DNA from: an uncultured delta proteobacterium
GTDB lineage: Bacteria > Desulfobacterota > RBG-13-43-22
Direction of reading: 5' to 3'
Length of the DNA: 64,000 nucleotides
Assembly (NCBI GenBank): GCA_963843145.1
Contig: CAWJJC010000012.1
Location: 128,001 to 192,000, forward strand
Shown: positions 1 to 64,000 of the stretch, piece after piece
How the letters are laid out: the number at the start of each line of letters is the position of its first letter
How positions within the stretch are numbered: position 1 is the first letter of the stretch
The notes under the pieces: generated by a model
Databases searched by the model: none
What the model was told of the DNA's origin: nothing
The model's input: only the letters and a program-made list of their open reading frames with translations
Translations under genes and position numbers: made by a program

Positions 1-1
1 C

Positions 2-274
2 TATTATCAGGATGTCTTAAAGGGAGAGTGGTGGTATTACCCCTATCGGTTTCAGTCTGGTTTTACCGAATCCTTGCCACATATTTTGAACCAGACCGAT
101 TTCAGGCAGCAATTGATCGACCAAAATCTAGTGACCCCCTTGCTCGGGGAGGAATCCGGATTTTTGGTGTTGGATTTGAAAGATCCGGAATTTGAGCTCA
201 AGGCGATCCGAATTTATAATTTATTCCAGGAGTTTATGGAAACCGCTCAATCAATCAGACAAGGTAGAAAATGA
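2..274 (+). CDS. Partial hypothetical protein (5' end outside window)
   Basis: Frame of ORF 74..274 is open back to position 2 (YYQDVLKGEWWYYP...); stop overlaps the next ATG (ATGA). Confidence 0.6.
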   Translation, partial: YYQDVLKGEWWYYPYRFQSGFTESLPHILNQTDFRQQLIDQNLVTPLLGEESGFLVLDLKDPEFELKAIRIYNLFQEFMETAQSIRQGRK

Positions 275-936
275 TGGCGAAAAACGGCAACGGCAACGGC
301 AACGGCAAGGGCAGATCTATGGAGGGAATTTATTCCTTTTATTCCCCTTTCTACGATTTAATCTTTGGAAAGTCCCTGGAAGCCGGGCGCAGGCTGGCTT
401 TCAAGTATCTCGACCCTTCCGGCCCCAAAAAAGTATTGGAAGTGGGGATCGGGACCGGTCTGACCTTGCGGCATTACCCCAAATCCTGCCATATCGTCGG
501 GATTGACATTTCCGCCAAAATGATTGAGCGGGCCCGAGAGCGGGTCGCGCTTCTGGGCAATGGCCATACTATTGACCTGGAGGTCATGGATGCCTGTAAT
601 ATGACCTTCGAGGACAACTCCTTTGACGCGGTTCTCTCCCCTTTCGTCATCACCACGGTCAAGGATCCTCAACAATTCTGCCGGGAAATCCTCCGGGTGT
701 GTAAACCCGGCGGGCAAATCATTATCGTCAATCATTCCAAAGATCCAGACCGCTTATTCGGAAAATTGGAGGCCTGGGCCTCCCCGTTTTTTTCCCGGGT
801 CGGCTTTGTGACCGACTTGGATGTGGTCAGCCTGGTCCGTTCCACCGAGATCGAAATCCAGCAGATCATTAAGTGCAACCTCTTCAATTTACATAAAATC
901 ATATTGGGGCACAAACCAAAAACCAGCCCCGTTTGA
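271..936 (+). CDS. Class I SAM-dependent methyltransferase, PmtA-like (phosphatidylethanolamine N-methyltransferase family)
   Basis: VLEVGIGTG SAM motif I, GIDIS, YDLIFGKSLEAGRR N-terminus, RVCKPGGQIIIVNH; NGNGNGNG low-complexity start. Confidence 0.8.
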   Translation: MMAKNGNGNGNGKGRSMEGIYSFYSPFYDLIFGKSLEAGRRLAFKYLDPSGPKKVLEVGIGTGLTLRHYPKSCHIVGIDISAKMIERARERVALLGNGHTIDLEVMDACNMTFEDNSFDAVLSPFVITTVKDPQQFCREILRVCKPGGQIIIVNHSKDPDRLFGKLEAWASPFFSRVGFVTDLDVVSLVRSTEIEIQQIIKCNLFNLHKIILGHKPKTSPV

Positions 937-945
937 TTTTATTCT

Positions 946-2367
946 ATGATTCAAAAAATATCCAAAAAAGAAGCCGAGGCCTTAGGAAAAAAACTGGCCT
1001 ATAAAACCCACCTGGTCTGGGATGCCCTGAAGCCCTCGGAGGAACAAAAGCTTTGGAAACTGGGGGAAGACTATAAAACCTTCCTGGATGCCTCCAAAAC
1101 TGAACGAGAGACTGTTGCGGAAATTTCCCGGCTGTTAAAGAGGGGTGGATTTGATTCGGCCGAGAAGAACCGGGCGGGAAGTCGCGTTTACCAGATTTTT
1201 AAAGACAAGGTCCTGGCCCTGGCCGTTTTAGGAAAAGAACCGCTGACCACCGGATTGCGCCTGATCGCCTCGCATATCGATGCCCCGCGCCTGGACTTGA
1301 AGCAGCGCCCCCTCTATGAAGACGTGGACCTGGCTTTTTTCAAAACCCATTACTATGGGGGAATCAAGAAATATCAGTGGCTGGCCCGCCCGCTGGCTTT
1401 GCACGGGACGGTGATGAAAAGCAACGGAGAGAAGATTAACCTGGTCATCGGCGAAAAACCGGATGATCCGGTCTTCACCGTTTCCGACCTGTTGCCTCAT
1501 CTGGCCAAGAAGGTTCAGATGGATAAAAAGCTTTCCGAGGCCATAGAGGGAGAAAAATTGAATATCCTTCTCGGAAGCCTGCCCTTAGGACCCCCAGAGG
1601 GTAAGGACCGTTTCCGGCTGGCCGTCTTGAATATTCTTTACGACCGTTTTGGGATCGTGGAAGAAGACCTGACCAGTGCTGAATTAGAGGTGGTCCCGGC
1701 GGAATCGGCCAGGGATGTGGGTCTTGATCGGGGGATTGTCGGCGCCTATGGGCAGGACGATCGCGTCAGCGCTTTTTGCAGTCTCCAGGCCGGCCTGGAG
1801 GTTTCGCCGGCCAAGAAAAATATTCTTTTGCTTTTCTTCGACAAGGAAGAAATCGGCAGCGAAGGCAATACCAGCGCCCGGTCCCAGCTTATAGAGTTCT
1901 CTTTGGAACGGCTGTTTAGTTTAAAAAAAGAACCCTTTTCGCGGAAGATCCTGGTTCGCACTCTGGCCGAAACCAAGGCGCTGTCGGCCGACGTGGCCGG
2001 CGCCCTGGATCCCGATTATCAGGAGGTTCACGAAAAGCGGAATGCCCCCCGAATGGGGTATGGTCTCTGCCTGACCAAATTCACCGGGTCCGGGGGGAAA
2101 TACGGTTCCAGCGATGCCAATTCCGAGTACCTGTTTTGGGTGAGAAGCCTTTTCAATCGCCAGGAAGTGATCTGGCAGACGGGGGAACTAGGCAAAGTGG
2201 ATGAGGGCGGGGGCGGAACCATTGCCAAATTTTTAGCCGCCTTGGGGATGGATGTCCTGGACTGCGGGACACCGGTCCTTTCCATGCATTCCCCCTTTGA
2301 GCTGGTCAGCAAAGCGGACCTGTTTATGACCTACAAGGGATACCGAGCCTTTTTGACCGCACCTTAA
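946..2367 (+). CDS. M18 family aminopeptidase
   Basis: SHIDAPRLDLK, THYYGGIKKYQW, GQDDR, DKEEIGS, SMHSPFE metal-ligand motifs. Confidence 0.92.
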   Translation: MIQKISKKEAEALGKKLAYKTHLVWDALKPSEEQKLWKLGEDYKTFLDASKTERETVAEISRLLKRGGFDSAEKNRAGSRVYQIFKDKVLALAVLGKEPLTTGLRLIASHIDAPRLDLKQRPLYEDVDLAFFKTHYYGGIKKYQWLARPLALHGTVMKSNGEKINLVIGEKPDDPVFTVSDLLPHLAKKVQMDKKLSEAIEGEKLNILLGSLPLGPPEGKDRFRLAVLNILYDRFGIVEEDLTSAELEVVPAESARDVGLDRGIVGAYGQDDRVSAFCSLQAGLEVSPAKKNILLLFFDKEEIGSEGNTSARSQLIEFSLERLFSLKKEPFSRKILVRTLAETKALSADVAGALDPDYQEVHEKRNAPRMGYGLCLTKFTGSGGKYGSSDANSEYLFWVRSLFNRQEVIWQTGELGKVDEGGGGTIAKFLAALGMDVLDCGTPVLSMHSPFELVSKADLFMTYKGYRAFLTAP

Positions 2368-2374
2368 GAACTAC

Positions 2375-2570
2375 AAATTCGAAATCCGAAGCACGAAATC
2401 CGAAACAAATTCAAATGACCCAAATTCGAAATTCAAAACACCTCAACCCTTGAACAGGGGAAGATTCGGGAATCACCCACCTCCCGTCGAGGGAGGTGGA
2501 GACGTTTCGGTCATTTGGATTTTGAATATTCGGGTTTGTTTCGAATTTCGTGCTTCGGATTTCGAATTTT
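2375..2570. repeat. Long imperfect inverted repeat built of 7-nt phased units between convergent genes (probable bidirectional terminator or REP-like element)
   Basis: aaattcgaaatccgaagcacgaaatccgaaacaaa (2375-2409) is nearly the reverse complement of tttgtttcgaatttcgtgcttcggatttcgaattt (2535-2569); weaker inner arms continue. Confidence 0.8.
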
Positions 2571-2573
2571 CAG

Positions 2574-3947
2574 TTAAAAAAGGGCCGCCAGACACTCTTG
2601 AAGAGAAGATACGCCGATTAACCCCATGACCGTCTGCCCGGGAAGTTGATCTCTGTTATTCTTGGGCAGGAGACAGCGGGTAAACCCCAGCTTTTCCGCT
2701 TCCTTAACCCGGACAGGGGCCTGGCTTACGGCCCGAATCTCACCGGTCAGGCCCACTTCTCCGAAGATAATGGTACTGGAAGGAATCGGGCGATCCAGGA
2801 AACTGGAAGCCAGAGAGGCGGCGATCCCCAGGTCCACCGCCGGTTCATCGATCCGCACCCCTCCGGCTACGTTGACAAAAATATCCAGACCCAGAATATT
2901 CAAACCCACCTTTTTTTCCAGGACCGCTAACAGTAAGGATACCCGATTGGGGTCCACCCCCATGGCTGTCCGGCGGGGAACCCCGAAATTGGATTGACTG
3001 ACCAGGGCCTGCAATTCCACCAGAATAGGCCGGGTCCCCTCCAGGCTGGGCACCACCACCGATCCGGAAACGTTCAAGGGCCGCTCGGACAGGAATAGGG
3101 AGGAAGGATCCATGATTTCTTCCAGACCGGTATCCTTCATCTCAAACACCCCGATTTCATTGGTCGAACCAAAACGGTTTTTGACCGCCCGCAGGATCCG
3201 GTAGGCATGACCCCGTTCGCCTTCAAAGTAGAGGACGGTATCCACCATATGTTCCAGGACCCGGGGACCGGCCAAGATCCCCTCCTTAGTTACATGACCG
3301 ACGATAAACAGGGAGCTGACCGTTTTCTTGGACCAGAGGCTCAAACGGCCGGCCACTTCCCTGACCTGGGAGACGCTACCGGGGGCGGAGGCCAGGTCCC
3401 CGGAATAGATGGTTTGGACGGAATCGATTACCAAAAACCGGGGTTTAAGTTCCTGCAGGGTACGAAAAATCTTTTCCAGCGAGGTTTCGGCCAGGACATA
3501 AACCGGTCCTTCAGTCACCCCTAAGCGTTCTCCCCGCATCTTGACCTGGCGGGCGGATTCTTCCCCGGAAATATACAGAGCCGTTCCGCCTTCCCGGACC
3601 AGGGCGTGCAGGGCCTGGAGCACCAGGGTGGATTTGCCGATCCCCGGATCGCCGCCGATCAATATGACCGACCCGGGCACTACCCCGCCGCCCAGGACCC
3701 GGTCCAGTTCTTGAATCCCGGTGAGGAAGCGTTCCTCGCTTTGGCCGGAGATGTCCTTTAACAACCGGGGGGCTTCATCGGGAAAAGAGAAATCTCCACC
3801 CAAGACAGCGGCCGTTTTGGGGTTGACCCGGACCTCTTCCACCAGCGTGTTCCAGTTTCCGCAGTCCGGGCAGCGTCCCAGCCATTTCGGGCTCTGCGAA
3901 CCGCAGGACTGGCAAATAAAAACGGTTTTTTCATTTTTTCCGGGCAT
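2574..3947 (-). CDS. radA: DNA repair protein RadA/Sms
   Basis: CQSCG..CPDCG zinc finger, GGDPGIGKST Walker A, KNRFG motif, Lon-like C-terminus; start placed at MPGKNEKTVF. Confidence 0.97.
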   Translation of the reverse strand: MPGKNEKTVFICQSCGSQSPKWLGRCPDCGNWNTLVEEVRVNPKTAAVLGGDFSFPDEAPRLLKDISGQSEERFLTGIQELDRVLGGGVVPGSVILIGGDPGIGKSTLVLQALHALVREGGTALYISGEESARQVKMRGERLGVTEGPVYVLAETSLEKIFRTLQELKPRFLVIDSVQTIYSGDLASAPGSVSQVREVAGRLSLWSKKTVSSLFIVGHVTKEGILAGPRVLEHMVDTVLYFEGERGHAYRILRAVKNRFGSTNEIGVFEMKDTGLEEIMDPSSLFLSERPLNVSGSVVVPSLEGTRPILVELQALVSQSNFGVPRRTAMGVDPNRVSLLLAVLEKKVGLNILGLDIFVNVAGGVRIDEPAVDLGIAASLASSFLDRPIPSSTIIFGEVGLTGEIRAVSQAPVRVKEAEKLGFTRCLLPKNNRDQLPGQTVMGLIGVSSLQECLAALF

Positions 3948-4055
3948 AGGCGACCTGAAAGGAAAGGGGGCCATCTTCTTACGCCCCCGGTTTATTAATG
4001 GGTAGTTCCCCCGTATAGTATAATGGCTGATGTCTTTTAGGAAGAAAAAATTTAG

Positions 4056-4083
4056 TTGACAGATAATAAAAAACATTTAAAAT
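4056..4083 (+). promoter_or_regulatory. Sigma70-type promoter for tRNA-Gly
   Basis: TTGACA(4056)-16 nt-TAAAAT(4078), 12 nt upstream of the tRNA. Confidence 0.65.
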
Positions 4084-4094
4084 AATAAGGTTTA

Positions 4095-4170
4095 GCGGGC
4101 ATAGCTCAGCTGGTAGAGTACAAGCTTCCCAAGCTTGGTGTCGCGGGTTCGAATCCCGTTGCCCGCTCCA
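4095..4170 (+). tRNA. tRNA-Gly (anticodon CCC)
   Basis: GCGGGCA/TGCCCGC acceptor stem, TAGCTCAGCTGGTAGAG D arm, CAAGC-TT-CCC-AA-GCTTG anticodon arm, GGTTCGAATCCC T arm, encoded CCA. Confidence 0.97.
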
Positions 4171-4312
4171 ACGCTTAACGGAGCCAGGTAGTTCCCTTTT
4201 TGAGGTGGGCCTTAGGTTCGGTCGGATGAAAGGCCATTACTTCGAATAGCGGATTATTGATAGTTTCAGAAACATTAGTCCAAGAAAGTATCAATTTTAT
4301 TTCTGCTGTGCG

Positions 4313-4337
4313 AAGTGGGCTCCGGCCCACTTTTTTT
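4313..4337 (+). promoter_or_regulatory. rimP leader hairpin with U-tract (terminator/attenuator-like)
   Basis: aagtgggc-tccg-gcccactt followed by Ts, about 25 nt upstream of rimP; such a hairpin is common ahead of rimP-nusA-infB. Confidence 0.75.
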
Positions 4338-4361
4338 GTGTCCAAGGGGAGATAGAGGAAA

Positions 4362-4832
4362 ATGGGCCAGTTGCCGGAAGAGGCCTTCAATAAAATCAAA
4401 ACGCTGGCCGAATCCCTCCTCCAGGAAGAAAAAATGGAATTGGCGGATATGGAATTGCTCAGGGAGGGCCGGGGATGGGTGCTCCGCCTGTTCATAGATA
4501 AAACCGGTGGGATCACCCTGGACGATTGCGCTTCTGTCAGTCGACAGCTCGGGGACCTGTTGGAGGTGGAGGACCTTATCCCCTTTCGCTATACCCTGGA
4601 GGTCTCTTCCCCGGGTTTGGACCGGCCCCTTAAAAAGGACCAGGACTTCTTGCGCCAGATCGGCAACCCGATCCAGGTCATAACTCGGAGTCCCTGGGAA
4701 GGACGGAGTTTCTTTAAGGGGAAGATGTTGGATTATCAGGTGTCCGGCACTCTTTCGCTGGCTGATGAGAAAAAAGTCTGGGAGATCCCGGTTTCCCTCA
4801 TTGCTAAAGCCCGTTTGGTGTTCGAGGGCTGA
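4362..4832 (+). CDS. rimP: Ribosome maturation factor RimP
   Basis: LRLFIDK.GGITLDDC, YTLEVSSPGLDRPL; operon position. Confidence 0.96.
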   Translation: MGQLPEEAFNKIKTLAESLLQEEKMELADMELLREGRGWVLRLFIDKTGGITLDDCASVSRQLGDLLEVEDLIPFRYTLEVSSPGLDRPLKKDQDFLRQIGNPIQVITRSPWEGRSFFKGKMLDYQVSGTLSLADEKKVWEIPVSLIAKARLVFEG

Positions 4833-4881
4833 TTTTTAAGGAGAAAATACTATGGGCCTGATTCAACGAAAAGAAAAGGAT

Positions 4882-6273
4882 ATGACCGGCGGGATTTCTC
4901 TGGATCTTAAACGCGTCATTGACCAGGTCAGCCGTGATCGGGGCATAGATAAACAGATACTCATTTCCACCTTGGTCGAAGCGATTCGCCAGGCCGCCAA
5001 AAAAAAATTAGGACTTAAACAGGAAATCGAGGTTACTTACAACGAAGAATTAGGCGAGGTCGAAGTCTTTGAATTTAAAGAGGTAGTGGAAAAAGTCAAA
5101 GATCCCCAGACGCAGATTACCATGGAAGAGGGCCGCAGTCTGGACCCGGAATGCGAACTGGGAGACAGCTTGGGCATTAAGATGGAGACCAGTTCTTTCG
5201 GACGGATTGCCGCCCAGTCGGCCAAACAGGTTATCATCCAGCGGATGAAAGACGCCGAACGGGATATTATATTTGAAGATTTTAGAGACCGCCGGGGAGA
5301 AGTGATTAACGGCATCATCCAGCGCTTTGACAAAGGAGCGGCGATTATCAACCTGGGGCGAACCGAAGCTATACTCCCGGTGACCGAACAAATTCCCACG
5401 GAGACCTACAAACAGGGGGATCGCTTAAGGGCCTATGTGCTGGAAATAAAAAAGATCAGTAAAGGGCCGCAAATCATCCTTTCCCGCACCCATCCCCAAT
5501 TTGTGGCGGCTTTGTTTGAAATGGAAGTCCCGGAAGTATCGGAGAAGATCGTTCGGATTATTAATGTGGTCCGGGAACCGGGCGGCCGGACCAAGATTGC
5601 CGTGGCTTCGGATGATAGACAGGTGGATCCGGTAGGGGCCTGCGTGGGCATGAAAGGCAATCGAGTTCAAAACGTCGTTCAGGAATTGCGGGGAGAAAAG
5701 ATCGATATTATCCCCTGGAACCCGGACCAGGCCAAATATATCTGCAGTGCTTTAGCCCCGGCCGAAGTCGTCCGGGTGATCATCGACGAAATAAGCCGTT
5801 CCATGGAAGTGGTCGTGCCCGATGACCAATTGTCCCTGGCCATCGGCAAACGAGGGCAGAATGTTCGCCTGGCCTCCCGATTAACCGGATGGAAAATCGA
5901 TGTGAAAAGCGAATCCAAGTACGACAAGTCCATTAAGGATGGATACCAGTCCCTGCTGCAGATTGCCGGTGTGGGGGAAGTGACGGCCGATGTCCTTTAC
6001 AAAAAAGGCTTCCAATCCGCTCAAGAGGTGGCCGAAGCCTCGCTAGAGGAACTCATCGAGGTCCCCGGCTTGAGCCAGAAAAAGGCCGAAAAGCTTTTGG
6101 AGTCGGCCGCCTCCTACGTCCAGCTCGAGCGTCAAAAAGACGCCCTGGATAAACAAAATCAAGCCCTGGAAGAGGAAAGGGTCGCTACCGAAGCGGCGGC
6201 TACCGACTTGGCTCAAGAGCCGCCCGAAGTGCCGGAAGAGCCGAAGGCCGATGAACCGGAGGAACAGAAATAA
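4882..6273 (+). CDS. nusA: Transcription termination/antitermination factor NusA
   Basis: FGRIAAQSAKQVI, S1 and KH domains, DPVGACVGMKG, LSLAIGKRGQNVRLAS, C-terminal HhH repeats. Confidence 0.97.
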   Translation: MTGGISLDLKRVIDQVSRDRGIDKQILISTLVEAIRQAAKKKLGLKQEIEVTYNEELGEVEVFEFKEVVEKVKDPQTQITMEEGRSLDPECELGDSLGIKMETSSFGRIAAQSAKQVIIQRMKDAERDIIFEDFRDRRGEVINGIIQRFDKGAAIINLGRTEAILPVTEQIPTETYKQGDRLRAYVLEIKKISKGPQIILSRTHPQFVAALFEMEVPEVSEKIVRIINVVREPGGRTKIAVASDDRQVDPVGACVGMKGNRVQNVVQELRGEKIDIIPWNPDQAKYICSALAPAEVVRVIIDEISRSMEVVVPDDQLSLAIGKRGQNVRLASRLTGWKIDVKSESKYDKSIKDGYQSLLQIAGVGEVTADVLYKKGFQSAQEVAEASLEELIEVPGLSQKKAEKLLESAASYVQLERQKDALDKQNQALEEERVATEAAATDLAQEPPEVPEEPKADEPEEQK

Positions 6274-6567
6274 ATGGCGGCGGCTATTCGGGAAAGAACC
6301 TGCCGGGCCTGTCGACAAAAAAGGGAAAAAAGCGCCTTCCTTCGTTTGGTGATCCATAAGGATTCCGTGCTGGAAGCGGATCCTGAACAGGTCCTGCCGG
6401 GCAGAGGCTGGTATCTTTGCCTCCAAAAAGATTGTTTATCGATTATCGACAACCCCAAACAATGTCGCCGAGCCTTCGGTCCCTTTAGGCAGGTAGGTCC
6501 GGTTCTCTGCGAATATATTAAGAATCCGCTGGTAGGGGGTACCCATGACCAAAATGCGCGTGTATGA
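6274..6567 (+). CDS. ylxR: YlxR/DUF448 RNA-binding protein
   Basis: RTCRACR...GRGWYLC motif, located between nusA and infB. Confidence 0.8.
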
Positions 6568-9112
6568 GTTAGCTAAAGAATTGGAGATGGAAAATAAGGT
6601 CCTGGTGGACGCCATACGGGAGATGAGTATCGAGGTGAAAAGCCATTCTTCATCGCTCTCCGACGAGGAAGTGGCGTTAATTAAGGGCCATCTTAGCGGG
6701 ACCAAATCTTTGGTAGTGGAGGAACAACGGATCAAATCCACAGTCATTCGCCGCAGAAGAAAAGTCGTGGAGGTGGCACCGGAGCCGGAGGTGGAAATTC
6801 CGGCTATCGAATCCCCTCCCCAGCCGGAGCTGGAAGCACCTCCGGCGCCAGAGCCACCCCCTCCCGGCAAACCGTTGCTGGAGACACCAGGGGAACGGGA
6901 AATGGAGGGTGCCCCATCCACACTCCCGGAAAAACAACCCTTGAAAGAAGAGTTGGATCGAACGGCTAAACCGGCCCCGGAGGTTCTCCCTAAACCGGTC
7001 AGGCCACCCAAGCCACCTAAAATGACTCCGGCCAAAGTGATTCGAGCGGCTGAGCCGGTCGCCCCCCCAGCTCCAGCTCCAGCTCCAGCGTCGACGCCGG
7101 TTAAGAGGATTGAAGAAAAGAAGGAGGAAGAGACTCCCAAAAAAGAAAAAGTTCCCATCAAAAAGGGCTTAAAAACCACTCGGGTGTCGACGGAAACGGA
7201 AACTGCGAAGTCCAAGGTATTCAAAAAACGAAAAGAAATCCTGGAACGCGCGGCGCTCTACGATGATTCCGCCCGGGAAGGTCGTCCCGGCAAGGGGATG
7301 AGAAGCGGTAAATCGGCGGCCAAAAAGTATAAAAAGACCGAAATCACCACGCCGAAGGCCAGCAAACGCCGTCTCAAAATTTCCGAGGCTATCACGGTAG
7401 CCGAATTGGCCAAGCGGTTGGGCGTGAAAAGCGGTGAGTTAATGAAAAAACTCATCGCCTTGGGTCTGATGGTGACCTTGAATCAAGCCATTGATTATGA
7501 AGCCGCCGCCTTGGTGGCCGCCGAATTCGGGTATGAAGCCGAAAAGGTTTCTTTCGAGGAGGAGCAAGCTGTCCGCTTGCATACCGATCAACCGGAAGAA
7601 CTAAAGCCGCGACCTCCGGTGGTCACCATTATGGGTCATGTGGATCACGGGAAAACCTCTCTTCTGGACTTGATTCGAAAAACCAATATCACCCAGGGGG
7701 AAGTCGGCGGGATCACCCAGCATATCGGAGCGTATCACGTCAAGCTGGATCGAGGGGAGATCGTTTTTTTGGATACCCCGGGCCATGAGGCCTTTACCGC
7801 TATGCGGGCCCGGGGGGCCCAGATTACCGATATCGTGGTGTTAATCGTGGCGGCCGACGACGGGGTCATGCAGCAGACCAAAGAGGCCATCGATCATGCC
7901 CGCGCGGCGGGAGTGCCGATTATTGTAGCCATCAACAAGATCGATAAGCCCAACGCTAACACGGAACGGGTCAAAAGGCAGTTGGCCGAATATGGACTGG
8001 CGCCGGAAGACTGGGGAGGGGAAACGATTGTGGCCGAAGTCTCGGCCAAAAGCGGCCAGGGGGTGGACCATCTTCTGGAAATGATCCTGTTGCAGGCCGA
8101 AGTCTTGGAATTAAAAGCCAATCCCAAAAAACCGGCCCAGGGGCGGGTGGTGGAAGCCCGGTTGGATAAAGGGCGGGGGCCGGTGGCTACGGTCCTCATT
8201 CAGGGAGGGACCCTCAAGGCCGGAGATCCGTTTATCTGCGGCATTCATTTTGGGAAAGTACGGGCCCTCTACAATGATTGGGGGCAAAAAGTGGATCAAG
8301 CCCTCCCCTCCAGTCCGGTGGAGGTCCACGGTTTCAGTGGGGTACCCAATGCCGGAGAGGAGTTTCAGGTCAGTGAAGACGAGCGGATGGCCAAGCAGGT
8401 CAGCCTGTACCGGGTGCAGAAAAAAAGGGAGGCCGAACTCTCCAAGACCAGCAAGCTCACCCTGGAAAAATTGTACGAACAAATACAAGAAGGCCAGGTC
8501 AAAGAGCTGACGCTGATTCTGAAGGCCGACGTCCAGGGATCCCTCGAAGCCATCAGTGAGGCCCTGAACAAATTAAGCACTGCGGCGGTAAAGGTCGTTA
8601 CCCTTCACAGTTCCACCGGGGCCATCACCGAAACCGATATCATGCTGGCCTCAGCTTCCAAGGCCATCATCATCGGTTTCAACGTTCGCCCCAATCCCAA
8701 GGCCCAGGAATTGGCGGAACAGGAACAGGTGGACGTCCGTTTTTACGATATTATTTACAATTTGGTTTCGGAAGTGAAAGACGCTATGACCGGCATGCTG
8801 GACCCCATCCATAAAGTGGTGGTCAACGGTCACGCCGAAGTCCGTGAGTTGTTTCACGTTCCTAAGGTGGGCACCGTGGCCGGGTGCGGCGTCACGGATG
8901 GTAAGATCGACCGCAATGCCAAGGCCCGCCTCCTCCGGGACAACGTGGTGATCTTTGACGGCCGCCTTTCCTCCCTGCGGCGTTTCAAGGACGATGCCCG
9001 GGAAGTCTTGGCCGGTTTTGAATGCGGCCTCAGCCTGGAAGGGTATAACGATATTAAAGTCGGAGATACGATTGAGTCGTACTACCTGGAGGAGGTCAAG
9101 GCCACGCTGTAA
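6545..9112 (+). CDS. infB: Translation initiation factor IF-2
   Basis: [11 protein letters not shown]-terminus, [21 protein letters not shown]-domain motifs. Confidence 0.98.
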
Positions 9113-9175
9113 GGGCCCATTTTTGGATTCAAGGGTCTAAAAACCCGAACGTTGCTTTTCAGAGACTGAAAAACG

Positions 9176-9463
9176 ATGGTTATTGGCGTCCTGGAAATAG
9201 TCCTTTGGCTGCCTGAGTCCCATTCCCTGAAGGCCAAGCGTCAGGTCATCAAGAGTCTCAAGGATAAAGTAAGAAACCGGTTTAATGTCTCCATCGCCGA
9301 AGTGGGCGATCAGGAGTTGTGGCAAAAAGCCCATTTGGGAATCTGCAGTCTCAGTAACGATCGCCGGGAGGTCAATGCCCGTTTAGATCAGGTAGTCAAT
9401 TTCGTAGAGCGGCTGCAGGTGGCCGTGGACCTGGAGTTTCGCCTGGAAATGATCGATTATTAA
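9176..9463 (+). CDS. DUF503 (YlxP) family protein
   Basis: HSLKAKRQVIKSL...FNVSIAEV..Q.LWQ; located between infB and rbfA. Confidence 0.88.
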   Translation: MVIGVLEIVLWLPESHSLKAKRQVIKSLKDKVRNRFNVSIAEVGDQELWQKAHLGICSLSNDRREVNARLDQVVNFVERLQVAVDLEFRLEMIDY

Positions 9464-9487
9464 ATTAGGACGGACTGGCCAATTAGG

Positions 9488-9859
9488 ATGATAAAAACCA
9501 ACGTCGGCCGACCCAAACGAACCGGACAGGTTGGAGGGCTGATCCAGAAAGAAATTTCCGATCTGCTCCTGCGCAAAGTCAAAGACCCTCGCCTGGAGAT
9601 GGTGACCATTACCGGCGTGGAGGTCTCTCCGGACCTGAAGCTGGCCCGGGTTTTTTTCAGCCGCCTGGGAAATCCCGAGGAAATCCAGAATACCTGGCAA
9701 GGATTGAAAAAGGCCTCGGGTTTCATTAAACGGGAATTGGGCGCTCGATTGCACTTACGGCATGTGCCGGAGGTGGAATTTTTTCACGATACTTCTTTTG
9801 AATACGGCGACCGGATCGAAGGACTGTTGCGGGGCCTTAAAAAAGATCAGGAAGAATAG
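9488..9859 (+). CDS. rbfA: Ribosome-binding factor A
   Basis: KDPRL..VTITGVEVSPDLKLARVF, LRHVPEVEFFHD.S. Confidence 0.95.
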   Translation: MIKTNVGRPKRTGQVGGLIQKEISDLLLRKVKDPRLEMVTITGVEVSPDLKLARVFFSRLGNPEEIQNTWQGLKKASGFIKRELGARLHLRHVPEVEFFHDTSFEYGDRIEGLLRGLKKDQEE

Positions 9860-9868
9860 CCCCAGACC

Positions 9869-10822
9869 ATGCTGAAAAAAGAAGCCCCAGCGGATCTCCA
9901 TTCTCCTAGACCCTCCCCCTGGGAAGGTGTTTGGGTAATCGACAAACCGCCGGGACGCACCTCCCATCAGGTTTTGCAGAAAATCCGGGCACTTTCCCGG
10001 CACCGCAAAATGGGGCATATCGGCACCCTGGACCCTTTAGCCACCGGGGTGTTGCCGGTCTGTGTGGGGTGGGCTACCAAGCTGATCCCTTTTATTTCCG
10101 TATCCCCCAAGGTTTACCGGGCCCAGATGGTCCTGGGCCGGTCTACGGACACGCAGGACGTTTCGGGGCAGGTACTCCAAGTGTCCCTTGAACCGCTCCC
10201 CCGGCCCGAGGCTATTGTGAAAGCCTGCCAATCCTTTGTCGGGACCCAACGGCAGATCCCCCCGGTATATTCGGCCCTTAAGTTTCAAGGCCAACCCCTT
10301 TACCGCTGGGCCCGGAAAGGAAAACCGATAGTCAAACCATCCCGGGAGATTACCGTTGAATCGATCCGGATTTTGGAAATCGGGGGGGGGGTAGTTGATT
10401 TCGAAGTGACCTGTTCCTCGGGCACCTATATTCGAACCCTGTGCGCGGATATAGGCACACAGCTCGGTTGCGGGGCTTATTTAAATACGCTGCAGCGCAC
10501 CCGAAGCGGGCCCTTTACCCTGGAACAAGCCGTCCCCTGGGAAATTCTGGAGCAAGCGGCCTTTCAGGGGGGGCAGGAAGCCTGGAGGCTGCCCTTGGAT
10601 TTTATCCTGGGGCAATACCCCCAAGTTAAGGTTGAGGAAGCCTGGAAACAAAAAATAAGGCAGGGTTGTTGGATCGAACCCGAGGAGGCCCTTTCCGAGT
10701 GGCCGGCAGTTCAACCCGGTGAACCCGTTTGTGTGATCAGTCCGGGAAACCATTTACTGGCGATTTATCACCTCCCCGGGGATTTGAAAAGAGAACTCAA
10801 ACCCCTGCGGGTTTTGATTTAA
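9869..10822 (+). CDS. truB: tRNA pseudouridine(55) synthase TruB
   Basis: DKPPG.TSH, GHIGTLDPLATGVL, PPVYSALK, CSSGTYIRTL. Confidence 0.96.
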   Translation: MLKKEAPADLHSPRPSPWEGVWVIDKPPGRTSHQVLQKIRALSRHRKMGHIGTLDPLATGVLPVCVGWATKLIPFISVSPKVYRAQMVLGRSTDTQDVSGQVLQVSLEPLPRPEAIVKACQSFVGTQRQIPPVYSALKFQGQPLYRWARKGKPIVKPSREITVESIRILEIGGGVVDFEVTCSSGTYIRTLCADIGTQLGCGAYLNTLQRTRSGPFTLEQAVPWEILEQAAFQGGQEAWRLPLDFILGQYPQVKVEEAWKQKIRQGCWIEPEEALSEWPAVQPGEPVCVISPGNHLLAIYHLPGDLKRELKPLRVLI

Positions 10823-10851
10823 TTTATTAACTTAAACGAAGGAGGTCTAAA

Positions 10852-11121
10852 GTGGGATTAACCTTAGATCAGAAGAAAGAAGTTTTAGGTAAGTTTAGTG
10901 TCCATCCAACCGACACGGGATCCCCTGAAGTCCAGATTGCCCTGTTGAGCGAGCGAATTAAATACCTGACGGAACATTTCAAGACCCATGCCAAGGACCA
11001 TCATTCCCGACGGGGACTGCTGAAGTTGGTCGGTCAGCGAAAGCGATTACTGGGTTACCTCAAGAAAAAGGATGCTCAGCGGTATCGTAACCTTATTCAG
11101 GAACTGGGGATTCGTAAATAA
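10852..11121 (+). CDS. rpsO: 30S ribosomal protein S15
   Basis: [32 protein letters not shown]; GGAGG RBS and GTG start. Confidence 0.98.
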
Positions 11122-11157
11122 ACCCCCTGGGTTCCCAATGAAAAGGAGTATGTTTGA

Positions 11158-13254
11158 ATGCCTCATAAATTAACGACTGAAGTCAATGGCAAAACCTTAA
11201 GTATAGAAACCGGTCGCGTGGCCAAGCAGGCCACCGGAGCGGTATGGGTCCAATACGGCGAAACGATCGTCCTGGTCACCGTGGTCTCCACCCAGGACGT
11301 CCGGGAGGGGATCGATTTTCTTCCTCTCACCGTGGATTACAAGGAGATGGCCTATGCGGCCGGACGGATTCCGGGAAGCTTTTTCCGAAGAGAAATCGGC
11401 CGTCCCGGTGAAAAAGAAACCCTCACCTCCCGTTTGATCGACCGTCCTTTGAGGCCCCTGTTTCCCAAGGATTATTTTTATGAAACCCAGGTGATTGCCA
11501 CGGTCCTTTCGGTGGATCAGGAAAACGATCCCGATATTTTGGCTATCATCGGGGCTTCCGCGGCTCTGGAGATTTCGGATATTCCCTTTCAGGGGCCGAT
11601 TGCCGGGATTCGCGTCGGCCGCATCGAGGGGGAGTTGGTGCTCAATCCTACCAGTTCTCAATTGAAGGACAGTGATTTTAATATCATCGTGGCCGGCACC
11701 CAGGAGGCGGTGGTCATGGTGGAAGGCTGGGCGCGGATGACCAGCGAAGAGGACTTGGTCCGGGCTATTTTTTACGGCCATCAGGGGATGCAAGGCCTCC
11801 TGGAAATGCAAAAAAAACTAGCTCAACTAGTCGGCCCCAAGAAAAGAACCTGGACGGGCACAGCGGTCAATGAAGAATTGACGGCTCGGATGACCGCTGC
11901 CGCGGCACCCGCAGTGGCCGAGGCCTTGACCCTGTCCGGGAAAATGGAACGCCACGAGCGGATGCGGGAAATCCTGCTTGACCTCCAACAACAATTTGGC
12001 GAAGATCCGACCCACCGTCCTCTCATCAGGAAGATTTTTGAAAACCTGGAACGGGACACGGTTCGACGGATGATCGTCAAGGAGAAAAAAAGAATTGACG
12101 GCCGAAAATTTAACGAGGTCCGCCCCATCTCTTGTGAGGTCGGGGTTCTTCCCCGGACCCATGGATCGGCCCTGTTTACCCGGGGGGAAACGCAGGTCCT
12201 GGCCGTGGCCACCCTGGGGACCTCCTCCGATGAGCAGCGGATAGATTCCTTAATCGGAGAAACCTTCAAGTCCTTCATGCTTCATTACAATTTTCCACCC
12301 TTTTCCGTGGGCGAGGCCCGAATGCTCCGGGGACCGGGACGAAGGGAAATCGGGCATGGGGCCCTGGCGGAACGCTCCCTGCTTCAGGTGCTGCCCAGTA
12401 GTGACACCTTTCCTTACACGATCCGGATCGTTTCCGAGGTGCTGGAATCGAACGGTTCTTCCTCCATGGCCACGGTCTGTGGCGGCAGCCTGTCCCTGAT
12501 GGACGCCGGGGTGCCTATCACGGCCCAGGTGGCCGGTATCGCCATGGGCTTGATTATGGAAGAGGAGGAGGTAATCATTCTAACGGATATTCTGGGGGAT
12601 GAAGACCATTCGGGCGATATGGATTTTAAAGTAACCGGCACCGTGGAGGGCGTCACCGGTTTACAAATGGATATTAAAGTCCAAGGGGTCAACCAGGATA
12701 TTATGGGACGGGCGCTAGAACAGGCCCGGGAGGCCCGGCTGTCCATTCTGGCCTTGATGGAAAAGACCATCGCCCAACCACGAACCAGCTTGTCCGACTA
12801 TGCGCCCAAAATAACCACCATTGAAATCAATCCCGAAAAGATCCGGGAAGTGATCGGGCCGGGGGGAAAGGTTATTCGGGCCATTGTCAGTGAGACCGGG
12901 GCTAAAATCGAGGTGGAAGATTCAGGGAGAGTTATTATCGCCTCTCCGGACGGGAAAAGTTCGGAGCGGGCCATTGCCATGATCATGGAAATCGTCCAGG
13001 AAGTGGAAATCGGGCGGTTGTATATGGGAAAGGTGAAAAAAATCATGGACTTCGGGGCCTTCGTCGAAGTCCTGCCTGGGACCGAGGGGCTGATTCACAT
13101 CTCTCAACTGGATAACCATCGGGTCAACAAGGTGACCGATGTCCTTCAGGAAGGGGACGAAGTGCTGGTCAAGGTGCTGGAGGTGGATAAGCAGGGAAAA
13201 ATCCGATTAAGCCGGAAGGCCGCTTTGGGGCAATCCCTGCCGGAGAAATCCTAA
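11158..13254 (+). CDS. pnp: Polyribonucleotide nucleotidyltransferase
   Basis: [37 protein letters not shown] and S1 domains. Confidence 0.98.
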
Positions 13255-13258
13255 GTCC

Positions 13259-14518
13259 ATGGTTCAGAAGACGGTTTTGCCCAACGGTCTCAGGATTATT
13301 ACCGAAAAACTCCCTCATCTCGTTTCCGTTTCCATGGGGATCTGGGTGGACAACGGGTCACGGGATGAATCCCCGGGACTGAACGGGATTTCCCACTTTA
13401 TCGAACATATGATCTTTAAGGGGACCCGGAACCGCAGCGCTCAACAGATTGCCAAGGAATTGGATGCTATCGGAGGGCTTTCCAACGCCTTCACCTCCAA
13501 GGAACATACCTGCTTTCATGCCAAGGTCTTAGGCCACCACCTGCCGCAGGTCACCGAGCTCCTGCTGGATATCTTCCTGCAATCGGTCTTTGATCCGGAA
13601 GAGGTGGAACGGGAGCGGATGGTGGTCCTCCAGGAAATCAGCATGGTGGAGGATACCCCGGACGAATTGGCTCATGTCCTTTACGGGGAAACGGTTTATG
13701 AGGGAAACCCCCTGGGCCGGAACATCCTGGGGACCCCGGAAACGGTGCAGGCCTTTACCCAGGATAATCTTCTACACTACCTTCAGCGGGCTTATGGGCC
13801 GGAGAAAGTGGTGGTGTCTGCCGCGGGGCAGTTGGACCACGAGGACTTCGTGAAGTTGCTGGCTCCGGAGCTTCTGAAACTTCCGCCCGTGGGAAAAAAC
13901 CCTGACCGTCAGAAACCCCTGCTGGCCTCCAAGTTTCGGGTGGTTCCCCGCGATTTGGAGCAGGTCCATCTGGCCATGGGAACCTGGGCTCCGGCGGCGG
14001 CCGATGAACAACGCTATGCCGCCACGTTGCTCAACGTGCTCATCGGGGGAAATATGAGCTCCCGCCTGTTCCAGGAAGTGCGGGAGAAACGGGGGTTGGC
14101 CTACGCCATTTATTCCTACCTGTCGTCCTTCCAGGACACCGGCATTTGGGGCATCTATACCGCGGTGGCCAAAGAAACCCTGCCGGAAACCTTGGAAGTT
14201 ATTGGCCGGGAGTTGATTAAAATAAGAAAGGGGGAGGTGACGCCGGGCGAATTGGCGATGGCCAAAGAATTTGTCAAAGGCGGCATATTGCTGGGCGCGG
14301 AAAACAATGACAATCGCATGACCCGTCTAGCCAAGAATGAATTTGTCTTTGGCCGCCATTTGACCTTCGAAGAAATCATGGAGGGATTGGACGCTGTAGC
14401 TTTGGAAGACTTGGTCAACCTGGCCGAGGAAACTATCCAGGGCGATCTTTTTTCTCTGGTGGCCCTGGGTCCGGTGTCGGAGGGGGAAATTCCCTTTCCC
14501 TGGATTTCCTGGTCGTGA
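13259..14518 (+). CDS. M16 family (pitrilysin-like) zinc peptidase
   Basis: [11 protein letters not shown] inverted zinc motif; [16 protein letters not shown]. Confidence 0.93.
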
Positions 14519-14970
14519 GAGAAGTGACTGTTCAGGTGATGCGGGTTTTCCCGGACCGGGACCTGGATTTGCCGCTCCCGGCCTACCTGAGTTCAGGGGC
14601 GGCGGGGATGGACTTGGCCGCTGCTCTGGAGGGTGAGCTGGCCCTGGCTCCCGGGGAGATCCGGTTGATTCCCACCGGCCTGGCCCTGGCCATCCCCGAG
14701 GGGTTCGAGGGACAAATCCGGCCCCGGAGCGGATTGGCCTTGAAACACGGGATCAGCCTGATCAATAGCCCGGGGACGATCGACTCTGATTATCGGGGGG
14801 AAATTGGACTGCCGGTGATCAACTTGGGGACCCGTCCCTATACTATCCGCCGGGGGGAGCGTCTGGCTCAATTGGTCATTCAACGGGTTTACCGGGCCAA
14901 TCTTCAGGAAACCGATCACTTGGAGACGACCGAAAGGGGTCAGGGGGGCTTCGGCCATAGCGGGGCCTGA
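14515..14970 (+). CDS. dut: dUTP diphosphatase
   Basis: [32 protein letters not shown] motifs. Confidence 0.96.
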
Positions 14971-15085
14971 ACCGGCCTTTCTTCTCCGACCCTTGGGTTC
15001 CCCTTACTTAATTAAAGTATGCTTGTTCACCCTTTGGGGTGGGTAGCCATAATATAAAGCAGGTTAGTCTGAAAGCGGAGTTTCG

Positions 15086-15298
15086 TGGCCGTCGGGTCTC
15101 GGCGAAAGGGTTTTCCAAATGTACTCCGGACTCCGAAACCGGGCCTAAGTTACTAATTTTATATAAAGCAGGCCCATACTCCAAGACTTTTGAGGCTTCC
15201 CTGGCTGGCCCTGCCTTCGGGAAGATTTGAAAACACGGGGGCCGGGTTAAAACCTGAAAAGCAATATGGAAAACCCTTTCGCCGAGACCCGACGGCCA
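15086..15298. repeat. Perfect 32-bp inverted repeat enclosing a 149-bp spacer
   Basis: tggccgtcgggtctcggcgaaagggttttcca (15086-15117) is the exact reverse complement of 15267-15298. Confidence 0.95.
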
Positions 15299-15368
15299 TT
15301 CCGGAGACAAGGGGTTCCCGCCCATACGGGGGAAGCGTCAAAAATATTTTTAGTGACGGATTAAGGCG

Positions 15369-16325
15369 GTGACGGGCTATTTAGGCATTGATGTGGGTTC
15401 CATCAGCACCAATCTGGTGGTGCTGGGCGACTCCGGAGAAGTGGTGGCCAAGAACTATCTCAGGACCCGGGGGCAGCCTATTCAGGCGGTCCAGCAGGGG
15501 CTCAGGGATATTCAAAAAGCCTTGCCGCCTGGTTTGACCATCGGCCGCGTCGGAACCACCGGCAGCGGCCGTTTTATCACCGGTATCCTGGCCGGGGCGG
15601 ATGTAATAAAAAATGAAATCACCGCCCACGCCTTAGCCGCGATCCATACGGATCCCCAAGTACAAACCGTGCTGGAAATCGGGGGCCAGGATTCGAAGGG
15701 AATCATTATCCGTAATGGGACGGTGGTGGATTTTGATATGAATACCGTCTGTGCCGCCGGCACCGGATCTTTTTTGGATCAACAGGCCTTCCGCCTGGGG
15801 ATCCCGATCGAGCAATTCGGCCCTTTAGCCCTGCAATCCAAAAGACCCACCAAAATCGCCGGCCGGTGCACGGTCTTCGCCGAGTCGGACATGATCCATA
15901 AACAACAGATGGGACATACCCGGGAGGATATTGTGGCCGGCCTTTGTCAGGCCTTGGTCCGCAATTATCTGAATAATCTGTTTAAAGGCAAAGAGATCCG
16001 AGAACCCATTCTCTTCCAAGGCGGGGTGGCCGCCAATCAGGGTATGGCCCGGGCTTTCGAACTGGCCTTGCGCTGCCCCGTCATTGTGCCGCCTCATTAT
16101 GAAGTCATGGGGGCAATCGGCATAGCCCTCCTGGCCCGGGACTATCGACCAGAACAGGCGGCCACGCGCTTTAAAGGCTTCGATCTGACTCAAATCCACT
16201 ATCATTTTAATAGCTTTGAATGCAACGGCTGTTCCAATGGTTGTGAGGTCTTCTCGTTTGAGACCGATGAAGATCGGCCCATTTATTGGGGGGACCGTTG
16301 TGGTCGCTGGGAAAACATGCCTTAG
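15369..16325 (+). CDS. 2-hydroxyacyl-CoA dehydratase activase (BcrAD/BadFG ASKHA ATPase) with C-terminal Cys cluster
   Basis: GIDVGSIST, EIGGQDSK, CAAGTGSFL, RCTVFAESD, C-terminal CNGCSNGC...GDRC. Confidence 0.9.
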   Translation: MTGYLGIDVGSISTNLVVLGDSGEVVAKNYLRTRGQPIQAVQQGLRDIQKALPPGLTIGRVGTTGSGRFITGILAGADVIKNEITAHALAAIHTDPQVQTVLEIGGQDSKGIIIRNGTVVDFDMNTVCAAGTGSFLDQQAFRLGIPIEQFGPLALQSKRPTKIAGRCTVFAESDMIHKQQMGHTREDIVAGLCQALVRNYLNNLFKGKEIREPILFQGGVAANQGMARAFELALRCPVIVPPHYEVMGAIGIALLARDYRPEQAATRFKGFDLTQIHYHFNSFECNGCSNGCEVFSFETDEDRPIYWGDRCGRWENMP

Positions 16326-16337
16326 TCGGGGCGTTTA

Positions 16338-16799
16338 ATGGCTATCCAGAAAAAACGAGGAACCATAAACCAGGCGGAACAGGGCCGCAGGACCAAAGAG
16401 TCTCAACCCTCGGGCAAAAGGGGTATTCCGGTTCGACGGCCACCTGATCAAAAGGGGGGCTGCCCGGACCCCGCTCAAGTTCCGAATGAAGGGAAACTAC
16501 TCGCGGGAATGGAAAAAAAGTTGAAACGGGCCACCCGGCGTCTGGAATCCTTTCAAACCATAGGGAGACAACAGCGCGCCTTTTTGTCCCTTCAGTCCCA
16601 TCAAATCCGGGCCCAGTTGCATGCCGTCATGGGGTATACCGAATTGGTTTTAAGAAAAATCCAGGGGCAGTTGCCCGCTTCCCAGGCGGAAAATCTAAAA
16701 AAATTGTTGCTTAGCGTCGAAGGCTTGAAAGAGGCCATTGAAGGCCTGGAGGGATTTCCTTTGCTGGACCCTAAAAAGTCCCCGGCGAGAAAAATTTAA
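16338..16799 (+). CDS. Small protein with HisKA-like dimerisation/phosphoacceptor region and no ATPase domain
   Basis: SHQIRAQLHAVMGYTELVL resembles the H-box SHELRTPLNAIIGYSELL; no N/G/F boxes follow. Confidence 0.6.
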   Translation: MAIQKKRGTINQAEQGRRTKESQPSGKRGIPVRRPPDQKGGCPDPAQVPNEGKLLAGMEKKLKRATRRLESFQTIGRQQRAFLSLQSHQIRAQLHAVMGYTELVLRKIQGQLPASQAENLKKLLLSVEGLKEAIEGLEGFPLLDPKKSPARKI

Positions 16800-16890
16800 G
16801 ATCCTAATGATGATTCTCGATACCTATTGAAAGGGTAGAAATACATTCTCAGCATAAAATTTGTTAAGGACTGACCTTCGGGAGGTGCTG

Positions 16891-18303
16891 ATGACTGACA
16901 GGATAGGCTACCGCATTTTATTGGTCGAAGACCAACCCTTGGAGGCCGATTTTATCCGGCAAGAACTTTCGGATCAAGGCTATGCCGTCACCTGGGTGCA
17001 AGACGGCTTGGAGGCGCTCAGGGTGATTCGGGACACCATTCCGGATTTGGTTTTAATGGACATCCGGCTCCCGAAACTGGATGGGCTCGCGGTGCTCAAG
17101 CAAGTAAAATCCGATCCCCAGACTCAGTTCATCCCGGTAATCATGGTCACCGCTTTGACCGAACTGGAAGAGCGGGTCAGGGGCCTGGACGCGGGGGCAG
17201 ATGATTATATCACCAAGCCATTTCAATCCTATGAACTTTTGGCCCGGATTCGGTCCACCCTGCGCATCCGTCGCATGTACGAGGACCTGGCTTCCACTCA
17301 GGATAAATTGAAAAGAACCTGGGAAGAAAACCGACAGTTGCGCAGGGAGATTCAGGGCAAATACTCTTTTAATCAAATCTTGGGGCAAAGTGCGGCCATG
17401 CGCCAGGTTTTCCATTTGATGGAGAAAGCCGTCGAAAGCCCCATTACGGTGGTCATCCTCGGGGAAACCGGTACCGGCAAAGAATTGGTCGCCCGCTCGA
17501 TTCATTATAACAGCCCCCGGAAAGACCGAGCCTTTGTGGTTCAAAATTGCGGGGCCTTGCCGGAAAGCCTTTTGGAGAGCGAGTTGTTCGGCCATAAGAA
17601 AGGGGCCTTTACCGGGGCAGTGGCCGACAAAAAAGGCCTTTTTGAGATTGCCCATGGGGGCACTATTTTTTTGGATGAAGTGGGGGATACCCCTCCGGCT
17701 TTGCAGGTGCGATTATTGCGGGTATTGCAGGAAGGTGAAATCCGTCGCCTCGGCGAAGTAAAGCCCCTGACGGTGGATGTCCGGGTCATCGCCGCCACCC
17801 ATAAAGACCTGAAAGAGGAAATTAAGGCGGGGAAGTTCCGGGAAGATCTTTTTTATCGGATCTACGCCTTTCCCATTCCGCTTCCTCCCCTTTCCGAGCG
17901 GACCGGGGATATCCCGGTGCTGGTCGACCATTTCCTCAAGAAATACAATCAGCGTTTGGGGAAAAACTGTCGGCTCAGTTCAGACTGTTTAAATCTATTG
18001 GAAAAATATCCCTTTCCGGGAAATGTTCGGGAGTTGGAAAATGAAGTGGTGCGGGCCCTGACCCTGGCGACCGAGGAAGAGGAACTCCGTCCCAGACACT
18101 TGTCCGATAGTATTCGGGAGACGGGTTGGGGGTACTCCCCGGTCAAGGAGGGTTCAATTCAGGATCAAACCAGCCATCTGGAGAAGGGCATGATTGAGGA
18201 AGCCTTGAAGGCCTGCCGGGGTAACCGCAGCAAGACCGCCTTGAAACTGGGTTTGAGCCGTCGGGGATTATTGAACAAGATTAAGCGGTACGGTCTGGAC
18301 TGA
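16891..18303 (+). CDS. Sigma54-dependent response regulator (REC-AAA+-Fis HTH)
   Basis: Receiver (VEDQ, LMDIRLP, ITKPF), GETGTGKE, GAFTGA, C-terminal HTH; GGAGGT RBS before 16891. Confidence 0.95.
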   Translation: MTDRIGYRILLVEDQPLEADFIRQELSDQGYAVTWVQDGLEALRVIRDTIPDLVLMDIRLPKLDGLAVLKQVKSDPQTQFIPVIMVTALTELEERVRGLDAGADDYITKPFQSYELLARIRSTLRIRRMYEDLASTQDKLKRTWEENRQLRREIQGKYSFNQILGQSAAMRQVFHLMEKAVESPITVVILGETGTGKELVARSIHYNSPRKDRAFVVQNCGALPESLLESELFGHKKGAFTGAVADKKGLFEIAHGGTIFLDEVGDTPPALQVRLLRVLQEGEIRRLGEVKPLTVDVRVIAATHKDLKEEIKAGKFREDLFYRIYAFPIPLPPLSERTGDIPVLVDHFLKKYNQRLGKNCRLSSDCLNLLEKYPFPGNVRELENEVVRALTLATEEEELRPRHLSDSIRETGWGYSPVKEGSIQDQTSHLEKGMIEEALKACRGNRSKTALKLGLSRRGLLNKIKRYGLD

Positions 18304-18324
18304 ATAGCCGGTGGCGAGAACCTC

Positions 18325-18918
18325 ATGAGTAGGAACTCCTCTTGCGCGGGGATCATCTTAGCCGGCGGTCTGAACAGCCGGATGGCCGGCCGAAACAAGG
18401 CCCGCTTGCCCATCGAGGGGCAGACCATCCTGGATCGGCTCGTGCCCCTATTCCAGGCCTTTTTCGATCCCATCCTGATCGTTACCAACCAGCCCCGGGA
18501 CTATCTGGATGAAGGAGTAATCCTGGTCACCGACTTGGTCGATATCCGGAGTTCGTTGACCGGTATCTACAGCGGCCTGTTTTACTCCCCCCGACCCCAT
18601 GCCTTCATCGCCGGCTGTGATATGCCTTTTTTGAAACTGGAGCTTCTGGAATTAATTTTGAAAAATTTAGAGGCCCGGTGGGATGTGGTCGTTCCGGTCA
18701 CCGAGGAGGGGTATCAGCCCCTAGCGGCGATTTATTCCCGGCGGTGCTTAGAACCCATTGCCAGCCAGTTGGCCGAGGGGAAGTTAAAGGTTTCCCATTT
18801 TTATTCCCAGGTGAGGGTCAAGAAAGTACCCGAAACGAGTTTGAGACAGGTGGATCCGGAATTGAAATCCTTTTTTAACATCAATACCCCGGAAGATATG
18901 GATGGTCTGGAACCGTAA
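18325..18918 (+). CDS. mobA: Molybdenum/tungsten cofactor guanylyltransferase
   Basis: ILAGGLNSRM..NKA, GCDMPF, FFNINTPED. Confidence 0.9.
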   Translation: MSRNSSCAGIILAGGLNSRMAGRNKARLPIEGQTILDRLVPLFQAFFDPILIVTNQPRDYLDEGVILVTDLVDIRSSLTGIYSGLFYSPRPHAFIAGCDMPFLKLELLELILKNLEARWDVVVPVTEEGYQPLAAIYSRRCLEPIASQLAEGKLKVSHFYSQVRVKKVPETSLRQVDPELKSFFNINTPEDMDGLEP

Positions 18919-18961
18919 TTGCGAAAATAAAATCGATCACCGTTTTTGGTAGGAGTGTCGT

Positions 18962-20404
18962 ATGCCTGAATGGGAAGCCGTTATCGGGCTGGAAGTACAC
19001 GCCCAACTATTGACCGACAGCAAAATATTTTGTGGCTGCTCCACCCGTTTTGGGGCCGAACCCAACACCCATACCTGCCCGGTTTGCCTGGGATTGCCCG
19101 GTTCCCTGCCGGTCCTGAACAAAAAGGTGGTGGAGTATACCTTGCGCATGGCCCTGGCCACACAATGCACCATCACCCCGTACAGCCTCTTCGCCCGTAA
19201 GAATTATTTTTATCCGGATTTGCCTAAGGGATATCAGATTTCCCAGTTTGAAGCGCCGATCGCCTTGGGGGGGAATCTGGAAATAACGGTTCAGGGTATT
19301 CCGAAGCGGGTAGGGATCACCCGCATCCATATGGAAGAGGACGCCGGCAAGTTAATCCATGATGAAAGCCAACCGGTAAGTTACGTGGACTTTAACCGCA
19401 CCGGGGTGCCGTTGATGGAGATTGTCAGCGAACCGGACTTGAGGACCCCGGAAGAGGCCGGTGAGTACCTCCGGCGGCTCAGGGAGATCCTCCGTTACCT
19501 GGGGATTTGCGACGGGAATATGGAAGAAGGCAGTTTCCGTTGCGACGCCAACAGTTCCCTGCGTCTCCAGGGAGAAACCACCTTGGGAACGAAGGTGGAA
19601 TTGAAAAATATGAATTCCTTTAAGCACGTGGAAAAGGCTTTGGAATTTGAACTTCGCCGGCAGCGGGCGGTTTTGGAAGACGGGGACCTGGTGCTCCAGG
19701 AGACTCGACTCTGGGATGCCGCCCGGGGAGTCACGCTGCCCATGCGCGGCAAAGAAGAGGCCCATGACTACCGTTATTTTCCGGATCCGGATCTGGTCCC
19801 GGTGGAAATCAGCCCGGAATGGATTGTTACCGTCAGGAATAGTCTTCCGGAACTCCCCGGGGCCAAACGCCGGCGTTTTGTCGACGAGTACGGGTTGCCG
19901 GAATACGACAGTGAGATTTTGACTTCTTCCAGGGCCTTGGCCGAGTTTTTTGAACAGTGTGTCCGGCTCCACCCCCAGCCCAAGACCGTCAGCAACTGGA
20001 TCATGGTGGATTTAATGCGAGAACTCAAGCGAGAGGAAAAGGAAATCGAATTTTGTCCGATCACCCCCTCTCAATTGGCGACCTTGCTGGACCTGATTCA
20101 AGAGGGGCAGATCTCAGGGAAGCAGGCTAAAACGGTTTTTGAGGAGATGTTTCAGAACGGCCGGGATCCCCGGGGCATCGTGGAAGGACAGGGAATGGTC
20201 CAGATGACCGATCCCGAACAGATCCTTCCGGTCATAGAGGAGGTCCTGGAGGCCAGTCCCGGCCAAGTGTCCGAATATCGGGCGGGGAAAAACAAGGTGT
20301 TCGGGTACTTCGTGGGTGAGGTCATGAAGCGGACTAGGGGGAAGGCCAATCCGAAACTGGTTAATGAACTGCTGAAGAAAAAGCTGGAGGCGGATGATGA
20401 TTAA
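18962..20404 (+). CDS. gatB: Asp/Glu-tRNA amidotransferase subunit B
   Basis: [36 protein letters not shown]. Confidence 0.98.
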
Positions 20405-21494
20405 AACCATTGACTGGAAAGAAAACCGGGTGGTCATGATTGATCAGCGCAAGTTGCCCTGGGAAGAAATCTATGTGGTTTGTTCCGAATATCCCCAGGT
20501 CATCGAGGCGATTCGGACTATGGTCATTCGGGGGGCCCCGGCCATAGGGATTGCGGCGGCCATGGGCGCGGCCCTGGGGGCCCAAACCCTAAGCGCGGAA
20601 AATCCGGAGCAGTTCAGGAAAGGGTTTCAGGGCATTTGCCGCGAGATCGGCGCGGCCCGGCCCACGGCAGTCAATCTGACCTGGGCATTGGAGCGGATGG
20701 CGGCCACGATGGAAGACCGGTTGTCCGGGCGAGGGATGGCGGTTAAAACCGCGTTGATTCGGGAAGCCCGTCGGATGCTGGCCGAGGATGTGGCCATCAA
20801 CAAAAAAATGGGACTGGTCGGGCAGGAAATGATCCGGGACGGAGACACCATTTTGACCCACTGCAATGCCGGGGCCCTGGCCACCGGCGGCTACGGTACG
20901 GCCCTGGGCGTGATCCGGGCTGCCAAGGCGGCCGGGAAAAAGGTCCGGGTTTTCGCGGATGAGACCCGTCCCTTTCTCCAGGGGACCCGTCTGACCGCCT
21001 GGGAACTGGCCCGGGACCGCATCCCCGTTACCCTGATCACCGACAATATGGCCGGCTATTTTATGAAGAAAGGGCTGATCGATCGCGTCATCGTGGGGGC
21101 GGACCGCATTGCCGCCAACGGAGACGCGGCCAATAAGATCGGCACCTATTCGGTGGCGGTCCTGGCCAAGGCCCACCGGATTCCCTTCTACGTGGCCGCC
21201 CCTTGTTCCACCATCGATGCCCGGATAAAAACCGGTGAGGCGATTCCCATTGAAGAACGGGACCCGCGGGAGGTCACCCACTGGCGGGAGCTACGGATTG
21301 CCCCGGAAGGCATCAGCGTCCTGAACCCGGCGTTTGACGTCACCCCGCATTCATATATTGCCGGGATTATTACCGAGAAAGGCCTCTTAAAGCCGCCCTT
21401 CACCCGGAGTATTCGGGAAGCCCTGCGAGGGGCGGGGAGGCCTGAGATGGAAGATGGAAGAAGGAAGAGGGAAGCAAAAAAAGGCGGCAGATAG
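20397..21494 (+). CDS. mtnA: S-methyl-5-thioribose-1-phosphate isomerase
   Basis: [42 protein letters not shown]. Confidence 0.95.
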
Positions 21495-21497
21495 ACC

Positions 21498-22295
21498 TTA
21501 CTTTTTTTCCAATCCGATTTTTATCACCATCCTCTTCCCCTCCTCATATCCCACCGTCTTGGCGGCGCTGCCCAGATTGCAGGCAATTTCCAGATAGCCG
21601 CTGCTGCCGAAAAGGGCCAGGAGCTCGCCGGGTTTTGCCTGGGCGTAGCTTTCCCGCAGTCCCTGAAGCCGATTGGACCCTATCCCGATTATTATTTCCG
21701 CAGGATTCGATCGAGGTTTGACCAATGCTTGGCTCAAGTTGGTGATGAGGTTGCCGAAGCGGTCGGCATAGACCACCTGGCCGATGAGAACATTGTTTTT
21801 GACCGCCGGTTCGGGCAGGTTCAGGAGGACAGGATCGGAAAGCGGCTTCCCAAAAGCAGTCATCGGAAGGCCCCGGCTCAAGTGCGCGGCGGCCGGGGCA
21901 AAGATATCCCGGCCATGAAAAGTATGGGAGACCGGGTTTAGAAAGTATTTAGGGTTGGTCAGATGAAAGACTCGAAAATCCGGAAAGGCCCGAAGTATTT
22001 GGGTGAATAGGCCGTTGTCGGGACCGACCCAGTAATGCGCTTTGGTCTTGATCAAGATCGGCCGCCGGGCGCCTCCCACGCCGGGGTCGACTACGACCAG
22101 GTGAATAGTTCCTTTCGGGAAGTAGCCGGCGATGGTCGCCAGCTTGAAAGCCGCTTCCGGGAGCCGGTGGTGTGAAAGCCCGTGGGTGATATCCACCAGC
22201 GTGGCCCGGGGGTTGATTCCCAGCATCACACCCTTCATGATCCCCACATAGGGATCGTCCCAACCGAAGTCTGTGCTTATTGTGATTACCGGCAT
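21498..22295 (-). CDS. SAM hydroxide adenosyltransferase / chlorinase-fluorinase family (DUF62)
   Basis: TDFG..D.YVG.MKG, VVDPGVG..RR, TFHGRDIFAP, DRFGNLITN, GSSGYLEIA. Confidence 0.9.
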   Translation of the reverse strand: MPVITISTDFGWDDPYVGIMKGVMLGINPRATLVDITHGLSHHRLPEAAFKLATIAGYFPKGTIHLVVVDPGVGGARRPILIKTKAHYWVGPDNGLFTQILRAFPDFRVFHLTNPKYFLNPVSHTFHGRDIFAPAAAHLSRGLPMTAFGKPLSDPVLLNLPEPAVKNNVLIGQVVYADRFGNLITNLSQALVKPRSNPAEIIIGIGSNRLQGLRESYAQAKPGELLALFGSSGYLEIACNLGSAAKTVGYEEGKRMVIKIGLEKK

Positions 22296-22370
22296 TTTTT
22301 GACCTTTTGAGAGTCGATTTCTTCCTTATGGTTTCGGGCGCGGACTGAAACCGTCTTTCGCGGTTTTAAA

Positions 22371-22399
22371 TTGACATATTTTCCATAATGGAGTATAAA
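22371..22399 (+). promoter_or_regulatory. Sigma70 promoter of the TA operon (probably leaderless transcript)
   Basis: TTGACA-17-TATAAA with the ATG at 22406 only 6 nt downstream. Confidence 0.7.
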
Positions 22400-22405
22400 G
22401 GTAGT

Positions 22406-22639
22406 ATGAAAGTCAAGACTTCTGTCACCCTTTCCAGGGAGCTTCTGGAGATCATCGATGCCCGGGCCAGGCAATCCAAAAAGAACCGGTCTGATTTTGT
22501 TGAAACCGCGGTTCGGCTGTTTATCCGGCAATTGGTGCTGGAAGAGCAGAACGCCAGAGACCTGGAGATTATAAACCGCCGCGCTGATCATCTCAATCGG
22601 GAGGCGGCCGACATCCTGACCTACCAGACCCCGCTATGA
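22406..22639 (+). CDS. Ribbon-helix-helix antitoxin
   Basis: [14 protein letters not shown].......NRSDFVE.A RHH pattern; ATGA overlap with the toxin gene. Confidence 0.82.
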
Positions 22640-22962
22640 AGCGGGGCGAATTGTACCGGGTGGCCAATCCCATAGCCAAGGACCCAAAGAAATTCCGGGT
22701 CTTTGTAGTGGTCAGTCGCCAGGTGGTGATCGACTCCCGGTTTTTAACAGTCATTTGCGCACCGATCTATACGGCCTACGACGGCCTGGCCAGTCAGGTC
22801 CCCGTGGGACCGGAAGAAGGCCTCAAGCACAAAAGCAGCATCCACTGTGACGAACTGGTTAGCCTCTTCAAGTCGGTTTTAACCAATTTCATCGGGACGT
22901 TGGCCCCGGGCCAAATGGAACAACTGGACCGGGCCCTGCGGATCGCCTTGGATCTTCCCTGA
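22636..22962 (+). CDS. PemK/MazF family endoribonuclease toxin
   Basis: [38 protein letters not shown]. Confidence 0.88.
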
Positions 22963-23020
22963 TTTCCATTCAATCTTTAAAAACTACTTCGTTTTCTGAT
23001 TATCTCATCGAAGGATTGAA

Positions 23021-23049
23021 TTGACCACCCTCCACTATTGAAGTATAAA
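23021..23049 (+). promoter_or_regulatory. Sigma70-type promoter
   Basis: TTGACC-17-TATAAA upstream of 23112. Confidence 0.55.
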
Positions 23050-23111
23050 AATACAAAAGTCAAGCCGTTCAGAATTTTCAATGATCGGAAGGAAAAAGCT
23101 CCGTTAAGGCG

Positions 23112-24395
23112 ATGATTCCCGCCATCCTTAAAGTGCTGTTGGTCTTTGTCCTGATCCTGATCCTAAACCGGGTTCGGGTCAGTTTAAGCCTCTCTCTGCT
23201 TGCCGGCTCCCTGGTCCTGGGGTTCTGGATGAATCTCGGCCCGGTGGAAGTGGCCGTCAGCATTCTGAAAAGCCTGGCTAAACTGCAGACGATCAGCCTG
23301 ATCCTGATCGTGGGATTTATCCTGGTGCTCAGTCGCCTGATGCAGGAGAGCCGGCATCTGGACCGAATTGTAGCCGGGTTTATGAGCCTCTCGCGGGATG
23401 ACCGGACCGCCGCGGCGGTGCTGCCGGCCCTGATCGGGCTGCTGCCCATGCCCGGGGGGGCTCTGTTTTCCGCCCCCATGGTGGAAACGGCCTTGTGCCG
23501 CAACCCGATGACCGGGGAACAGCGGACAGCGGTCAACTACTGGTTCCGGCACATCTGGGAATACTGGTGGCCCCTCTACCCGGGGGTGGTCCTGGCGGTG
23601 GCCCTACTGCGGGTGGAACCCTGGCTGTTTATGGCCTTCATGGCCCCCATGACCGTCGTCACGGTCCTGGCCGGCGTACTGTTTATATTGAAACCCCTGG
23701 GGTCCGGGACCGTCCGCCAAGAGGCGGGATTTTCCTGGGCGGGGCTGAAAGGATTTTTATGGGAGATTATGCCGATCCTGACCGTCGTCCTGGTCCTTCT
23801 GGGAATGGCCGGGGTGATCGGGATCCTGAACCGGGCCGGAGTGGCCTGGAAAATTCCAGGCGCCGTTTCCATTCTCCCCGGGCTCCTGGCCGCCATCATC
23901 TGGGTCCTGCTGGTCAACCGGCTTTCCTTCGGGCAACTGAAGGCGGCCGTGGTGGATCGGAAAAACGTCTCCCTCCTGCTGCTGGTGGCCGCCATCATGG
24001 TCTTCGAAGGGCTGATGACGGACAGCCGGGCCGTGGTCGAGATCCGCAATGAACTGATGGCCTACCATATCCCGCTGGCGCTGGTGATCACCATTATGCC
24101 CTTCCTGTCCGGGGTGGTCACGGGGATCGCCATCGGCTTTGTAGGGGCCTCGTTCCCGCTGATCATCCCCCTCTTCCCGGCCGGGTCCCTGTTTGATTAC
24201 CTTTCTTATGCCGCCCTGGCCTACAGCTTCGGTTATATGGGCATGATGCTCTCCCCGGTACATCTCTGCTTCCTGGTCACCAAGGATTATTTCCGGGCTA
24301 GCTTGTTCGGCAGCTACCGCTTTTTTTATCTATCCGCCTTTAGTGTCATGGGTGCGGCCATCGTTTTGTTTTTAATATCCAGGATCCTTCAATGA
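23112..24395 (+). CDS. DUF401 family integral membrane protein (putative transporter)
   Basis: PALIGLLPMPGGALFSAPMV, NYWFRHIWEYWWPLYPG, MLSPVHLC; many transmembrane segments. Confidence 0.85.
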   Translation: MIPAILKVLLVFVLILILNRVRVSLSLSLLAGSLVLGFWMNLGPVEVAVSILKSLAKLQTISLILIVGFILVLSRLMQESRHLDRIVAGFMSLSRDDRTAAAVLPALIGLLPMPGGALFSAPMVETALCRNPMTGEQRTAVNYWFRHIWEYWWPLYPGVVLAVALLRVEPWLFMAFMAPMTVVTVLAGVLFILKPLGSGTVRQEAGFSWAGLKGFLWEIMPILTVVLVLLGMAGVIGILNRAGVAWKIPGAVSILPGLLAAIIWVLLVNRLSFGQLKAAVVDRKNVSLLLLVAAIMVFEGLMTDSRAVVEIRNELMAYHIPLALVITIMPFLSGVVTGIAIGFVGASFPLIIPLFPAGSLFDYLSYAALAYSFGYMGMMLSPVHLCFLVTKDYFRASLFGSYRFFYLSAFSVMGAAIVLFLISRILQ

Positions 24396-24581
24396 CCGGA
24401 GAATTCATTTATGGCCCGTACGAAATACGGGAGGCCGATTCACCTAATTTTTCCGCCGGACTAATGCCCAACCGGAATCGCCTCCGGCTTTGTGGGGGCA
24501 ACATTTTGCTTTCACCTACTACTCTTCAAAAAAGATAGCCTCGAAAATCAAAAATTACCGTTTGAAATAAACAATGTGCCC

Positions 24582-24691
24582 CAAGGCATCGAAGGCTTTT
24601 TCTTGCCGGTTGTCCTTGGAGCGGTAGAGGATCCGGGATTCTTCTGGGGGATAAGTCAGGCGTTCTTGAGAGAAAGAGGCCCGGTAATGTA
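24582..24691 (-). mobile_element. Degenerate IS91-family transposase fragment
   Basis: Manual minus-strand translation with a 1-nt frameshift gives YI/RASFSQERLTYPPEESRILYRSKDNRQEKAFDAL, matching from memory the deltaproteobacterial IS91 motif YIIRASFSQERM...IY.SKD....FDAL. Confidence 0.65.
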
Positions 24692-24918
24692 TTACTCTCT
24701 TGGGAGGCGCATTTCAAGTGGCAACCGTCATTGTTTCCATGTTTCCTTGTTGTGTTATGGGTAGAGGCGGTGTTAGGATTTAGCTGACGCGCCAGGCCCG
24801 CATGAACGGCAGCCGGTTCACTCCGGTGCCTCGAACATGACAGCCTTCGGAAAAGGTGGGGTGGGAATTGCCGAGGTGGACGTAGGGCAGGGTAGTATAT
24901 TCGTTACAGGTATTCCCT

Positions 24919-24949
24919 GCCGGTTGGAATAGCACCAATTCCAACCGGC
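24919..24949. terminator. 12-bp perfect hairpin downstream of the surface-protein gene
   Basis: gccggttggaat-agcacca-attccaaccggc; no clear U-tract. Confidence 0.5.
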
Positions 24950-25039
24950 GTTGCCAAACGTTGATAAGGCACATTGGATGTCTTTTGGCAAGGAGACTGC
25001 CTGATGGCACAGCCTCCCTGAGGGTTTCTGACCGGGATG

Positions 25040-27863
25040 TCAGTGCAGGATCAACGGCAGGAATATGGTGAATACTTTGGTAATGGTATATGTCTCACCG
25101 CTGGTGTAAGGCCGGCCGGCCAGCGGGTTCCCGACCAGGTCGGCGATGGTTGCGCTGACAGGTACTTCCAAGCGGATGGTGCCGTTGCCGCTTCCTGTGT
25201 TGACTGTCACAGCGTAGACATTACCCGAACCACTGACACCGGTCACGTAAGCGCCTAAAACACCCGTTGTTGTGAGAGAGAAGTCGGTCACATCAACACC
25301 CATCACAAATTCAGAGAACGTGACGGTGAAATTCACGCTGGCAAGATTGGTAGGACTGGGATTTGCAAGCAGGCTGGACGAAACAATGGGAGAGATCACG
25401 TCGTATACGCGGCTGAATTGCGTGGCAATCGTGTTGCCGTTGCCTGCCAAATCTGTTGCCACGCCCGCGGCAATATCTGCAGTGACCAATCCCTGCACGC
25501 CAGGCGTGAGATCAAAGGTGTAACTTGCACCGCTACCCGTGAAGTTGCTGACCGCGCCATTCGCAGGAACGATGTCGGTGGATGTAAAGCCGGTGACGCT
25601 TTCGCTGAAGGTCACCCTGACCGCAATAGGTGAAGTATTGGTCGGATCGGAGGCGAGCGAAGTCATCGTCACGGTCGGTGCAGTGGTGTCGATCACCCAG
25701 GTATATGTTGCCGTGCTGCTGTTGGTCGCCGCGTCGGTGACACGCACTGTGAAGGTGTGAGAGCCTTCGCCCAGTGGTCCCGCATAGGACTGGCTGCCGG
25801 TCGTGGTGCAGGTCGCAAATGATCCGTCATCCAGTTTACAATCGACAGATGTTGGGCTTCCAGCGGGTGTGAACGTAAAGGCAGCCGAAGTGCTGTTGGT
25901 CGGGTTGGTGGGATGGGTGTCGATCGTCACGGTCGGTGCAGTGGTGTCGATGCCTGCGATAGCATCAGACAGGCTGTAAGCGGTATTCCCGAGAGCGTCT
26001 ACCGCTTTATAACATACCTTTGTGCCGTTGTCAGACTCAGATGAGAATGTCTGGCTGGAATATGCAATAAAGGCCAAACTGCTGTCGCAGATCGTGCCGG
26101 TGGTATTGCTCATCATCAATGTGCCGCCCGGCGCACTGGCTGTAATGGTTTTGTTCAACGCTGCGCTGGTGTCAGGTTCGGTGATCGTGATCGTCGGAGC
26201 AGTTGTATCAATCACGTAGGTCTGGTCAATGCTGGGTTCGCTGACCGCAGGGCATTGCCTCCCAAATCTGTGATGGTTGGTGTAGCGCTAAGATTGAGGT
26301 TGACATCACCATTAAAACTTGCCAAATCACCTCCGGAGATGGTCACATCATAAGTGCTGGTAGTAACCTGGGAGACGGCGTTGACTGTTGCAGTGCTCGT
26401 AGAGTTCTTAACGAAATCGGCAATATCCACATGCGTCATAGGTTCGCTGAACGTGGCCAGGAAGGTGAGAGTATCCGCGTTCGTGGGGCTGGTGGCCGGT
26501 GTCTTCAGGGTGAATGAAGTCACACTGGGTGCGATAAAGTCATCTTGCTCAAACGCGCCGATGTCACAGTGCGACCCTTGTGGACGAGAGACGCCGCGCT
26601 GGTCGGTGGGAGGACAGACACCATCGTCCCCCGTATTGATGGCTGAGGAGCCTGCCAGGAGCGGGATGGTCTTGGTGAAACCGCCATAGTTGCCGAGCGT
26701 GCCGAGCATGGGGTCAGCGGGAATTATATTCGTGCAAGTGCTTCCAGTAGGGCAATCGCCCTCCACGACACTATCCCTCACGATGGGAACACCAGCAGTG
26801 AAGTTGTAAATCTGCGCACCGCTGGGAGCTGTATTGCCCCAGAAGATCGCGTTATAGATTATTGGAGCACTGGTAACATTGTACATCCCGCCGCCTTCCG
26901 ACACAGCCGAATTATCGCTAAAGGTGACGTTCCAAAGGTTCGGAGCGCTGGTATCGTTGTACATCCCGCCGCCTTCCGACACAGCCGAATTATCGCTGAA
27001 GGTAACGTTAATAAGGTGCGTACTGCTGGTAAAGTTGTACATCCCGCCGCCATATGTCGCCGAGTTGTTGTTGAAGGTGACATTCGTCAACGGATGATTG
27101 CTGGTAAAGTTGTATATTCCGCCGCCATATGTCGCCGAGTTGTTGTTGAAGGTGACATTCGTCAACGATATAAGATGGCTGGTATCGTTGTACATCCCGC
27201 CACCTTCCTGCCCAGCCGAATTATCGCTGAAAGTAACGTTCATCAACGTTGGATTGCTGGTATAGTTGTACATCCCGCCACCACAATTACTGGCTGAATT
27301 GCCGCTTAATATGACGTTCATCAACATTGGATTGCTGGTAGGGTTGTACATTCCGCCACCGCAATTATTGGGTTTGGTATCGTCATTAGCATTTCCCGCC
27401 GTGATTGTGAAGCCATCCAGGATCGCGCCGGTTACGCCGATGACAACGTGATACGAATTGTCGCTGTTGCTTGCAGTGCCAATCTCACCGCTCAGAATGT
27501 GACGTTGGCCGCAGGATTGCGCTGAGTGCGTGCCTCCTCGGTTCCGATGAAACCGCCGTAGAGGGCGACTCCATTCTTGAGTTGGAAGGTATCGGTGCGG
27601 AGTGTGCCGGGGGTGTATGTCCCGGCCGCAGCCCAGATCTCAGTGCAGGGGGGTGCGCCCAGCGCCGATTTCAGATCAGTATAGGCATTCGTCCAGGATG
27701 TGCCGGAGTTGGTTCCGCTGGCATTCCACTTGACGTAACATTCCCCCGCCGCGTGCGCAGGCGTTACATCTAAGGTGCCAAAGGTAAGCGCCAGTATGAA
27801 CAATATGAACAAAAGGTTAAACGAGATTGGATACAAACGAGGAATTGATCTCTTTTTGAACAT
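25040..27863 (-). pseudogene. Secreted beta-helix (choice-of-anchor-Q-like) plus Ig-like repeat surface protein, split by two 1-nt frameshifts
   Basis: Signal peptide (..TPAHAA), SWTNAYTDLKSAL, GGGMYN repeats, DQRGVSRPQGSHCDIGAFE, DTTAPTVT Ig repeats, C-terminal IFLPLILH. Frames join near 27498 (VT/ILSGEIG) and 26246 (AL/VSEPSIDQTYVID). Confidence 0.85.
26870..27365 (-). repeat. Intragenic tandem repeats (75-78 nt period) encoding beta-helix rungs
   Basis: About seven units of GGG(M/I)YNxTSxxxLxNVTFxxNSA, with near-identical DNA copies (e.g. 26881 and 26959). Confidence 0.85.
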
Positions 27864-28369
27864 GCCTACACTCCCCGATGGATACAAGAATCTGAAGAAC
27901 CGAGGCTCGATCAGTCCTTGGTACCTTCTAAAAGTATCGGTCAATGTCTGTTTTTGTTTAATATAATAAGTAAATTAAGCGCCAGAGCGCCTCCTAACCC
28001 AGGTCTTTCACCAAGCCAATCAATCCCTTGAGGCAAAGATGGGCTTTCCTCCCAAAATTATCAATAAACTAATGGATTTTGGCCTTCTCCTTTTCAGTCG
28101 GGACAGAATACCGACCTGGGATGCCCCACCTCTGTCCCACCTTTTAGCCGTGCGAGGGTTTATTTGTCCCCCTGAAACCAAATTCCTACCTGCCCGGCCC
28201 CGGTAACAAGAAGGCCGGAGGTTCCTCTCCTGTCCCTTTTTACTCCCTTCCCCACGCCTCAGCCCAAGATGACTTCTAAAAGGCTTGCGAAGAAGGGAAA
28301 TTCGGGCGTACTATCAGAAAAAAAGGAAGGTGATGTGGATTAAATTTTAAGAAGGAAGTCGGTGACACA

Positions 28370-28582
28370 ATGAATATAGGCGGATTTTCATGGAAAAGAC
28401 TTGCTGGGATTTCAGCGGCTAAATCCCGAATTTCCCGATCTATTGGTATTCCCCTCACCAAAAGTGGTAGACAAAGAAAAGTAGGGAGAATGGTCATGGG
28501 AAAAGGTTGCCTAACTTCTATTATTCTCCTCGCCCTGGCCCTTCTGCTATTAACCTTGTCCTGTGGTGGTGGGTCATTTTGA
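28370..28582 (+). CDS. Small basic hypothetical protein with hydrophobic C-terminus
   Basis: GFSWKRLAGISAAKSRISRSIGIPLTKSGRQRKVG reads as a real, basic protein; AAGGAAG upstream. Confidence 0.55.
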   Translation: MNIGGFSWKRLAGISAAKSRISRSIGIPLTKSGRQRKVGRMVMGKGCLTSIILLALALLLLTLSCGGGSF

Positions 28583-28906
28583 CAACTGTTGTCGGGTTCC
28601 CCCGGACCCGGAATCAAAAAAGACCGGTTTGGCCCCGATCCGGCCCCTGGTCTCCTTCAACCCTCAGCAAAAAAAGGCCCCACGTTCTGGAAGGCCCCTC
28701 GAATTTTTAACCCGTTCACGCCCGCAACCGCCGCCGGATCTTAAACCTAAAAGGCTCACTCGAACTGACCCGCATCAGCCGGATACCATGGTACCCCCTC
28801 GGCGGCACATTCCTTTATGCTCCAGGGTTCCTCGGTCAGGATCTCCAGAGCGTTCCAGTAATCTTCGTCCAGAAAGGGGATGTCGGTCATTGGGAGAGGG
28901 TTTCAT

Positions 28907-29386
28907 TCATATAACTCCACGACATGCGAGCAGATTTATTGCCTTCATCGTCATCACTACTTGTCCGTGCTGATTGAGCGACTCACAGAAAGAATGAAGA
29001 ACCCCTCGATCGGGCTTCGAACGCGACCGCCTGGTTTCAGTGACCGTTACTCTAATCGATAGGGTGTCACCTGGTCTAACAGGATTTAGCCAACGTAGCT
29101 CATCAACTCCGGGCGATCCCAGGCTAGCCACATGTGAAAGATAATGATCTACGACTAAGCGCATCATGAGGCTGGCTGTATGCCAACCGCTGGCTATCAG
29201 ACCACCGTACATCGATTTTGCAGCAGCCTCCGGATCTGTATGGAAGGGCTGAGGATCGAACCTCCTGGCAAATGAGATGATTTCCTCCTCTTCAACGGAG
29301 ATTGAACCAAACTCATAAACCGCACCAGGGATGTAATCTTCAAAAAACCGCTGGTCAATCGGGGTAGTGAACGTTTCCGGTTTCAT
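28907..29386 (-). CDS. MaoC family (R)-enoyl-CoA hydratase, hot-dog fold
   Basis: [30 protein letters not shown]; AAGGAG RBS. Confidence 0.9.
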
Positions 29387-29936
29387 AGAACTCCTTGCTG
29401 AATGAGCAGGTCGGTCAATGGATTAACGAAACTGGAAGGCAGGTTATCTTAGTTAATGTGGCTCCTTTGAATGTCCCCATTCTACAAGGGTTCGGGAGAA
29501 ATAAACAGGAGGTTTTGTCAGGCAGGAACCCTTAATTGGAGGGTGTCCTTAACGAATTGCGTTTATACTCTGTCATTTCTATGAATTGGCAACTTAAAGG
29601 ACTACAGGAAGCAATTCTTCGGAGGCCCCCGACCGCCCCTAAAAATTACATTTTCTGATAACCCGAATGATTCCCCCAAAAAACTCCAGATCTTGATTAA
29701 GAGTCCATCCGAAGTGGCTCAAAGGAAGAATATGAATACGGTAAACATTTTGGAGCTCCCTCCTTGGATTCAAGGTGAGGAGATCGACCGGGTCCTCTTT
29801 TTCTGTCTTTTCAGCGATTTTCCTGCTATACCTTTACCAGGACCATCCTCCCCTGGCCGACTGGTTGGCTGCCTCCTCTGGGGGGGTGACGGGAATGAAT
29901 CGCCGCGCCCCGGTCCGAGCAAAACATCCGGGAGGT

Positions 29937-31190
29937 ATGGCAACTCGAGTGAACCAAAAGATCACCCCGTTCTGGCTATTGTTCGTGCTGACCGGTCTCA
30001 ATCTCCTTAATTATCTGGATCGGTATGTACTCAGCGCTGTGCGGACGCCGCTGGCGGCCGAGTTCGGGTTAAGTTACGGTGAATCGGGACGTATCTTTAC
30101 CACCTTCATGATTGGGTATTTTTTTACTTCTCCGCTCTTCGGCTACCTGGGGGATCGGGTTTCACGCAAGGGGTTGATTGCTGCTGGTATTTTCGTCTGG
30201 AGTTTGGGCACGGTGCTGACCGGATGGGCGGCTGGTTTCGGGCAGCTCATCTTATTTCGAGTCCTGGTCGGGGTGGGCGAAGCCAGCTATGCCAGTGTCA
30301 GTCCCAGTCTGATTTCAGACAGTTACGGACCGAAACGGCGCAACAACGCCTTGACGGTATTTTATCTGGCAATTCCGGTGGGGACCGCCCTGGGGTTTAT
30401 TCTCGGAGGGGCCATCGCGGCCCACTGGGGCTGGCGTTACGCCTTTCTCTGGGCCGGCGCCCCGGGGCTGCTGTTGGCCTTCGTGCTGCTCCCTTTCCGG
30501 GAGCCGAAGCGGGGGGAAGCAGAGGCCGTGGAGGGGCAGACCCTGACTAAGCCCGGTGTCAGGGATGTCTTTGGGCTTTTTAAGAATAGCCATTATATGC
30601 TGGTGGTCTGGGGGTACGTGGCCTATACCTTCGCCCTGGGGGCCTTCGCCTTTTGGGGGCCCACTTTCCTGGAGCGGGTTCACCACCTGCCGACCGACAA
30701 GGCCGGCAGTTTCATGGGCGGGGTGATCATCTTCTCAGGGCTGGTGGGGACCCTATTGGGCGGGTTTACGGCGACCCGCTGGCAGCAGCGTAACCCCGCC
30801 GGCTATGCCTGGATGTTGGGTTGCGCGGTTGTACTGGCGGTGCCCACTTCCTTCCTGGCTTTGATCTCCACCACGGTCACCTTGACCATGGTTCTTCTCG
30901 GGGCCTCCATCTTTCTCCTTTTTCTCTGCACGGGGCCGGTAAATACCCTGATCCTGGAAACCGTACCGGTTAACCTCCGGTCCAGCGCCATGGCCCTGTC
31001 GATTTTTTTGATCCATCTCTTCGGCGACTTATGGTCCCCGGAAATCGTCGGTCGACTGGCCGACCACCTGGGGAATGACTTGCGCAGGGGGATGCTGATC
31101 CTTCCGTTTTTTTTAATGCTGGCGGCCTTATCATGGCTGGGCCTGACCTGGAAGATCGTTAAGGCGCATGGTTGTTTAAGGTCATTCTGA
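29937..31190 (+). CDS. MFS transporter, spinster family
   Basis: NLLNYLDRY, GYLGDRVSRK, RVLVGVGEASY, IHLFGD..SP; GGAGGT RBS before 29937. Confidence 0.9.
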   Translation: MATRVNQKITPFWLLFVLTGLNLLNYLDRYVLSAVRTPLAAEFGLSYGESGRIFTTFMIGYFFTSPLFGYLGDRVSRKGLIAAGIFVWSLGTVLTGWAAGFGQLILFRVLVGVGEASYASVSPSLISDSYGPKRRNNALTVFYLAIPVGTALGFILGGAIAAHWGWRYAFLWAGAPGLLLAFVLLPFREPKRGEAEAVEGQTLTKPGVRDVFGLFKNSHYMLVVWGYVAYTFALGAFAFWGPTFLERVHHLPTDKAGSFMGGVIIFSGLVGTLLGGFTATRWQQRNPAGYAWMLGCAVVLAVPTSFLALISTTVTLTMVLLGASIFLLFLCTGPVNTLILETVPVNLRSSAMALSIFLIHLFGDLWSPEIVGRLADHLGNDLRRGMLILPFFLMLAALSWLGLTWKIVKAHGCLRSF

Positions 31191-31208
31191 AAGAAAGAAA
31201 GGGTCTCG

Positions 31209-31530
31209 TATTAACGGTCTCAAAATAATATTGACAGGGTTCCTTCAACGCCGCCAGTAACAACAAAAGACAAAAGACGATCTCTCACAGAGCACACCGA
31301 GATCGCAGAGAATAGTTAATTTCTGATTGCCGCTGAGAAGGCCGGCAATCAGAAAAAATCTCCCGCTCCGCGAATAAGACCCCGCCGGAGGCGTGAGCTG
31401 TTTTGAAAAATCGGCCTCTCAGCGATTTTTCAAAACAGCGATTCGTCTTTCTCTGTGTCCTCGGCGAACTCGAGCGAAGCGGGCGAGAGAAAAAACACCC
31501 CCTGTAAATACAATTATGAGACTCTTAATA
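31209..31530. mobile_element. MITE-like non-coding element with 31-bp imperfect terminal inverted repeats and nested hairpins
   Basis: 31209-31239 versus the reverse complement of 31500-31530 is 25/31 identical; perfect stems at 31321-31354 and 31397-31439; no ORF. Confidence 0.6.
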
Positions 31531-31674
31531 AGTCCAATTCTGGGTTAATAACCTAAAAAAGCGCTGATTTCTCCGCCTGCGGAGACCATGCCGGGAGCCG
31601 GCCTTAATATGTAATTATTAAATTTTAATTAAATTATTGTTTGACAATTATGATATTTAAATTATATTAATTCC

Positions 31675-33012
31675 ATGAAGATTATCCCGCGGATATACGA
31701 TGCTTATTTCCAGCGTTCCTTGGCCGGTTCCCTGATCACCGTTCTTCTCGGTCCCAGACAAACCGGCAAGACCACTACCGTTAATCATTATCTGGAGGGC
31801 GTCCCCCCTGACCGGAAATTTTATCTGAACCTGGATTCCTCGTTCGAGCGCGACCGAGTTGTCGGACGGGAAACCTATCTGACGGAACGAATAGAAGAAA
31901 CCTTGGGTTTCAAACTGGACCAGTTGAGAGAACGCTTTTACCTGTTCGTTGACGAGGCCCAAAAGCTGCCCTTGATTTTTGAAATCGTTAAAATGCTGAA
32001 CGACCGATATTCCCGGGATCTGAAGATTATTCTCACCGGCTCATCCAGTCTGGAACTGCTGGACAAAACGGCCGAGACCCTGGCCGGCCGCATTCAGTTT
32101 TTGAGGATCTATCCGTTCACCTTGAGCGAAGCGGCCTTATACGAAGGCTTGGGCGAGGTCGATGGCCCGAGTTCCCTCTACGACCAGATTTTCTCCGGAA
32201 CCGTCTCCCGGAAAAAAACCGGCCGGTTGATCGAGAACCGTACACCGAAAAGCGCCAAGAAGAAAAAGTTAATCGACCGTCTGCTGACCCGGAGCCTTTT
32301 CCCGCCGACCTTTTCCCGGATAGAGGAGGCGGATATTCCCCGCTGGCTGAACGACTATATTGACACCTATGTGGAACGGGATATGCGCAGTCTGAAGGAC
32401 ATTGGAAACATCGAGGGCTATCGCCGGGTAGTGGCCCAACTGGCCGCCCGGGTGGGGGTGCTCATGGATTTTCACGCCCTGGCGGCTGATTCCGGGGTAA
32501 ACCAGATCACCGCAAAAAAATATGTGACGGTCTGGCAGGAAAGTCTGATCGGCTTTTTGTTGTCCCCGTTCTTCCTGAACCTGGCCACCCGCATTAAAAA
32601 ATCCAAGAAAGTCTATTTCTTCGATAATGCCCTTTCCTGGGCCTTAGCAGGGTTTAAGGAGCGGCGGCTGCTGGATGCCGGCGGGGAAAGCGGTCATTAT
32701 TTTGAAAACCTGATGATCAGCGATTTCCTCAAATGGGGAGCCAACCGGGAGAAGCCGGTCACTTTTACCTTCTGGGAGAAAAGTTCGGTCTGTGAAATAG
32801 ACCTGGTGATCAGCACGCAGGGTCTGACCATTCCGGTGGAAATCAAGTATTCCCAGACCTGGGATAAGAAGTATCTCCATGCCATCCGGATGTTTAAGGA
32901 AAACCACCGGGAGAAAAACCTGGAGATCCCTTTTTCGCTGGTGATTTATCGAGGCGATTTTGTGGCCCTCGATGAAAATATCTACGCCATTCCCGCCTGG
33001 GCCTTTGGCTAG
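31675..33012 (+). CDS. AAA+ ATPase with C-terminal DUF4143 (PD-(D/E)xK-like) domain
   Basis: GPRQTGKT, FVDEAQK, TGSSSL, LAGR, KVYFFDN, EIDLV..IPVEIK; TTGACA/TATATT promoter directly upstream. Confidence 0.9.
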   Translation: MKIIPRIYDAYFQRSLAGSLITVLLGPRQTGKTTTVNHYLEGVPPDRKFYLNLDSSFERDRVVGRETYLTERIEETLGFKLDQLRERFYLFVDEAQKLPLIFEIVKMLNDRYSRDLKIILTGSSSLELLDKTAETLAGRIQFLRIYPFTLSEAALYEGLGEVDGPSSLYDQIFSGTVSRKKTGRLIENRTPKSAKKKKLIDRLLTRSLFPPTFSRIEEADIPRWLNDYIDTYVERDMRSLKDIGNIEGYRRVVAQLAARVGVLMDFHALAADSGVNQITAKKYVTVWQESLIGFLLSPFFLNLATRIKKSKKVYFFDNALSWALAGFKERRLLDAGGESGHYFENLMISDFLKWGANREKPVTFTFWEKSSVCEIDLVISTQGLTIPVEIKYSQTWDKKYLHAIRMFKENHREKNLEIPFSLVIYRGDFVALDENIYAIPAWAFG

Positions 33013-33418
33013 AAAGGCTTTCTACGCGAAGATTCTAAATTACGTAAGCATTTTGTCGGGCTTCTGAAAACCATTTTGTTACGTATTTACTAAAGATGAG
33101 GCAGTCCTTCCGCGGCAAATAAAAAGGGCCTTTTTGTCCGCCCCCCATCTTGACTCGCTCACATCCCGTCGGCAATGTGACCAGTTTCAGCAGTCTGTTA
33201 AGATGTCCGGTCCTTCCAAAAGTTTCCCTCCATATATGGAGGTTCCGCCACATATGGAGGTCTGGCAGATTGCTTCAACCTCTTTTACTATTCTCTCCTA
33301 TTACCATAACCGTTCGATATCAGACCAGATTCAAAGTTCATTCTTTTCCCCCGGAAGTTGGCCAGCTAATTGCTATGATATAATTAGTGTAAATTAAAAA
33401 AATAATAGGAGGTAGAAC

Positions 33419-33883
33419 ATGAAAAGTGGAATTTTAGTAGGGATCTTGGCTCTTGTACTTAGTATTAGCGTTTTAGCCTTTGCCCAGGGACCAGGGATGA
33501 TGGGTGGAGGTTACGGCGGTGGACCCGGCTATGGCGGAGGTTACGGAATGGGTCCAGGCATGATGGGTCCCGGCTATGGCGGAGGCTACGGCGGGGGACA
33601 AGGCTATGGTGGTGGTTACGGAATGGGTCCCGGCATGATGGGTCCTGGCTATGGCGGAGGTTACGGTGGGGGAGCAAGGCAAGGTTACGGCCTCAGCGAG
33701 GAATGCCAAAAATATTTTGACGAGTCCGCTGGAAAGAGAAAGGAATTGCATGTTAAACAGTTTGATTATTCTGAAGCCCTGCGAAATCCCAAGACAAAAC
33801 CAGAACATGTAACTAAGCTTGAAAAAGAGATTTGGGACCTGCAAAAGGAAATTTATACCAACACACCGCGAAATTGCCGTTAG
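33419..33883 (+). CDS. Secreted ZraP/Spy-like periplasmic protein with Gly/Tyr/Met-rich repeats
   Basis: Signal peptide (..AFA/Q), repeated YGMGPGMMGPGYGGGYGGG, helical C-terminus; AGGAGG RBS. Confidence 0.75.
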   Translation: MKSGILVGILALVLSISVLAFAQGPGMMGGGYGGGPGYGGGYGMGPGMMGPGYGGGYGGGQGYGGGYGMGPGMMGPGYGGGYGGGARQGYGLSEECQKYFDESAGKRKELHVKQFDYSEALRNPKTKPEHVTKLEKEIWDLQKEIYTNTPRNCR

Positions 33884-33910
33884 CTACGGCTGAAAATTAA
33901 AAATATGATG

Positions 33911-33946
33911 AAAGGCAGCCGGTTGAGAAGCCGGCTGTTTCTTTTT
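33911..33946 (+). terminator. Rho-independent terminator
   Basis: aaaggcagccggt...gccggctgttt stem followed by ctttt. Confidence 0.75.
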
Positions 33947-34151
33947 CTAAAAGAGGAAGTCCTAAATATTTTTTGAAAAGTATCAAGCCAGTTCGCCGTA
34001 GCAGTCGAGAGAGTAGAAATCAAATTTATCGACGATTACGGTTTAAACTCTTGTCATTTTTCAACAATGGGAATTTGCGGACTACAGGAAGCAGTCTCTT
34101 CCGGAAGAATAAATCTCCTTCCCTTCCAGTGCGCATAGATAGGAATAACAG

Positions 34152-35441
34152 TTAAGGCCGCTCCAGTTTTCCTCCTACCATCCGCTGGGTGATCTCCCAG
34201 ATAACCTGTATTCCGGTTACCAAATCGCTGATCCGGATCCGTTCGTCTACACCGTGGATCCGCCCGGTATCTTCGGCCTCCAGCATGGCCGGGATCCAGC
34301 CATAACAAACCATCCCCAGGTCCCGAAAACAGCGCGAGTCGGTGAAGCCGGGGAAAATGCCGGGCAGAAAAAGGGCCTTGGGAAAAAATCGTTTAGCGGT
34401 ATCCTCCAGACACAGGAAAAATTCGTTTTCAACCGGGGAAAGTGAGGCCGGAAAGGACTGAATGGCCTGCAGGGAAAAGGGGCCGGGAGGAAGGGTTTCT
34501 TTGATTTCAGCCTTCACCGCCTCCAGGGACCGTCCGGGGAGGACCCGCACATCCAGGGTAGCCTCGGCCCGGGTAGGGATCACGTTGGGCTTAAAACCGG
34601 CCTGGAGCATGGTAATGCTCAGGGTGTCCTGGAACATGGCTCGCAGGTGCGGGATCTGAAGGAGGGGATGGCCGGCCAAGGCCTCCGGGGTCAATTCCGC
34701 CAGTCCCAGATTATTCAACAGGGTCTGCATCTCGGGGAGGACCCGCAAAGGGCGTCGGAGGGCTTTCAGAGCCGACAAGCCTTCCAGCAGGGTATCGCAG
34801 GGATTTTGTCCGTGAGGTACGGAACCATGGCCCGCTTTCCCTTCGGCGGCCAGCCGAAGCCACAGGGGCCCCTTCTCGCCGAAGCCCAGGATGACCGCCT
34901 CCCAGTCTCCCATTCTCCAGCCGGAACCCCCTTCGTTCAACAACCAGGCGGCTTCCAGTTCCGGGGCATGATGCTTCGTCAGATATTCCGCCCCGTTATG
35001 GCTCCCGGTCTCTTCATCGCAGCAGACGACCAGCACCAGGTCTTTGCGCAGGGGTAGTTTCTCCCGTTTGGCCAGGACGAAGGCCATCAGTTCCATGATC
35101 CCCATGCCTTTCATGTCCAAGGCGCCCCGGCCGTACAGATATCCGTCCTTGACAATCCCGCCAAAGGGCGGGATCGTCCATTCCTGGGGATCGGCGCCCA
35201 CCACGTCACAGTGGTGCAGGAGCATCAACCCCCGGGGATCTCGGGCGGAGGTCTGCCGGCAGATCAGGTTGGGCCGCTCCGGATGCTTCCCGAGCACCTT
35301 CGCTTCCAGTCCCGCATCCTTCAGGAAAAGTTTAAGAAACTCGATGGCTTTCCGTTCATTTCCCGGCGGGTTGCTGGTATCAAGGCGCAAGTACTCTGAA
35401 AGAAGGTCAACCGCTTCCCGTTCAATGGCTTTCCAATCCAT
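34152..35441 (-). CDS. M20/M25/M40 family metallo-hydrolase
   Basis: HHCDVV, GRGALDMKG, DEETG, GHGS, IHGVDERI. Confidence 0.92.
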   Translation of the reverse strand: MDWKAIEREAVDLLSEYLRLDTSNPPGNERKAIEFLKLFLKDAGLEAKVLGKHPERPNLICRQTSARDPRGLMLLHHCDVVGADPQEWTIPPFGGIVKDGYLYGRGALDMKGMGIMELMAFVLAKREKLPLRKDLVLVVCCDEETGSHNGAEYLTKHHAPELEAAWLLNEGGSGWRMGDWEAVILGFGEKGPLWLRLAAEGKAGHGSVPHGQNPCDTLLEGLSALKALRRPLRVLPEMQTLLNNLGLAELTPEALAGHPLLQIPHLRAMFQDTLSITMLQAGFKPNVIPTRAEATLDVRVLPGRSLEAVKAEIKETLPPGPFSLQAIQSFPASLSPVENEFFLCLEDTAKRFFPKALFLPGIFPGFTDSRCFRDLGMVCYGWIPAMLEAEDTGRIHGVDERIRISDLVTGIQVIWEITQRMVGGKLERP

Positions 35442-35443
35442 AG

Positions 35444-35788
35444 TTATCCTTCCCGCACGAAATGGGGCATCTGCGCCGGAATTTCCAGGGATAGTTCAAT
35501 AAAACCGGCGTAGCGGCCGTCTTGATACCAGGGAGATTGACAGATCAACCGATGCCGGCCTTTTTTTTCAATAGTATAGACATTGGACCGGTGATCCTCC
35601 AGCATGCGGGCTAATTTGGTTTTGGCCGGCTCCGGATGGCAATCCAGGACATTGGTTCCAACCAACCGGCGTCCACCCTGGGCGCTAAAAACCGTTGCCG
35701 CTTGATCGTTCATAAAGAGGATGGCCCCGGCGGCATCGCAAACCAGGAGGGACCCCGGAAATTCCTTAACCCAATCCAGCGATTCCAT
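35444..35788 (-). CDS. Stand-alone PAS-domain protein
   Basis: VCDAAGAILFMN, G.NVLDCHP, YTIEKKG, PWY.DG.YAG.IE. Confidence 0.75.
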   Translation of the reverse strand: MESLDWVKEFPGSLLVCDAAGAILFMNDQAATVFSAQGGRRLVGTNVLDCHPEPAKTKLARMLEDHRSNVYTIEKKGRHRLICQSPWYQDGRYAGFIELSLEIPAQMPHFVREG

Positions 35789-35795
35789 GCCGGCC

Positions 35796-36650
35796 CTACA
35801 TCTTCTTGAGTACTTGATAGATGGCTGAAAAATCCAGCGCATCCTGGTTCTGGGGAAAAGTCAGGCCGAACAGTTCCTTGGTCACCCCGGTAAGAAAGGC
35901 CGATTTTTTAACGCTCCGGGCCAGGTCCTGGAGATAATGAAGGTCCTTGTAGATCAGGGCGGAGGAAAAGTGGGCTGAAAAATCTTCGGTCAGCAGTTTT
36001 TCGCGCTTGGCGTTTAAGACCATGGATTGGCCGGCCCCTTCGTTTAGTATTTCCAGGACTTTTTTCTTGCTTAACCCGGAGGCTTCGCCCAGCACCAGGG
36101 CTTCAGCGATGGCCGCCATAAAAGCTCCCAACGCTAAGTTATTGATTAGTTTCATTTTGGTGGCCGACCCGGGTTCCTCCAGGTAGAATATCTTCCGGCT
36201 TATTTTTTCGAGGATGAATCGGGTGTCTTCGTAGGCTTTCTGGTCGCCGCAGACCAGAGAGACCAAGGACCCCTGAGAAGCAGGGACGACACTTCCCAGG
36301 ACCGGTGCTTCCAGATAATGCCCCCCTTGGCTTTTCAGGATGTCGTGAAACAAAAGGACCTCTTCGAAGTGATTGGTGGAAGTGTCAATGATGGTCTTGC
36401 CGGGTAGTCCTCCCTGAATGAGGCCGTCCTTCTTGAAAAAGACCGATTTGACCGCTCGGCTGTCAAATAGATTGATTATCAGCGTGTCGACCTTTTGGAC
36501 CAACTGGGCCGGAGATTCGGCAACCGGCACTCCCAGATCGGTTGCCTTTCCAACGGTTCGATTCCAGACCACCAATTCCAGCCCTTCGGAGATCAACCGC
36601 CTGGCCATCGCCTTTCCCAAATGGCCTAAACCGATGAAGCCTATTTTCAT
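35796..36650 (-). CDS. NAD(P)-dependent beta-hydroxyacid dehydrogenase (3-hydroxyisobutyrate dehydrogenase family)
   Basis: IGFIGLGHLG, EAPVLGS, MKLINN, KDL. Confidence 0.9.
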   Translation of the reverse strand: MKIGFIGLGHLGKAMARRLISEGLELVVWNRTVGKATDLGVPVAESPAQLVQKVDTLIINLFDSRAVKSVFFKKDGLIQGGLPGKTIIDTSTNHFEEVLLFHDILKSQGGHYLEAPVLGSVVPASQGSLVSLVCGDQKAYEDTRFILEKISRKIFYLEEPGSATKMKLINNLALGAFMAAIAEALVLGEASGLSKKKVLEILNEGAGQSMVLNAKREKLLTEDFSAHFSSALIYKDLHYLQDLARSVKKSAFLTGVTKELFGLTFPQNQDALDFSAIYQVLKKM

Positions 36651-36888
36651 GTTTCTTCTCCTATTGATGATTGATGAATTTGGTCAAAACACGAAAATTC
36701 ATTCTCTCACAAACATCGAAAAGGATCAATTGGAACCTCCAATTTATAATTCAGAAAAAAAGTTTGAATAGATCGACATCTCGGAGAAAAATCGAAGGAC
36801 TTGGTTGACACTCTGGAAATACGATATATTATAAAAAAGATGATCTAAAGAAACACAGCCAAAGTTGAAACAAAAAGAGGTGGAATCA

Positions 36889-37080
36889 ATGAAAAACAAA
36901 ATCTGGATGACTGTTTTAGCCTTATCCTGTTTAATGGTTGTTCTGCTGAGCAGTGGGTGTGTGGGTCCACAGTTCGGCCAAAGAACTGAACGAGAAGAAC
37001 GACCAGTGATTGGAGTTTCTACCGAATTGCCGGCTGTTATCTACCAAAATGGCTCGGCCCGTCCCGCTTCAAATCCTTAA
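36889..37080 (+). CDS. Small putative lipoprotein
   Basis: MKNK + hydrophobic stretch + LSSGC lipobox; GAGGTGG RBS; TTGACA promoter at 36805. Confidence 0.55.
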   Translation: MKNKIWMTVLALSCLMVVLLSSGCVGPQFGQRTEREERPVIGVSTELPAVIYQNGSARPASNP

Positions 37081-37118
37081 GAAGGAAGTGTTTTGAAATA
37101 ATTAAAGGAGGCGACCCA

Positions 37119-37781
37119 TTGGAATTTAGTGAAGCCGTCCGCAGACGGCGAAGCGTCCGTTTGTTTCTTCCTGACCCTGTTCCCCGTGATACCATCACGC
37201 GCATCGTCGATCTGGCGCGGTGGGCTCCTTCGTGGGGAAATACCCAACCCTGGGAGATCGTGGTTGCCGACGGGGACCAGGCCAGACATCTGGCCGAGGC
37301 CTTCGAGGCGGAAGGGAAGAAAGGCACCCCACCCCGTCCTGACCTGGCGATTCCCTTGGACTTCCCGGAAGTTAACAAGAAGCGTTATATGGGGCTGGGA
37401 AAAGAACTGCTGACTTTCATGGGCATCGCCCGCGATGACCAACAGGCGCGAGTGCGACACTACCTGAACATGTACCGATTCTTCGGGGCGCCGGCGGTAA
37501 TTTACCTCCTTATCGATGGGGCACTCAATGAGCCTTACGCTTGCCTCGATATCGGGTCCATCGGAACGAGCATTTGCTTCGCCGCCGTGCAGGAGGGTTT
37601 AGGGACCATTTATCTCGCGGCGTCCATGCATTATCCGGACATCGTCAAAAGGGTGCTGGGCATACCGGCTGACAAGAAGATCGTAATCGGAATCGCGCTG
37701 GGAACTCCGCACCCGACCGCGCCGGCCAGCCTGTTTCGGAGCAGCCGCGTCCCGGTTGAGGAGATTCTTCGATTCGCTTGA
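37119..37781 (+). CDS. Nitroreductase family protein
   Basis: RRRSVR.F, APSWGNTQPW, FFGAP, GLGT; AGGAGG RBS with TTG start. Confidence 0.9.
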   Translation: MEFSEAVRRRRSVRLFLPDPVPRDTITRIVDLARWAPSWGNTQPWEIVVADGDQARHLAEAFEAEGKKGTPPRPDLAIPLDFPEVNKKRYMGLGKELLTFMGIARDDQQARVRHYLNMYRFFGAPAVIYLLIDGALNEPYACLDIGSIGTSICFAAVQEGLGTIYLAASMHYPDIVKRVLGIPADKKIVIGIALGTPHPTAPASLFRSSRVPVEEILRFA

Positions 37782-37798
37782 GGGGCAGAAATCTTTGG

Positions 37799-38992
37799 CT
37801 AGTGTTTGCTCATCATCTGAGTCACGGCCTTTTCCAGGCCGTCGAGGGTCAGTTCAAACATGGGGAAGATTTCCCGGATCTGCAGGATGGTGTGGGTGTA
37901 GGGCCAGCGTTCGGCCATGACCGGGTTGATCCAGACCGATCGCGGAAAGGTCTGGGCGATAAACTTCAGCCGTTCGAAGCTCGGCTTCCCTGACCGGTCC
38001 CCCACATAAATCGACCCGTCCATGCCCAGTAACTCGTAGGGGGCCATGCTGGCGTCTCCGAGGATGACGAAGCGGGTTTCCGGGTCTAGGCGGACCAACT
38101 GTTCCACCGGGAAAGGTTTGGTCCGGCGGGATGGATCTTCCCACAAGTAATCATAGATGGTGTTGTGGAAGAAAAAGGTCTTCAGGTCTTTAAACTGGGC
38201 CCGAGCGTAATTAAACAAGGTCTGACAAAGTTCGATATAGGGGTCCATGGACCAGCCGCCGTTGTCCACCGCCAGGATAACCTTTAAGCGGTCTTTTAAA
38301 CTACGGTCGAAGATGATTTCTATTTCTCCGGCGTTTTTCATGGTCTGGTAGATGGTCTTGTCCACATTGACCCGGTCCTTGGGGCCGGTAGGGATCAAGT
38401 TCCGCAACCGCTTCAAGGCCTCGCCGATCTGGGCCTGGGTCAAGGGCCCTTCCTGAGAGTAATCTCGATAGCGCCGCTCCATGGCTACCTTGACGGCCGA
38501 CTTGTTGCGCGACAGGCCTCCCACCCGCATCCCGCCGGGGTGGAATCCCGAATGCCCCACCGGCGAGGTTCCCCCCGTGCCGATCCACTTGCCGCCGCCG
38601 TGATGGGCCTCGGTCTGTTCCTTTAAACGGTCCATAAAATATTTCAGCAGTTCCTCGGGAGTCAATTTTTTGAGTTGATCTTCGTCGATTCCTAAAAAGT
38701 CGGCCAGGGTCTGGGGATCTTTCAACCAGTCTTCCAGCAGGGCGCGGGCCACTTCCGAAAGCTCGAAATCTTCGGGGGAGGTAAATTCCAGGCCCCTGAA
38801 ATGGTGGGCAAAGGCCCGGTCGTAGAGATCGAAATACCTTTCGCTCTTGATCAACAGCGTCCGAGCCCCAATGTAAAAATCATCCAGGGAGTTGATCAGT
38901 CCCTGACTTAAGGCCCGCTGTAACTTCAGAAAGGCCGTGGGACTTACCGGGATCCCGGCCTCCTTCAAAAAATAAAAAAATTGTACGAACAT
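37799..38992 (-). CDS. VWA-domain protein (CoxE-like MoxR partner)
   Basis: GGKWIGTGGTSP, DNGGWSMDP MIDAS-like motif, FFHNTIY, GDASMAPYEL, WINP. Confidence 0.85.
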   Translation of the reverse strand: MFVQFFYFLKEAGIPVSPTAFLKLQRALSQGLINSLDDFYIGARTLLIKSERYFDLYDRAFAHHFRGLEFTSPEDFELSEVARALLEDWLKDPQTLADFLGIDEDQLKKLTPEELLKYFMDRLKEQTEAHHGGGKWIGTGGTSPVGHSGFHPGGMRVGGLSRNKSAVKVAMERRYRDYSQEGPLTQAQIGEALKRLRNLIPTGPKDRVNVDKTIYQTMKNAGEIEIIFDRSLKDRLKVILAVDNGGWSMDPYIELCQTLFNYARAQFKDLKTFFFHNTIYDYLWEDPSRRTKPFPVEQLVRLDPETRFVILGDASMAPYELLGMDGSIYVGDRSGKPSFERLKFIAQTFPRSVWINPVMAERWPYTHTILQIREIFPMFELTLDGLEKAVTQMMSKH

Positions 38993-39032
38993 GGCGCCCC
39001 TTACTTGATGAACTCGCAAAAAGACGAATTAG

Positions 39033-39884
39033 CTATATCTTGAAACGAGTCACCCCTTTTTGGGCGACCGCGTAGTCGGGGCTTTTCTTGAACAATACCC
39101 CCAGATAGGGTACCTCACCCTTAACCAGGTCCTTGGGACGAAAATCAGGGTCGGAGCGCAGTGCCCGAATCCAGTTGATCAGTTCCCGGGTAGCCGGTTT
39201 TTTTTCAATGCCCCGGATTTCGCGCAGCCGGTAGAAGGCCTGCACGGTGCTGTCCAGCAGGTCCCGGCTGATTTCCGGGAAATGAACCTGGATGATTCGG
39301 CGCATCATGTCCGGATCCGGAAAGGCGATGTGGTGGAAGTTGCAGCGGCCTAGGAAGGGGTCGGACAGGTCTTTCTTGGCATTGGAGGTAATGACGATCA
39401 CCGGGCGATGTTTGGCCTTGACCGTTTTGTCGATTTCAATGATGTCGAACTCCATCTGGTCCAGCACATCGAGCATATCGTCCTGGAAGTCCGTATCGGC
39501 CTTGTCGATTTCATCGATCAGCAGGACCACTTTTTTATCGGTCACAAAGGACTGCCCAATTTTCCCCATTTTGATATATTCTTCGATATTGCTCACCTCC
39601 CGATTGGAGTCGCCGAAACGGCTGTCGTTCAACCGGGTCAGGGTGTCGTATTGATAAAGCGCATCAATCAACTTCATGCTCGATTTAACGTTGAGCACGA
39701 TCAGGCGCATCTTTAAGGCCTCGGAAATGGCGTAGGCCAGCATGGTTTTGCCGGTCCCCGGCTCACCCTTCAATAACAATGGCATCTCCAAGGACATGGA
39801 GATGTTGATGATCTTGGCCAATTCCTCGTCCAGGACATATTTGGACGCCCCGGAAAATTTTTGCGGTTCGGTTCCACTTGCCAT
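39033..39884 (-). CDS. MoxR-family AAA+ ATPase (CoxD-like)
   Basis: KGEPGTGKT, LYQYD..RL.DS, LLIDEIDKAD, ITSN..K.LSD.FL.RC, KKPAT.EL. Confidence 0.9.
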   Translation of the reverse strand: MASGTEPQKFSGASKYVLDEELAKIINISMSLEMPLLLKGEPGTGKTMLAYAISEALKMRLIVLNVKSSMKLIDALYQYDTLTRLNDSRFGDSNREVSNIEEYIKMGKIGQSFVTDKKVVLLIDEIDKADTDFQDDMLDVLDQMEFDIIEIDKTVKAKHRPVIVITSNAKKDLSDPFLGRCNFHHIAFPDPDMMRRIIQVHFPEISRDLLDSTVQAFYRLREIRGIEKKPATRELINWIRALRSDPDFRPKDLVKGEVPYLGVLFKKSPDYAVAQKGVTRFKI

Positions 39885-39917
39885 GCTGTGACTCCTTCAT
39901 TTAATTTAACTGCTTAT

Positions 39918-39946
39918 AATATAAGAAAATTTAGGTTTCTGGTCAA
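39918..39946 (-). promoter_or_regulatory. Sigma70 promoter for moxR-vwa
   Basis: TTGACC-17-TATATT on the minus strand. Confidence 0.6.
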
Positions 39947-39972
39947 GGGTTTTATGAGAAAACGCGGTCTAT

Positions 39973-40188
39973 TCAATGTTTTCGGCGAGTATAAATTACC
40001 TGATACCGGTCGCAGGAGGCCATCAGGCAACTGGTGCATTCTCCGGCCAACTCCAGGGGGTCCAAAGGCTCCAGATGGACCTCGAAACCCATTGCCCGGT
40101 ATTCTTCCACCGCTTCACTCAATCGAGGTTCATCGGCGGTAAACTGTTTAGCCCAGCCCTCGCTTTCCAATTCCTCTTGACGTTTCAT
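39973..40188 (-). CDS. Small hypothetical protein with CxxC
   Basis: GGAGG RBS; EGW.KQF.ADEPRLSEAVE.Y..MGFEVHLEP...ECTSC...IYTR. Confidence 0.75.
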   Translation of the reverse strand: MKRQEELESEGWAKQFTADEPRLSEAVEEYRAMGFEVHLEPLDPLELAGECTSCLMASCDRYQVIYTRRKH

Positions 40189-40410
40189 GAGAACCTCCAA
40201 AATGCGCCGACCGCCAAGCGCTGAGCGCGAAGCGCCAAAGGCGACCAGGGGAACAAAATATCCATTGCCCCCCCCACTTATCTTTTATAAGACGCTCCGC
40301 GCCCGGCGAGAAAAGAGGCCGTCCGATGCATCCAGACCGTCGGTATTTTTCATTTTACCACATTTCTACAAAGAGCGCTGGAGAAGTCTGCTTTCTCGCT
40401 TGGGGGCCTT

Positions 40411-40701
40411 TTACCAGGAATGCGCGATGGCTCCCAGCGTACAAGCAGCGATGCAGGGAAGTGGCGGCCGATCGACCACCGGCTTACAGGGGCCGCAGGC
40501 GTATTTGATTTTTCTGCGTTCCGAATCGCGAATTACCGCTACCGGGGTTTCACGAAAAGGATCGTTGGGGTCATCCTCCCGGACCTCAAAGGCCCTTGCC
40601 GGACAGGCCGAAACGCAGTCGCCGCAGCCGTTGCATTTATCGGTATCCAGACTGATAAAAAATTCGCCTGCCCCGTCTTGAAATCCGTAATTGGCAATCA
40701 T
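40411..40701 (-). CDS. 2x[4Fe-4S] ferredoxin of the type associated with bzd-type reductases
   Basis: CNGCGDCVSACP and CGPC...PCIAAC; directly follows bzdQ. Confidence 0.85.
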   Translation of the reverse strand: MIANYGFQDGAGEFFISLDTDKCNGCGDCVSACPARAFEVREDDPNDPFRETPVAVIRDSERRKIKYACGPCKPVVDRPPLPCIAACTLGAIAHSW

Positions 40702-40787
40702 AAGAATATGTTGGTTATCGATATTCGGAAACGGTTGACCTCCGGTAGAACCGCACCAGAGGCTTTGGCCCTGCGCCTTGGCCTTTT

Positions 40788-41648
40788 TTATTTTTTCCTT
40801 TCCGCCAGGGCCTTGGCAAACAGGGCGGCGCCGAGGGCCCCGGCGATCTGGGTATCGTACCTGGGCGTGAGGGCCTTGAGGCCCAATTCCTTTTCCAGCC
40901 GGGAAACCACTCCGCTATTTTTGGCAATACCGCCGGTGATGGCGAAGTCCGGCTCCAGGCCGATCCGTTTCAGCAGGGTAGCCACCCGGTGGGCCATGGC
41001 GGAGGTGTAGGCGGCGATGACTCTTTCCTTGGGCCACCCCTTCCGCAGAAGACCCGAAGCCTCGGACTTGGCGAAGACCACGCAGGTACTGCTCACCGGG
41101 GGCGGCTCTTCCTTCACCTGCAACGACAGTTCGCCTATCTCATTAATGGAGACCCCCAGCAGGTCGGCAAACACCTCCAGGCCCCGGCCGGTCCCGGCGG
41201 CGCATTTATCGTTCATTAGAAAATTGGTCACCTTGCCCTGTTCGTCGATATGGATGGCCTTGCAGTCCTGGCCGCCCATGTCCAGCACGGTGCGGACCGT
41301 GGGGCCGTACATAAAATTGGCGCCCCGTCCATGGCAGGCGATTTCCGTGACGGCCCGTTGAGAAAAAGGCACATTGACCCGGCCGTAGCCGGTTCCCACG
41401 ATATAGTGAATTTTATCCAAAGTCAGACCGGTCTTCTCCAACGCCCAGTTCATGGCATTAGCGGCGCTGTTAGGGCTGTCGGACCCGGTGCGCATGTTGG
41501 CATAGCAGTAGATTTCGCCGTCGGTCATCACTACCGCCTGGGAGCTTACTGAACCCACATCCACGCCGGCGGTAATGAGCGTAGCTTTCCTCCAATCTTT
41601 CTCCGGCGCGGTCCAGCGGGATTCGGTCCATCTCCAAAATTCGGCCAT
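40788..41648 (-). CDS. bzdQ: Class I (bzd-type) benzoyl-CoA reductase ATPase subunit Q
   Basis: Trp-rich N-terminus EFWRW.E..W, GVDVGSVSSQ, MRTGSDSP, GTGYGR, DMGGQDCK, MNDKCAAGTGRG, STCVVFAKSE. Confidence 0.8.
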   Translation of the reverse strand: MAEFWRWTESRWTAPEKDWRKATLITAGVDVGSVSSQAVVMTDGEIYCYANMRTGSDSPNSAANAMNWALEKTGLTLDKIHYIVGTGYGRVNVPFSQRAVTEIACHGRGANFMYGPTVRTVLDMGGQDCKAIHIDEQGKVTNFLMNDKCAAGTGRGLEVFADLLGVSINEIGELSLQVKEEPPPVSSTCVVFAKSEASGLLRKGWPKERVIAAYTSAMAHRVATLLKRIGLEPDFAITGGIAKNSGVVSRLEKELGLKALTPRYDTQIAGALGAALFAKALAERKK

Positions 41649-41669
41649 AGTTATTTCTTCCCTGTTAAT

Positions 41670-42437
41670 TTATTCGCCGGCGGCCAATAGGGCCGCGCCA
41701 TAGGCGCCGACCGTTTCCGGGGTTTCCGGGATGAAGATTTCCGTATCCAGTTCCCGTCTCAACAATTCCACCAGACCCACGTTTCGGGCCACTCCGCCGA
41801 CGAGCAGCACTTCCTTTTCCATCCCTACCCTCCGGACCAGGGAGACGATCCGGTCGGCGATGGCCTCGTGAACGGCCCGGGCGATATCCGGCTTGGGAGT
41901 CTGGGAATGAATCAGAGTGACCAGCTCCGATTCGGCAAATACGGCGCATTGAGCGTTCATGGCCACGGCTCTGGTAGATAGCAACGAAAGCGGCCCTAAC
42001 TGTTCAATGGTCACTTCCAGCGCCCGGGCCATGGCTTCGGTAAAGGCCCCGGTCCCGGCAGCGCATTTTTCATTGATGGCGAAGTCCACCACCTTACCGC
42101 CGGCGTCGATCCTGATGGCCCGTGCTTCTTCGGCCCCCACGTCGATGACGGTTCGGATGCGCGACTCCAATCCGATAGCGCCTCTGGCCACTGCCGAAAC
42201 CTCGCTGACCTGGTCGTGGGCTTCGGAAACTTCTTTCCTCCCGGCGCCGGTGGAGAGGATCCGATCTATTTGATTTAACTGGACCCCGGCCTGGGGCAGG
42301 GCGTCCGCCCAGGCGGCCTGCGTCGATTCCTTGAGGTCATATCCAACCGGGATAATGGTTTGGCCTATAATCAGGTTATCCTTTAAAAGGATGATTTTGA
42401 TGGTTTTCGCGCCCACATCCACGCCCGCTGTAAACAT
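41670..42437 (-). CDS. ASKHA activase subunit, BzdP/BcrD-like partner of BzdQ
   Basis: GVDVGAKT, STGAGR, DVGAEEAR, NEKCAAGTGAF, NAQCAVFAESE; adjacent to bzdQ. Confidence 0.82.
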   Translation of the reverse strand: MFTAGVDVGAKTIKIILLKDNLIIGQTIIPVGYDLKESTQAAWADALPQAGVQLNQIDRILSTGAGRKEVSEAHDQVSEVSAVARGAIGLESRIRTVIDVGAEEARAIRIDAGGKVVDFAINEKCAAGTGAFTEAMARALEVTIEQLGPLSLLSTRAVAMNAQCAVFAESELVTLIHSQTPKPDIARAVHEAIADRIVSLVRRVGMEKEVLLVGGVARNVGLVELLRRELDTEIFIPETPETVGAYGAALLAAGE

Positions 42438-42714
42438 GATGTTCTTCCTCTTTTATTCAAAAGGTCTTCCGGCGGCACTATTTCCAGAAAGGCTTCCAGG
42501 CGAATTTCAAACTGGCCGATGTCTAGTTCCGGCAGACTACCATGCCTCTTATTGTTTTGTCCAGTGGTTGGGCAGGGTTATGGTAGGCGGGGACCACGGT
42601 CTGCGGTCCGAGGCGATGGACCGCTTCGGACCGATTTACGGATTTACGGAGGGCTGACGGACCAGGCGCATAATCCCGTTTTTGATTTTGTTCCGGAACG
42701 GTATGCAGCCTGGC

Positions 42715-43329
42715 CTATTCCTCTGATTCGGGTTCGGAGGAGGCCGGGGGAGATAGGAACGCTTGGGTCAGAACATAAGCGGCTTGAACGGCCTCAGTAG
42801 GACAAAGCGGAAAGCATTCTTTGCAGTTCCAGCACTCCTTAGCGGCTATTTCCGGAATAAAGCTGATCTCCTTCCATATACCCCGGTCAATAAACCCCAC
42901 GGCGTTCTTCTTCTTGACCTCGGCACAGTAGCGTACGCACAGACCACAATGAATGCAAAAGGAGGCCTCTTTTTCAAACCGGTCTTTGTCGGCCCCGTAC
43001 TCTCGAGCCAAATCCTGCAGATCAAAGGCATCCGGAGCATGAGCCAATAACAACTGCAGGATCATTTTGCGGATTCTATCCACTTTCGGAGACCTGGTTC
43101 TGACGACTAAATTTTTTTCCACCGGGTAAACGCAGGAAACAACCAGTCTGGTCCCACCGCGACTCTCCAATTCCACAAGGCACAGCCGGCAACCTCCAAA
43201 AGGCTCTAATTTTTCGTGGTAACAAAGTGTCGGAATCGAAATTCCCGCACTTCGGGCGGCTTCCAAAAGGGTCATTCCTTCCTGGGCGCTGACTTCTTTT
43301 CCGTCAATTTGCAATAGGATTTCGCTCAT
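42715..43329 (-). CDS. bamI: BamI, NuoG/HoxU-like Fe-S subunit of class II benzoyl-CoA reductase
   Basis: IPTLC..GGCRLC..SC [2Fe-2S], CIHCGLC and CWNCKECFPLCP; operon context. Confidence 0.85.
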   Translation of the reverse strand: MSEILLQIDGKEVSAQEGMTLLEAARSAGISIPTLCYHEKLEPFGGCRLCLVELESRGGTRLVVSCVYPVEKNLVVRTRSPKVDRIRKMILQLLLAHAPDAFDLQDLAREYGADKDRFEKEASFCIHCGLCVRYCAEVKKKNAVGFIDRGIWKEISFIPEIAAKECWNCKECFPLCPTEAVQAAYVLTQAFLSPPASSEPESEE

Positions 43330-45254
43330 TTTTTCTTACTCTCCCGGACTATCGTTCGCGCTTCTTCGGGAACAGGGGGCGGCACCGGCTCGCCGGAAAT
43401 CTTGTTCACCGAGCGAAAGCGAGGGGGGCAGACTTCAAAGCAGGTTCCGCATTTGGTGCACTTCTCCTGGTCAATGACATGGATCCGGTTCTTGCCCCCT
43501 TCAATCGCTCCGGCCGGGCACTTCTTCAGACAAATCATACAGGCCTGACACTTCGCCGGGTCTATATGGTAGGCAATCAGCTCCTTGCAGGACAAGGCCG
43601 GGCATCTTTTCTCCTTGATGTGGGCCTCGTACTCATCCCGGAAGTAGCGTAACGTGCTTAGAAACGGGTTCGGAGCGCTCTTGCCCAAAGCACAAAGGGC
43701 GGCTTCCTTGGCCGTCTCGGATAGCTCTTCCAGGAGCTCGATGTCACCCTCTTGGCCTTTTCCCTGGGTGATCTTCGTGAGAATCTTCAGCATCTGCCGC
43801 AGGCCTTCACGGCAGGGCACGCATTTGCCGCAGGATTCATCGGTGAGGAAGTTCATGAAGTACCTGGAAACATCCACCATGCAGGTAGTTTCATCCATCA
43901 CGATCATCCCACCGGATCCCATCATGGAACCGACCTGGGTGAGTTCATCAAAACCGACCGGCAGATCCAACAATTCCTCCGGGATGCAGCCGCCCGACGG
44001 TCCTCCGGTCTGCACGGCTTTGAAGCGCTTGCCGCCCGGAATGCCCCCGCCTATCTTGAAGATAATATCCCTCAGGGACGTGCCCATGGGTACTTCCACC
44101 AGGCCGGTATTGGTGATCTTGCCGACCAGGGAGAAAATCTTGGTGCCCTTGCTGCTCTCCGTACCATATTGGGTAAACCAGTCCGCCCCTTTATCGATGA
44201 TCAAGGGCACATTGGCCCAGGTCTCCACATTGTTCAAAACGCTGGGTTTACCCCAGAGGCCCACGATGTTGGAGCGGATATATTTCGGTCGGGGCTCTCC
44301 GACCCGGCCTTCCAGGGCCGTCATCAGCGCCGTTGATTCGCCACAGACAAAAGCTCCCGCCCCCTGATGCACGATCACTTTGAAATCAAAGCCCGTGCCC
44401 AGGATGTTCCGGCCCAGCAGGCCGTACTCCTCCGCCTGCCGGATGGCGAGAAAGACGTTTTCCACGGCTAAAGGGTATTCCTGTCGAACGTAGATATAGC
44501 CCTCGTGGGCGCCGACGGCATAGGCCCCGATGGTCAGCCCTTCGAGAACGGCGTGGGGATTCCCCTCGAGCAGGCTCCGGTCCATGTAGGCCCCCGGGTC
44601 CCCCTCGTCGGCATTGACGATTACATATTTAATCTCCTCCGGGGCATTGCGGGATCCTTCCCACTTGCGCCCGGCAGGAAAGCCGCCGCCCCCCCGCCCT
44701 CGCAGGTTGGCTTTCTTGACTTCCTGCAACACCTGATCGGAGGTCATTCCGGAAAGGGCTTTGGCCAAGGCGGAATACCCGCCAATAGCCAGATAATCAT
44801 CGATATTTTTGGGATCCACACTGCCGTTGGAACCGAAGACCAGCCGCTTCTGGTATTTGTAGAAGGGGATGTCTCCTTCATGAACGATCTTTTCCTGGGT
44901 GTCAGGGTCGGTATAGAGCAGACGTTCGATGACCTTCTTCTCTTTGATCGTCTGGGAGAGTATCTCCGGAACATCCTCCGGCTTTATCTGGAAATAACAT
45001 ATTTCCTCGGGATGGATAACGATAATGGGACCCCGCTCACAAAAACCGTGACAGCCGGTTTTCCGCAGGTCCACCGCAGCGCCTAAGCCTTGTTTCTCAA
45101 TCTCTTCTTCGATGCGCGCCGCGACTTCCCGGCTGCCGGAAGCATGGCAAGCCGATCCGGAGCAGAGGGTGATGCACGGTTTTTGGGGATCTCGGGTCGA
45201 AAGGATTTCCTTCCGGATTGCTTCCAATTCAGCGGGTGAATTTATCCGCGCCAT
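43326..45254 (-). CDS. bamH: BamH, NuoF-like NADH/FMN-binding subunit
   Basis: LRGRGGGGF, NADEGDPG, GAGAFVCGE, ESCGKCVPCREG, C-terminal 2x[4Fe-4S]. Confidence 0.9.
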   Translation of the reverse strand: MARINSPAELEAIRKEILSTRDPQKPCITLCSGSACHASGSREVAARIEEEIEKQGLGAAVDLRKTGCHGFCERGPIIVIHPEEICYFQIKPEDVPEILSQTIKEKKVIERLLYTDPDTQEKIVHEGDIPFYKYQKRLVFGSNGSVDPKNIDDYLAIGGYSALAKALSGMTSDQVLQEVKKANLRGRGGGGFPAGRKWEGSRNAPEEIKYVIVNADEGDPGAYMDRSLLEGNPHAVLEGLTIGAYAVGAHEGYIYVRQEYPLAVENVFLAIRQAEEYGLLGRNILGTGFDFKVIVHQGAGAFVCGESTALMTALEGRVGEPRPKYIRSNIVGLWGKPSVLNNVETWANVPLIIDKGADWFTQYGTESSKGTKIFSLVGKITNTGLVEVPMGTSLRDIIFKIGGGIPGGKRFKAVQTGGPSGGCIPEELLDLPVGFDELTQVGSMMGSGGMIVMDETTCMVDVSRYFMNFLTDESCGKCVPCREGLRQMLKILTKITQGKGQEGDIELLEELSETAKEAALCALGKSAPNPFLSTLRYFRDEYEAHIKEKRCPALSCKELIAYHIDPAKCQACMICLKKCPAGAIEGGKNRIHVIDQEKCTKCGTCFEVCPPRFRSVNKISGEPVPPPVPEEARTIVRESKKK

Positions 45255-45263
45255 AATTCTTCC

Positions 45264-45716
45264 TTACTCATAATTTTTTAACACGTTGGCTGCCTCGGCC
45301 GGCGCCATCTTACCGTGGGTTTTTCCATCGATTTCCATCACCGGTCCCAAAGCACAGCAGCCGAGGCAGTTGACGGTCTGCAGGCTGAACTTCAAATCCA
45401 GGTCCGATTCCCCGGGGTGAATGCCGGTCAGGTCCTGCACCGTATCAAGAACCCTCTGGGCTCCACGGACATGACAGGCCGTCCCCAAGCAAATGTGAAT
45501 TTCATGACGCCCCTTCGGGACCAGGCTGAAGGCTTTATAAAAGGTGGCGATATGCTGGATGCGGGTCATGGGAACCTGTAGCCGTTCGGCGACCCGCCCC
45601 AAAATTTCCTGGGGAAGCCAATGTTTTTCGGCCTGAATCTCCAGCAGTACCTGAATGAGCGAACTGGGCTCACCGTGATGTTTATCGATGATTTGATCGA
45701 TTCTCTCGTTATCCAT
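45264..45716 (-). CDS. bamG: BamG, NuoE-like [2Fe-2S] subunit
   Basis: CLGTACHVRG, CLGCCALGP. Confidence 0.9.
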   Translation of the reverse strand: MDNERIDQIIDKHHGEPSSLIQVLLEIQAEKHWLPQEILGRVAERLQVPMTRIQHIATFYKAFSLVPKGRHEIHICLGTACHVRGAQRVLDTVQDLTGIHPGESDLDLKFSLQTVNCLGCCALGPVMEIDGKTHGKMAPAEAANVLKNYE

Positions 45717-45770
45717 AGCCTTTGTTCCTGATCTCCCTCTGGCTCTTAAGGCAACGCGCGCTCTTGCATC

Positions 45771-46538
45771 TCAGGAGAGCGCATAGCGCTTCAGGCTTTC
45801 ATCATACCGCACCAGTCGATGTTTGGATGAAATCCCCAGGTGTTTTGATACTTCAGACGGGGTAAGACCTATACCCTGGGCGATTTCTCCGGTGGTGAGG
45901 GGCCCTTTTCGCAGGAGCGACACAATCTGGCCTATAGCCAATTTTTCTATAATGGTCTCATCAAATATCCGCTTCAGTTCGTCACTGTCAAAAAACTTCT
46001 GGTACGCCTCTTCTGCCAGGGCGGGTAACCTCAGCCGCTCCCTTTCCACCAGTCTAATGTAGGGGATGAGTTCGGTCACCACCCCCAGCTTGAGCTGCAA
46101 TCCTTTGGCCTCCAGGCCTTCGCCTTCGCCGAGCGGTCCCAATTCCTTCACCTGCTTGATAAAATCATTGACCGATTCAACAAAAAGGCCTCCTTCGGCG
46201 CCGGACATAAATTGAATCTTTAACCTTTCCGGCCTCAACCCGAGGTGCTCCATAATTTTCTTGCTGATATGCACCATGGTCAAGGCATGGTAGTTCCCGT
46301 GGGTGATGTAGTTGCATTCATTGAGATGGCAGGCGCCAATAAATACGCCATCCGCTCCCCTGGAGAAAGCCCGGAAGACATGGGCCAGGTCGATCCTGCC
46401 GGAACACATGACGCGAATAAGCCTCATTTCGGTGGAATATTGCAGTCTGGAAACTCCAGCCAGGTCCGCGGCGCCGTAGGCTCACCAATGGCAGACAAAA
46501 CCCAATACTTTTGGCTTAAATCTAGGTCCGGCACTCAT
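45771..46538 (-). CDS. bamF: BamF, MvhD-like Fe-S selenoprotein with C-terminal winged-helix-like extension (Sec at codon 19)
   Basis: ATG 46538 with GGAGGT RBS gives MSAGPRFKPKVLGFVCHW-U(TGA 46482-46484)-AYGAADLAG, in frame with ORF 45771..46427; U occupies the second Cys of the MvhD CxWC motif. Confidence 0.92.
46442..46469 (-). promoter_or_regulatory. Candidate bacterial SECIS of bamF
   Basis: CUGGA-GUU-UCCAG apical stem-loop with G first in the loop, about 28 nt after UGA; lower GCGG/CUGC pairing. Confidence 0.55.
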
Positions 46539-46556
46539 TCGTTCCTACCTCCGTAC

Positions 46557-46616
46557 TTAGATTCTTACCTCCGTTGTTCTGAGAATTTGTCTTTAACAAT
46601 GGAGGTAAGAATCTAA
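46557..46616. repeat. 22-bp near-perfect hairpin between bamE and bamF
   Basis: ttagattcttacctccgttgtt / aacaatggaggtaagaatctaa, one mismatch, 16-nt loop. Confidence 0.85.
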
Positions 46617-46666
46617 ATTTCAAATATTTTTGGCTAGCCTTTCCGGCTTTAGTCCTGCACAGGCTT

Positions 46667-49600
46667 CTAGGCATTTACAGCCGCCGCCATAGGTTCAATG
46701 ATCATTTCATCGGAAATCGCCGCGTCAATTTCGCTCAAGATCTCTTCGTCGGTAAAGTGTTTTAGAAAAATGGCACTGGTGGCGCACTTGGTGTTGCAGA
46801 GGCCGTCGCCTTTACAGAGGACCGGATTCACCTTGGCCTTTCGGCCCTGCGGCGTCTCGTAAAACTCAATGGCGCCGTACGTGCAGGCAGTGATGCAGGC
46901 CCCGCAGGAAACACACTTCTCCTCATTCACCTCGCAGACGGCGCCGGAAGCGACAACGGTCTCATGGGAGAGGAGCGTTAAAACCCGGCCGGCGGCTCCA
47001 TAAGATTGGTTAATCGTTTCCGGAATAAACTTGGGATAATGGGCCAAACCGCAGAGGTAGACGCCGTCCGTGGCAAACTCCACCGGTCTTAATTTGACAT
47101 GGGCTTCTTTGAAGAAGCCGTCCGGGCTCAAGGTTACCTTGAAGAATCCGGCAATTTCTTTGGTGCTGGCGGAGGGAATAACCGCGGCCGCCAGGGCCAG
47201 GATATCGGCATCCAGTTCCAGCTTTTTGCCCAAGATGGAATCGGTCTGGGTAACTTTGAGAACGGGACGACCGTCCTCCGATGTCCCCGCTTCTACCTGA
47301 GGCGCATCCTGCGGCTCGTAGCGGATAAACTTGACGTCTTTATTCGAGGCTTCCCGGTAATAATCTTCTTTAAAGCCATAGGTCCTCATATCCCTGAAGA
47401 GTATGGTGATATCCATCTGCGGGTTAAGCTCTTTCAGTTTCAAGGCATGCTTGACGGACTGGCTGCAACAAATCCGGCTGCAATAATTCCGGTCTTGATT
47501 TCGGCAGCCGATGCATTGGATCATCACCAGACTCTGGGAGTTAATCACCCGTTCATCTCCTAGAGCGATCCGCCCTTCCAGCTCCAGGTGCGTCAGAACC
47601 CGGTCATCTTCTCCATACAAGTATTCCGTCGGTCGGTAAACCTCGGCCCCGGTGGCGATGACGGCGGCGCCATGTCGTATCTCGGTGACCCCTCGGTCGG
47701 ATTTCACTTTGGTGACGAAACTCCCGATATAGCCGGTCGCTTCGGTGATGGTCGCCTCGGTATAGACATGGATCAAGGGGTGCCGATACACCCGACTCAC
47801 CAGTTCCCGCACCTGGGCCTGGACGTCCAGGCCTTCCAGGGTATAATGGATTTTTCGGGCGATCCCCCCCAAATCGGTTTCCTTTTCCACCAGGTGCACC
47901 TCGTGCCCCTGTTCGGCAATGGAAAGCGCACAGGTCAGGCCGGCCAGACCCCCGCCGACCACCAAGGCCGCCCTGTTGACCGGCAGATCAAATTCCTGCA
48001 GCGGCTCCAGGTGACAGGCGCGGGCCACCGACATGCGGATGATATCTTTGGCTTTCTGGGTGGCTTCTTCCTTTTCCTTCGAGTGAACCCAGGAGTTATG
48101 CTCTCGGATATTCGCCATGTCTAAATAATATTGATTGATTCCCGCCTCCCGTAGGGTGTCCCGGAATAACGGTTCCAGGGTCCGGGGGGAGCAGGCAGCG
48201 ACAATGACGCGATTGAGCCCTTTTTCCCTGGTCAGGTCCGTTATTTCTTTGGCCGAATTCGTCGCACAGGAAAAAACCTGATTCTGAGCGTGGACCACAT
48301 TGGGCAGGGATTTGCAATACTCGACCGTGTCGGGAACATTTACCACGGAGGAGATATTCGCCCCGCAATGACAGACAAAGACTCCGATCCGCGGCTCCTC
48401 TTGGGAAACATCCCTTTCCGGGGGATAGATTCTTTCCCGGGTCAGCTTCCCGCGCCGGTAGTTCAGGAATTGGCCGCATTGGGAGCCGGCACCACTGGCG
48501 CTGAAAACCGCCTCCGGGATATCGACCGGCCCCTGGAGGGCGCCGCTGACAAAGATCCCGGGCCTGTTGGTCACCAGAGGATTGACCGGATCGAGCTTGC
48601 AAAAATTGTGGTGATTGAGTTCGATGCCGAATTTCTTGGCCAACCCCGATACCTCCGCCGGAGGGTTCAATCCGACGGATAGTACCACCATATCGAATTC
48701 TTCCTCTTGGACGCCGTCTTCGGGGGTGGCATACCGCAGGGTGACATTCTTGGTTTCCGGGATCTCTTTTCCTAGAGATACATAGCTTCTGATAAAGCGA
48801 ACCCCGGGGAGGTTCTCGGCCCTTTGGTAGTAGCGTTCGAAATCCTTCCCGAAGGAACGAATATCGTTATGGAATATGGTACATTCGGCCTCCGGGTGAT
48901 GATCCTTGGTCAAAATCACCTGTTTCTGGGTATAGGTGCAACAGACGGCGGAACAATAGCTGTTACCGCCCGGAGGGTTGATCTGTCTGGAACCGACGCA
49001 TTGGATCCAGGCGATTTTACGGGGATGCTTCAGGTCGGAAGCACGCAGTATCTCACCAGCGTAGGCCCCGGTGGAGGATAAGAGCCGTTCATAGTCCATA
49101 CTGGTCACCACGTTTTGGAACTCTCCGTAGTGATAATCTCCCCGTACCTTAGGGTCAAAGGGCTCGAGGCCGAGGGAGAGAATGATCGCCGCAACCTTCA
49201 GCTCCAGCTTCTCCGGCACTTGATGGAAATCGATGGCCTTATTTTCGCACACGCCTTCGCAGATACGACATTTCTTCTCCTTCAGATATAGACAGCTTTC
49301 GTCGATATAGGAGACCAGGGGAATGGCCTGGGAGAAGTAGATATGAACGGCTTTATTCTCCGATATTTCCTGATTAAATGGATCGGGGTATAATACCGGG
49401 CAGTATTTCACGCAAGTGGTACAACCCGTGCATTGATCCTCTTTGATATATCTTGGTTTTCTGGTCAGGGAGACCGTAAAATCTCCCGCTTCCCCTTCGA
49501 TACCGTTCACTTCAGTATACGTCAGGACCTCGATGTTGGGATGCCGGCCGACCTCGACCAGTTTGGGTGACAGGATTCACATGGAGCAGTCATTGGTGGG

Positions 49601-49792
49601 AAAGGTCTTGTCCAATTGGGCCATGTGGCCCCCGATGCTCGGTGCCTTCTCAACCAGGTAGACCCTAAAACCCGCCGTGGCCAGATCGAGTGAGGCTTGA
49701 ATACCGCTGATCCCTCCACCGACAACCAGGACGTCGCCGAAAGTCCCGGCGTCGAGACTATTCGCCTGCTGTTCCGTCTGTTCTTTTTCCAC
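46667..49792 (-). CDS. bamE: BamE, HdrA-like flavin/Fe-S selenoprotein (Sec at codon 72)
   Basis: ORFs 49577..49792 and 46667..49510 are in frame across TGA 49577-49579: [30 protein letters not shown], i.e. the HdrA CxxC motif. Two FAD-binding halves and multiple Fe-S motifs. Confidence 0.93.
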
Positions 49793-49824
49793 TTCTCTTT
49801 CCCTCTTCAGGTTTCTCGGGTTAA

Positions 49825-50976
49825 TTATATTGTTTCATTAATGATTTCAGTGAGATCCTTCACCTCGAGGCGTTCGCTAAGCTCCAGAGTCAACCGGCTG
49901 TCTTCGAACATGGTAATGCAGTAGGGGCAGGCGGTCACCAGCACTTCGGCCCCAACCCCCAAGGCTTGTTCCAGGCGGAGTTCGGAAAATCGTTCACCCT
50001 TTGGCGTCTCCATCCAGATCCGGCCGCCGCCTCCTCCGCAACAGAGGCTGTCAACCCGTGAATCCGGCAGTTCCATCAGCTCCAACCCGGGGATTTTCTT
50101 TAAGGCCTCCCGGGGCTCGTCAAATATACCATTATGGCGACCCAGGTAGCAGGGGTCATGATACGCCACTTTTCTTCCATATTCCTTTTTGATCTCCAAC
50201 CTCCCTGTCTGAAGCAGCTCGAATAAATACTGGGAGATGTGAATGACCTCAAAATTCACCTGGAATTCCGGATACTCATTCTTGAAGGTATGGTAGCAGT
50301 GGGGGGAGGAAACCAGGATTTTTTTCACCCCATGATCGATGAAGGTTTTGATGTTTTCCCGGGCCAGGCGTTTGAATAATTCCTCATCGCCCGCCTTGCG
50401 GATGCTTTCTCCGCAGCAATTTTCCTTCGTGCCCAGTATCCCAAAGTCCACCCCGGCTTGATTGAGCAGAGCGGCTGTGGCCCGGGCCACCTTTTTTAAC
50501 CTGGGATCATAGCTGAGGTAACAACCGGGGAAATATAAAATTTCCATCCCCTCGGTGAAGGGTTTGACCGACAGTCCTTCCGCCCACTTGGCTCTGTCTT
50601 TTCGCGCTTCAGTCAAGGGGTTCCCTTCGTCAATGAGGCTGGCGCTGGCGGTACGCACCGGCTTGACGGCCTTCGGAAAAACTTGATATTCCGTGGCAAT
50701 CCGGCGCAGGGCGATCCCGGATTGTATCTGTTGGACGTCTCGGGGACAGCGCTGCGGGCAACGGCCGCAGGTCGTACAGCGCCAGATTTCTTCACTTTCT
50801 ATGTCCGTCAAACCGAACGTGGCCTCCCGAACGATCTTGCGTATACTGAAGTTTCTGACCCGGTTCCAGGGACAAACCGTATCGCATAATCCGCATTGAT
50901 AGCATCGCTTGAAGGCGTCTCCACCGCTCGCCTTGATGACTTCTATGATCTCTTGATAGGGGGCTACAGTCTCCAC
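49825..50976 (-). CDS. bamD: BamD, HdrC/HdrD-like Fe-S protein with CCG domains
   Basis: [50 protein letters not shown]. Confidence 0.9.
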
Positions 50977-51097
50977 GGTCTTTCTCAGTCCTTTTCCCGG
51001 GGCATAAGGGGATGTTTACCCTTTCTAATCCGAAAACGGTTCTCTAAATCGTTACCAGGCGGGCTTTTAATTTCAGCCAAAAATTGAAAATTTTTGG

Positions 51098-51649
51098 CTA
51101 GCCCTTCTTGGACACGGACAGTCGGGCCACAGTGTCCAGGACCTTCTCCAAGCCATATTTGTCTACCAATGATTCCAACCCGATTTCCACGTCCTCGGCC
51201 TTCACCTCTTCTTCGACTTCCTCTTCCCTTTCTTCGTACGACAGGGCATTCACCAGGCACCACTTGACGCACAAGGGCTCCTCCTCGCCTTCACACATAT
51301 CGCATTTCAGCGGAAGACCGGAATCGGGTTCCTTGAAAAGATCCCGGGAGGGGCAGGAAGAGCGGCAAAAAGCACATTCGTCGTATTCTTTACCGTCAAT
51401 CACATATTTGTCCCGCCCCATACACTCGGCTTTAGCATTTTCGCCGGCGTAAACGGGAACATAAACGTCTTTCAGCGGTTCACGAATCACTCGAATACGG
51501 GACCTGGCCGGATTATTGCTGCTATATTGGGGTGCCGCGTGAAAGGCGGAGCAGGCGACCTCGCAGGCTCGGCAACCGTTGCATTTATCCACATCGACCT
51601 TTATCGTTTTAACTATTTTCTTTTTCTTCTCACCCATGACGATACCCAC
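51098..51649 (-). CDS. bamC: BamC, [4Fe-4S] electron-transfer subunit
   Basis: CNGCRACEVACSAFH...SSNNPARSRI, ECAFCRSSCPSR, PLKCDMC; follows bamB. Confidence 0.92.
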   Translation of the reverse strand: MGIVMGEKKKKIVKTIKVDVDKCNGCRACEVACSAFHAAPQYSSNNPARSRIRVIREPLKDVYVPVYAGENAKAECMGRDKYVIDGKEYDECAFCRSSCPSRDLFKEPDSGLPLKCDMCEGEEEPLCVKWCLVNALSYEEREEEVEEEVKAEDVEIGLESLVDKYGLEKVLDTVARLSVSKKG

Positions 51650-51674
51650 CTCTTCACTTTATTTCTCCAGCCAT

Positions 51675-53666
51675 TTACGCCGAAGCCGCTTCAGATGGAG
51701 TCCCTTCGTTTTCCGTGTAGATCCCTCTCTTCTCAAAGTCTTCGCTCACGTAATCCAAACCCAATTCATGCAGGGACTCTTTCGTGGGAATTCCCTCACT
51801 ATTCCAGCCCTTAAATTGGTAATAGGTATCTAAAAGCTCCTTTTCCAAATCGGGAAATCTTTTTTTCCAATGGTCTTCCGGCGGCTTATCATCTTTTCTC
51901 CTCATGCCTCTGCGGATATTGATAGCCCTAACCAAAGTCCGGTACCTCTTGGTGGCTTGCGTCAGTTTGTCTTCATCCATTTCGATCCCAGCACCAGACG
52001 AGATAAATTTCGGGTAGTTATGTATATGATAAGGAGGCTTCAGGGGAAAGGATGACAAACCGGCGCACATCCCGAGGGCGTCATCGATGTAGTGCATCCG
52101 TTCCTGCCAATCGACAATGTCACAACACATTTGCACCGTGGGGTAGAAGGGCATGGATTTCTCCCCCCGGGGTTCCCAATCCAAAAAAATCTGCTTGAAC
52201 TTTTCGTCCGGAACGTGAAACCAATCCTGGACAAAGGCCTCCCGCTCCTCCCGCGTCGGAAAAGGCGCCTGGGGGAACTGCCCTTCAATTTGGGTGATGT
52301 TGATCTTTTCGCCGGTGGCATACATGAGGAAATAAATGGGATTGAGCATGGACAGCTTGAGGGGCAGTTGCTCGTGCTTTTTAATATTATTATGGGCATA
52401 GGCTTCCGCGCCCTTGCCGATCTGCCGGGCCGCCCAATAGGTGCCGTTGGCCAACACATCGCCGATCCCGTCCCGCCGAACGATGCGGTCCAATAACCAG
52501 TGAAATCTCCCTTCATTGTCGGAAGGCATTCCGGGAAAGTCCTGATCAGTCAAAATGCCGGCTTCATAAAGCTCCAGGGCGAAGGCCATGACCTGGGGGG
52601 CGGAGAAGGCGTCCACCCCATACTCCGTGGCACTTTGAGCGATACCCAACCCAAACTCCAGGTCGGACATGGCCGCCATGGTATAGGTAAGTTTCGAGAA
52701 GCATTTCATCATGTAGGTGGGCTGTCCCGGGGGCGCAATGGTGGCCCCGCAGGTCATCGGACAGTTGTAGCAACTGATCAGCCGCCTCCGCATACTATCC
52801 AGGGTCTCCGCCCACTGGCTGGCGATCTCCTCGTTCCAAAAATCTTTGCGGCGGGTGCGGGAATTCCCCCACATGAAATTTTCGGTGTGCCATTTTTCAT
52901 CATGGACTTTCATCTCTTGCGGCGACCCCAGCCCGGCTAAAATGGGCATGACCCCGGGAACCGGATTTTCATTTCGCCATTTTATGTAGGTCAAAACTTC
53001 GTTGCAAAGTCCCATGAATTCAGCCGGCCGGGCCACATTAATGTCCCTGGTTCCCCGAACGACTATGGCCTTGACGCCTTTGTCTCCCATCACGGCGCCT
53101 ATGCCGCCCCGGCTGGCACTGGACCGGCCCTGCTCGATGGAAGCAAAATAGACCCTGTTTTCCCCGGCCAGGCCGATAGCCGCCACCTGGGCCTTGGGCT
53201 CCTTCAACTCCTGCCGAATTAGTTCTGCCGTTTCCACGGCGCCTTTACCTTTCAAATGAGCGGCATCCCTTATTTCCACTTTGTCATTGTTTATCCAGAT
53301 ATAGACCAGATGGGGGGACTTGCCGCGCAGAACCACTTTGTCATAACCGGCATACTTCAATTCCGGCGCCCAAAATCCCCCCATCATGGAGTAGGCCATT
53401 AATTGCGTCTGAGGCGAAATGGTGGAAACGATGGTCCGATTACAACCGGTAGCCGGTGTTCCGCATAAAAGACCGGCGCCGAATATTAAGAGATTATCAG
53501 GGGAAAAGGGTTCGGTTTCGGGGGGAACCCTATCCCATAAAAGCTTGGCGTTAGTCCCAAGGCCCCCCAGATAAAGTTCCGTGTCTCTTGGGTCGGTTTC
53601 TACCCGCTCAATGTTTCCTCGGGATAGATCAATTTCTAAATTAAACCCCGTCTCGGCGTAACGCAT
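51675..53666 (-). CDS. bamB: BamB, tungsten-bis-pterin catalytic subunit of class II benzoyl-CoA reductase (AOR family)
   Basis: MRYAETG..LEIDL, GGLGTNAK, SASRGGIGAVMGDK, GLGSPQEMKVHDEKWHTENF and MKCFSKL match from memory the Geobacter BamB sequence rather than generic AORs. Confidence 0.95.
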   Translation of the reverse strand: MRYAETGFNLEIDLSRGNIERVETDPRDTELYLGGLGTNAKLLWDRVPPETEPFSPDNLLIFGAGLLCGTPATGCNRTIVSTISPQTQLMAYSMMGGFWAPELKYAGYDKVVLRGKSPHLVYIWINNDKVEIRDAAHLKGKGAVETAELIRQELKEPKAQVAAIGLAGENRVYFASIEQGRSSASRGGIGAVMGDKGVKAIVVRGTRDINVARPAEFMGLCNEVLTYIKWRNENPVPGVMPILAGLGSPQEMKVHDEKWHTENFMWGNSRTRRKDFWNEEIASQWAETLDSMRRRLISCYNCPMTCGATIAPPGQPTYMMKCFSKLTYTMAAMSDLEFGLGIAQSATEYGVDAFSAPQVMAFALELYEAGILTDQDFPGMPSDNEGRFHWLLDRIVRRDGIGDVLANGTYWAARQIGKGAEAYAHNNIKKHEQLPLKLSMLNPIYFLMYATGEKINITQIEGQFPQAPFPTREEREAFVQDWFHVPDEKFKQIFLDWEPRGEKSMPFYPTVQMCCDIVDWQERMHYIDDALGMCAGLSSFPLKPPYHIHNYPKFISSGAGIEMDEDKLTQATKRYRTLVRAINIRRGMRRKDDKPPEDHWKKRFPDLEKELLDTYYQFKGWNSEGIPTKESLHELGLDYVSEDFEKRGIYTENEGTPSEAASA

Positions 53667-53773
53667 TTTTTTCCCCTTCTAGATTACCTGAACCCGTGAT
53701 GGAAGTTATTCTTTTTTCAAAATCAAGATCGTGAGTTCAGGGGCTAGTAAGCCTTTAATGTCGGATCAAAAAA

Positions 53774-54241
53774 TTACTCTTTCGGTTCCAATTTTTTATA
53801 TAAATTAATAAAGTTGCTCCGGTTAAACCCGATGGATTTAAAAAAGGAAAGTATATCCACCGCGTCCCAGCGGGCGGCCGTGTAAATCTCATTGATTTTA
53901 TTTTTCTTGAACAGTTTGAACAAATGGGTGATCAAGGACTGGCCGATGCCGGTCCCCATGTATTTGGGATGAACCCCTATGATCTTGATCCAGCCGCTCT
54001 GGTCCAGGCCAAAGCTATTGGTCATGATTTCGCTGATGATGAAGCCGACCACCTGATCCCCAGCCAAGGCCGCCAGACTCAGGCTGCTGTCATTCTGAAT
54101 GGTATCCCCCCATTGGGCAATTTTCTTGGGGCCGATCTTTTTTTTGGTAATAATCTCCTGAATATGTATCACCTGGGGCAGATCGGCGGTCAATAATTTT
54201 CGGAATTTAATCGTTTTCAAGGCCATCTCGCTCTCCATCAA
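53774..54241 (-). CDS. GNAT-fold protein immediately upstream of bamB
   Basis: VVGFII, IGVHPKYMGTGIG acyl-CoA-binding motif A, FFKSIGF. Confidence 0.85.
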   Translation of the reverse strand: MMESEMALKTIKFRKLLTADLPQVIHIQEIITKKKIGPKKIAQWGDTIQNDSSLSLAALAGDQVVGFIISEIMTNSFGLDQSGWIKIIGVHPKYMGTGIGQSLITHLFKLFKKNKINEIYTAARWDAVDILSFFKSIGFNRSNFINLYKKLEPKE

Positions 54242-54438
54242 TCAATGCGAATGATTTTGACGTGTTTCCCCACCCATTCCGGGGGAAGATAAACCCGCCC
54301 GCTGTTTCCGCTTTGTTTGACCTCTTTTTCAATCATTTCTTCCCCAAAAACTTCAAATTTGGCCTTGAGTGATTTGCTGGTTTCTTCGATATTCTCAGGG
54401 AGTTCTCGGGGATAGTTTTCTCTTTTCAGGGGTACCAT
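54238..54438 (-). CDS. DUF2080 family small protein (AbrB-like swapped-hairpin candidate)
   Basis: KFEVFGEEMIEKEVK.SGNSGRVYLPPEWVGK.VKIIR; ATGA coupling to the GNAT gene. Confidence 0.8.
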   Translation of the reverse strand: MVPLKRENYPRELPENIEETSKSLKAKFEVFGEEMIEKEVKQSGNSGRVYLPPEWVGKHVKIIRID

Positions 54439-54577
54439 ATTATTCCCTTATCCGACTAAAAAGTCAAACCCGGTTTGATGGCGCCATCAGGTCATAATCC
54501 GTTGAATTAGTGATAGAAAATTAATATAATCGCCTCTTCCGTTGAACTCGCAGGAAGGAATGTCTATGGCTATAAAT

Positions 54578-54630
54578 TAACTACAATTTAACTATAAAGT
54601 AGTTATAGGTATTTTTAAAATGTTTGTCAA
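54578..54630 (-). promoter_or_regulatory. Sigma70 promoter of DUF2080-GNAT(-bam) with overlapping candidate operator
   Basis: TTGACA(54630-54625)-17-TATAAC(54607-54602); TAACTA-N5-TAGTTA palindrome at 54589-54605 plus a third TAACTA at 54578. Confidence 0.65.
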
Positions 54631-54671
54631 GGGAAAAATAATCAGGGGGGATTTTTTTATGGTCAGGGATT

Positions 54672-55520
54672 TTAAGTGGCGGGCGGCACGTTTTTAGCTC
54701 CCGTCCAGAATCCCTGGGGGTCGTAATGACGGATAATCGCCAATTCTTCCAAGCTAGGATCCGGGCTGACGGTGATTTTCGCGGAGGTTTTCAGCTTCCA
54801 ACCGGTTTGATCGACGACGGTTTTCGGGGAAATGCCGGGATGCACTTGGCTAAGATAGGCCTCGCGGGTAGTTGGATCGAAACGCAAGACCCCTAAAGTG
54901 GTGATGATCGCCGAGGGGCCTCCACGGACGAGTCCCTGGCGGCCGCGCCAATTCCCGCCGTCACCAAACCCGGACGAGGTGATATAAGCGACTCTTTCCA
55001 CAAAGCGGCGTTTCTCATGGGCCATGATAATCAATAACTTGCGGGCCAACGAGGCGATATCCCCGCCGCCGCCGCTGCCGGGGAGGCGAATCGGGCCTTT
55101 TGGCCCGTCCACCTGGGTGGTGTTTAAATTGCCGAACTTATCCACCTCCGCTCCGCCGATAAAGCCGATATCTACCCTCCCTTTTTGCAAGAAACCCATG
55201 ACCGTCAACATATCGCAACACATGGTGGCCTGGAAGATATTGGGGGGATCCCCCATGGTGACCATGGGGTCGGCGGCTGGGATTTCTCTGATGACGCCGT
55301 TTTCAAAAAGACCGATCGCTCTCGGGGCATGGGTTATTTTGGCTAAAATAAAGGCCAGCAAGGGCAGCCGCATACCGACGAAAACCACGTCCCCGTCGGA
55401 GATTTCCCGGGCGGCGATGGTGACCATCAGCTCGGCGGGAGTGTAGTCCCGTGGGACGGGAGAAGCAAGGCGCGGGGCGGTTGGTTCGAGGTTTTGTGGT
55501 TTCTGGGTATTGGTCAGCAT
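54672..55520 (-). CDS. Family I CoA-transferase beta subunit (GctB-like)
   Basis: AAREI.DGDVVFVG, FENG, GGAEVDKFGNLNTT, RLPGSGG..DIAS. Confidence 0.88.
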   Translation of the reverse strand: MLTNTQKPQNLEPTAPRLASPVPRDYTPAELMVTIAAREISDGDVVFVGMRLPLLAFILAKITHAPRAIGLFENGVIREIPAADPMVTMGDPPNIFQATMCCDMLTVMGFLQKGRVDIGFIGGAEVDKFGNLNTTQVDGPKGPIRLPGSGGGGDIASLARKLLIIMAHEKRRFVERVAYITSSGFGDGGNWRGRQGLVRGGPSAIITTLGVLRFDPTTREAYLSQVHPGISPKTVVDQTGWKLKTSAKITVSPDPSLEELAIIRHYDPQGFWTGAKNVPPAT

Positions 55521-55600
55521 AAGCCTAACTGCCTGGCCTCAATAATTAATAATCAATTGTTAATTAGTAACTGTTATTGAATGCCTTGTGGTGCCGAGCT

Positions 55601-56074
55601 CTATTTTCGTGCTACTCCGGGTACTGGCTTTATTTGGTTGCGGTGAACGGAAATGAGGGTCACCAGGGCCTTCGCGGCCAGGACTTCCCCGGTGGGCCTT
55701 TGGTCAAAGACCTCGGATTCCCCCACCAGGATCCGACTTCCCTCCCGGAGGATCCGGGATTTACAAATCAAGCCCTGGCCGTATGCCGGCTGCATAAAAT
55801 TGATTTTAAATTCAATGGTCAAAATGCGGTGTACTTCATCGATCAGGCTGAAGGCGGCGTACCCGGCCGTATGATCGGCCATGGCGGCCAGGACCCCCGC
55901 ATGGATGTACTGATCCTGCTGGCGATGGCGGTCCAGCACCTGCAGCCGGGATTCCAGGTAGCCTCTGCGGTATTCCTGGACCCGGTAGCCCACATCTCCA
56001 ATAAAGCCCCGGGAATAGTCCCGGGTCAAAAAATCCCGGCGTTCCGGCGAAAATTCTTTACTCGCTCCGACCAT
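55601..56074 (-). CDS. PaaI family thioesterase
   Basis: HRQQDQYIHAGVLAAMADH..G.A, LTIEFKINF..PA.G. Confidence 0.88.
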   Translation of the reverse strand: MVGASKEFSPERRDFLTRDYSRGFIGDVGYRVQEYRRGYLESRLQVLDRHRQQDQYIHAGVLAAMADHTAGYAAFSLIDEVHRILTIEFKINFMQPAYGQGLICKSRILREGSRILVGESEVFDQRPTGEVLAAKALVTLISVHRNQIKPVPGVARK

Positions 56075-56885
56075 CGTTTTGCCCCAATAGGGTGAACCAG
56101 GTATGATCCGTTTCCCATTCCCCGAGCAGGGAAAAACCCGGGTGGTCAAGACGCCGTTTGATCTCGATGTATTCGCTTCTCAGCAGCCCGGAAAGAACGG
56201 CCCATTTTTTTTCGAAAAATGCCGGTTGCTCAATCAGTTCCCGGACGACCGCGAAATGCAAATTGGCAAAGAGTAGATCGGCCTTCTGCTGGAGGTATTC
56301 CTCGGCCAGCCCTTCTTCCACCCGAATTCGGGAGGATAATCCGTTCAATTCGATGTTTTTCCGGGCGGTGGCCACACAGGCCGGGTTCCAGTCGATCCCC
56401 AAGACTTCCCGGGACCCCAGCTTGACGGCGGCAATGGCCAGGATCCCGGTCCCCGTTCCCAGGTCCAGGACCATTTCGGGCGTTTCTCGGTCAAAAATCG
56501 AGAGCAGGGCCTTGAGGCAATCCTGGGTGGTGGGGTGCTGTCCGGAGCCGAAGACCACCCCGGGGTCGATAATCAGGGGAATCCGGTCCCCGTCCTCCGA
56601 GACCGGGTGACCCAGGGGGATGATCCGCAGTCGGCCTATGGACAGCGGTTCCAAATTTTCTCCGGCCTGCCAGTCCCGGTAACTGATCTCGTGGGTCCGG
56701 ACCCAGGAGAGGCCGGGGCGGTCGGTCAAAAAGGTCTGAAGGTCAGCCGCCGAGGGACGAGAGAAAAAGAGAAACGTGCTCTCCCCTTCCCGCCAGTGGG
56801 CGATCAGGCTGTCTTGAAAAAAGGATTCCGGCCGGGCCACCGTCCCCGACAGTTCATAAATATACAGGCGGTCTTCGGGGTTCAT
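56058..56885 (-). CDS. PrmA-like SAM-dependent methyltransferase
   Basis: IDPGVVFGSGQHPTT, LDLGTGTGILAI, ANL, LSGLL; N-terminal domain divergent. Confidence 0.8.
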   Translation of the reverse strand: MNPEDRLYIYELSGTVARPESFFQDSLIAHWREGESTFLFFSRPSAADLQTFLTDRPGLSWVRTHEISYRDWQAGENLEPLSIGRLRIIPLGHPVSEDGDRIPLIIDPGVVFGSGQHPTTQDCLKALLSIFDRETPEMVLDLGTGTGILAIAAVKLGSREVLGIDWNPACVATARKNIELNGLSSRIRVEEGLAEEYLQQKADLLFANLHFAVVRELIEQPAFFEKKWAVLSGLLRSEYIEIKRRLDHPGFSLLGEWETDHTWFTLLGQNDGRSE

Positions 56886-57069
56886 TCTTGAATGACTTTT
56901 TGTGAAACCTTCCTCGTGATAGGATCGTCCGACCCGAAGTCAAAACAACCCGGCCCCTGGAATAACTCCTGGTTCCAGGGGCCGAAGTCTGAATCCTGCA
57001 CCGCGGCTACCCGCGGTCCTTTCGATCGCTGCGGCAGTCGGTACAACCTGAGTGCCGCCCCAGAGGGGC

Positions 57070-57570
57070 TTACTCTACCGGGACCCAATAATAATCGAGT
57101 ACGGTGTTCGTAGGTTTAGCGGTCCGGAACTCAGCCTTGACCTTCATTCCGATGAAGGGTTTCCCGTGTAAGAGATAGCTCTTGGGGATGGTCGCCAGTT
57201 CTGGGATTTCCACGTCGATCTGCCAGTAGGGGGTGGAAAGCTCTATCCCGATCCCGGCATAGACCACTTCGGTAAAGGCATAGACCTGACCGATGACCGG
57301 ATTGCGCAGGGCCTTCCATTTCATTTCCGTATGGCAGTCGGGACAGTGCGCCCGCGGGGGTATCCAGAGGCGGTTCTCAGCACATTGCTTATTGGGACAA
57401 AAGGTGGCCATCAGTTTTCCTTCCGTCAGTCCCTTGAAGAAAGGGGATAGCAGCCCATAGGTATGCACATGGGTTAAGCTTCGGGGCCACTCAATAACCG
57501 TCTGGGGTTCGGTCTGCCGAATTTTAGTCGTCTGACCAATGAATTTGGTCTGCAGTTGTTTTTTAGCCAT
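57070..57570 (-). CDS. DUF35-type Zn-ribbon/OB-fold thiolase partner
   Basis: PFFKGL.EGKL..T.C...C, PPRAHCPDC, G.VYAFT; AGGAGG RBS. Confidence 0.85.
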   Translation of the reverse strand: MAKKQLQTKFIGQTTKIRQTEPQTVIEWPRSLTHVHTYGLLSPFFKGLTEGKLMATFCPNKQCAENRLWIPPRAHCPDCHTEMKWKALRNPVIGQVYAFTEVVYAGIGIELSTPYWQIDVEIPELATIPKSYLLHGKPFIGMKVKAEFRTAKPTNTVLDYYWVPVE

Positions 57571-57584
57571 GGTTTCTTCCTCCT

Positions 57585-58955
57585 TTACCAGCTCTTCCTG
57601 AGAATACCGACGGTCACATGCGATCCGACCCCTGCATGGGAGACCCAGAGGGCCTGCTTGCTTTTTTTCGGAATCTGCAGGCTCTTCCAGTCCCGGGGTT
57701 TGGTCTTGCCCCATTTTTTCCAGATCTTCGAGTCACCGTGAAACTGATCGTATTTCTGCTGCAACTGCCAGAGGCACTCCACAGCCTGGAAGATGCCGGT
57801 GGCGCCCACGGCATGCATGGTCCCCAGCAATCCGCCGGACAGGTTGGAGGGACATTTCCCGCCGTAGTAGGCATCTCCCGATTCGATATACTCCTGCTCC
57901 TGGCCGTAAGGCCGGAGGCCGATATCGCCGTAGGTCTGAAGATCGCTGATGGTGAAGGCGTCATGGAGTTCCACCAAATCCAATTCTTCAAGTGGGTCAT
58001 GAATTCCGGCCATGCGGTAAGCTAAGTAAGCGGCAAAGCGGGCGGCCAGAAAACTCTCGAATCCCGGATAGCGGCTCCCTTCCTTCAGATAATTTTTATA
58101 CATTCCCGGTTTTTCGTTGGGCAGCAGGGGGATTTCCATGTGGCGCCGGTCAGCCACCCGCAGGGTGTGGGAACCGCCGCAAATAAAGACCTCCACCGGG
58201 TGGTCGGTCAACTTGTAGGCCGTTTTTTCATCGCAGAGCAGGGCGCAAGCCGAACCGACGCTCATGGCGCAGCATTCCAGGAAGCGCAGGGGATAGGCCG
58301 ACATGGGGCTGGCCAAGACCTCTTCCACGGTGTGCTTACCCGGTTGTTGCGCATAGGGGGAAGAGCAGGCATAGAGACGGTTTTTGACGGCGATCTTAGC
58401 CCGGGTGGTTTCCGAAACATCGAAAGCCCAAGCAAAGCGGTTGGCCATGGCGGCATAATAAGCAGAATAGATGCGGGCCAGCCGGGTTTCAAAATCCTTG
58501 CAGGCGGCGGTAGCGATATAGAAATTCCCCGTCCGGGTATCGACTTCGTCCATCCGTTCCCAGCCGGCGGCCAGAGCCACGTCGGCATAGCCCGAAGCGA
58601 CGGCCATGGCGGCGTTCAGGATGGTGGTTCCGCCGGTGGCCCCTCCGGTTTTGACACCGACGTTAAACATGGGGTCCAGACCGAGATAATCATGAACCTT
58701 GGCCTCGCAGAGCAGTTGATCTTGGAAGTGATCGGCAAATTCGCCATAGGCGGCATAGTTGATCAGGCCCTTGACTTCCAGGGGGTCCATTTTAAGATTG
58801 TTATTTTCGAGCATTTGTTTGAAGGCCATCATGACCAGCTCTTCCAGTCTGTATTCCGGAAAATACTTTTTGTAGGCCGTCGTACCCCCGGCGACCAAGA
58901 AGACCTTGCGATTCCACTTGGGAATCCTCAAATTACCCTTCTTGAATGTAATCAT
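57585..58955 (-). CDS. SCP2-type thiolase-fold protein lacking the canonical nucleophilic Cys
   Basis: ELHDAFT and HAVGATG motifs; KTGGATGG where thiolases have xxCASG. Confidence 0.85.
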   Translation of the reverse strand: MITFKKGNLRIPKWNRKVFLVAGGTTAYKKYFPEYRLEELVMMAFKQMLENNNLKMDPLEVKGLINYAAYGEFADHFQDQLLCEAKVHDYLGLDPMFNVGVKTGGATGGTTILNAAMAVASGYADVALAAGWERMDEVDTRTGNFYIATAACKDFETRLARIYSAYYAAMANRFAWAFDVSETTRAKIAVKNRLYACSSPYAQQPGKHTVEEVLASPMSAYPLRFLECCAMSVGSACALLCDEKTAYKLTDHPVEVFICGGSHTLRVADRRHMEIPLLPNEKPGMYKNYLKEGSRYPGFESFLAARFAAYLAYRMAGIHDPLEELDLVELHDAFTISDLQTYGDIGLRPYGQEQEYIESGDAYYGGKCPSNLSGGLLGTMHAVGATGIFQAVECLWQLQQKYDQFHGDSKIWKKWGKTKPRDWKSLQIPKKSKQALWVSHAGVGSHVTVGILRKSW

Positions 58956-59120
58956 CCCCGATCCTCCTCCAATTTTAATAAGGTTTTAATTTCATTACCT
59001 AAATTCGTTTCAGATCGGCATTTTGAGCCTGATGAACCGAATCGTCTGTCATTTCAGGCTTGTAACCCGAATAGAAGCTACGTTATAATTGAAATTTGAA
59101 CGCTGTCAAGTTTTTTAATC

Positions 59121-59987
59121 ATGATCGCTTCCCTCCATCCCTGCATTCGTAAAGAGATTAATATCCTCTGCGCCGGCCGGTCCCTCACAGACCGGGAGAG
59201 AAAACGGCTTCAAAAAGCTCGGGCGGTTATCCTCCCCCAGGGTGTAACCGCAGAAGTTTACCGGGAGTGTCGCCGTCTGGTACCCCGGGTCTTTCCCAAT
59301 TACGATCTGCGATTCGGTTTGGAAGGCAAAGTCGGCGACGCCCTTCTTTTTGAATATTTCCAGGTCCCCCATCCCCGGACTCTGGCTTTTGGCGACCGGG
59401 AATCGTTCCATAAGGCCTTTCCTGACCCCGACCTGCCGCCCGCCCTCCTTTCCGGCTATCCCCTGGTCATGAAAGGGAATGAAGGAGGGGAGGGGTCCCT
59501 GGTCTTTCGGATTGAATCCACTCGGGATCTTGAGGACAAACTGGACCTATTGCGCTGTTCAGCAGTCCGGGATCAGGGGTTTGTCCTCCAGGAGTTTATT
59601 GACCATGGAGGGCGTGATTTGCGGGTGGTGATTCTCTATGATCAACTGTTCGCCTATTGGCGGGTTCAGCCGGACCCCAGCCGGTTCCGGACTAATCAAA
59701 GGCAGGGCGGAACGATTGACCATGGTGGAGATTCAAGGCTGAGAGAGAAGGCCATAAAGTCGGTGGAACGGTTTTGTCGCCGCGCAGGGATCCAGGTGGC
59801 CGGAATTGATATCCTCTTCAATCGGAAACGCGATCCGGACACTCCTTTATTTTTGGAAATAAATTATTACTTCGGAAGAAGGGGACTGGGTGGATCTTTA
59901 CGTTTTTATGAACTTTTCGAGCAAGCCGCGGACCGCTGGCTGGCCTCCGGAGAACCAATTGAAAAACAAGGGTTAATACGAGAATAA
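59121..59987 (+). CDS. RimK-like ATP-grasp protein
   Basis: YPLVMK...GGEG, LQEFI, RDLRVV, FRTN..QGG, AGIDILF, FLEIN. Confidence 0.82.
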   Translation: MIASLHPCIRKEINILCAGRSLTDRERKRLQKARAVILPQGVTAEVYRECRRLVPRVFPNYDLRFGLEGKVGDALLFEYFQVPHPRTLAFGDRESFHKAFPDPDLPPALLSGYPLVMKGNEGGEGSLVFRIESTRDLEDKLDLLRCSAVRDQGFVLQEFIDHGGRDLRVVILYDQLFAYWRVQPDPSRFRTNQRQGGTIDHGGDSRLREKAIKSVERFCRRAGIQVAGIDILFNRKRDPDTPLFLEINYYFGRRGLGGSLRFYELFEQAADRWLASGEPIEKQGLIRE

Positions 59988-60168
59988 CTTCTGGCCCTCC
60001 TGTCATTGCTGGCAACTCTTTGTAGTTTATAGCTTTACGGCGCCCGCCCCGGGCCTGAAGGTTTCGCCTGAAAACAGGTTTTCTAAATCTCCATGATACA
60101 GGTTGTATTTGCACCGCCGGTAAAGTAAGATCCCAACAGCAAGTAAAAGGAGGCTTCAGTTAAAACCC

Positions 60169-60405
60169 ATGTGCTTAGCCATACCGATGGAAGTCAAAGA
60201 GATCAGAGAGAACTGGGCCCTGGTGGAATATGAGGGGACCCGCCGGGAGATTCGGCTGGATATTGTGGACCAGCGTCCGGAGGTGGGTGATTATGTGATC
60301 ATTCACGCCGGGTTCGCCCTGCACCGGATTGATGAAGACGAAGCCAAAATCAGTTTAGCCTACTGGAAGGAAATCCTGGCCCATGCCCCTGAAGCATTTG
60401 AGTGA
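60169..60405 (+). CDS. hypC: Hydrogenase maturation chaperone HypC
   Basis: MCLAIP, VGDYVIIHAGFA. Confidence 0.95.
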   Translation: MCLAIPMEVKEIRENWALVEYEGTRREIRLDIVDQRPEVGDYVIIHAGFALHRIDEDEAKISLAYWKEILAHAPEAFE

Positions 60406-61471
60406 ATACCGGGATAAAGACCTGGCACAGAAACTGATCGCCGCCATCCGGTCCGAATCCCGTAAACCGGCTCGGTTGATGGAGGTTTGCGGCACCCATA
60501 CGGTTTCCATCTTTCGGCACGGGATTCGGCAGTTGCTGCCGCCTACGATTCAGCTTATTTCCGGCCCCGGCTGTCCGGTCTGTGTGACCGCCACCGAGGA
60601 TATTGATCAGGCGATCAAGTTGGCGCGATTCCCGGAGGTGACGGTGACCTCCTTCGGCGATCTGCTCCGGGTCCCGGGTTCGAATTCCTCCCTGCAGCAG
60701 GAAAGGGCCGTCGGGGCCGATATCCGTATCGTTTATTCCACCTTTGACGCCTTGAAATTGGCTCGGGAAAATCCATCGAAGAAAGTTGTTTTCCTGGCCA
60801 TCGGGTTTGAAACCACGGCGCCCACCATTGCCGCCGCGGTGGCTGAGGCGGATCGCTTGGACCTAAAGAATTTTTATATTCTGGCCGCTCACAAGCTGCT
60901 CCCCCCGGCCTTGGGAGCATTGCTGGGCATGGGGGAGCTGAACCTCCAGGGATTCATTTATCCGGGGCATGTGACCACCATTATCGGCACGGAAGCTTAT
61001 GAAGGGGTGGCCCGTAAGTTTGGAATTCCCGGGGTGGTCTGCGGATTTGAGCCGGTGGATATCCTGGAGACGATCCTGATGCTGGTCCAACAGATCGAAA
61101 AGGATGAAGCCCGGGTGGAGATCCAATATAATAGGGGGGCCACGGCCCAGGGAAATCCTAAGGCCAGGGAACTGTTGAATCAGGTCTTCGAACCTTGTTC
61201 AGCCATCTGGCGGGGTCTGGGCCCTATCCCGGAAAGCGGCCTGACCCTAAAACCGGCCTATCGCCGGTTTGCCGCCGAAGACGTTTTTGACTTGCAGGTG
61301 CCTCCAGCCCAGGACCACCCCGGTTGCGGCTGTGGAGAAGTGCTCCGCGGGATTAAAACGCCTCTGGAATGCGCGCTCTTTCGAAAAGCCTGCACCCCTG
61401 AATCCCCCATCGGCCCCTGCATGGTCTCCACCGAGGGCACCTGCGCCGCCTATTTCAAATACCACCAGTAA
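60383..61471 (+). CDS. hypD: Hydrogenase maturation protein HypD
   Basis: MEVCGTHT, GPGCPVC, GFETT, PGHV, GPCMVS.EG.C. Confidence 0.96.
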   Translation: MPLKHLSEYRDKDLAQKLIAAIRSESRKPARLMEVCGTHTVSIFRHGIRQLLPPTIQLISGPGCPVCVTATEDIDQAIKLARFPEVTVTSFGDLLRVPGSNSSLQQERAVGADIRIVYSTFDALKLARENPSKKVVFLAIGFETTAPTIAAAVAEADRLDLKNFYILAAHKLLPPALGALLGMGELNLQGFIYPGHVTTIIGTEAYEGVARKFGIPGVVCGFEPVDILETILMLVQQIEKDEARVEIQYNRGATAQGNPKARELLNQVFEPCSAIWRGLGPIPESGLTLKPAYRRFAAEDVFDLQVPPAQDHPGCGCGEVLRGIKTPLECALFRKACTPESPIGPCMVSTEGTCAAYFKYHQ

Positions 61472-61499
61472 AATCCTCCAACGTCCTGGAAGAACGGGT

Positions 61500-62273
61500 T
61501 TATTTCGGCAGTTCGTTGACGAAGGCCTCAATGGCCTCGTTGACTTCCCGTGGCTTTTCCATCATGACCAGGTGCCCGGCGTCGGGGACCACCACCAGGC
61601 GGGAAGAGAGGATCTTTTGATTCAGGCCTTGGGAAAATGCGGGGGGGGTCATTTTGTCCTTTTCGCCGACGATGATCAGGGCGGGCAGGGTGATGGTTGA
61701 AATGTTTTCCGAGCGGTCGAAACGGTTGCAGGCTATGAAATCATTGGTGATGATTGGGATAGGAGTCTGTTTCAGAAGCTGAAGCGATTGTTGAATCAGC
61801 AGGGGATCGGTGTTTTTGGGGAAACACCACTGGTTGATTAAAGTCAGGGTCTGATCCGGTTCTGTAAACAGGTTCTCCAGGATCTGGGGTGAGACGTTAA
61901 GTTCTTCTCCGGTGGAAATCAGGATGAGTCCTTCTAAAGGCAGGGACGAAGAAAAGGCCAATTCCTGGCAGATGGCGCCGCCCATGGAGTGACCGCCCAG
62001 GAAATAGGAAGAGATAATAAAATTGGACAACGCTTGTTCCACCCAGTTCGCATAGGCGCTGATGTTATCCCGCCCCGGCCCGAAACTGCCGCCGTGACCC
62101 GGAAGATCCAAGGCCAGGACATTCATTGTCCGATCGAGCCGGCGAAGCTGATGGAGAAATGTTTGGGCGCTGCTCCCGGCGCCGTGGATGAGAAGCAGGG
62201 TAGGGCGTTCCGGTAAAATTCCCTTTTCTCCGGTTTTGTAACCAATATCGGAAGACAAACCAAATATATTCAT
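61500..62273 (-). CDS. Alpha/beta hydrolase
   Basis: IHGAG, DLPGHGGS, GHSMGG nucleophile elbow, G.KD..TP, AGH. Confidence 0.88.
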   Translation of the reverse strand: MNIFGLSSDIGYKTGEKGILPERPTLLLIHGAGSSAQTFLHQLRRLDRTMNVLALDLPGHGGSFGPGRDNISAYANWVEQALSNFIISSYFLGGHSMGGAICQELAFSSSLPLEGLILISTGEELNVSPQILENLFTEPDQTLTLINQWCFPKNTDPLLIQQSLQLLKQTPIPIITNDFIACNRFDRSENISTITLPALIIVGEKDKMTPPAFSQGLNQKILSSRLVVVPDAGHLVMMEKPREVNEAIEAFVNELPK

Positions 62274-62377
62274 AGGGCAATGGAAAAAAATCCGAAAGGC
62301 AAACCGGGAGCGTGACGGCAGGTCGCCGCCACGCTGTCCGTGTGGGTCAGTGGCAAAAAAAATTCTATTGAAATTTT

Positions 62378-63365
62378 TTAAGATAGGATTTTTTTGAATT
62401 CTTCTTTTAACACCGGGACGATCTCGAAAAGGTCCCCGACGATCCCGTAATCCGCCTTCTGAAATATAGGGGCGTCCGGGTCCTTGTTGACGGCCACGAT
62501 GATCTTGGAGGAGCCCATGCCGGCCAGGTGCTGGATGGCGCCGGAGATGCCGCAGGCGATGTACATATTGGGGCAGACCACCTTCCCGGTCTGGCCCACC
62601 TGGTCGGTGTGAGGACCGCCAGCCGGCATCGACTGCCGAACGGGAGGCCCCCACGCTGGCGCCGATGACGCCGGCCAACTCTTCCAGGACCTGAAAGTTT
62701 TCACCCGACTTCATGCCTCGGCCACCGGAGACGATAAAGGTGGCCTCCGTCAGGTCGACCTTGCCGCTGGCATCAGGTAATGATTCCACCAGGGCCGTTC
62801 GTAAATCATCCGGTTTCAGCTCGACCGGGACGGCGACGATCTCGGCTTGGCGGCCGGGGTCCGGCTCCGCCACGGCCAACACATTGGGCCGGGCCGCGGC
62901 CATCTGAGGCCGGGCGGTTTCACAGGCCACGTCGGCATATACCTTTCCGGCATACAGAGGCCGCTTGGCGATCAATAGACCGTTTTCCATCCGGAAGGAC
63001 ACGCAGTCCTGAGCCATTCCGGTCTCCAGACGGGCGGCCAGTTTGGCGGCCAGTTCTTTTCCCTGGGCGCTGGCCCCCAGGAGGACGATATCAGGCCCCT
63101 GTTTCTTAATCAAGTCGGCCAGGACGGCCGTATAGGTTTCCGGGGTATAATCGGCCAGGGCCGGATCATCGGCCACATAAAGGGTGTCGGGACCGTAGGG
63201 GATCAACTTCTTGGCCTCTTCCCCGATCTGGGCGCCGACGACGACGGCCGCCAAAGGCTGGCCCGACTGATCGGCCAACCGACGACCCTCGCTGGCTAAT
63301 TCATACGATATCTTACGCAGGGTTCCCCCGCGTTGTTCGGCTATAATCCAAATTCCGTTTGCCAT
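62378..63365 (-). pseudogene. etfA: Electron transfer flavoprotein alpha subunit with a +1 frameshift near 62615 (possibly a sequencing error)
   Basis: N-part ...[10 protein letters not shown] in one frame continues as [11 protein letters not shown]...[12 protein letters not shown]...NKDPDAPIF in ORF 62378..62704. Confidence 0.88.
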
Positions 63366-63380
63366 GGTTTCTTCTCCTTG

Positions 63381-64000
63381 CTAAATAATTTTGGCTTCTT
63401 CCCGCAACAGCTTGACCAGACCGGCGCCTTTTTCCTGAGGCGTTTCCCCGGAAACGATCTGGCCGGCTTTCCGTTCCGGCGGCGGGGTTAACCCCAGGAT
63501 CTTGATTTTGGAACCGGCTTCCCCGGCCTGGCTGGGATCCAACGCTAAATCAGCTAATTTTTTAGCGGCCAGGGGTTTCTTTTTGGCTTTCATGATCCCG
63601 GGAAGGGAGGCATAGCGGGGTTCGTTTAAGCCTTTCTGGGTGGTAATCAGGGCCGGCAGGGTGGATTCCAAGACCCAGTTGGCGCCCTCAACGGAACGCA
63701 GGATGCGGACCTTGGTCTTGTCTTCGGAAAGGTCCACTTTGGTGGCTACCGATAACAAAGGGATATTCAATAATTCGGACAAGGCCGCCCCGACTTGGCC
63801 ATTGTCATGGTCCACGGCCCTTTGTCCGCAGAAGACCAGGTCAAAAGGGACCGTTTTAATAGCGGCGGCCAAGGCCCGGGCGGTGGCCAGGGAATCCCCG
63901 CCGTCGGCGGCCGGGTCGTCGATATGAATGGCTTCATCGGCCCCCATGGCCAGGGCGGTGCGCAGGGATTCTACCACCCGCTGAGGTCCTAATCCGACGA
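63381..64000 (-). CDS. etfB: Electron transfer flavoprotein beta subunit (5' end outside window)
   Basis: ALAMGADEAI, CGQRAVD...GQVG, LNEPRYASLPGIMKAKKKP. Confidence 0.93.
   Translation of the reverse strand, partial: VGLGPQRVVESLRTALAMGADEAIHIDDPAADGGDSLATARALAAAIKTVPFDLVFCGQRAVDHDNGQVGAALSELLNIPLLSVATKVDLSEDKTKVRILRSVEGANWVLESTLPALITTQKGLNEPRYASLPGIMKAKKKPLAAKKLADLALDPSQAGEAGSKIKILGLTPPPERKAGQIVSGETPQEKGAGLVKLLREEAKII

What the first reader, a model, noticed from the sequence alone, without database searches (positions are those of the whole stretch)
39973..53666. Possible hybrid dearomatising system: complete W-dependent class II BCR operon followed by the ATP-driven half of a class I BCR without its catalytic subunits
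Seen: bamBCDEFGHI is followed co-directionally by a BzdP-like activase, bzdQ, a 2x[4Fe-4S] ferredoxin and a small CxxC protein. No bzdN/bzdO (2-hydroxyacyl-CoA dehydratase-like) gene or remnant is visible in the gaps or elsewhere in the window. Established: class II BCR is considered ATP-independent, with bifurcation proposed via the HdrA-like BamE, while class I BCR needs BzdPQ (ATPase) plus BzdNO (catalytic). The two classes are normally treated as alternatives. Inference: the orphan PQ-ferredoxin module may be an ATP-driven low-potential electron supply or reactivase for BamBC or its W/Fe-S centres. It could instead serve an unlinked BzdNO.
Basis: partly seen in the sequence, partly recalled or inferred. 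Interest (0 to 1): 0.85.

Follow-up and report, generated by a model that had tools for sequence, protein, structure and literature searches.

The report
Tungsten benzoyl-CoA reductase operon with orphan ATPase module
A complete tungsten/selenium benzoyl-CoA reductase operon is followed by the ATP-driven electron-activating half of the other reductase class without its catalytic subunits, and this pairing recurs in many anaerobes, so some supposedly ATP-independent ring reductases may use an ATP-powered helper.

Summary
One detail is wrong: the bamI-P gap holds a 21-codon relic of a bzdN-like gene.

No canonical bzdN or bzdO was found in the genome. The P, Q, ferredoxin and small genes are intact and under purifying selection (dN/dS 0.06-0.22).

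The arrangement is not unique. In 401 sampled genomes of the phylum, 66 carry a Q orthologue.
- 46 of these have BamB and none of the 46 has a canonical-grade bzdN.
- 10 have such a bzdN and none of the 10 has BamB.
- In 22 genomes Q lies within 21 kb of bamB, in at least five gene orders.

At least four context switches are needed on the Q tree. Some genomes have no unpaired catalytic-family gene that PQ could serve.

Best reading (about 0.55): the module serves the Bam complex as an ATP-driven low-potential electron injector, probably a primer or reactivator. Evidence against: 74 of 120 BamB genomes lack Q, an orphan N/O-like pair exists elsewhere in this genome, and there is no biochemical evidence. 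I found no paper describing the link.

The parts
51675..53666 (-). bamB, tungsten-pterin catalytic subunit of class II benzoyl-CoA reductase
   Evidence: AFOR_N plus AFOR_C domains. 1263.4 bits to PDB 4Z3W_A with no gaps over residues 1-651; Cys322 conserved.
51098..51649 (-). bamC, poly-[4Fe-4S] partner of BamB
   Evidence: Fer4 domains. 295.3 bits to 4Z3W_E.
49825..50976 (-). bamD, HdrBC-like subunit (4Fe-4S dicluster plus two CCG domains)
   Evidence: Pfam CCG 133 bits, Fer4_8.
46667..49792 (-). bamE, HdrA-like flavoprotein with an in-frame TGA (probable selenocysteine) at 49577-49579. The start near 49792 is approximate.
   Evidence: HdrA2 model 779.5 bits (below its cut-off of 1100), Pyr_redox_2 and Fer4 domains. 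Read-through translation gives ...DCSM-U-ILSPK. In L079, L089 and L092 a 71-72-aa ORF with an FAD-binding motif sits just upstream of bamE, which would fit the same split.
45771..46538 (-). bamF, MvhD/FlpD-like subunit with an in-frame TGA (probable selenocysteine) at 46482-46484 and a C-terminal winged-helix-like domain
   Evidence: FlpD 107 bits, HTH_5 31 bits. Read-through gives MSAGPRFKPKVLGFVCHW-U-AYG.
45264..45716 (-). bamG, NuoE-like [2Fe-2S] subunit
   Evidence: 2Fe-2S_thioredx 165 bits.
43326..45254 (-). bamH, NuoF-like FMN/NAD(H) subunit
   Evidence: Complex1_51K and NADH_4Fe-4S domains. nuoF family model 469.7 bits.
42715..43329 (-). bamI, NuoG-N-terminal-like 2Fe-2S/4Fe-4S subunit
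   Evidence: Fer2_4 and Fer4_7 domains.
42458..42520 (-). Relic of the 3' end (last 21 codons) of a bzdN-like gene in the bamI-P gap
   Evidence: tblastn of BzdN from L033, residues 375-395: 62% identity, E 0.007 over the whole window. Same relic in same-genus L132 at 6163-6225. A full N-like gene sits at this place in L031 and L131.
41670..42437 (-). bzdP-like ATPase subunit (BcrAD/BadFG family)
   Evidence: PF01869 156.9 bits; TIGR00241 226.6 bits. Motifs VIDVGAEEARAI, NEKCAAGTG and AQCAVFAESE match those of P in canonical N-O-P-Q clusters. dN/dS 0.13-0.19.
40788..41648 (-). bzdQ ATPase subunit
   Evidence: TIGR03192 417.8 bits against a cut-off of 380.2. 218.9 bits to PDB 9GAI_D, MbdQ. Cluster Cys149 and Cys189 and the DMGGQDCK motif are present. 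dN/dS 0.06-0.22.
40411..40701 (-). 2x[4Fe-4S] ferredoxin of the bzd module
   Evidence: Fer4 families. 8 invariant Cys in 33 sequences. Follows Q in most related loci.
39973..40188 (-). 71-aa CxxC protein of unknown family, conserved with the P-Q-ferredoxin module
   Evidence: No Pfam or NCBIfam hit. Invariant W12, E25, Y30, V37, C51 and C54 in 33 sequences from both N/O-linked and Bam-linked clusters. Model pLDDT 85.6 with no PDB fold match.

Best explanation
The P-Q pair, the ferredoxin and the small CxxC protein form the electron-activating half of a bzd-type class I benzoyl-CoA reductase. It has lost its BzdNO catalytic partner and is kept because it works with the tungsten/selenium Bam complex encoded next to it.

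Proposed mechanism:
1. The ferredoxin reduces the [4Fe-4S] cluster that bridges P and Q. The ligands are Cys125 and Cys164 of P and Cys149 and Cys189 of Q.
2. ATP hydrolysis lowers that cluster's potential.
3. The electron is injected into the Fe-S chain of the Bam complex.

I think the most likely role is catalytic priming or reactivation of Bam, returning its W or Fe-S/flavin centres to the competent reduced state. This is how activators of the same family act on 2-hydroxyacyl-CoA dehydratases. Stoichiometric ATP coupling seems less likely.

Shown here: gene content, intact motifs, purifying selection, no canonical BzdNO found, and recurrent co-location and co-occurrence with bamB.
Inferred: the client is Bam, the direction of electron flow, and the catalytic (not stoichiometric) mode.
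For: 1. Recurrent synteny in different orders.
- BamB..I-P-Q-Fd-small: window, L132, L026, L027, L029, L032, L125.
- P-Q-(Fd)-BamB..H: L106-L108.
- P-Q-Fd-small, about 2 kb, then BamB..: L109-L113.
- BamBCDEF-P-Q-Fd: L079, L089, L092, L094, L114, L115.
- Divergent orientation: L116.
These include Chloroflexota (L089) and Acidobacteriota (L094) records.

2. Phylum sample of 401 genomes.
- Q is present in 66.
- 46 of the 66 have BamB (E <= 1e-120), against 19.8 expected if Q and BamB were independent. 0 of the 46 have bzdN at 420 bits or more.
- 10 of the 66 have such a bzdN, and 0 of those 10 have BamB.
- Q lies within 21 kb of bamB on one contig in 22 genomes.

3. 0 of 16 genomes whose Q lacks a full adjacent N-O pair pass the bzdN model; 4 of 4 canonical controls pass.

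4. On a Q tree of 103 rows, N/O-linked versus Bam-linked context needs 7 switches. This falls to 6 after collapsing branches with support under 90, and to 4 after collapsing those under 95. Shuffled labels give means of 12.9-20.8.

5. In G243 (95% complete) the only HGD-D gene has its own activase next to it, while PQ sits beside bamB. The same holds for the strong HGD-D gene of G183 and G399.

6. dN/dS is 0.13-0.19 for P, 0.06-0.22 for Q, 0.11-0.21 for the ferredoxin and 0.19 for the small protein. Bam genes give 0.05-0.19. P and Q keep the cluster Cys residues and the motifs of canonical P and Q.

7. In this genus the N-like gene is relaxed (dN/dS 0.36) or deleted, while P and Q stay constrained at 0.15 and 0.105.

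8. [quoted passage not shown]
Against: - 74 of 120 BamB genomes in the sample lack Q, so Bam does not need PQ. From established knowledge, the purified Geobacter enzyme is described as ATP-independent.
- PQ does not replace BamGHI. Among the BamB genomes the counts are Q+H+ 29, Q+H- 17, Q-H+ 24, Q-H- 50.
- In this genus the module arrived with an N-like gene (relic). The local arrangement can therefore be read as a decaying class I insert.
- This genome has an orphan N/O-like pair on C27 with no ATPase within the 20 kb annotated.
- All 45 of 45 Q+BamB genomes searched hold some HGD-D gene.
- Four BamB genomes (L127-L130) have P-Q-Fd standing alone among unrelated genes.
- Exclusivity is not absolute: G019 has a canonical N-O-P-Q cluster and also BamB at 82% identity.
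- Related genomes are not independent samples.
- There is no evidence here of contact, co-transcription or ATP dependence.
Confidence: 0.55

Rival explanations
1. PQ and the ferredoxin work in trans with an HGD-D-family catalytic pair encoded elsewhere. In this genome that would be the orphan N/O-like pair on contig C27, which sits beside an ABC transporter, a CoA ligase and an AFOR paralogue. The result would be a split class I-like aryl-CoA reductase for some other substrate. On this reading, the position next to bam reflects only shared regulation of aromatic catabolism.
For: - The C27 pair (L022 9925-11058 and 11152-12378) has HGD-D scores of 224 and 264 bits. No BcrAD ATPase lies in the 20 kb annotated or anywhere on that contig.
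- The other HGD-D loci of this genome (C10, C28, C20) have their own ATPases.
- A 96%-identical pair, again without an ATPase on its contig, is in same-genus G355.
- All 45 of 45 Q+BamB genomes have some HGD-D gene.
- PQ and NO are thought to form only a transient complex (PMC11971306, passages read).
Against: - The C27 proteins are only 28% and 27% identical to canonical BzdN and BzdO, whereas Q is 72-81% identical to the Q of canonical clusters.
- Homologues of the C27 N-like protein (53-54% identity) also occur in family members without Q (G277, G403), with no ATPase on those contigs.
- G243 has no unpaired HGD-D gene at all yet keeps PQ beside bamB.
- This reading does not explain why PQ joins bam in five different gene orders.
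Confidence: 0.2
2. P-Q-Fd(-reductase)-small protein is a self-contained, general ATP-driven source of very low-potential electrons with several or still unknown clients. Bam would be only one client, or none.
For: - The module stands alone among unrelated genes in L119, L121 and L127-L130.
- In canonical clusters it carries its own 832-aa NuoG-N/GltD-like putative NAD(P)H:ferredoxin reductase.
- Residues around the cluster Cys residues of Q are invariant in 33 sequences from both contexts.
Against: - Among 66 Q genomes, 56 have either BamB or a canonical-grade bzdN.
- Of the 10 Q genomes with neither, 8 were fetched. Three of those show an N and/or O gene next to P-Q after all (L120, L122, L126), and one shows BamI next to P at a contig edge (L125).
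- No third conserved neighbour was seen.
Confidence: 0.15
3. The four genes are a leftover of a class I operon that was inserted after bamI and is decaying. They have no present function.
For: - A bzdN relic lies in the bamI-P gap.
- The N-like gene of same-genus genomes is relaxed (dN/dS 0.36) and has no O partner.
- The ferredoxin was not detected in L131.
Against: - dN/dS of Q is 0.06-0.07 at dS above 1 against family members that also lack N/O.
- The reading frames and the cluster and ATP motifs are intact.
- Q is present in 10 of 13 other genomes of the family, and no bzdN at 420 bits or more was found in the family.
Confidence: 0.05

Closest known systems
Class II benzoyl-CoA reductase Bam[(BC)2DEFGHI]2 of Geobacter metallireducens (PDB 4Z3W for BamBC)
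   Same: All eight subunits are present in the same order. BamB matches 4Z3W_A without gaps over residues 1-651 (1263 bits) and keeps Cys322; BamC scores 295 bits. BamE and BamF have in-frame TGA codons at the expected Cys/Sec motifs.
   Different: Four extra co-directional genes (P, Q, ferredoxin, small CxxC protein) follow bamI. From recall, the Geobacter cluster has no such genes. BamF here ends in a winged-helix-like domain.
Bzd-type class I benzoyl-CoA reductase BzdNOPQ with ferredoxin BzdM (Aromatoleum/Azoarcus), as in the canonical N-O-P-Q-Fd clusters of L033, L046 and L081
   Same: Q passes the curated bzdQ model. P, Q, the ferredoxin and the small protein are orthologous to those of canonical clusters: Q is 72-81% identical, the order P-Q-Fd is the same, and the motifs are the same.
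   Different: The catalytic BzdN and BzdO are missing. None is in the window, the genome's best scores are far below the cut-offs, and only a 21-codon relic remains. The 832-aa putative ferredoxin reductase of canonical clusters is also missing.
3-methylbenzoyl-CoA reductase MbdNOPQ (PDB 9GAI)
   Same: Closest solved relative of Q by sequence: 218.9 bits to MbdQ. P scores 129.4 bits to MbdP.
   Different: P scores higher against the dehydratase activator 4EHT (190.6 bits) than against MbdP. No N or O partner is present here.
Activators of 2-hydroxyacyl-CoA dehydratases (HgdC 1HUX, HadI 4EHT)
   Same: Same ATPase family with the two cluster-bridging Cys residues: 183-204 bits for Q and 158-191 bits for P. 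The proposed working mode is the same: occasional ATP-driven injection of one electron.
   Different: Two different subunits rather than a homodimer (inferred from the two genes). No dehydratase gene is adjacent, and the proposed client belongs to an unrelated tungsten enzyme family.

Membership tests
Class II (W/Se) benzoyl-CoA reductase BamBCDEFGHI | AOR-family tungsten subunit orthologous to BamB, with the Cys322 ligand | tested here: met
   1263.4 bits to 4Z3W_A, residues 1-651 aligned without gaps, MMKCF motif conserved. That Cys322 is the W ligand comes from PMC12096430 (passage read).
Class II (W/Se) benzoyl-CoA reductase BamBCDEFGHI | BamC poly-ferredoxin plus the HdrBC-like BamD, HdrA-like BamE and MvhD-like BamF | tested here: met
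   BamC 295 bits to 4Z3W_E. Domain hits for CCG, HdrA2 and FlpD.
Class II (W/Se) benzoyl-CoA reductase BamBCDEFGHI | Selenocysteine in BamE and BamF | tested here: inconclusive
   One in-frame TGA each, at DCSM-U-ILSPK and FVCHW-U-AYG, with the frame open on both sides. I did not search for a SECIS element.
Class II (W/Se) benzoyl-CoA reductase BamBCDEFGHI | NuoEFG-like BamGHI module | tested here: met
   2Fe-2S_thioredx, Complex1_51K plus NADH_4Fe-4S, and Fer2_4 plus Fer4 domains.
Class II (W/Se) benzoyl-CoA reductase BamBCDEFGHI | ATP-independent catalysis | not testable with these tools
   Needs enzyme assays.
Class I bzd-type benzoyl-CoA reductase BzdNOPQ | BzdQ ATPase subunit | tested here: met
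   TIGR03192 417.8 bits against a cut-off of 380.2.
Class I bzd-type benzoyl-CoA reductase BzdNOPQ | BzdP ATPase subunit | tested here: met
   No curated equivalog passes. Orthology rests on position directly upstream of Q and on motifs identical to P of canonical clusters.
Class I bzd-type benzoyl-CoA reductase BzdNOPQ | BzdN catalytic subunit | tested here: not met
   No HGD-D gene on the window's contig. Genome best for TIGR03190 is 186.4 bits against a cut-off of 453.8. Only a 21-codon relic remains.
Class I bzd-type benzoyl-CoA reductase BzdNOPQ | BzdO catalytic subunit | tested here: not met
   Genome best for TIGR03191 is 113.8 bits against a cut-off of 448.6.
2-hydroxyacyl-CoA dehydratase activator (HgdC/HadI type) | BcrAD/BadFG ATPase with two cluster-bridging Cys per subunit | tested here: met
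   PF01869 at 156.9 and 199.7 bits. CAAGTG and C-x-VF motifs are present in both P and Q.
2-hydroxyacyl-CoA dehydratase activator (HgdC/HadI type) | Adjacent HGD-D dehydratase genes as the client | tested here: not met
   No PF06050 match on contig C12.

The most novel reading that the evidence does not exclude
A third kind of benzoyl-CoA reductase exists. In it the BzdPQ ATPase docks on the tungsten Bam complex and drives ring reduction with stoichiometric ATP hydrolysis. The electron path would be NADH to BamGHI, then ferredoxin, then PQ, then BamB-F. In clusters without GHI, PQ-Fd would act directly on BamBCDEF. If so, a large share of the 'ATP-independent' class II enzymes of sulfate reducers and syntrophs would in fact be ATP-coupled.
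Probability: 0.2. Interest if true: 0.95.

Novelty: new variant of a known kind. Interest (0 to 1): 0.8.

Why it matters
How class II benzoyl-CoA reductases reach about -622 mV without ATP is an open question. PMC11971306 (passages read) calls the high-potential acceptor unknown, and the proposed flavin-based bifurcation is still a proposal.

In the sampled Desulfobacterota genomes, 46 of 120 with BamB also keep a BzdPQ-ferredoxin module under purifying selection and have no canonical-grade BzdN. The module is often in the same gene cluster as bam. If it feeds Bam, three things follow.
- The two-class scheme (ATP-dependent versus ATP-independent) is incomplete.
- Energy budgets for anaerobic aromatic degradation by sulfate reducers and syntrophs need revising.
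- Metagenome surveys that score bcr/bzd ATPase genes as 'class I' would be miscounting.

The finding also gives a concrete experiment: Bam activity with and without PQ, ferredoxin and ATP.

Tried and rejected
- Complex prediction (P, Q, ferredoxin, with the small protein as partner) was never accepted because the queue was full. Whether the small protein binds the module is untested. No PQ-Bam contact prediction was attempted.
- The idea that PQ replaces BamGHI is not supported as a rule. Six GHI-less BamBCDEF-P-Q clusters exist, and type D/E genomes have no BamH-like hit above 63% identity, against 76-80% for true BamH. But across 120 BamB genomes Q goes with H rather than instead of it. The 68% identity cut for 'BamH orthologue' is my own; eight f16 genomes at 64-67% may be true orthologues.
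- A replicate in a second phylum failed. Q was found in 1 of 201 Chloroflexota genomes, and that one was the seed genome itself.
- A fold search of the small protein's model found nothing (best E 0.9). The protein atlas gave only unnamed clusters.
- The promoter/terminator scan was uninformative: 18 terminator-like sites against 24.5 expected. None lies on the minus strand between bamI and P.
- Sequencing runs: one metatranscriptome (X7) has short contigs 97-98% identical over the small gene (40005-40175) and P (42172-42422), and over BamH, BamD and BamB. These are contigs of a relative, DNA carry-over cannot be excluded, and no contig bridges bamI-P. This is a weak hint only.
- Absence of HGD-D genes could not be used as a general test, because 45 of 45 genomes have one.
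- Literature searches and passages read in nine papers found no description of a Bam-BzdPQ link. One search failed on a term format. Subscription-only papers on class II BCR occurrence and on sulfate-reducer Bam complexes, which I only recall, were not available and may bear on novelty.

Full report
WHAT IS THERE

All genes of the finding lie on the minus strand.
- BamB (51675-53666) aligns without gaps to residues 1-651 of Geobacter metallireducens BamB (PDB 4Z3W_A, 1263 bits) and keeps Cys322.
- BamC scores 295 bits to 4Z3W_E.
- BamD has a 4Fe-4S dicluster and two CCG domains. BamE is HdrA-like and BamF is FlpD/MvhD-like. BamG, BamH and BamI are NuoE/F/G-like.
- The plain ORFs of BamE and BamF are truncated at their 5' ends by single in-frame TGA codons, at 49577-49579 and 46482-46484. 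Read as selenocysteine these give DCSM-U-ILSPK and FVCHW-U-AYG. I take this as the W/Se type, but I did not look for SECIS elements.

Four more genes follow.
- P (41670-42437) is a BcrAD/BadFG ATPase that passes only the generic activase model.
- Q (40788-41648) passes the curated bzdQ model, 417.8 bits against 380.2.
- The ferredoxin (40411-40701) has eight invariant cysteines.
- The small protein (39973-40188) is 71 aa with an invariant CxxC and matches no known family.

THE MISSING CATALYTIC HALF

No HGD-D (PF06050) gene lies on the window's contig. The genome has 10 matches, on C10, C19 (one weak, sub-threshold), C20, C27 and C28. The best scores against the curated bzdN and bzdO models are 186.4 bits (cut-off 453.8) and 113.8 bits (cut-off 448.6).

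The last 21 residues of a canonical BzdN match window 42458-42520, minus strand, in the 277-bp bamI-P gap, at 62% identity and E 0.007 for the whole window.
- Same-genus genome G355 (L132) has the same relic.
- Two other same-genus genomes (L031, L131) still carry a whole N-like gene there, without any O.
- That N-like gene evolves under relaxed constraint: dN/dS is 0.36, against 0.15 for P and 0.105 for Q in the same genome pair.

So in this genus the module entered behind bamI with at least an N gene. N is being lost and P and Q are kept.

ARE P AND Q STILL WORKING GENES?

Against four relatives, dN/dS is 0.13-0.19 for P, 0.06-0.22 for Q, 0.11-0.21 for the ferredoxin and 0.19 for the small protein. 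The bam genes give 0.05-0.19. Both cluster-bridging cysteines and the nucleotide motifs are present. P carries exactly the motifs of P in canonical N-O-P-Q clusters. Q is very conserved: the 120 best of 8000 scored homologues are 63-95% identical.

HOW COMMON IS THE ARRANGEMENT?

The search for related loci found 587 relatives of Q and kept the best 80. I classified these by tblastn with the window's proteins and this genome's N/O-like proteins.
- 53 have N and/or O upstream.
- 10 are Bam-linked: L026-L029, L031, L032, L079, L089, L092, L094.
- 3 have neither within 10 kb. One of them, L030, has bamB 17.5 kb upstream behind an inserted restriction-modification island.
- 14 sit at contig edges.

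Canonical clusters read N-O-P-Q-Fd, then an 832-aa NuoG-N/GltD-like flavoprotein, then the small CxxC protein. The small protein therefore belongs to the module in both contexts.

The bzdN model passes in 4 of 4 canonical control genomes. It passes in 0 of 16 genomes whose Q lacks a full adjacent N-O pair. The best of the 16, at 308 bits, is the in-cluster N-like gene of L031.

PHYLUM SAMPLE

In 401 genomes drawn from the window's phylum, 66 have a Q orthologue (E <= 1e-90), 120 have BamB (E <= 1e-120), and 38 have a bzdN hit at E <= 1e-60.

Cross-tabulation:
- 46 Q genomes have BamB, and none of them has bzdN at 420 bits or more.
- 10 Q genomes have such a bzdN, and none of them has BamB.
- 10 have neither. 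I fetched 8 of these. Three turned out to have an N and/or O gene next to P-Q, and one has BamI next to P at a contig edge.
- Q lies within 21 kb of bamB on one contig in 22 genomes. bamB is 0.26-5.8 kb downstream of Q in 12, 8-20 kb upstream in 9, and on the opposite strand in 1.

Fetched loci show at least five gene orders. On a quick tree of 103 Q sequences, the N/O-linked versus Bam-linked label needs 7 changes. This falls to 6 and 4 after collapsing branches under 90 and 95 SH-aLRT. Shuffled labels give means of 12.9-20.8. Related genomes are not independent, the backbone of the tree is weak, and the thresholds are mine.

COULD PQ SERVE ANOTHER CATALYTIC PARTNER?

This genome has one unpaired candidate. 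It is an N/O-like pair on C27 beside an ABC transporter, a CoA ligase, an AFOR paralogue and a PocR-type kinase, with no ATPase on that contig. The other HGD-D loci (C10, C28, C20) have their own ATPases.

Against C27 as the client:
- Its proteins are 27-28% identical to canonical BzdN and BzdO.
- 53-54%-identical homologues occur in two family members that lack Q.

All 45 of 45 Q+BamB genomes searched have some HGD-D gene, so absence cannot settle the matter in general. But in G243 (95% complete) the single HGD-D gene has its own activase adjacent while PQ sits beside bamB. The same is true of the one strong HGD-D gene in G183 and in G399.

P-Q-Fd also stands alone among unrelated genes in several BamB genomes, with no third conserved neighbour.

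MECHANISM

The established part concerns the ATPase family. BcrAD/BzdPQ/HgdC-type ATPases hold a [4Fe-4S] cluster between two subunits, take an electron from ferredoxin, and use ATP hydrolysis to pass it to a partner at much lower potential. PMC11971306 (passages read) describes BzdPQ-BzdNO as a probably transient complex and calls the high-potential acceptor of class II unknown.

From the synteny and co-occurrence I infer that the partner here is the Bam complex. I favour a priming or reactivating role over stoichiometric coupling, for three reasons.
- 74 of 120 BamB genomes have no Q.
- Q goes together with BamH rather than replacing it: Q+H+ 29, Q+H- 17, Q-H+ 24, Q-H- 50.
- The organism carries dsrA (613 bits), so it is probably an energy-limited anaerobe.

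Six BamBCDEF-P-Q clusters without GHI leave room for a stoichiometric variant. In those genomes the best BamH-like hit is at most 63% identical.

Exclusivity of N and BamB is not absolute: G019 has both.

COMPARISON AND NOVELTY

As a whole this is neither a class I enzyme (two defining subunits tested and not met) nor the plain Geobacter-type class II operon. Seven literature searches found no description of a BzdPQ-Bam link. I read passages in these nine papers:
- PMC5736913
- PMC4148979
- PMC13101534
- PMC11971306
- PMC10936416
- PMC13328260
- PMC12096430
- PMC13416013
- PMC1924859

[quoted passage not shown] Two reviews of tungsten enzymes from 2025-2026 had no occurrences of the ATPase-related terms I searched. 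Subscription-only literature was not searchable.

I rate it a new variant of a known kind, with high interest. It is supported by comparative genomics only.

Noticed in passing
window 42458-42520 (-): A 21-codon relic of the 3' end of a bzdN-like gene in the bamI-P gap. The same relic is in L132. A full but relaxed N-like gene without O sits at this place in L031 and L131.
   Followed up: yes
window 49577-49579 and 46482-46484 (-): In-frame TGA codons in bamE and bamF at Cys/Sec-type motifs, so plain ORF calling truncates both genes. I did not search for SECIS elements.
   Followed up: partly
window 45771-46427 (-), C-terminal third of BamF: BamF here ends in an ArsR/winged-helix-like domain (HTH_5, 31 bits). 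BamF of the GHI-less clusters (L079, L089, L092, L094) ends in a 2x[4Fe-4S] domain instead.
   Followed up: partly
window 53774-54241 (-); L031 7196-7657; L079 11308-11778; L092 4469-4921: A GNAT acetyltransferase gene recurs at varying positions in or beside bam clusters.
   Followed up: no
window 15369-16325 (+): A third, lone BcrAD/BadFG ATPase (318 aa), followed by a 153-aa ORF of no family and a sigma-54 response regulator. It is conserved in same-genus genomes (G355 C33, G188 C3). No catalytic partner lies nearby.
   Followed up: no
window 37799-39884 (-): An AAA ATPase (283 aa; partial MadB-family hit, 112.8 bits against a cut-off of 475) and a 406-aa protein of no family. Both are 95-99% identical across the genus, far more conserved than the neighbouring P, Q and ferredoxin genes. 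They were not detected by tblastn in the other loci searched.
   Followed up: partly
G000 contig C27, L022 5432-12378: An orphan N/O-like HGD-D pair without an ATPase. It lies beside a second AFOR-family gene (641 aa), a PocR/PAS histidine kinase, an ABC transporter and a CoA ligase.
   Followed up: partly
window 61500-63365 (-): A 621-aa ORF that fuses an electron-transfer-flavoprotein alpha-like part (ETF, ETF_alpha) to an alpha/beta-hydrolase domain.
   Followed up: no
L028 926-8755; L030 526-8710: Defence or mobile genes (Eco57I-type methylase, helicase, WYL, PD-(D/E)XK, DUF3800) are inserted between the bam genes and P-Q in two family members. P-Q-Fd-small is left intact.
   Followed up: partly
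L048 11022-13949; L036 11215-11610 and 18796-20541: In L048 (Thermoplasmatota) a canonical N-O-P-Q-Fd cluster carries BamG/H/I-like (NuoEFG-type) genes where other canonical clusters have the 832-aa flavoprotein. L036 shows only a BamG-like gene after Fd and a BamH-like hit about 7 kb further on. This hints that such modules reduce the ferredoxin of PQ.
   Followed up: no
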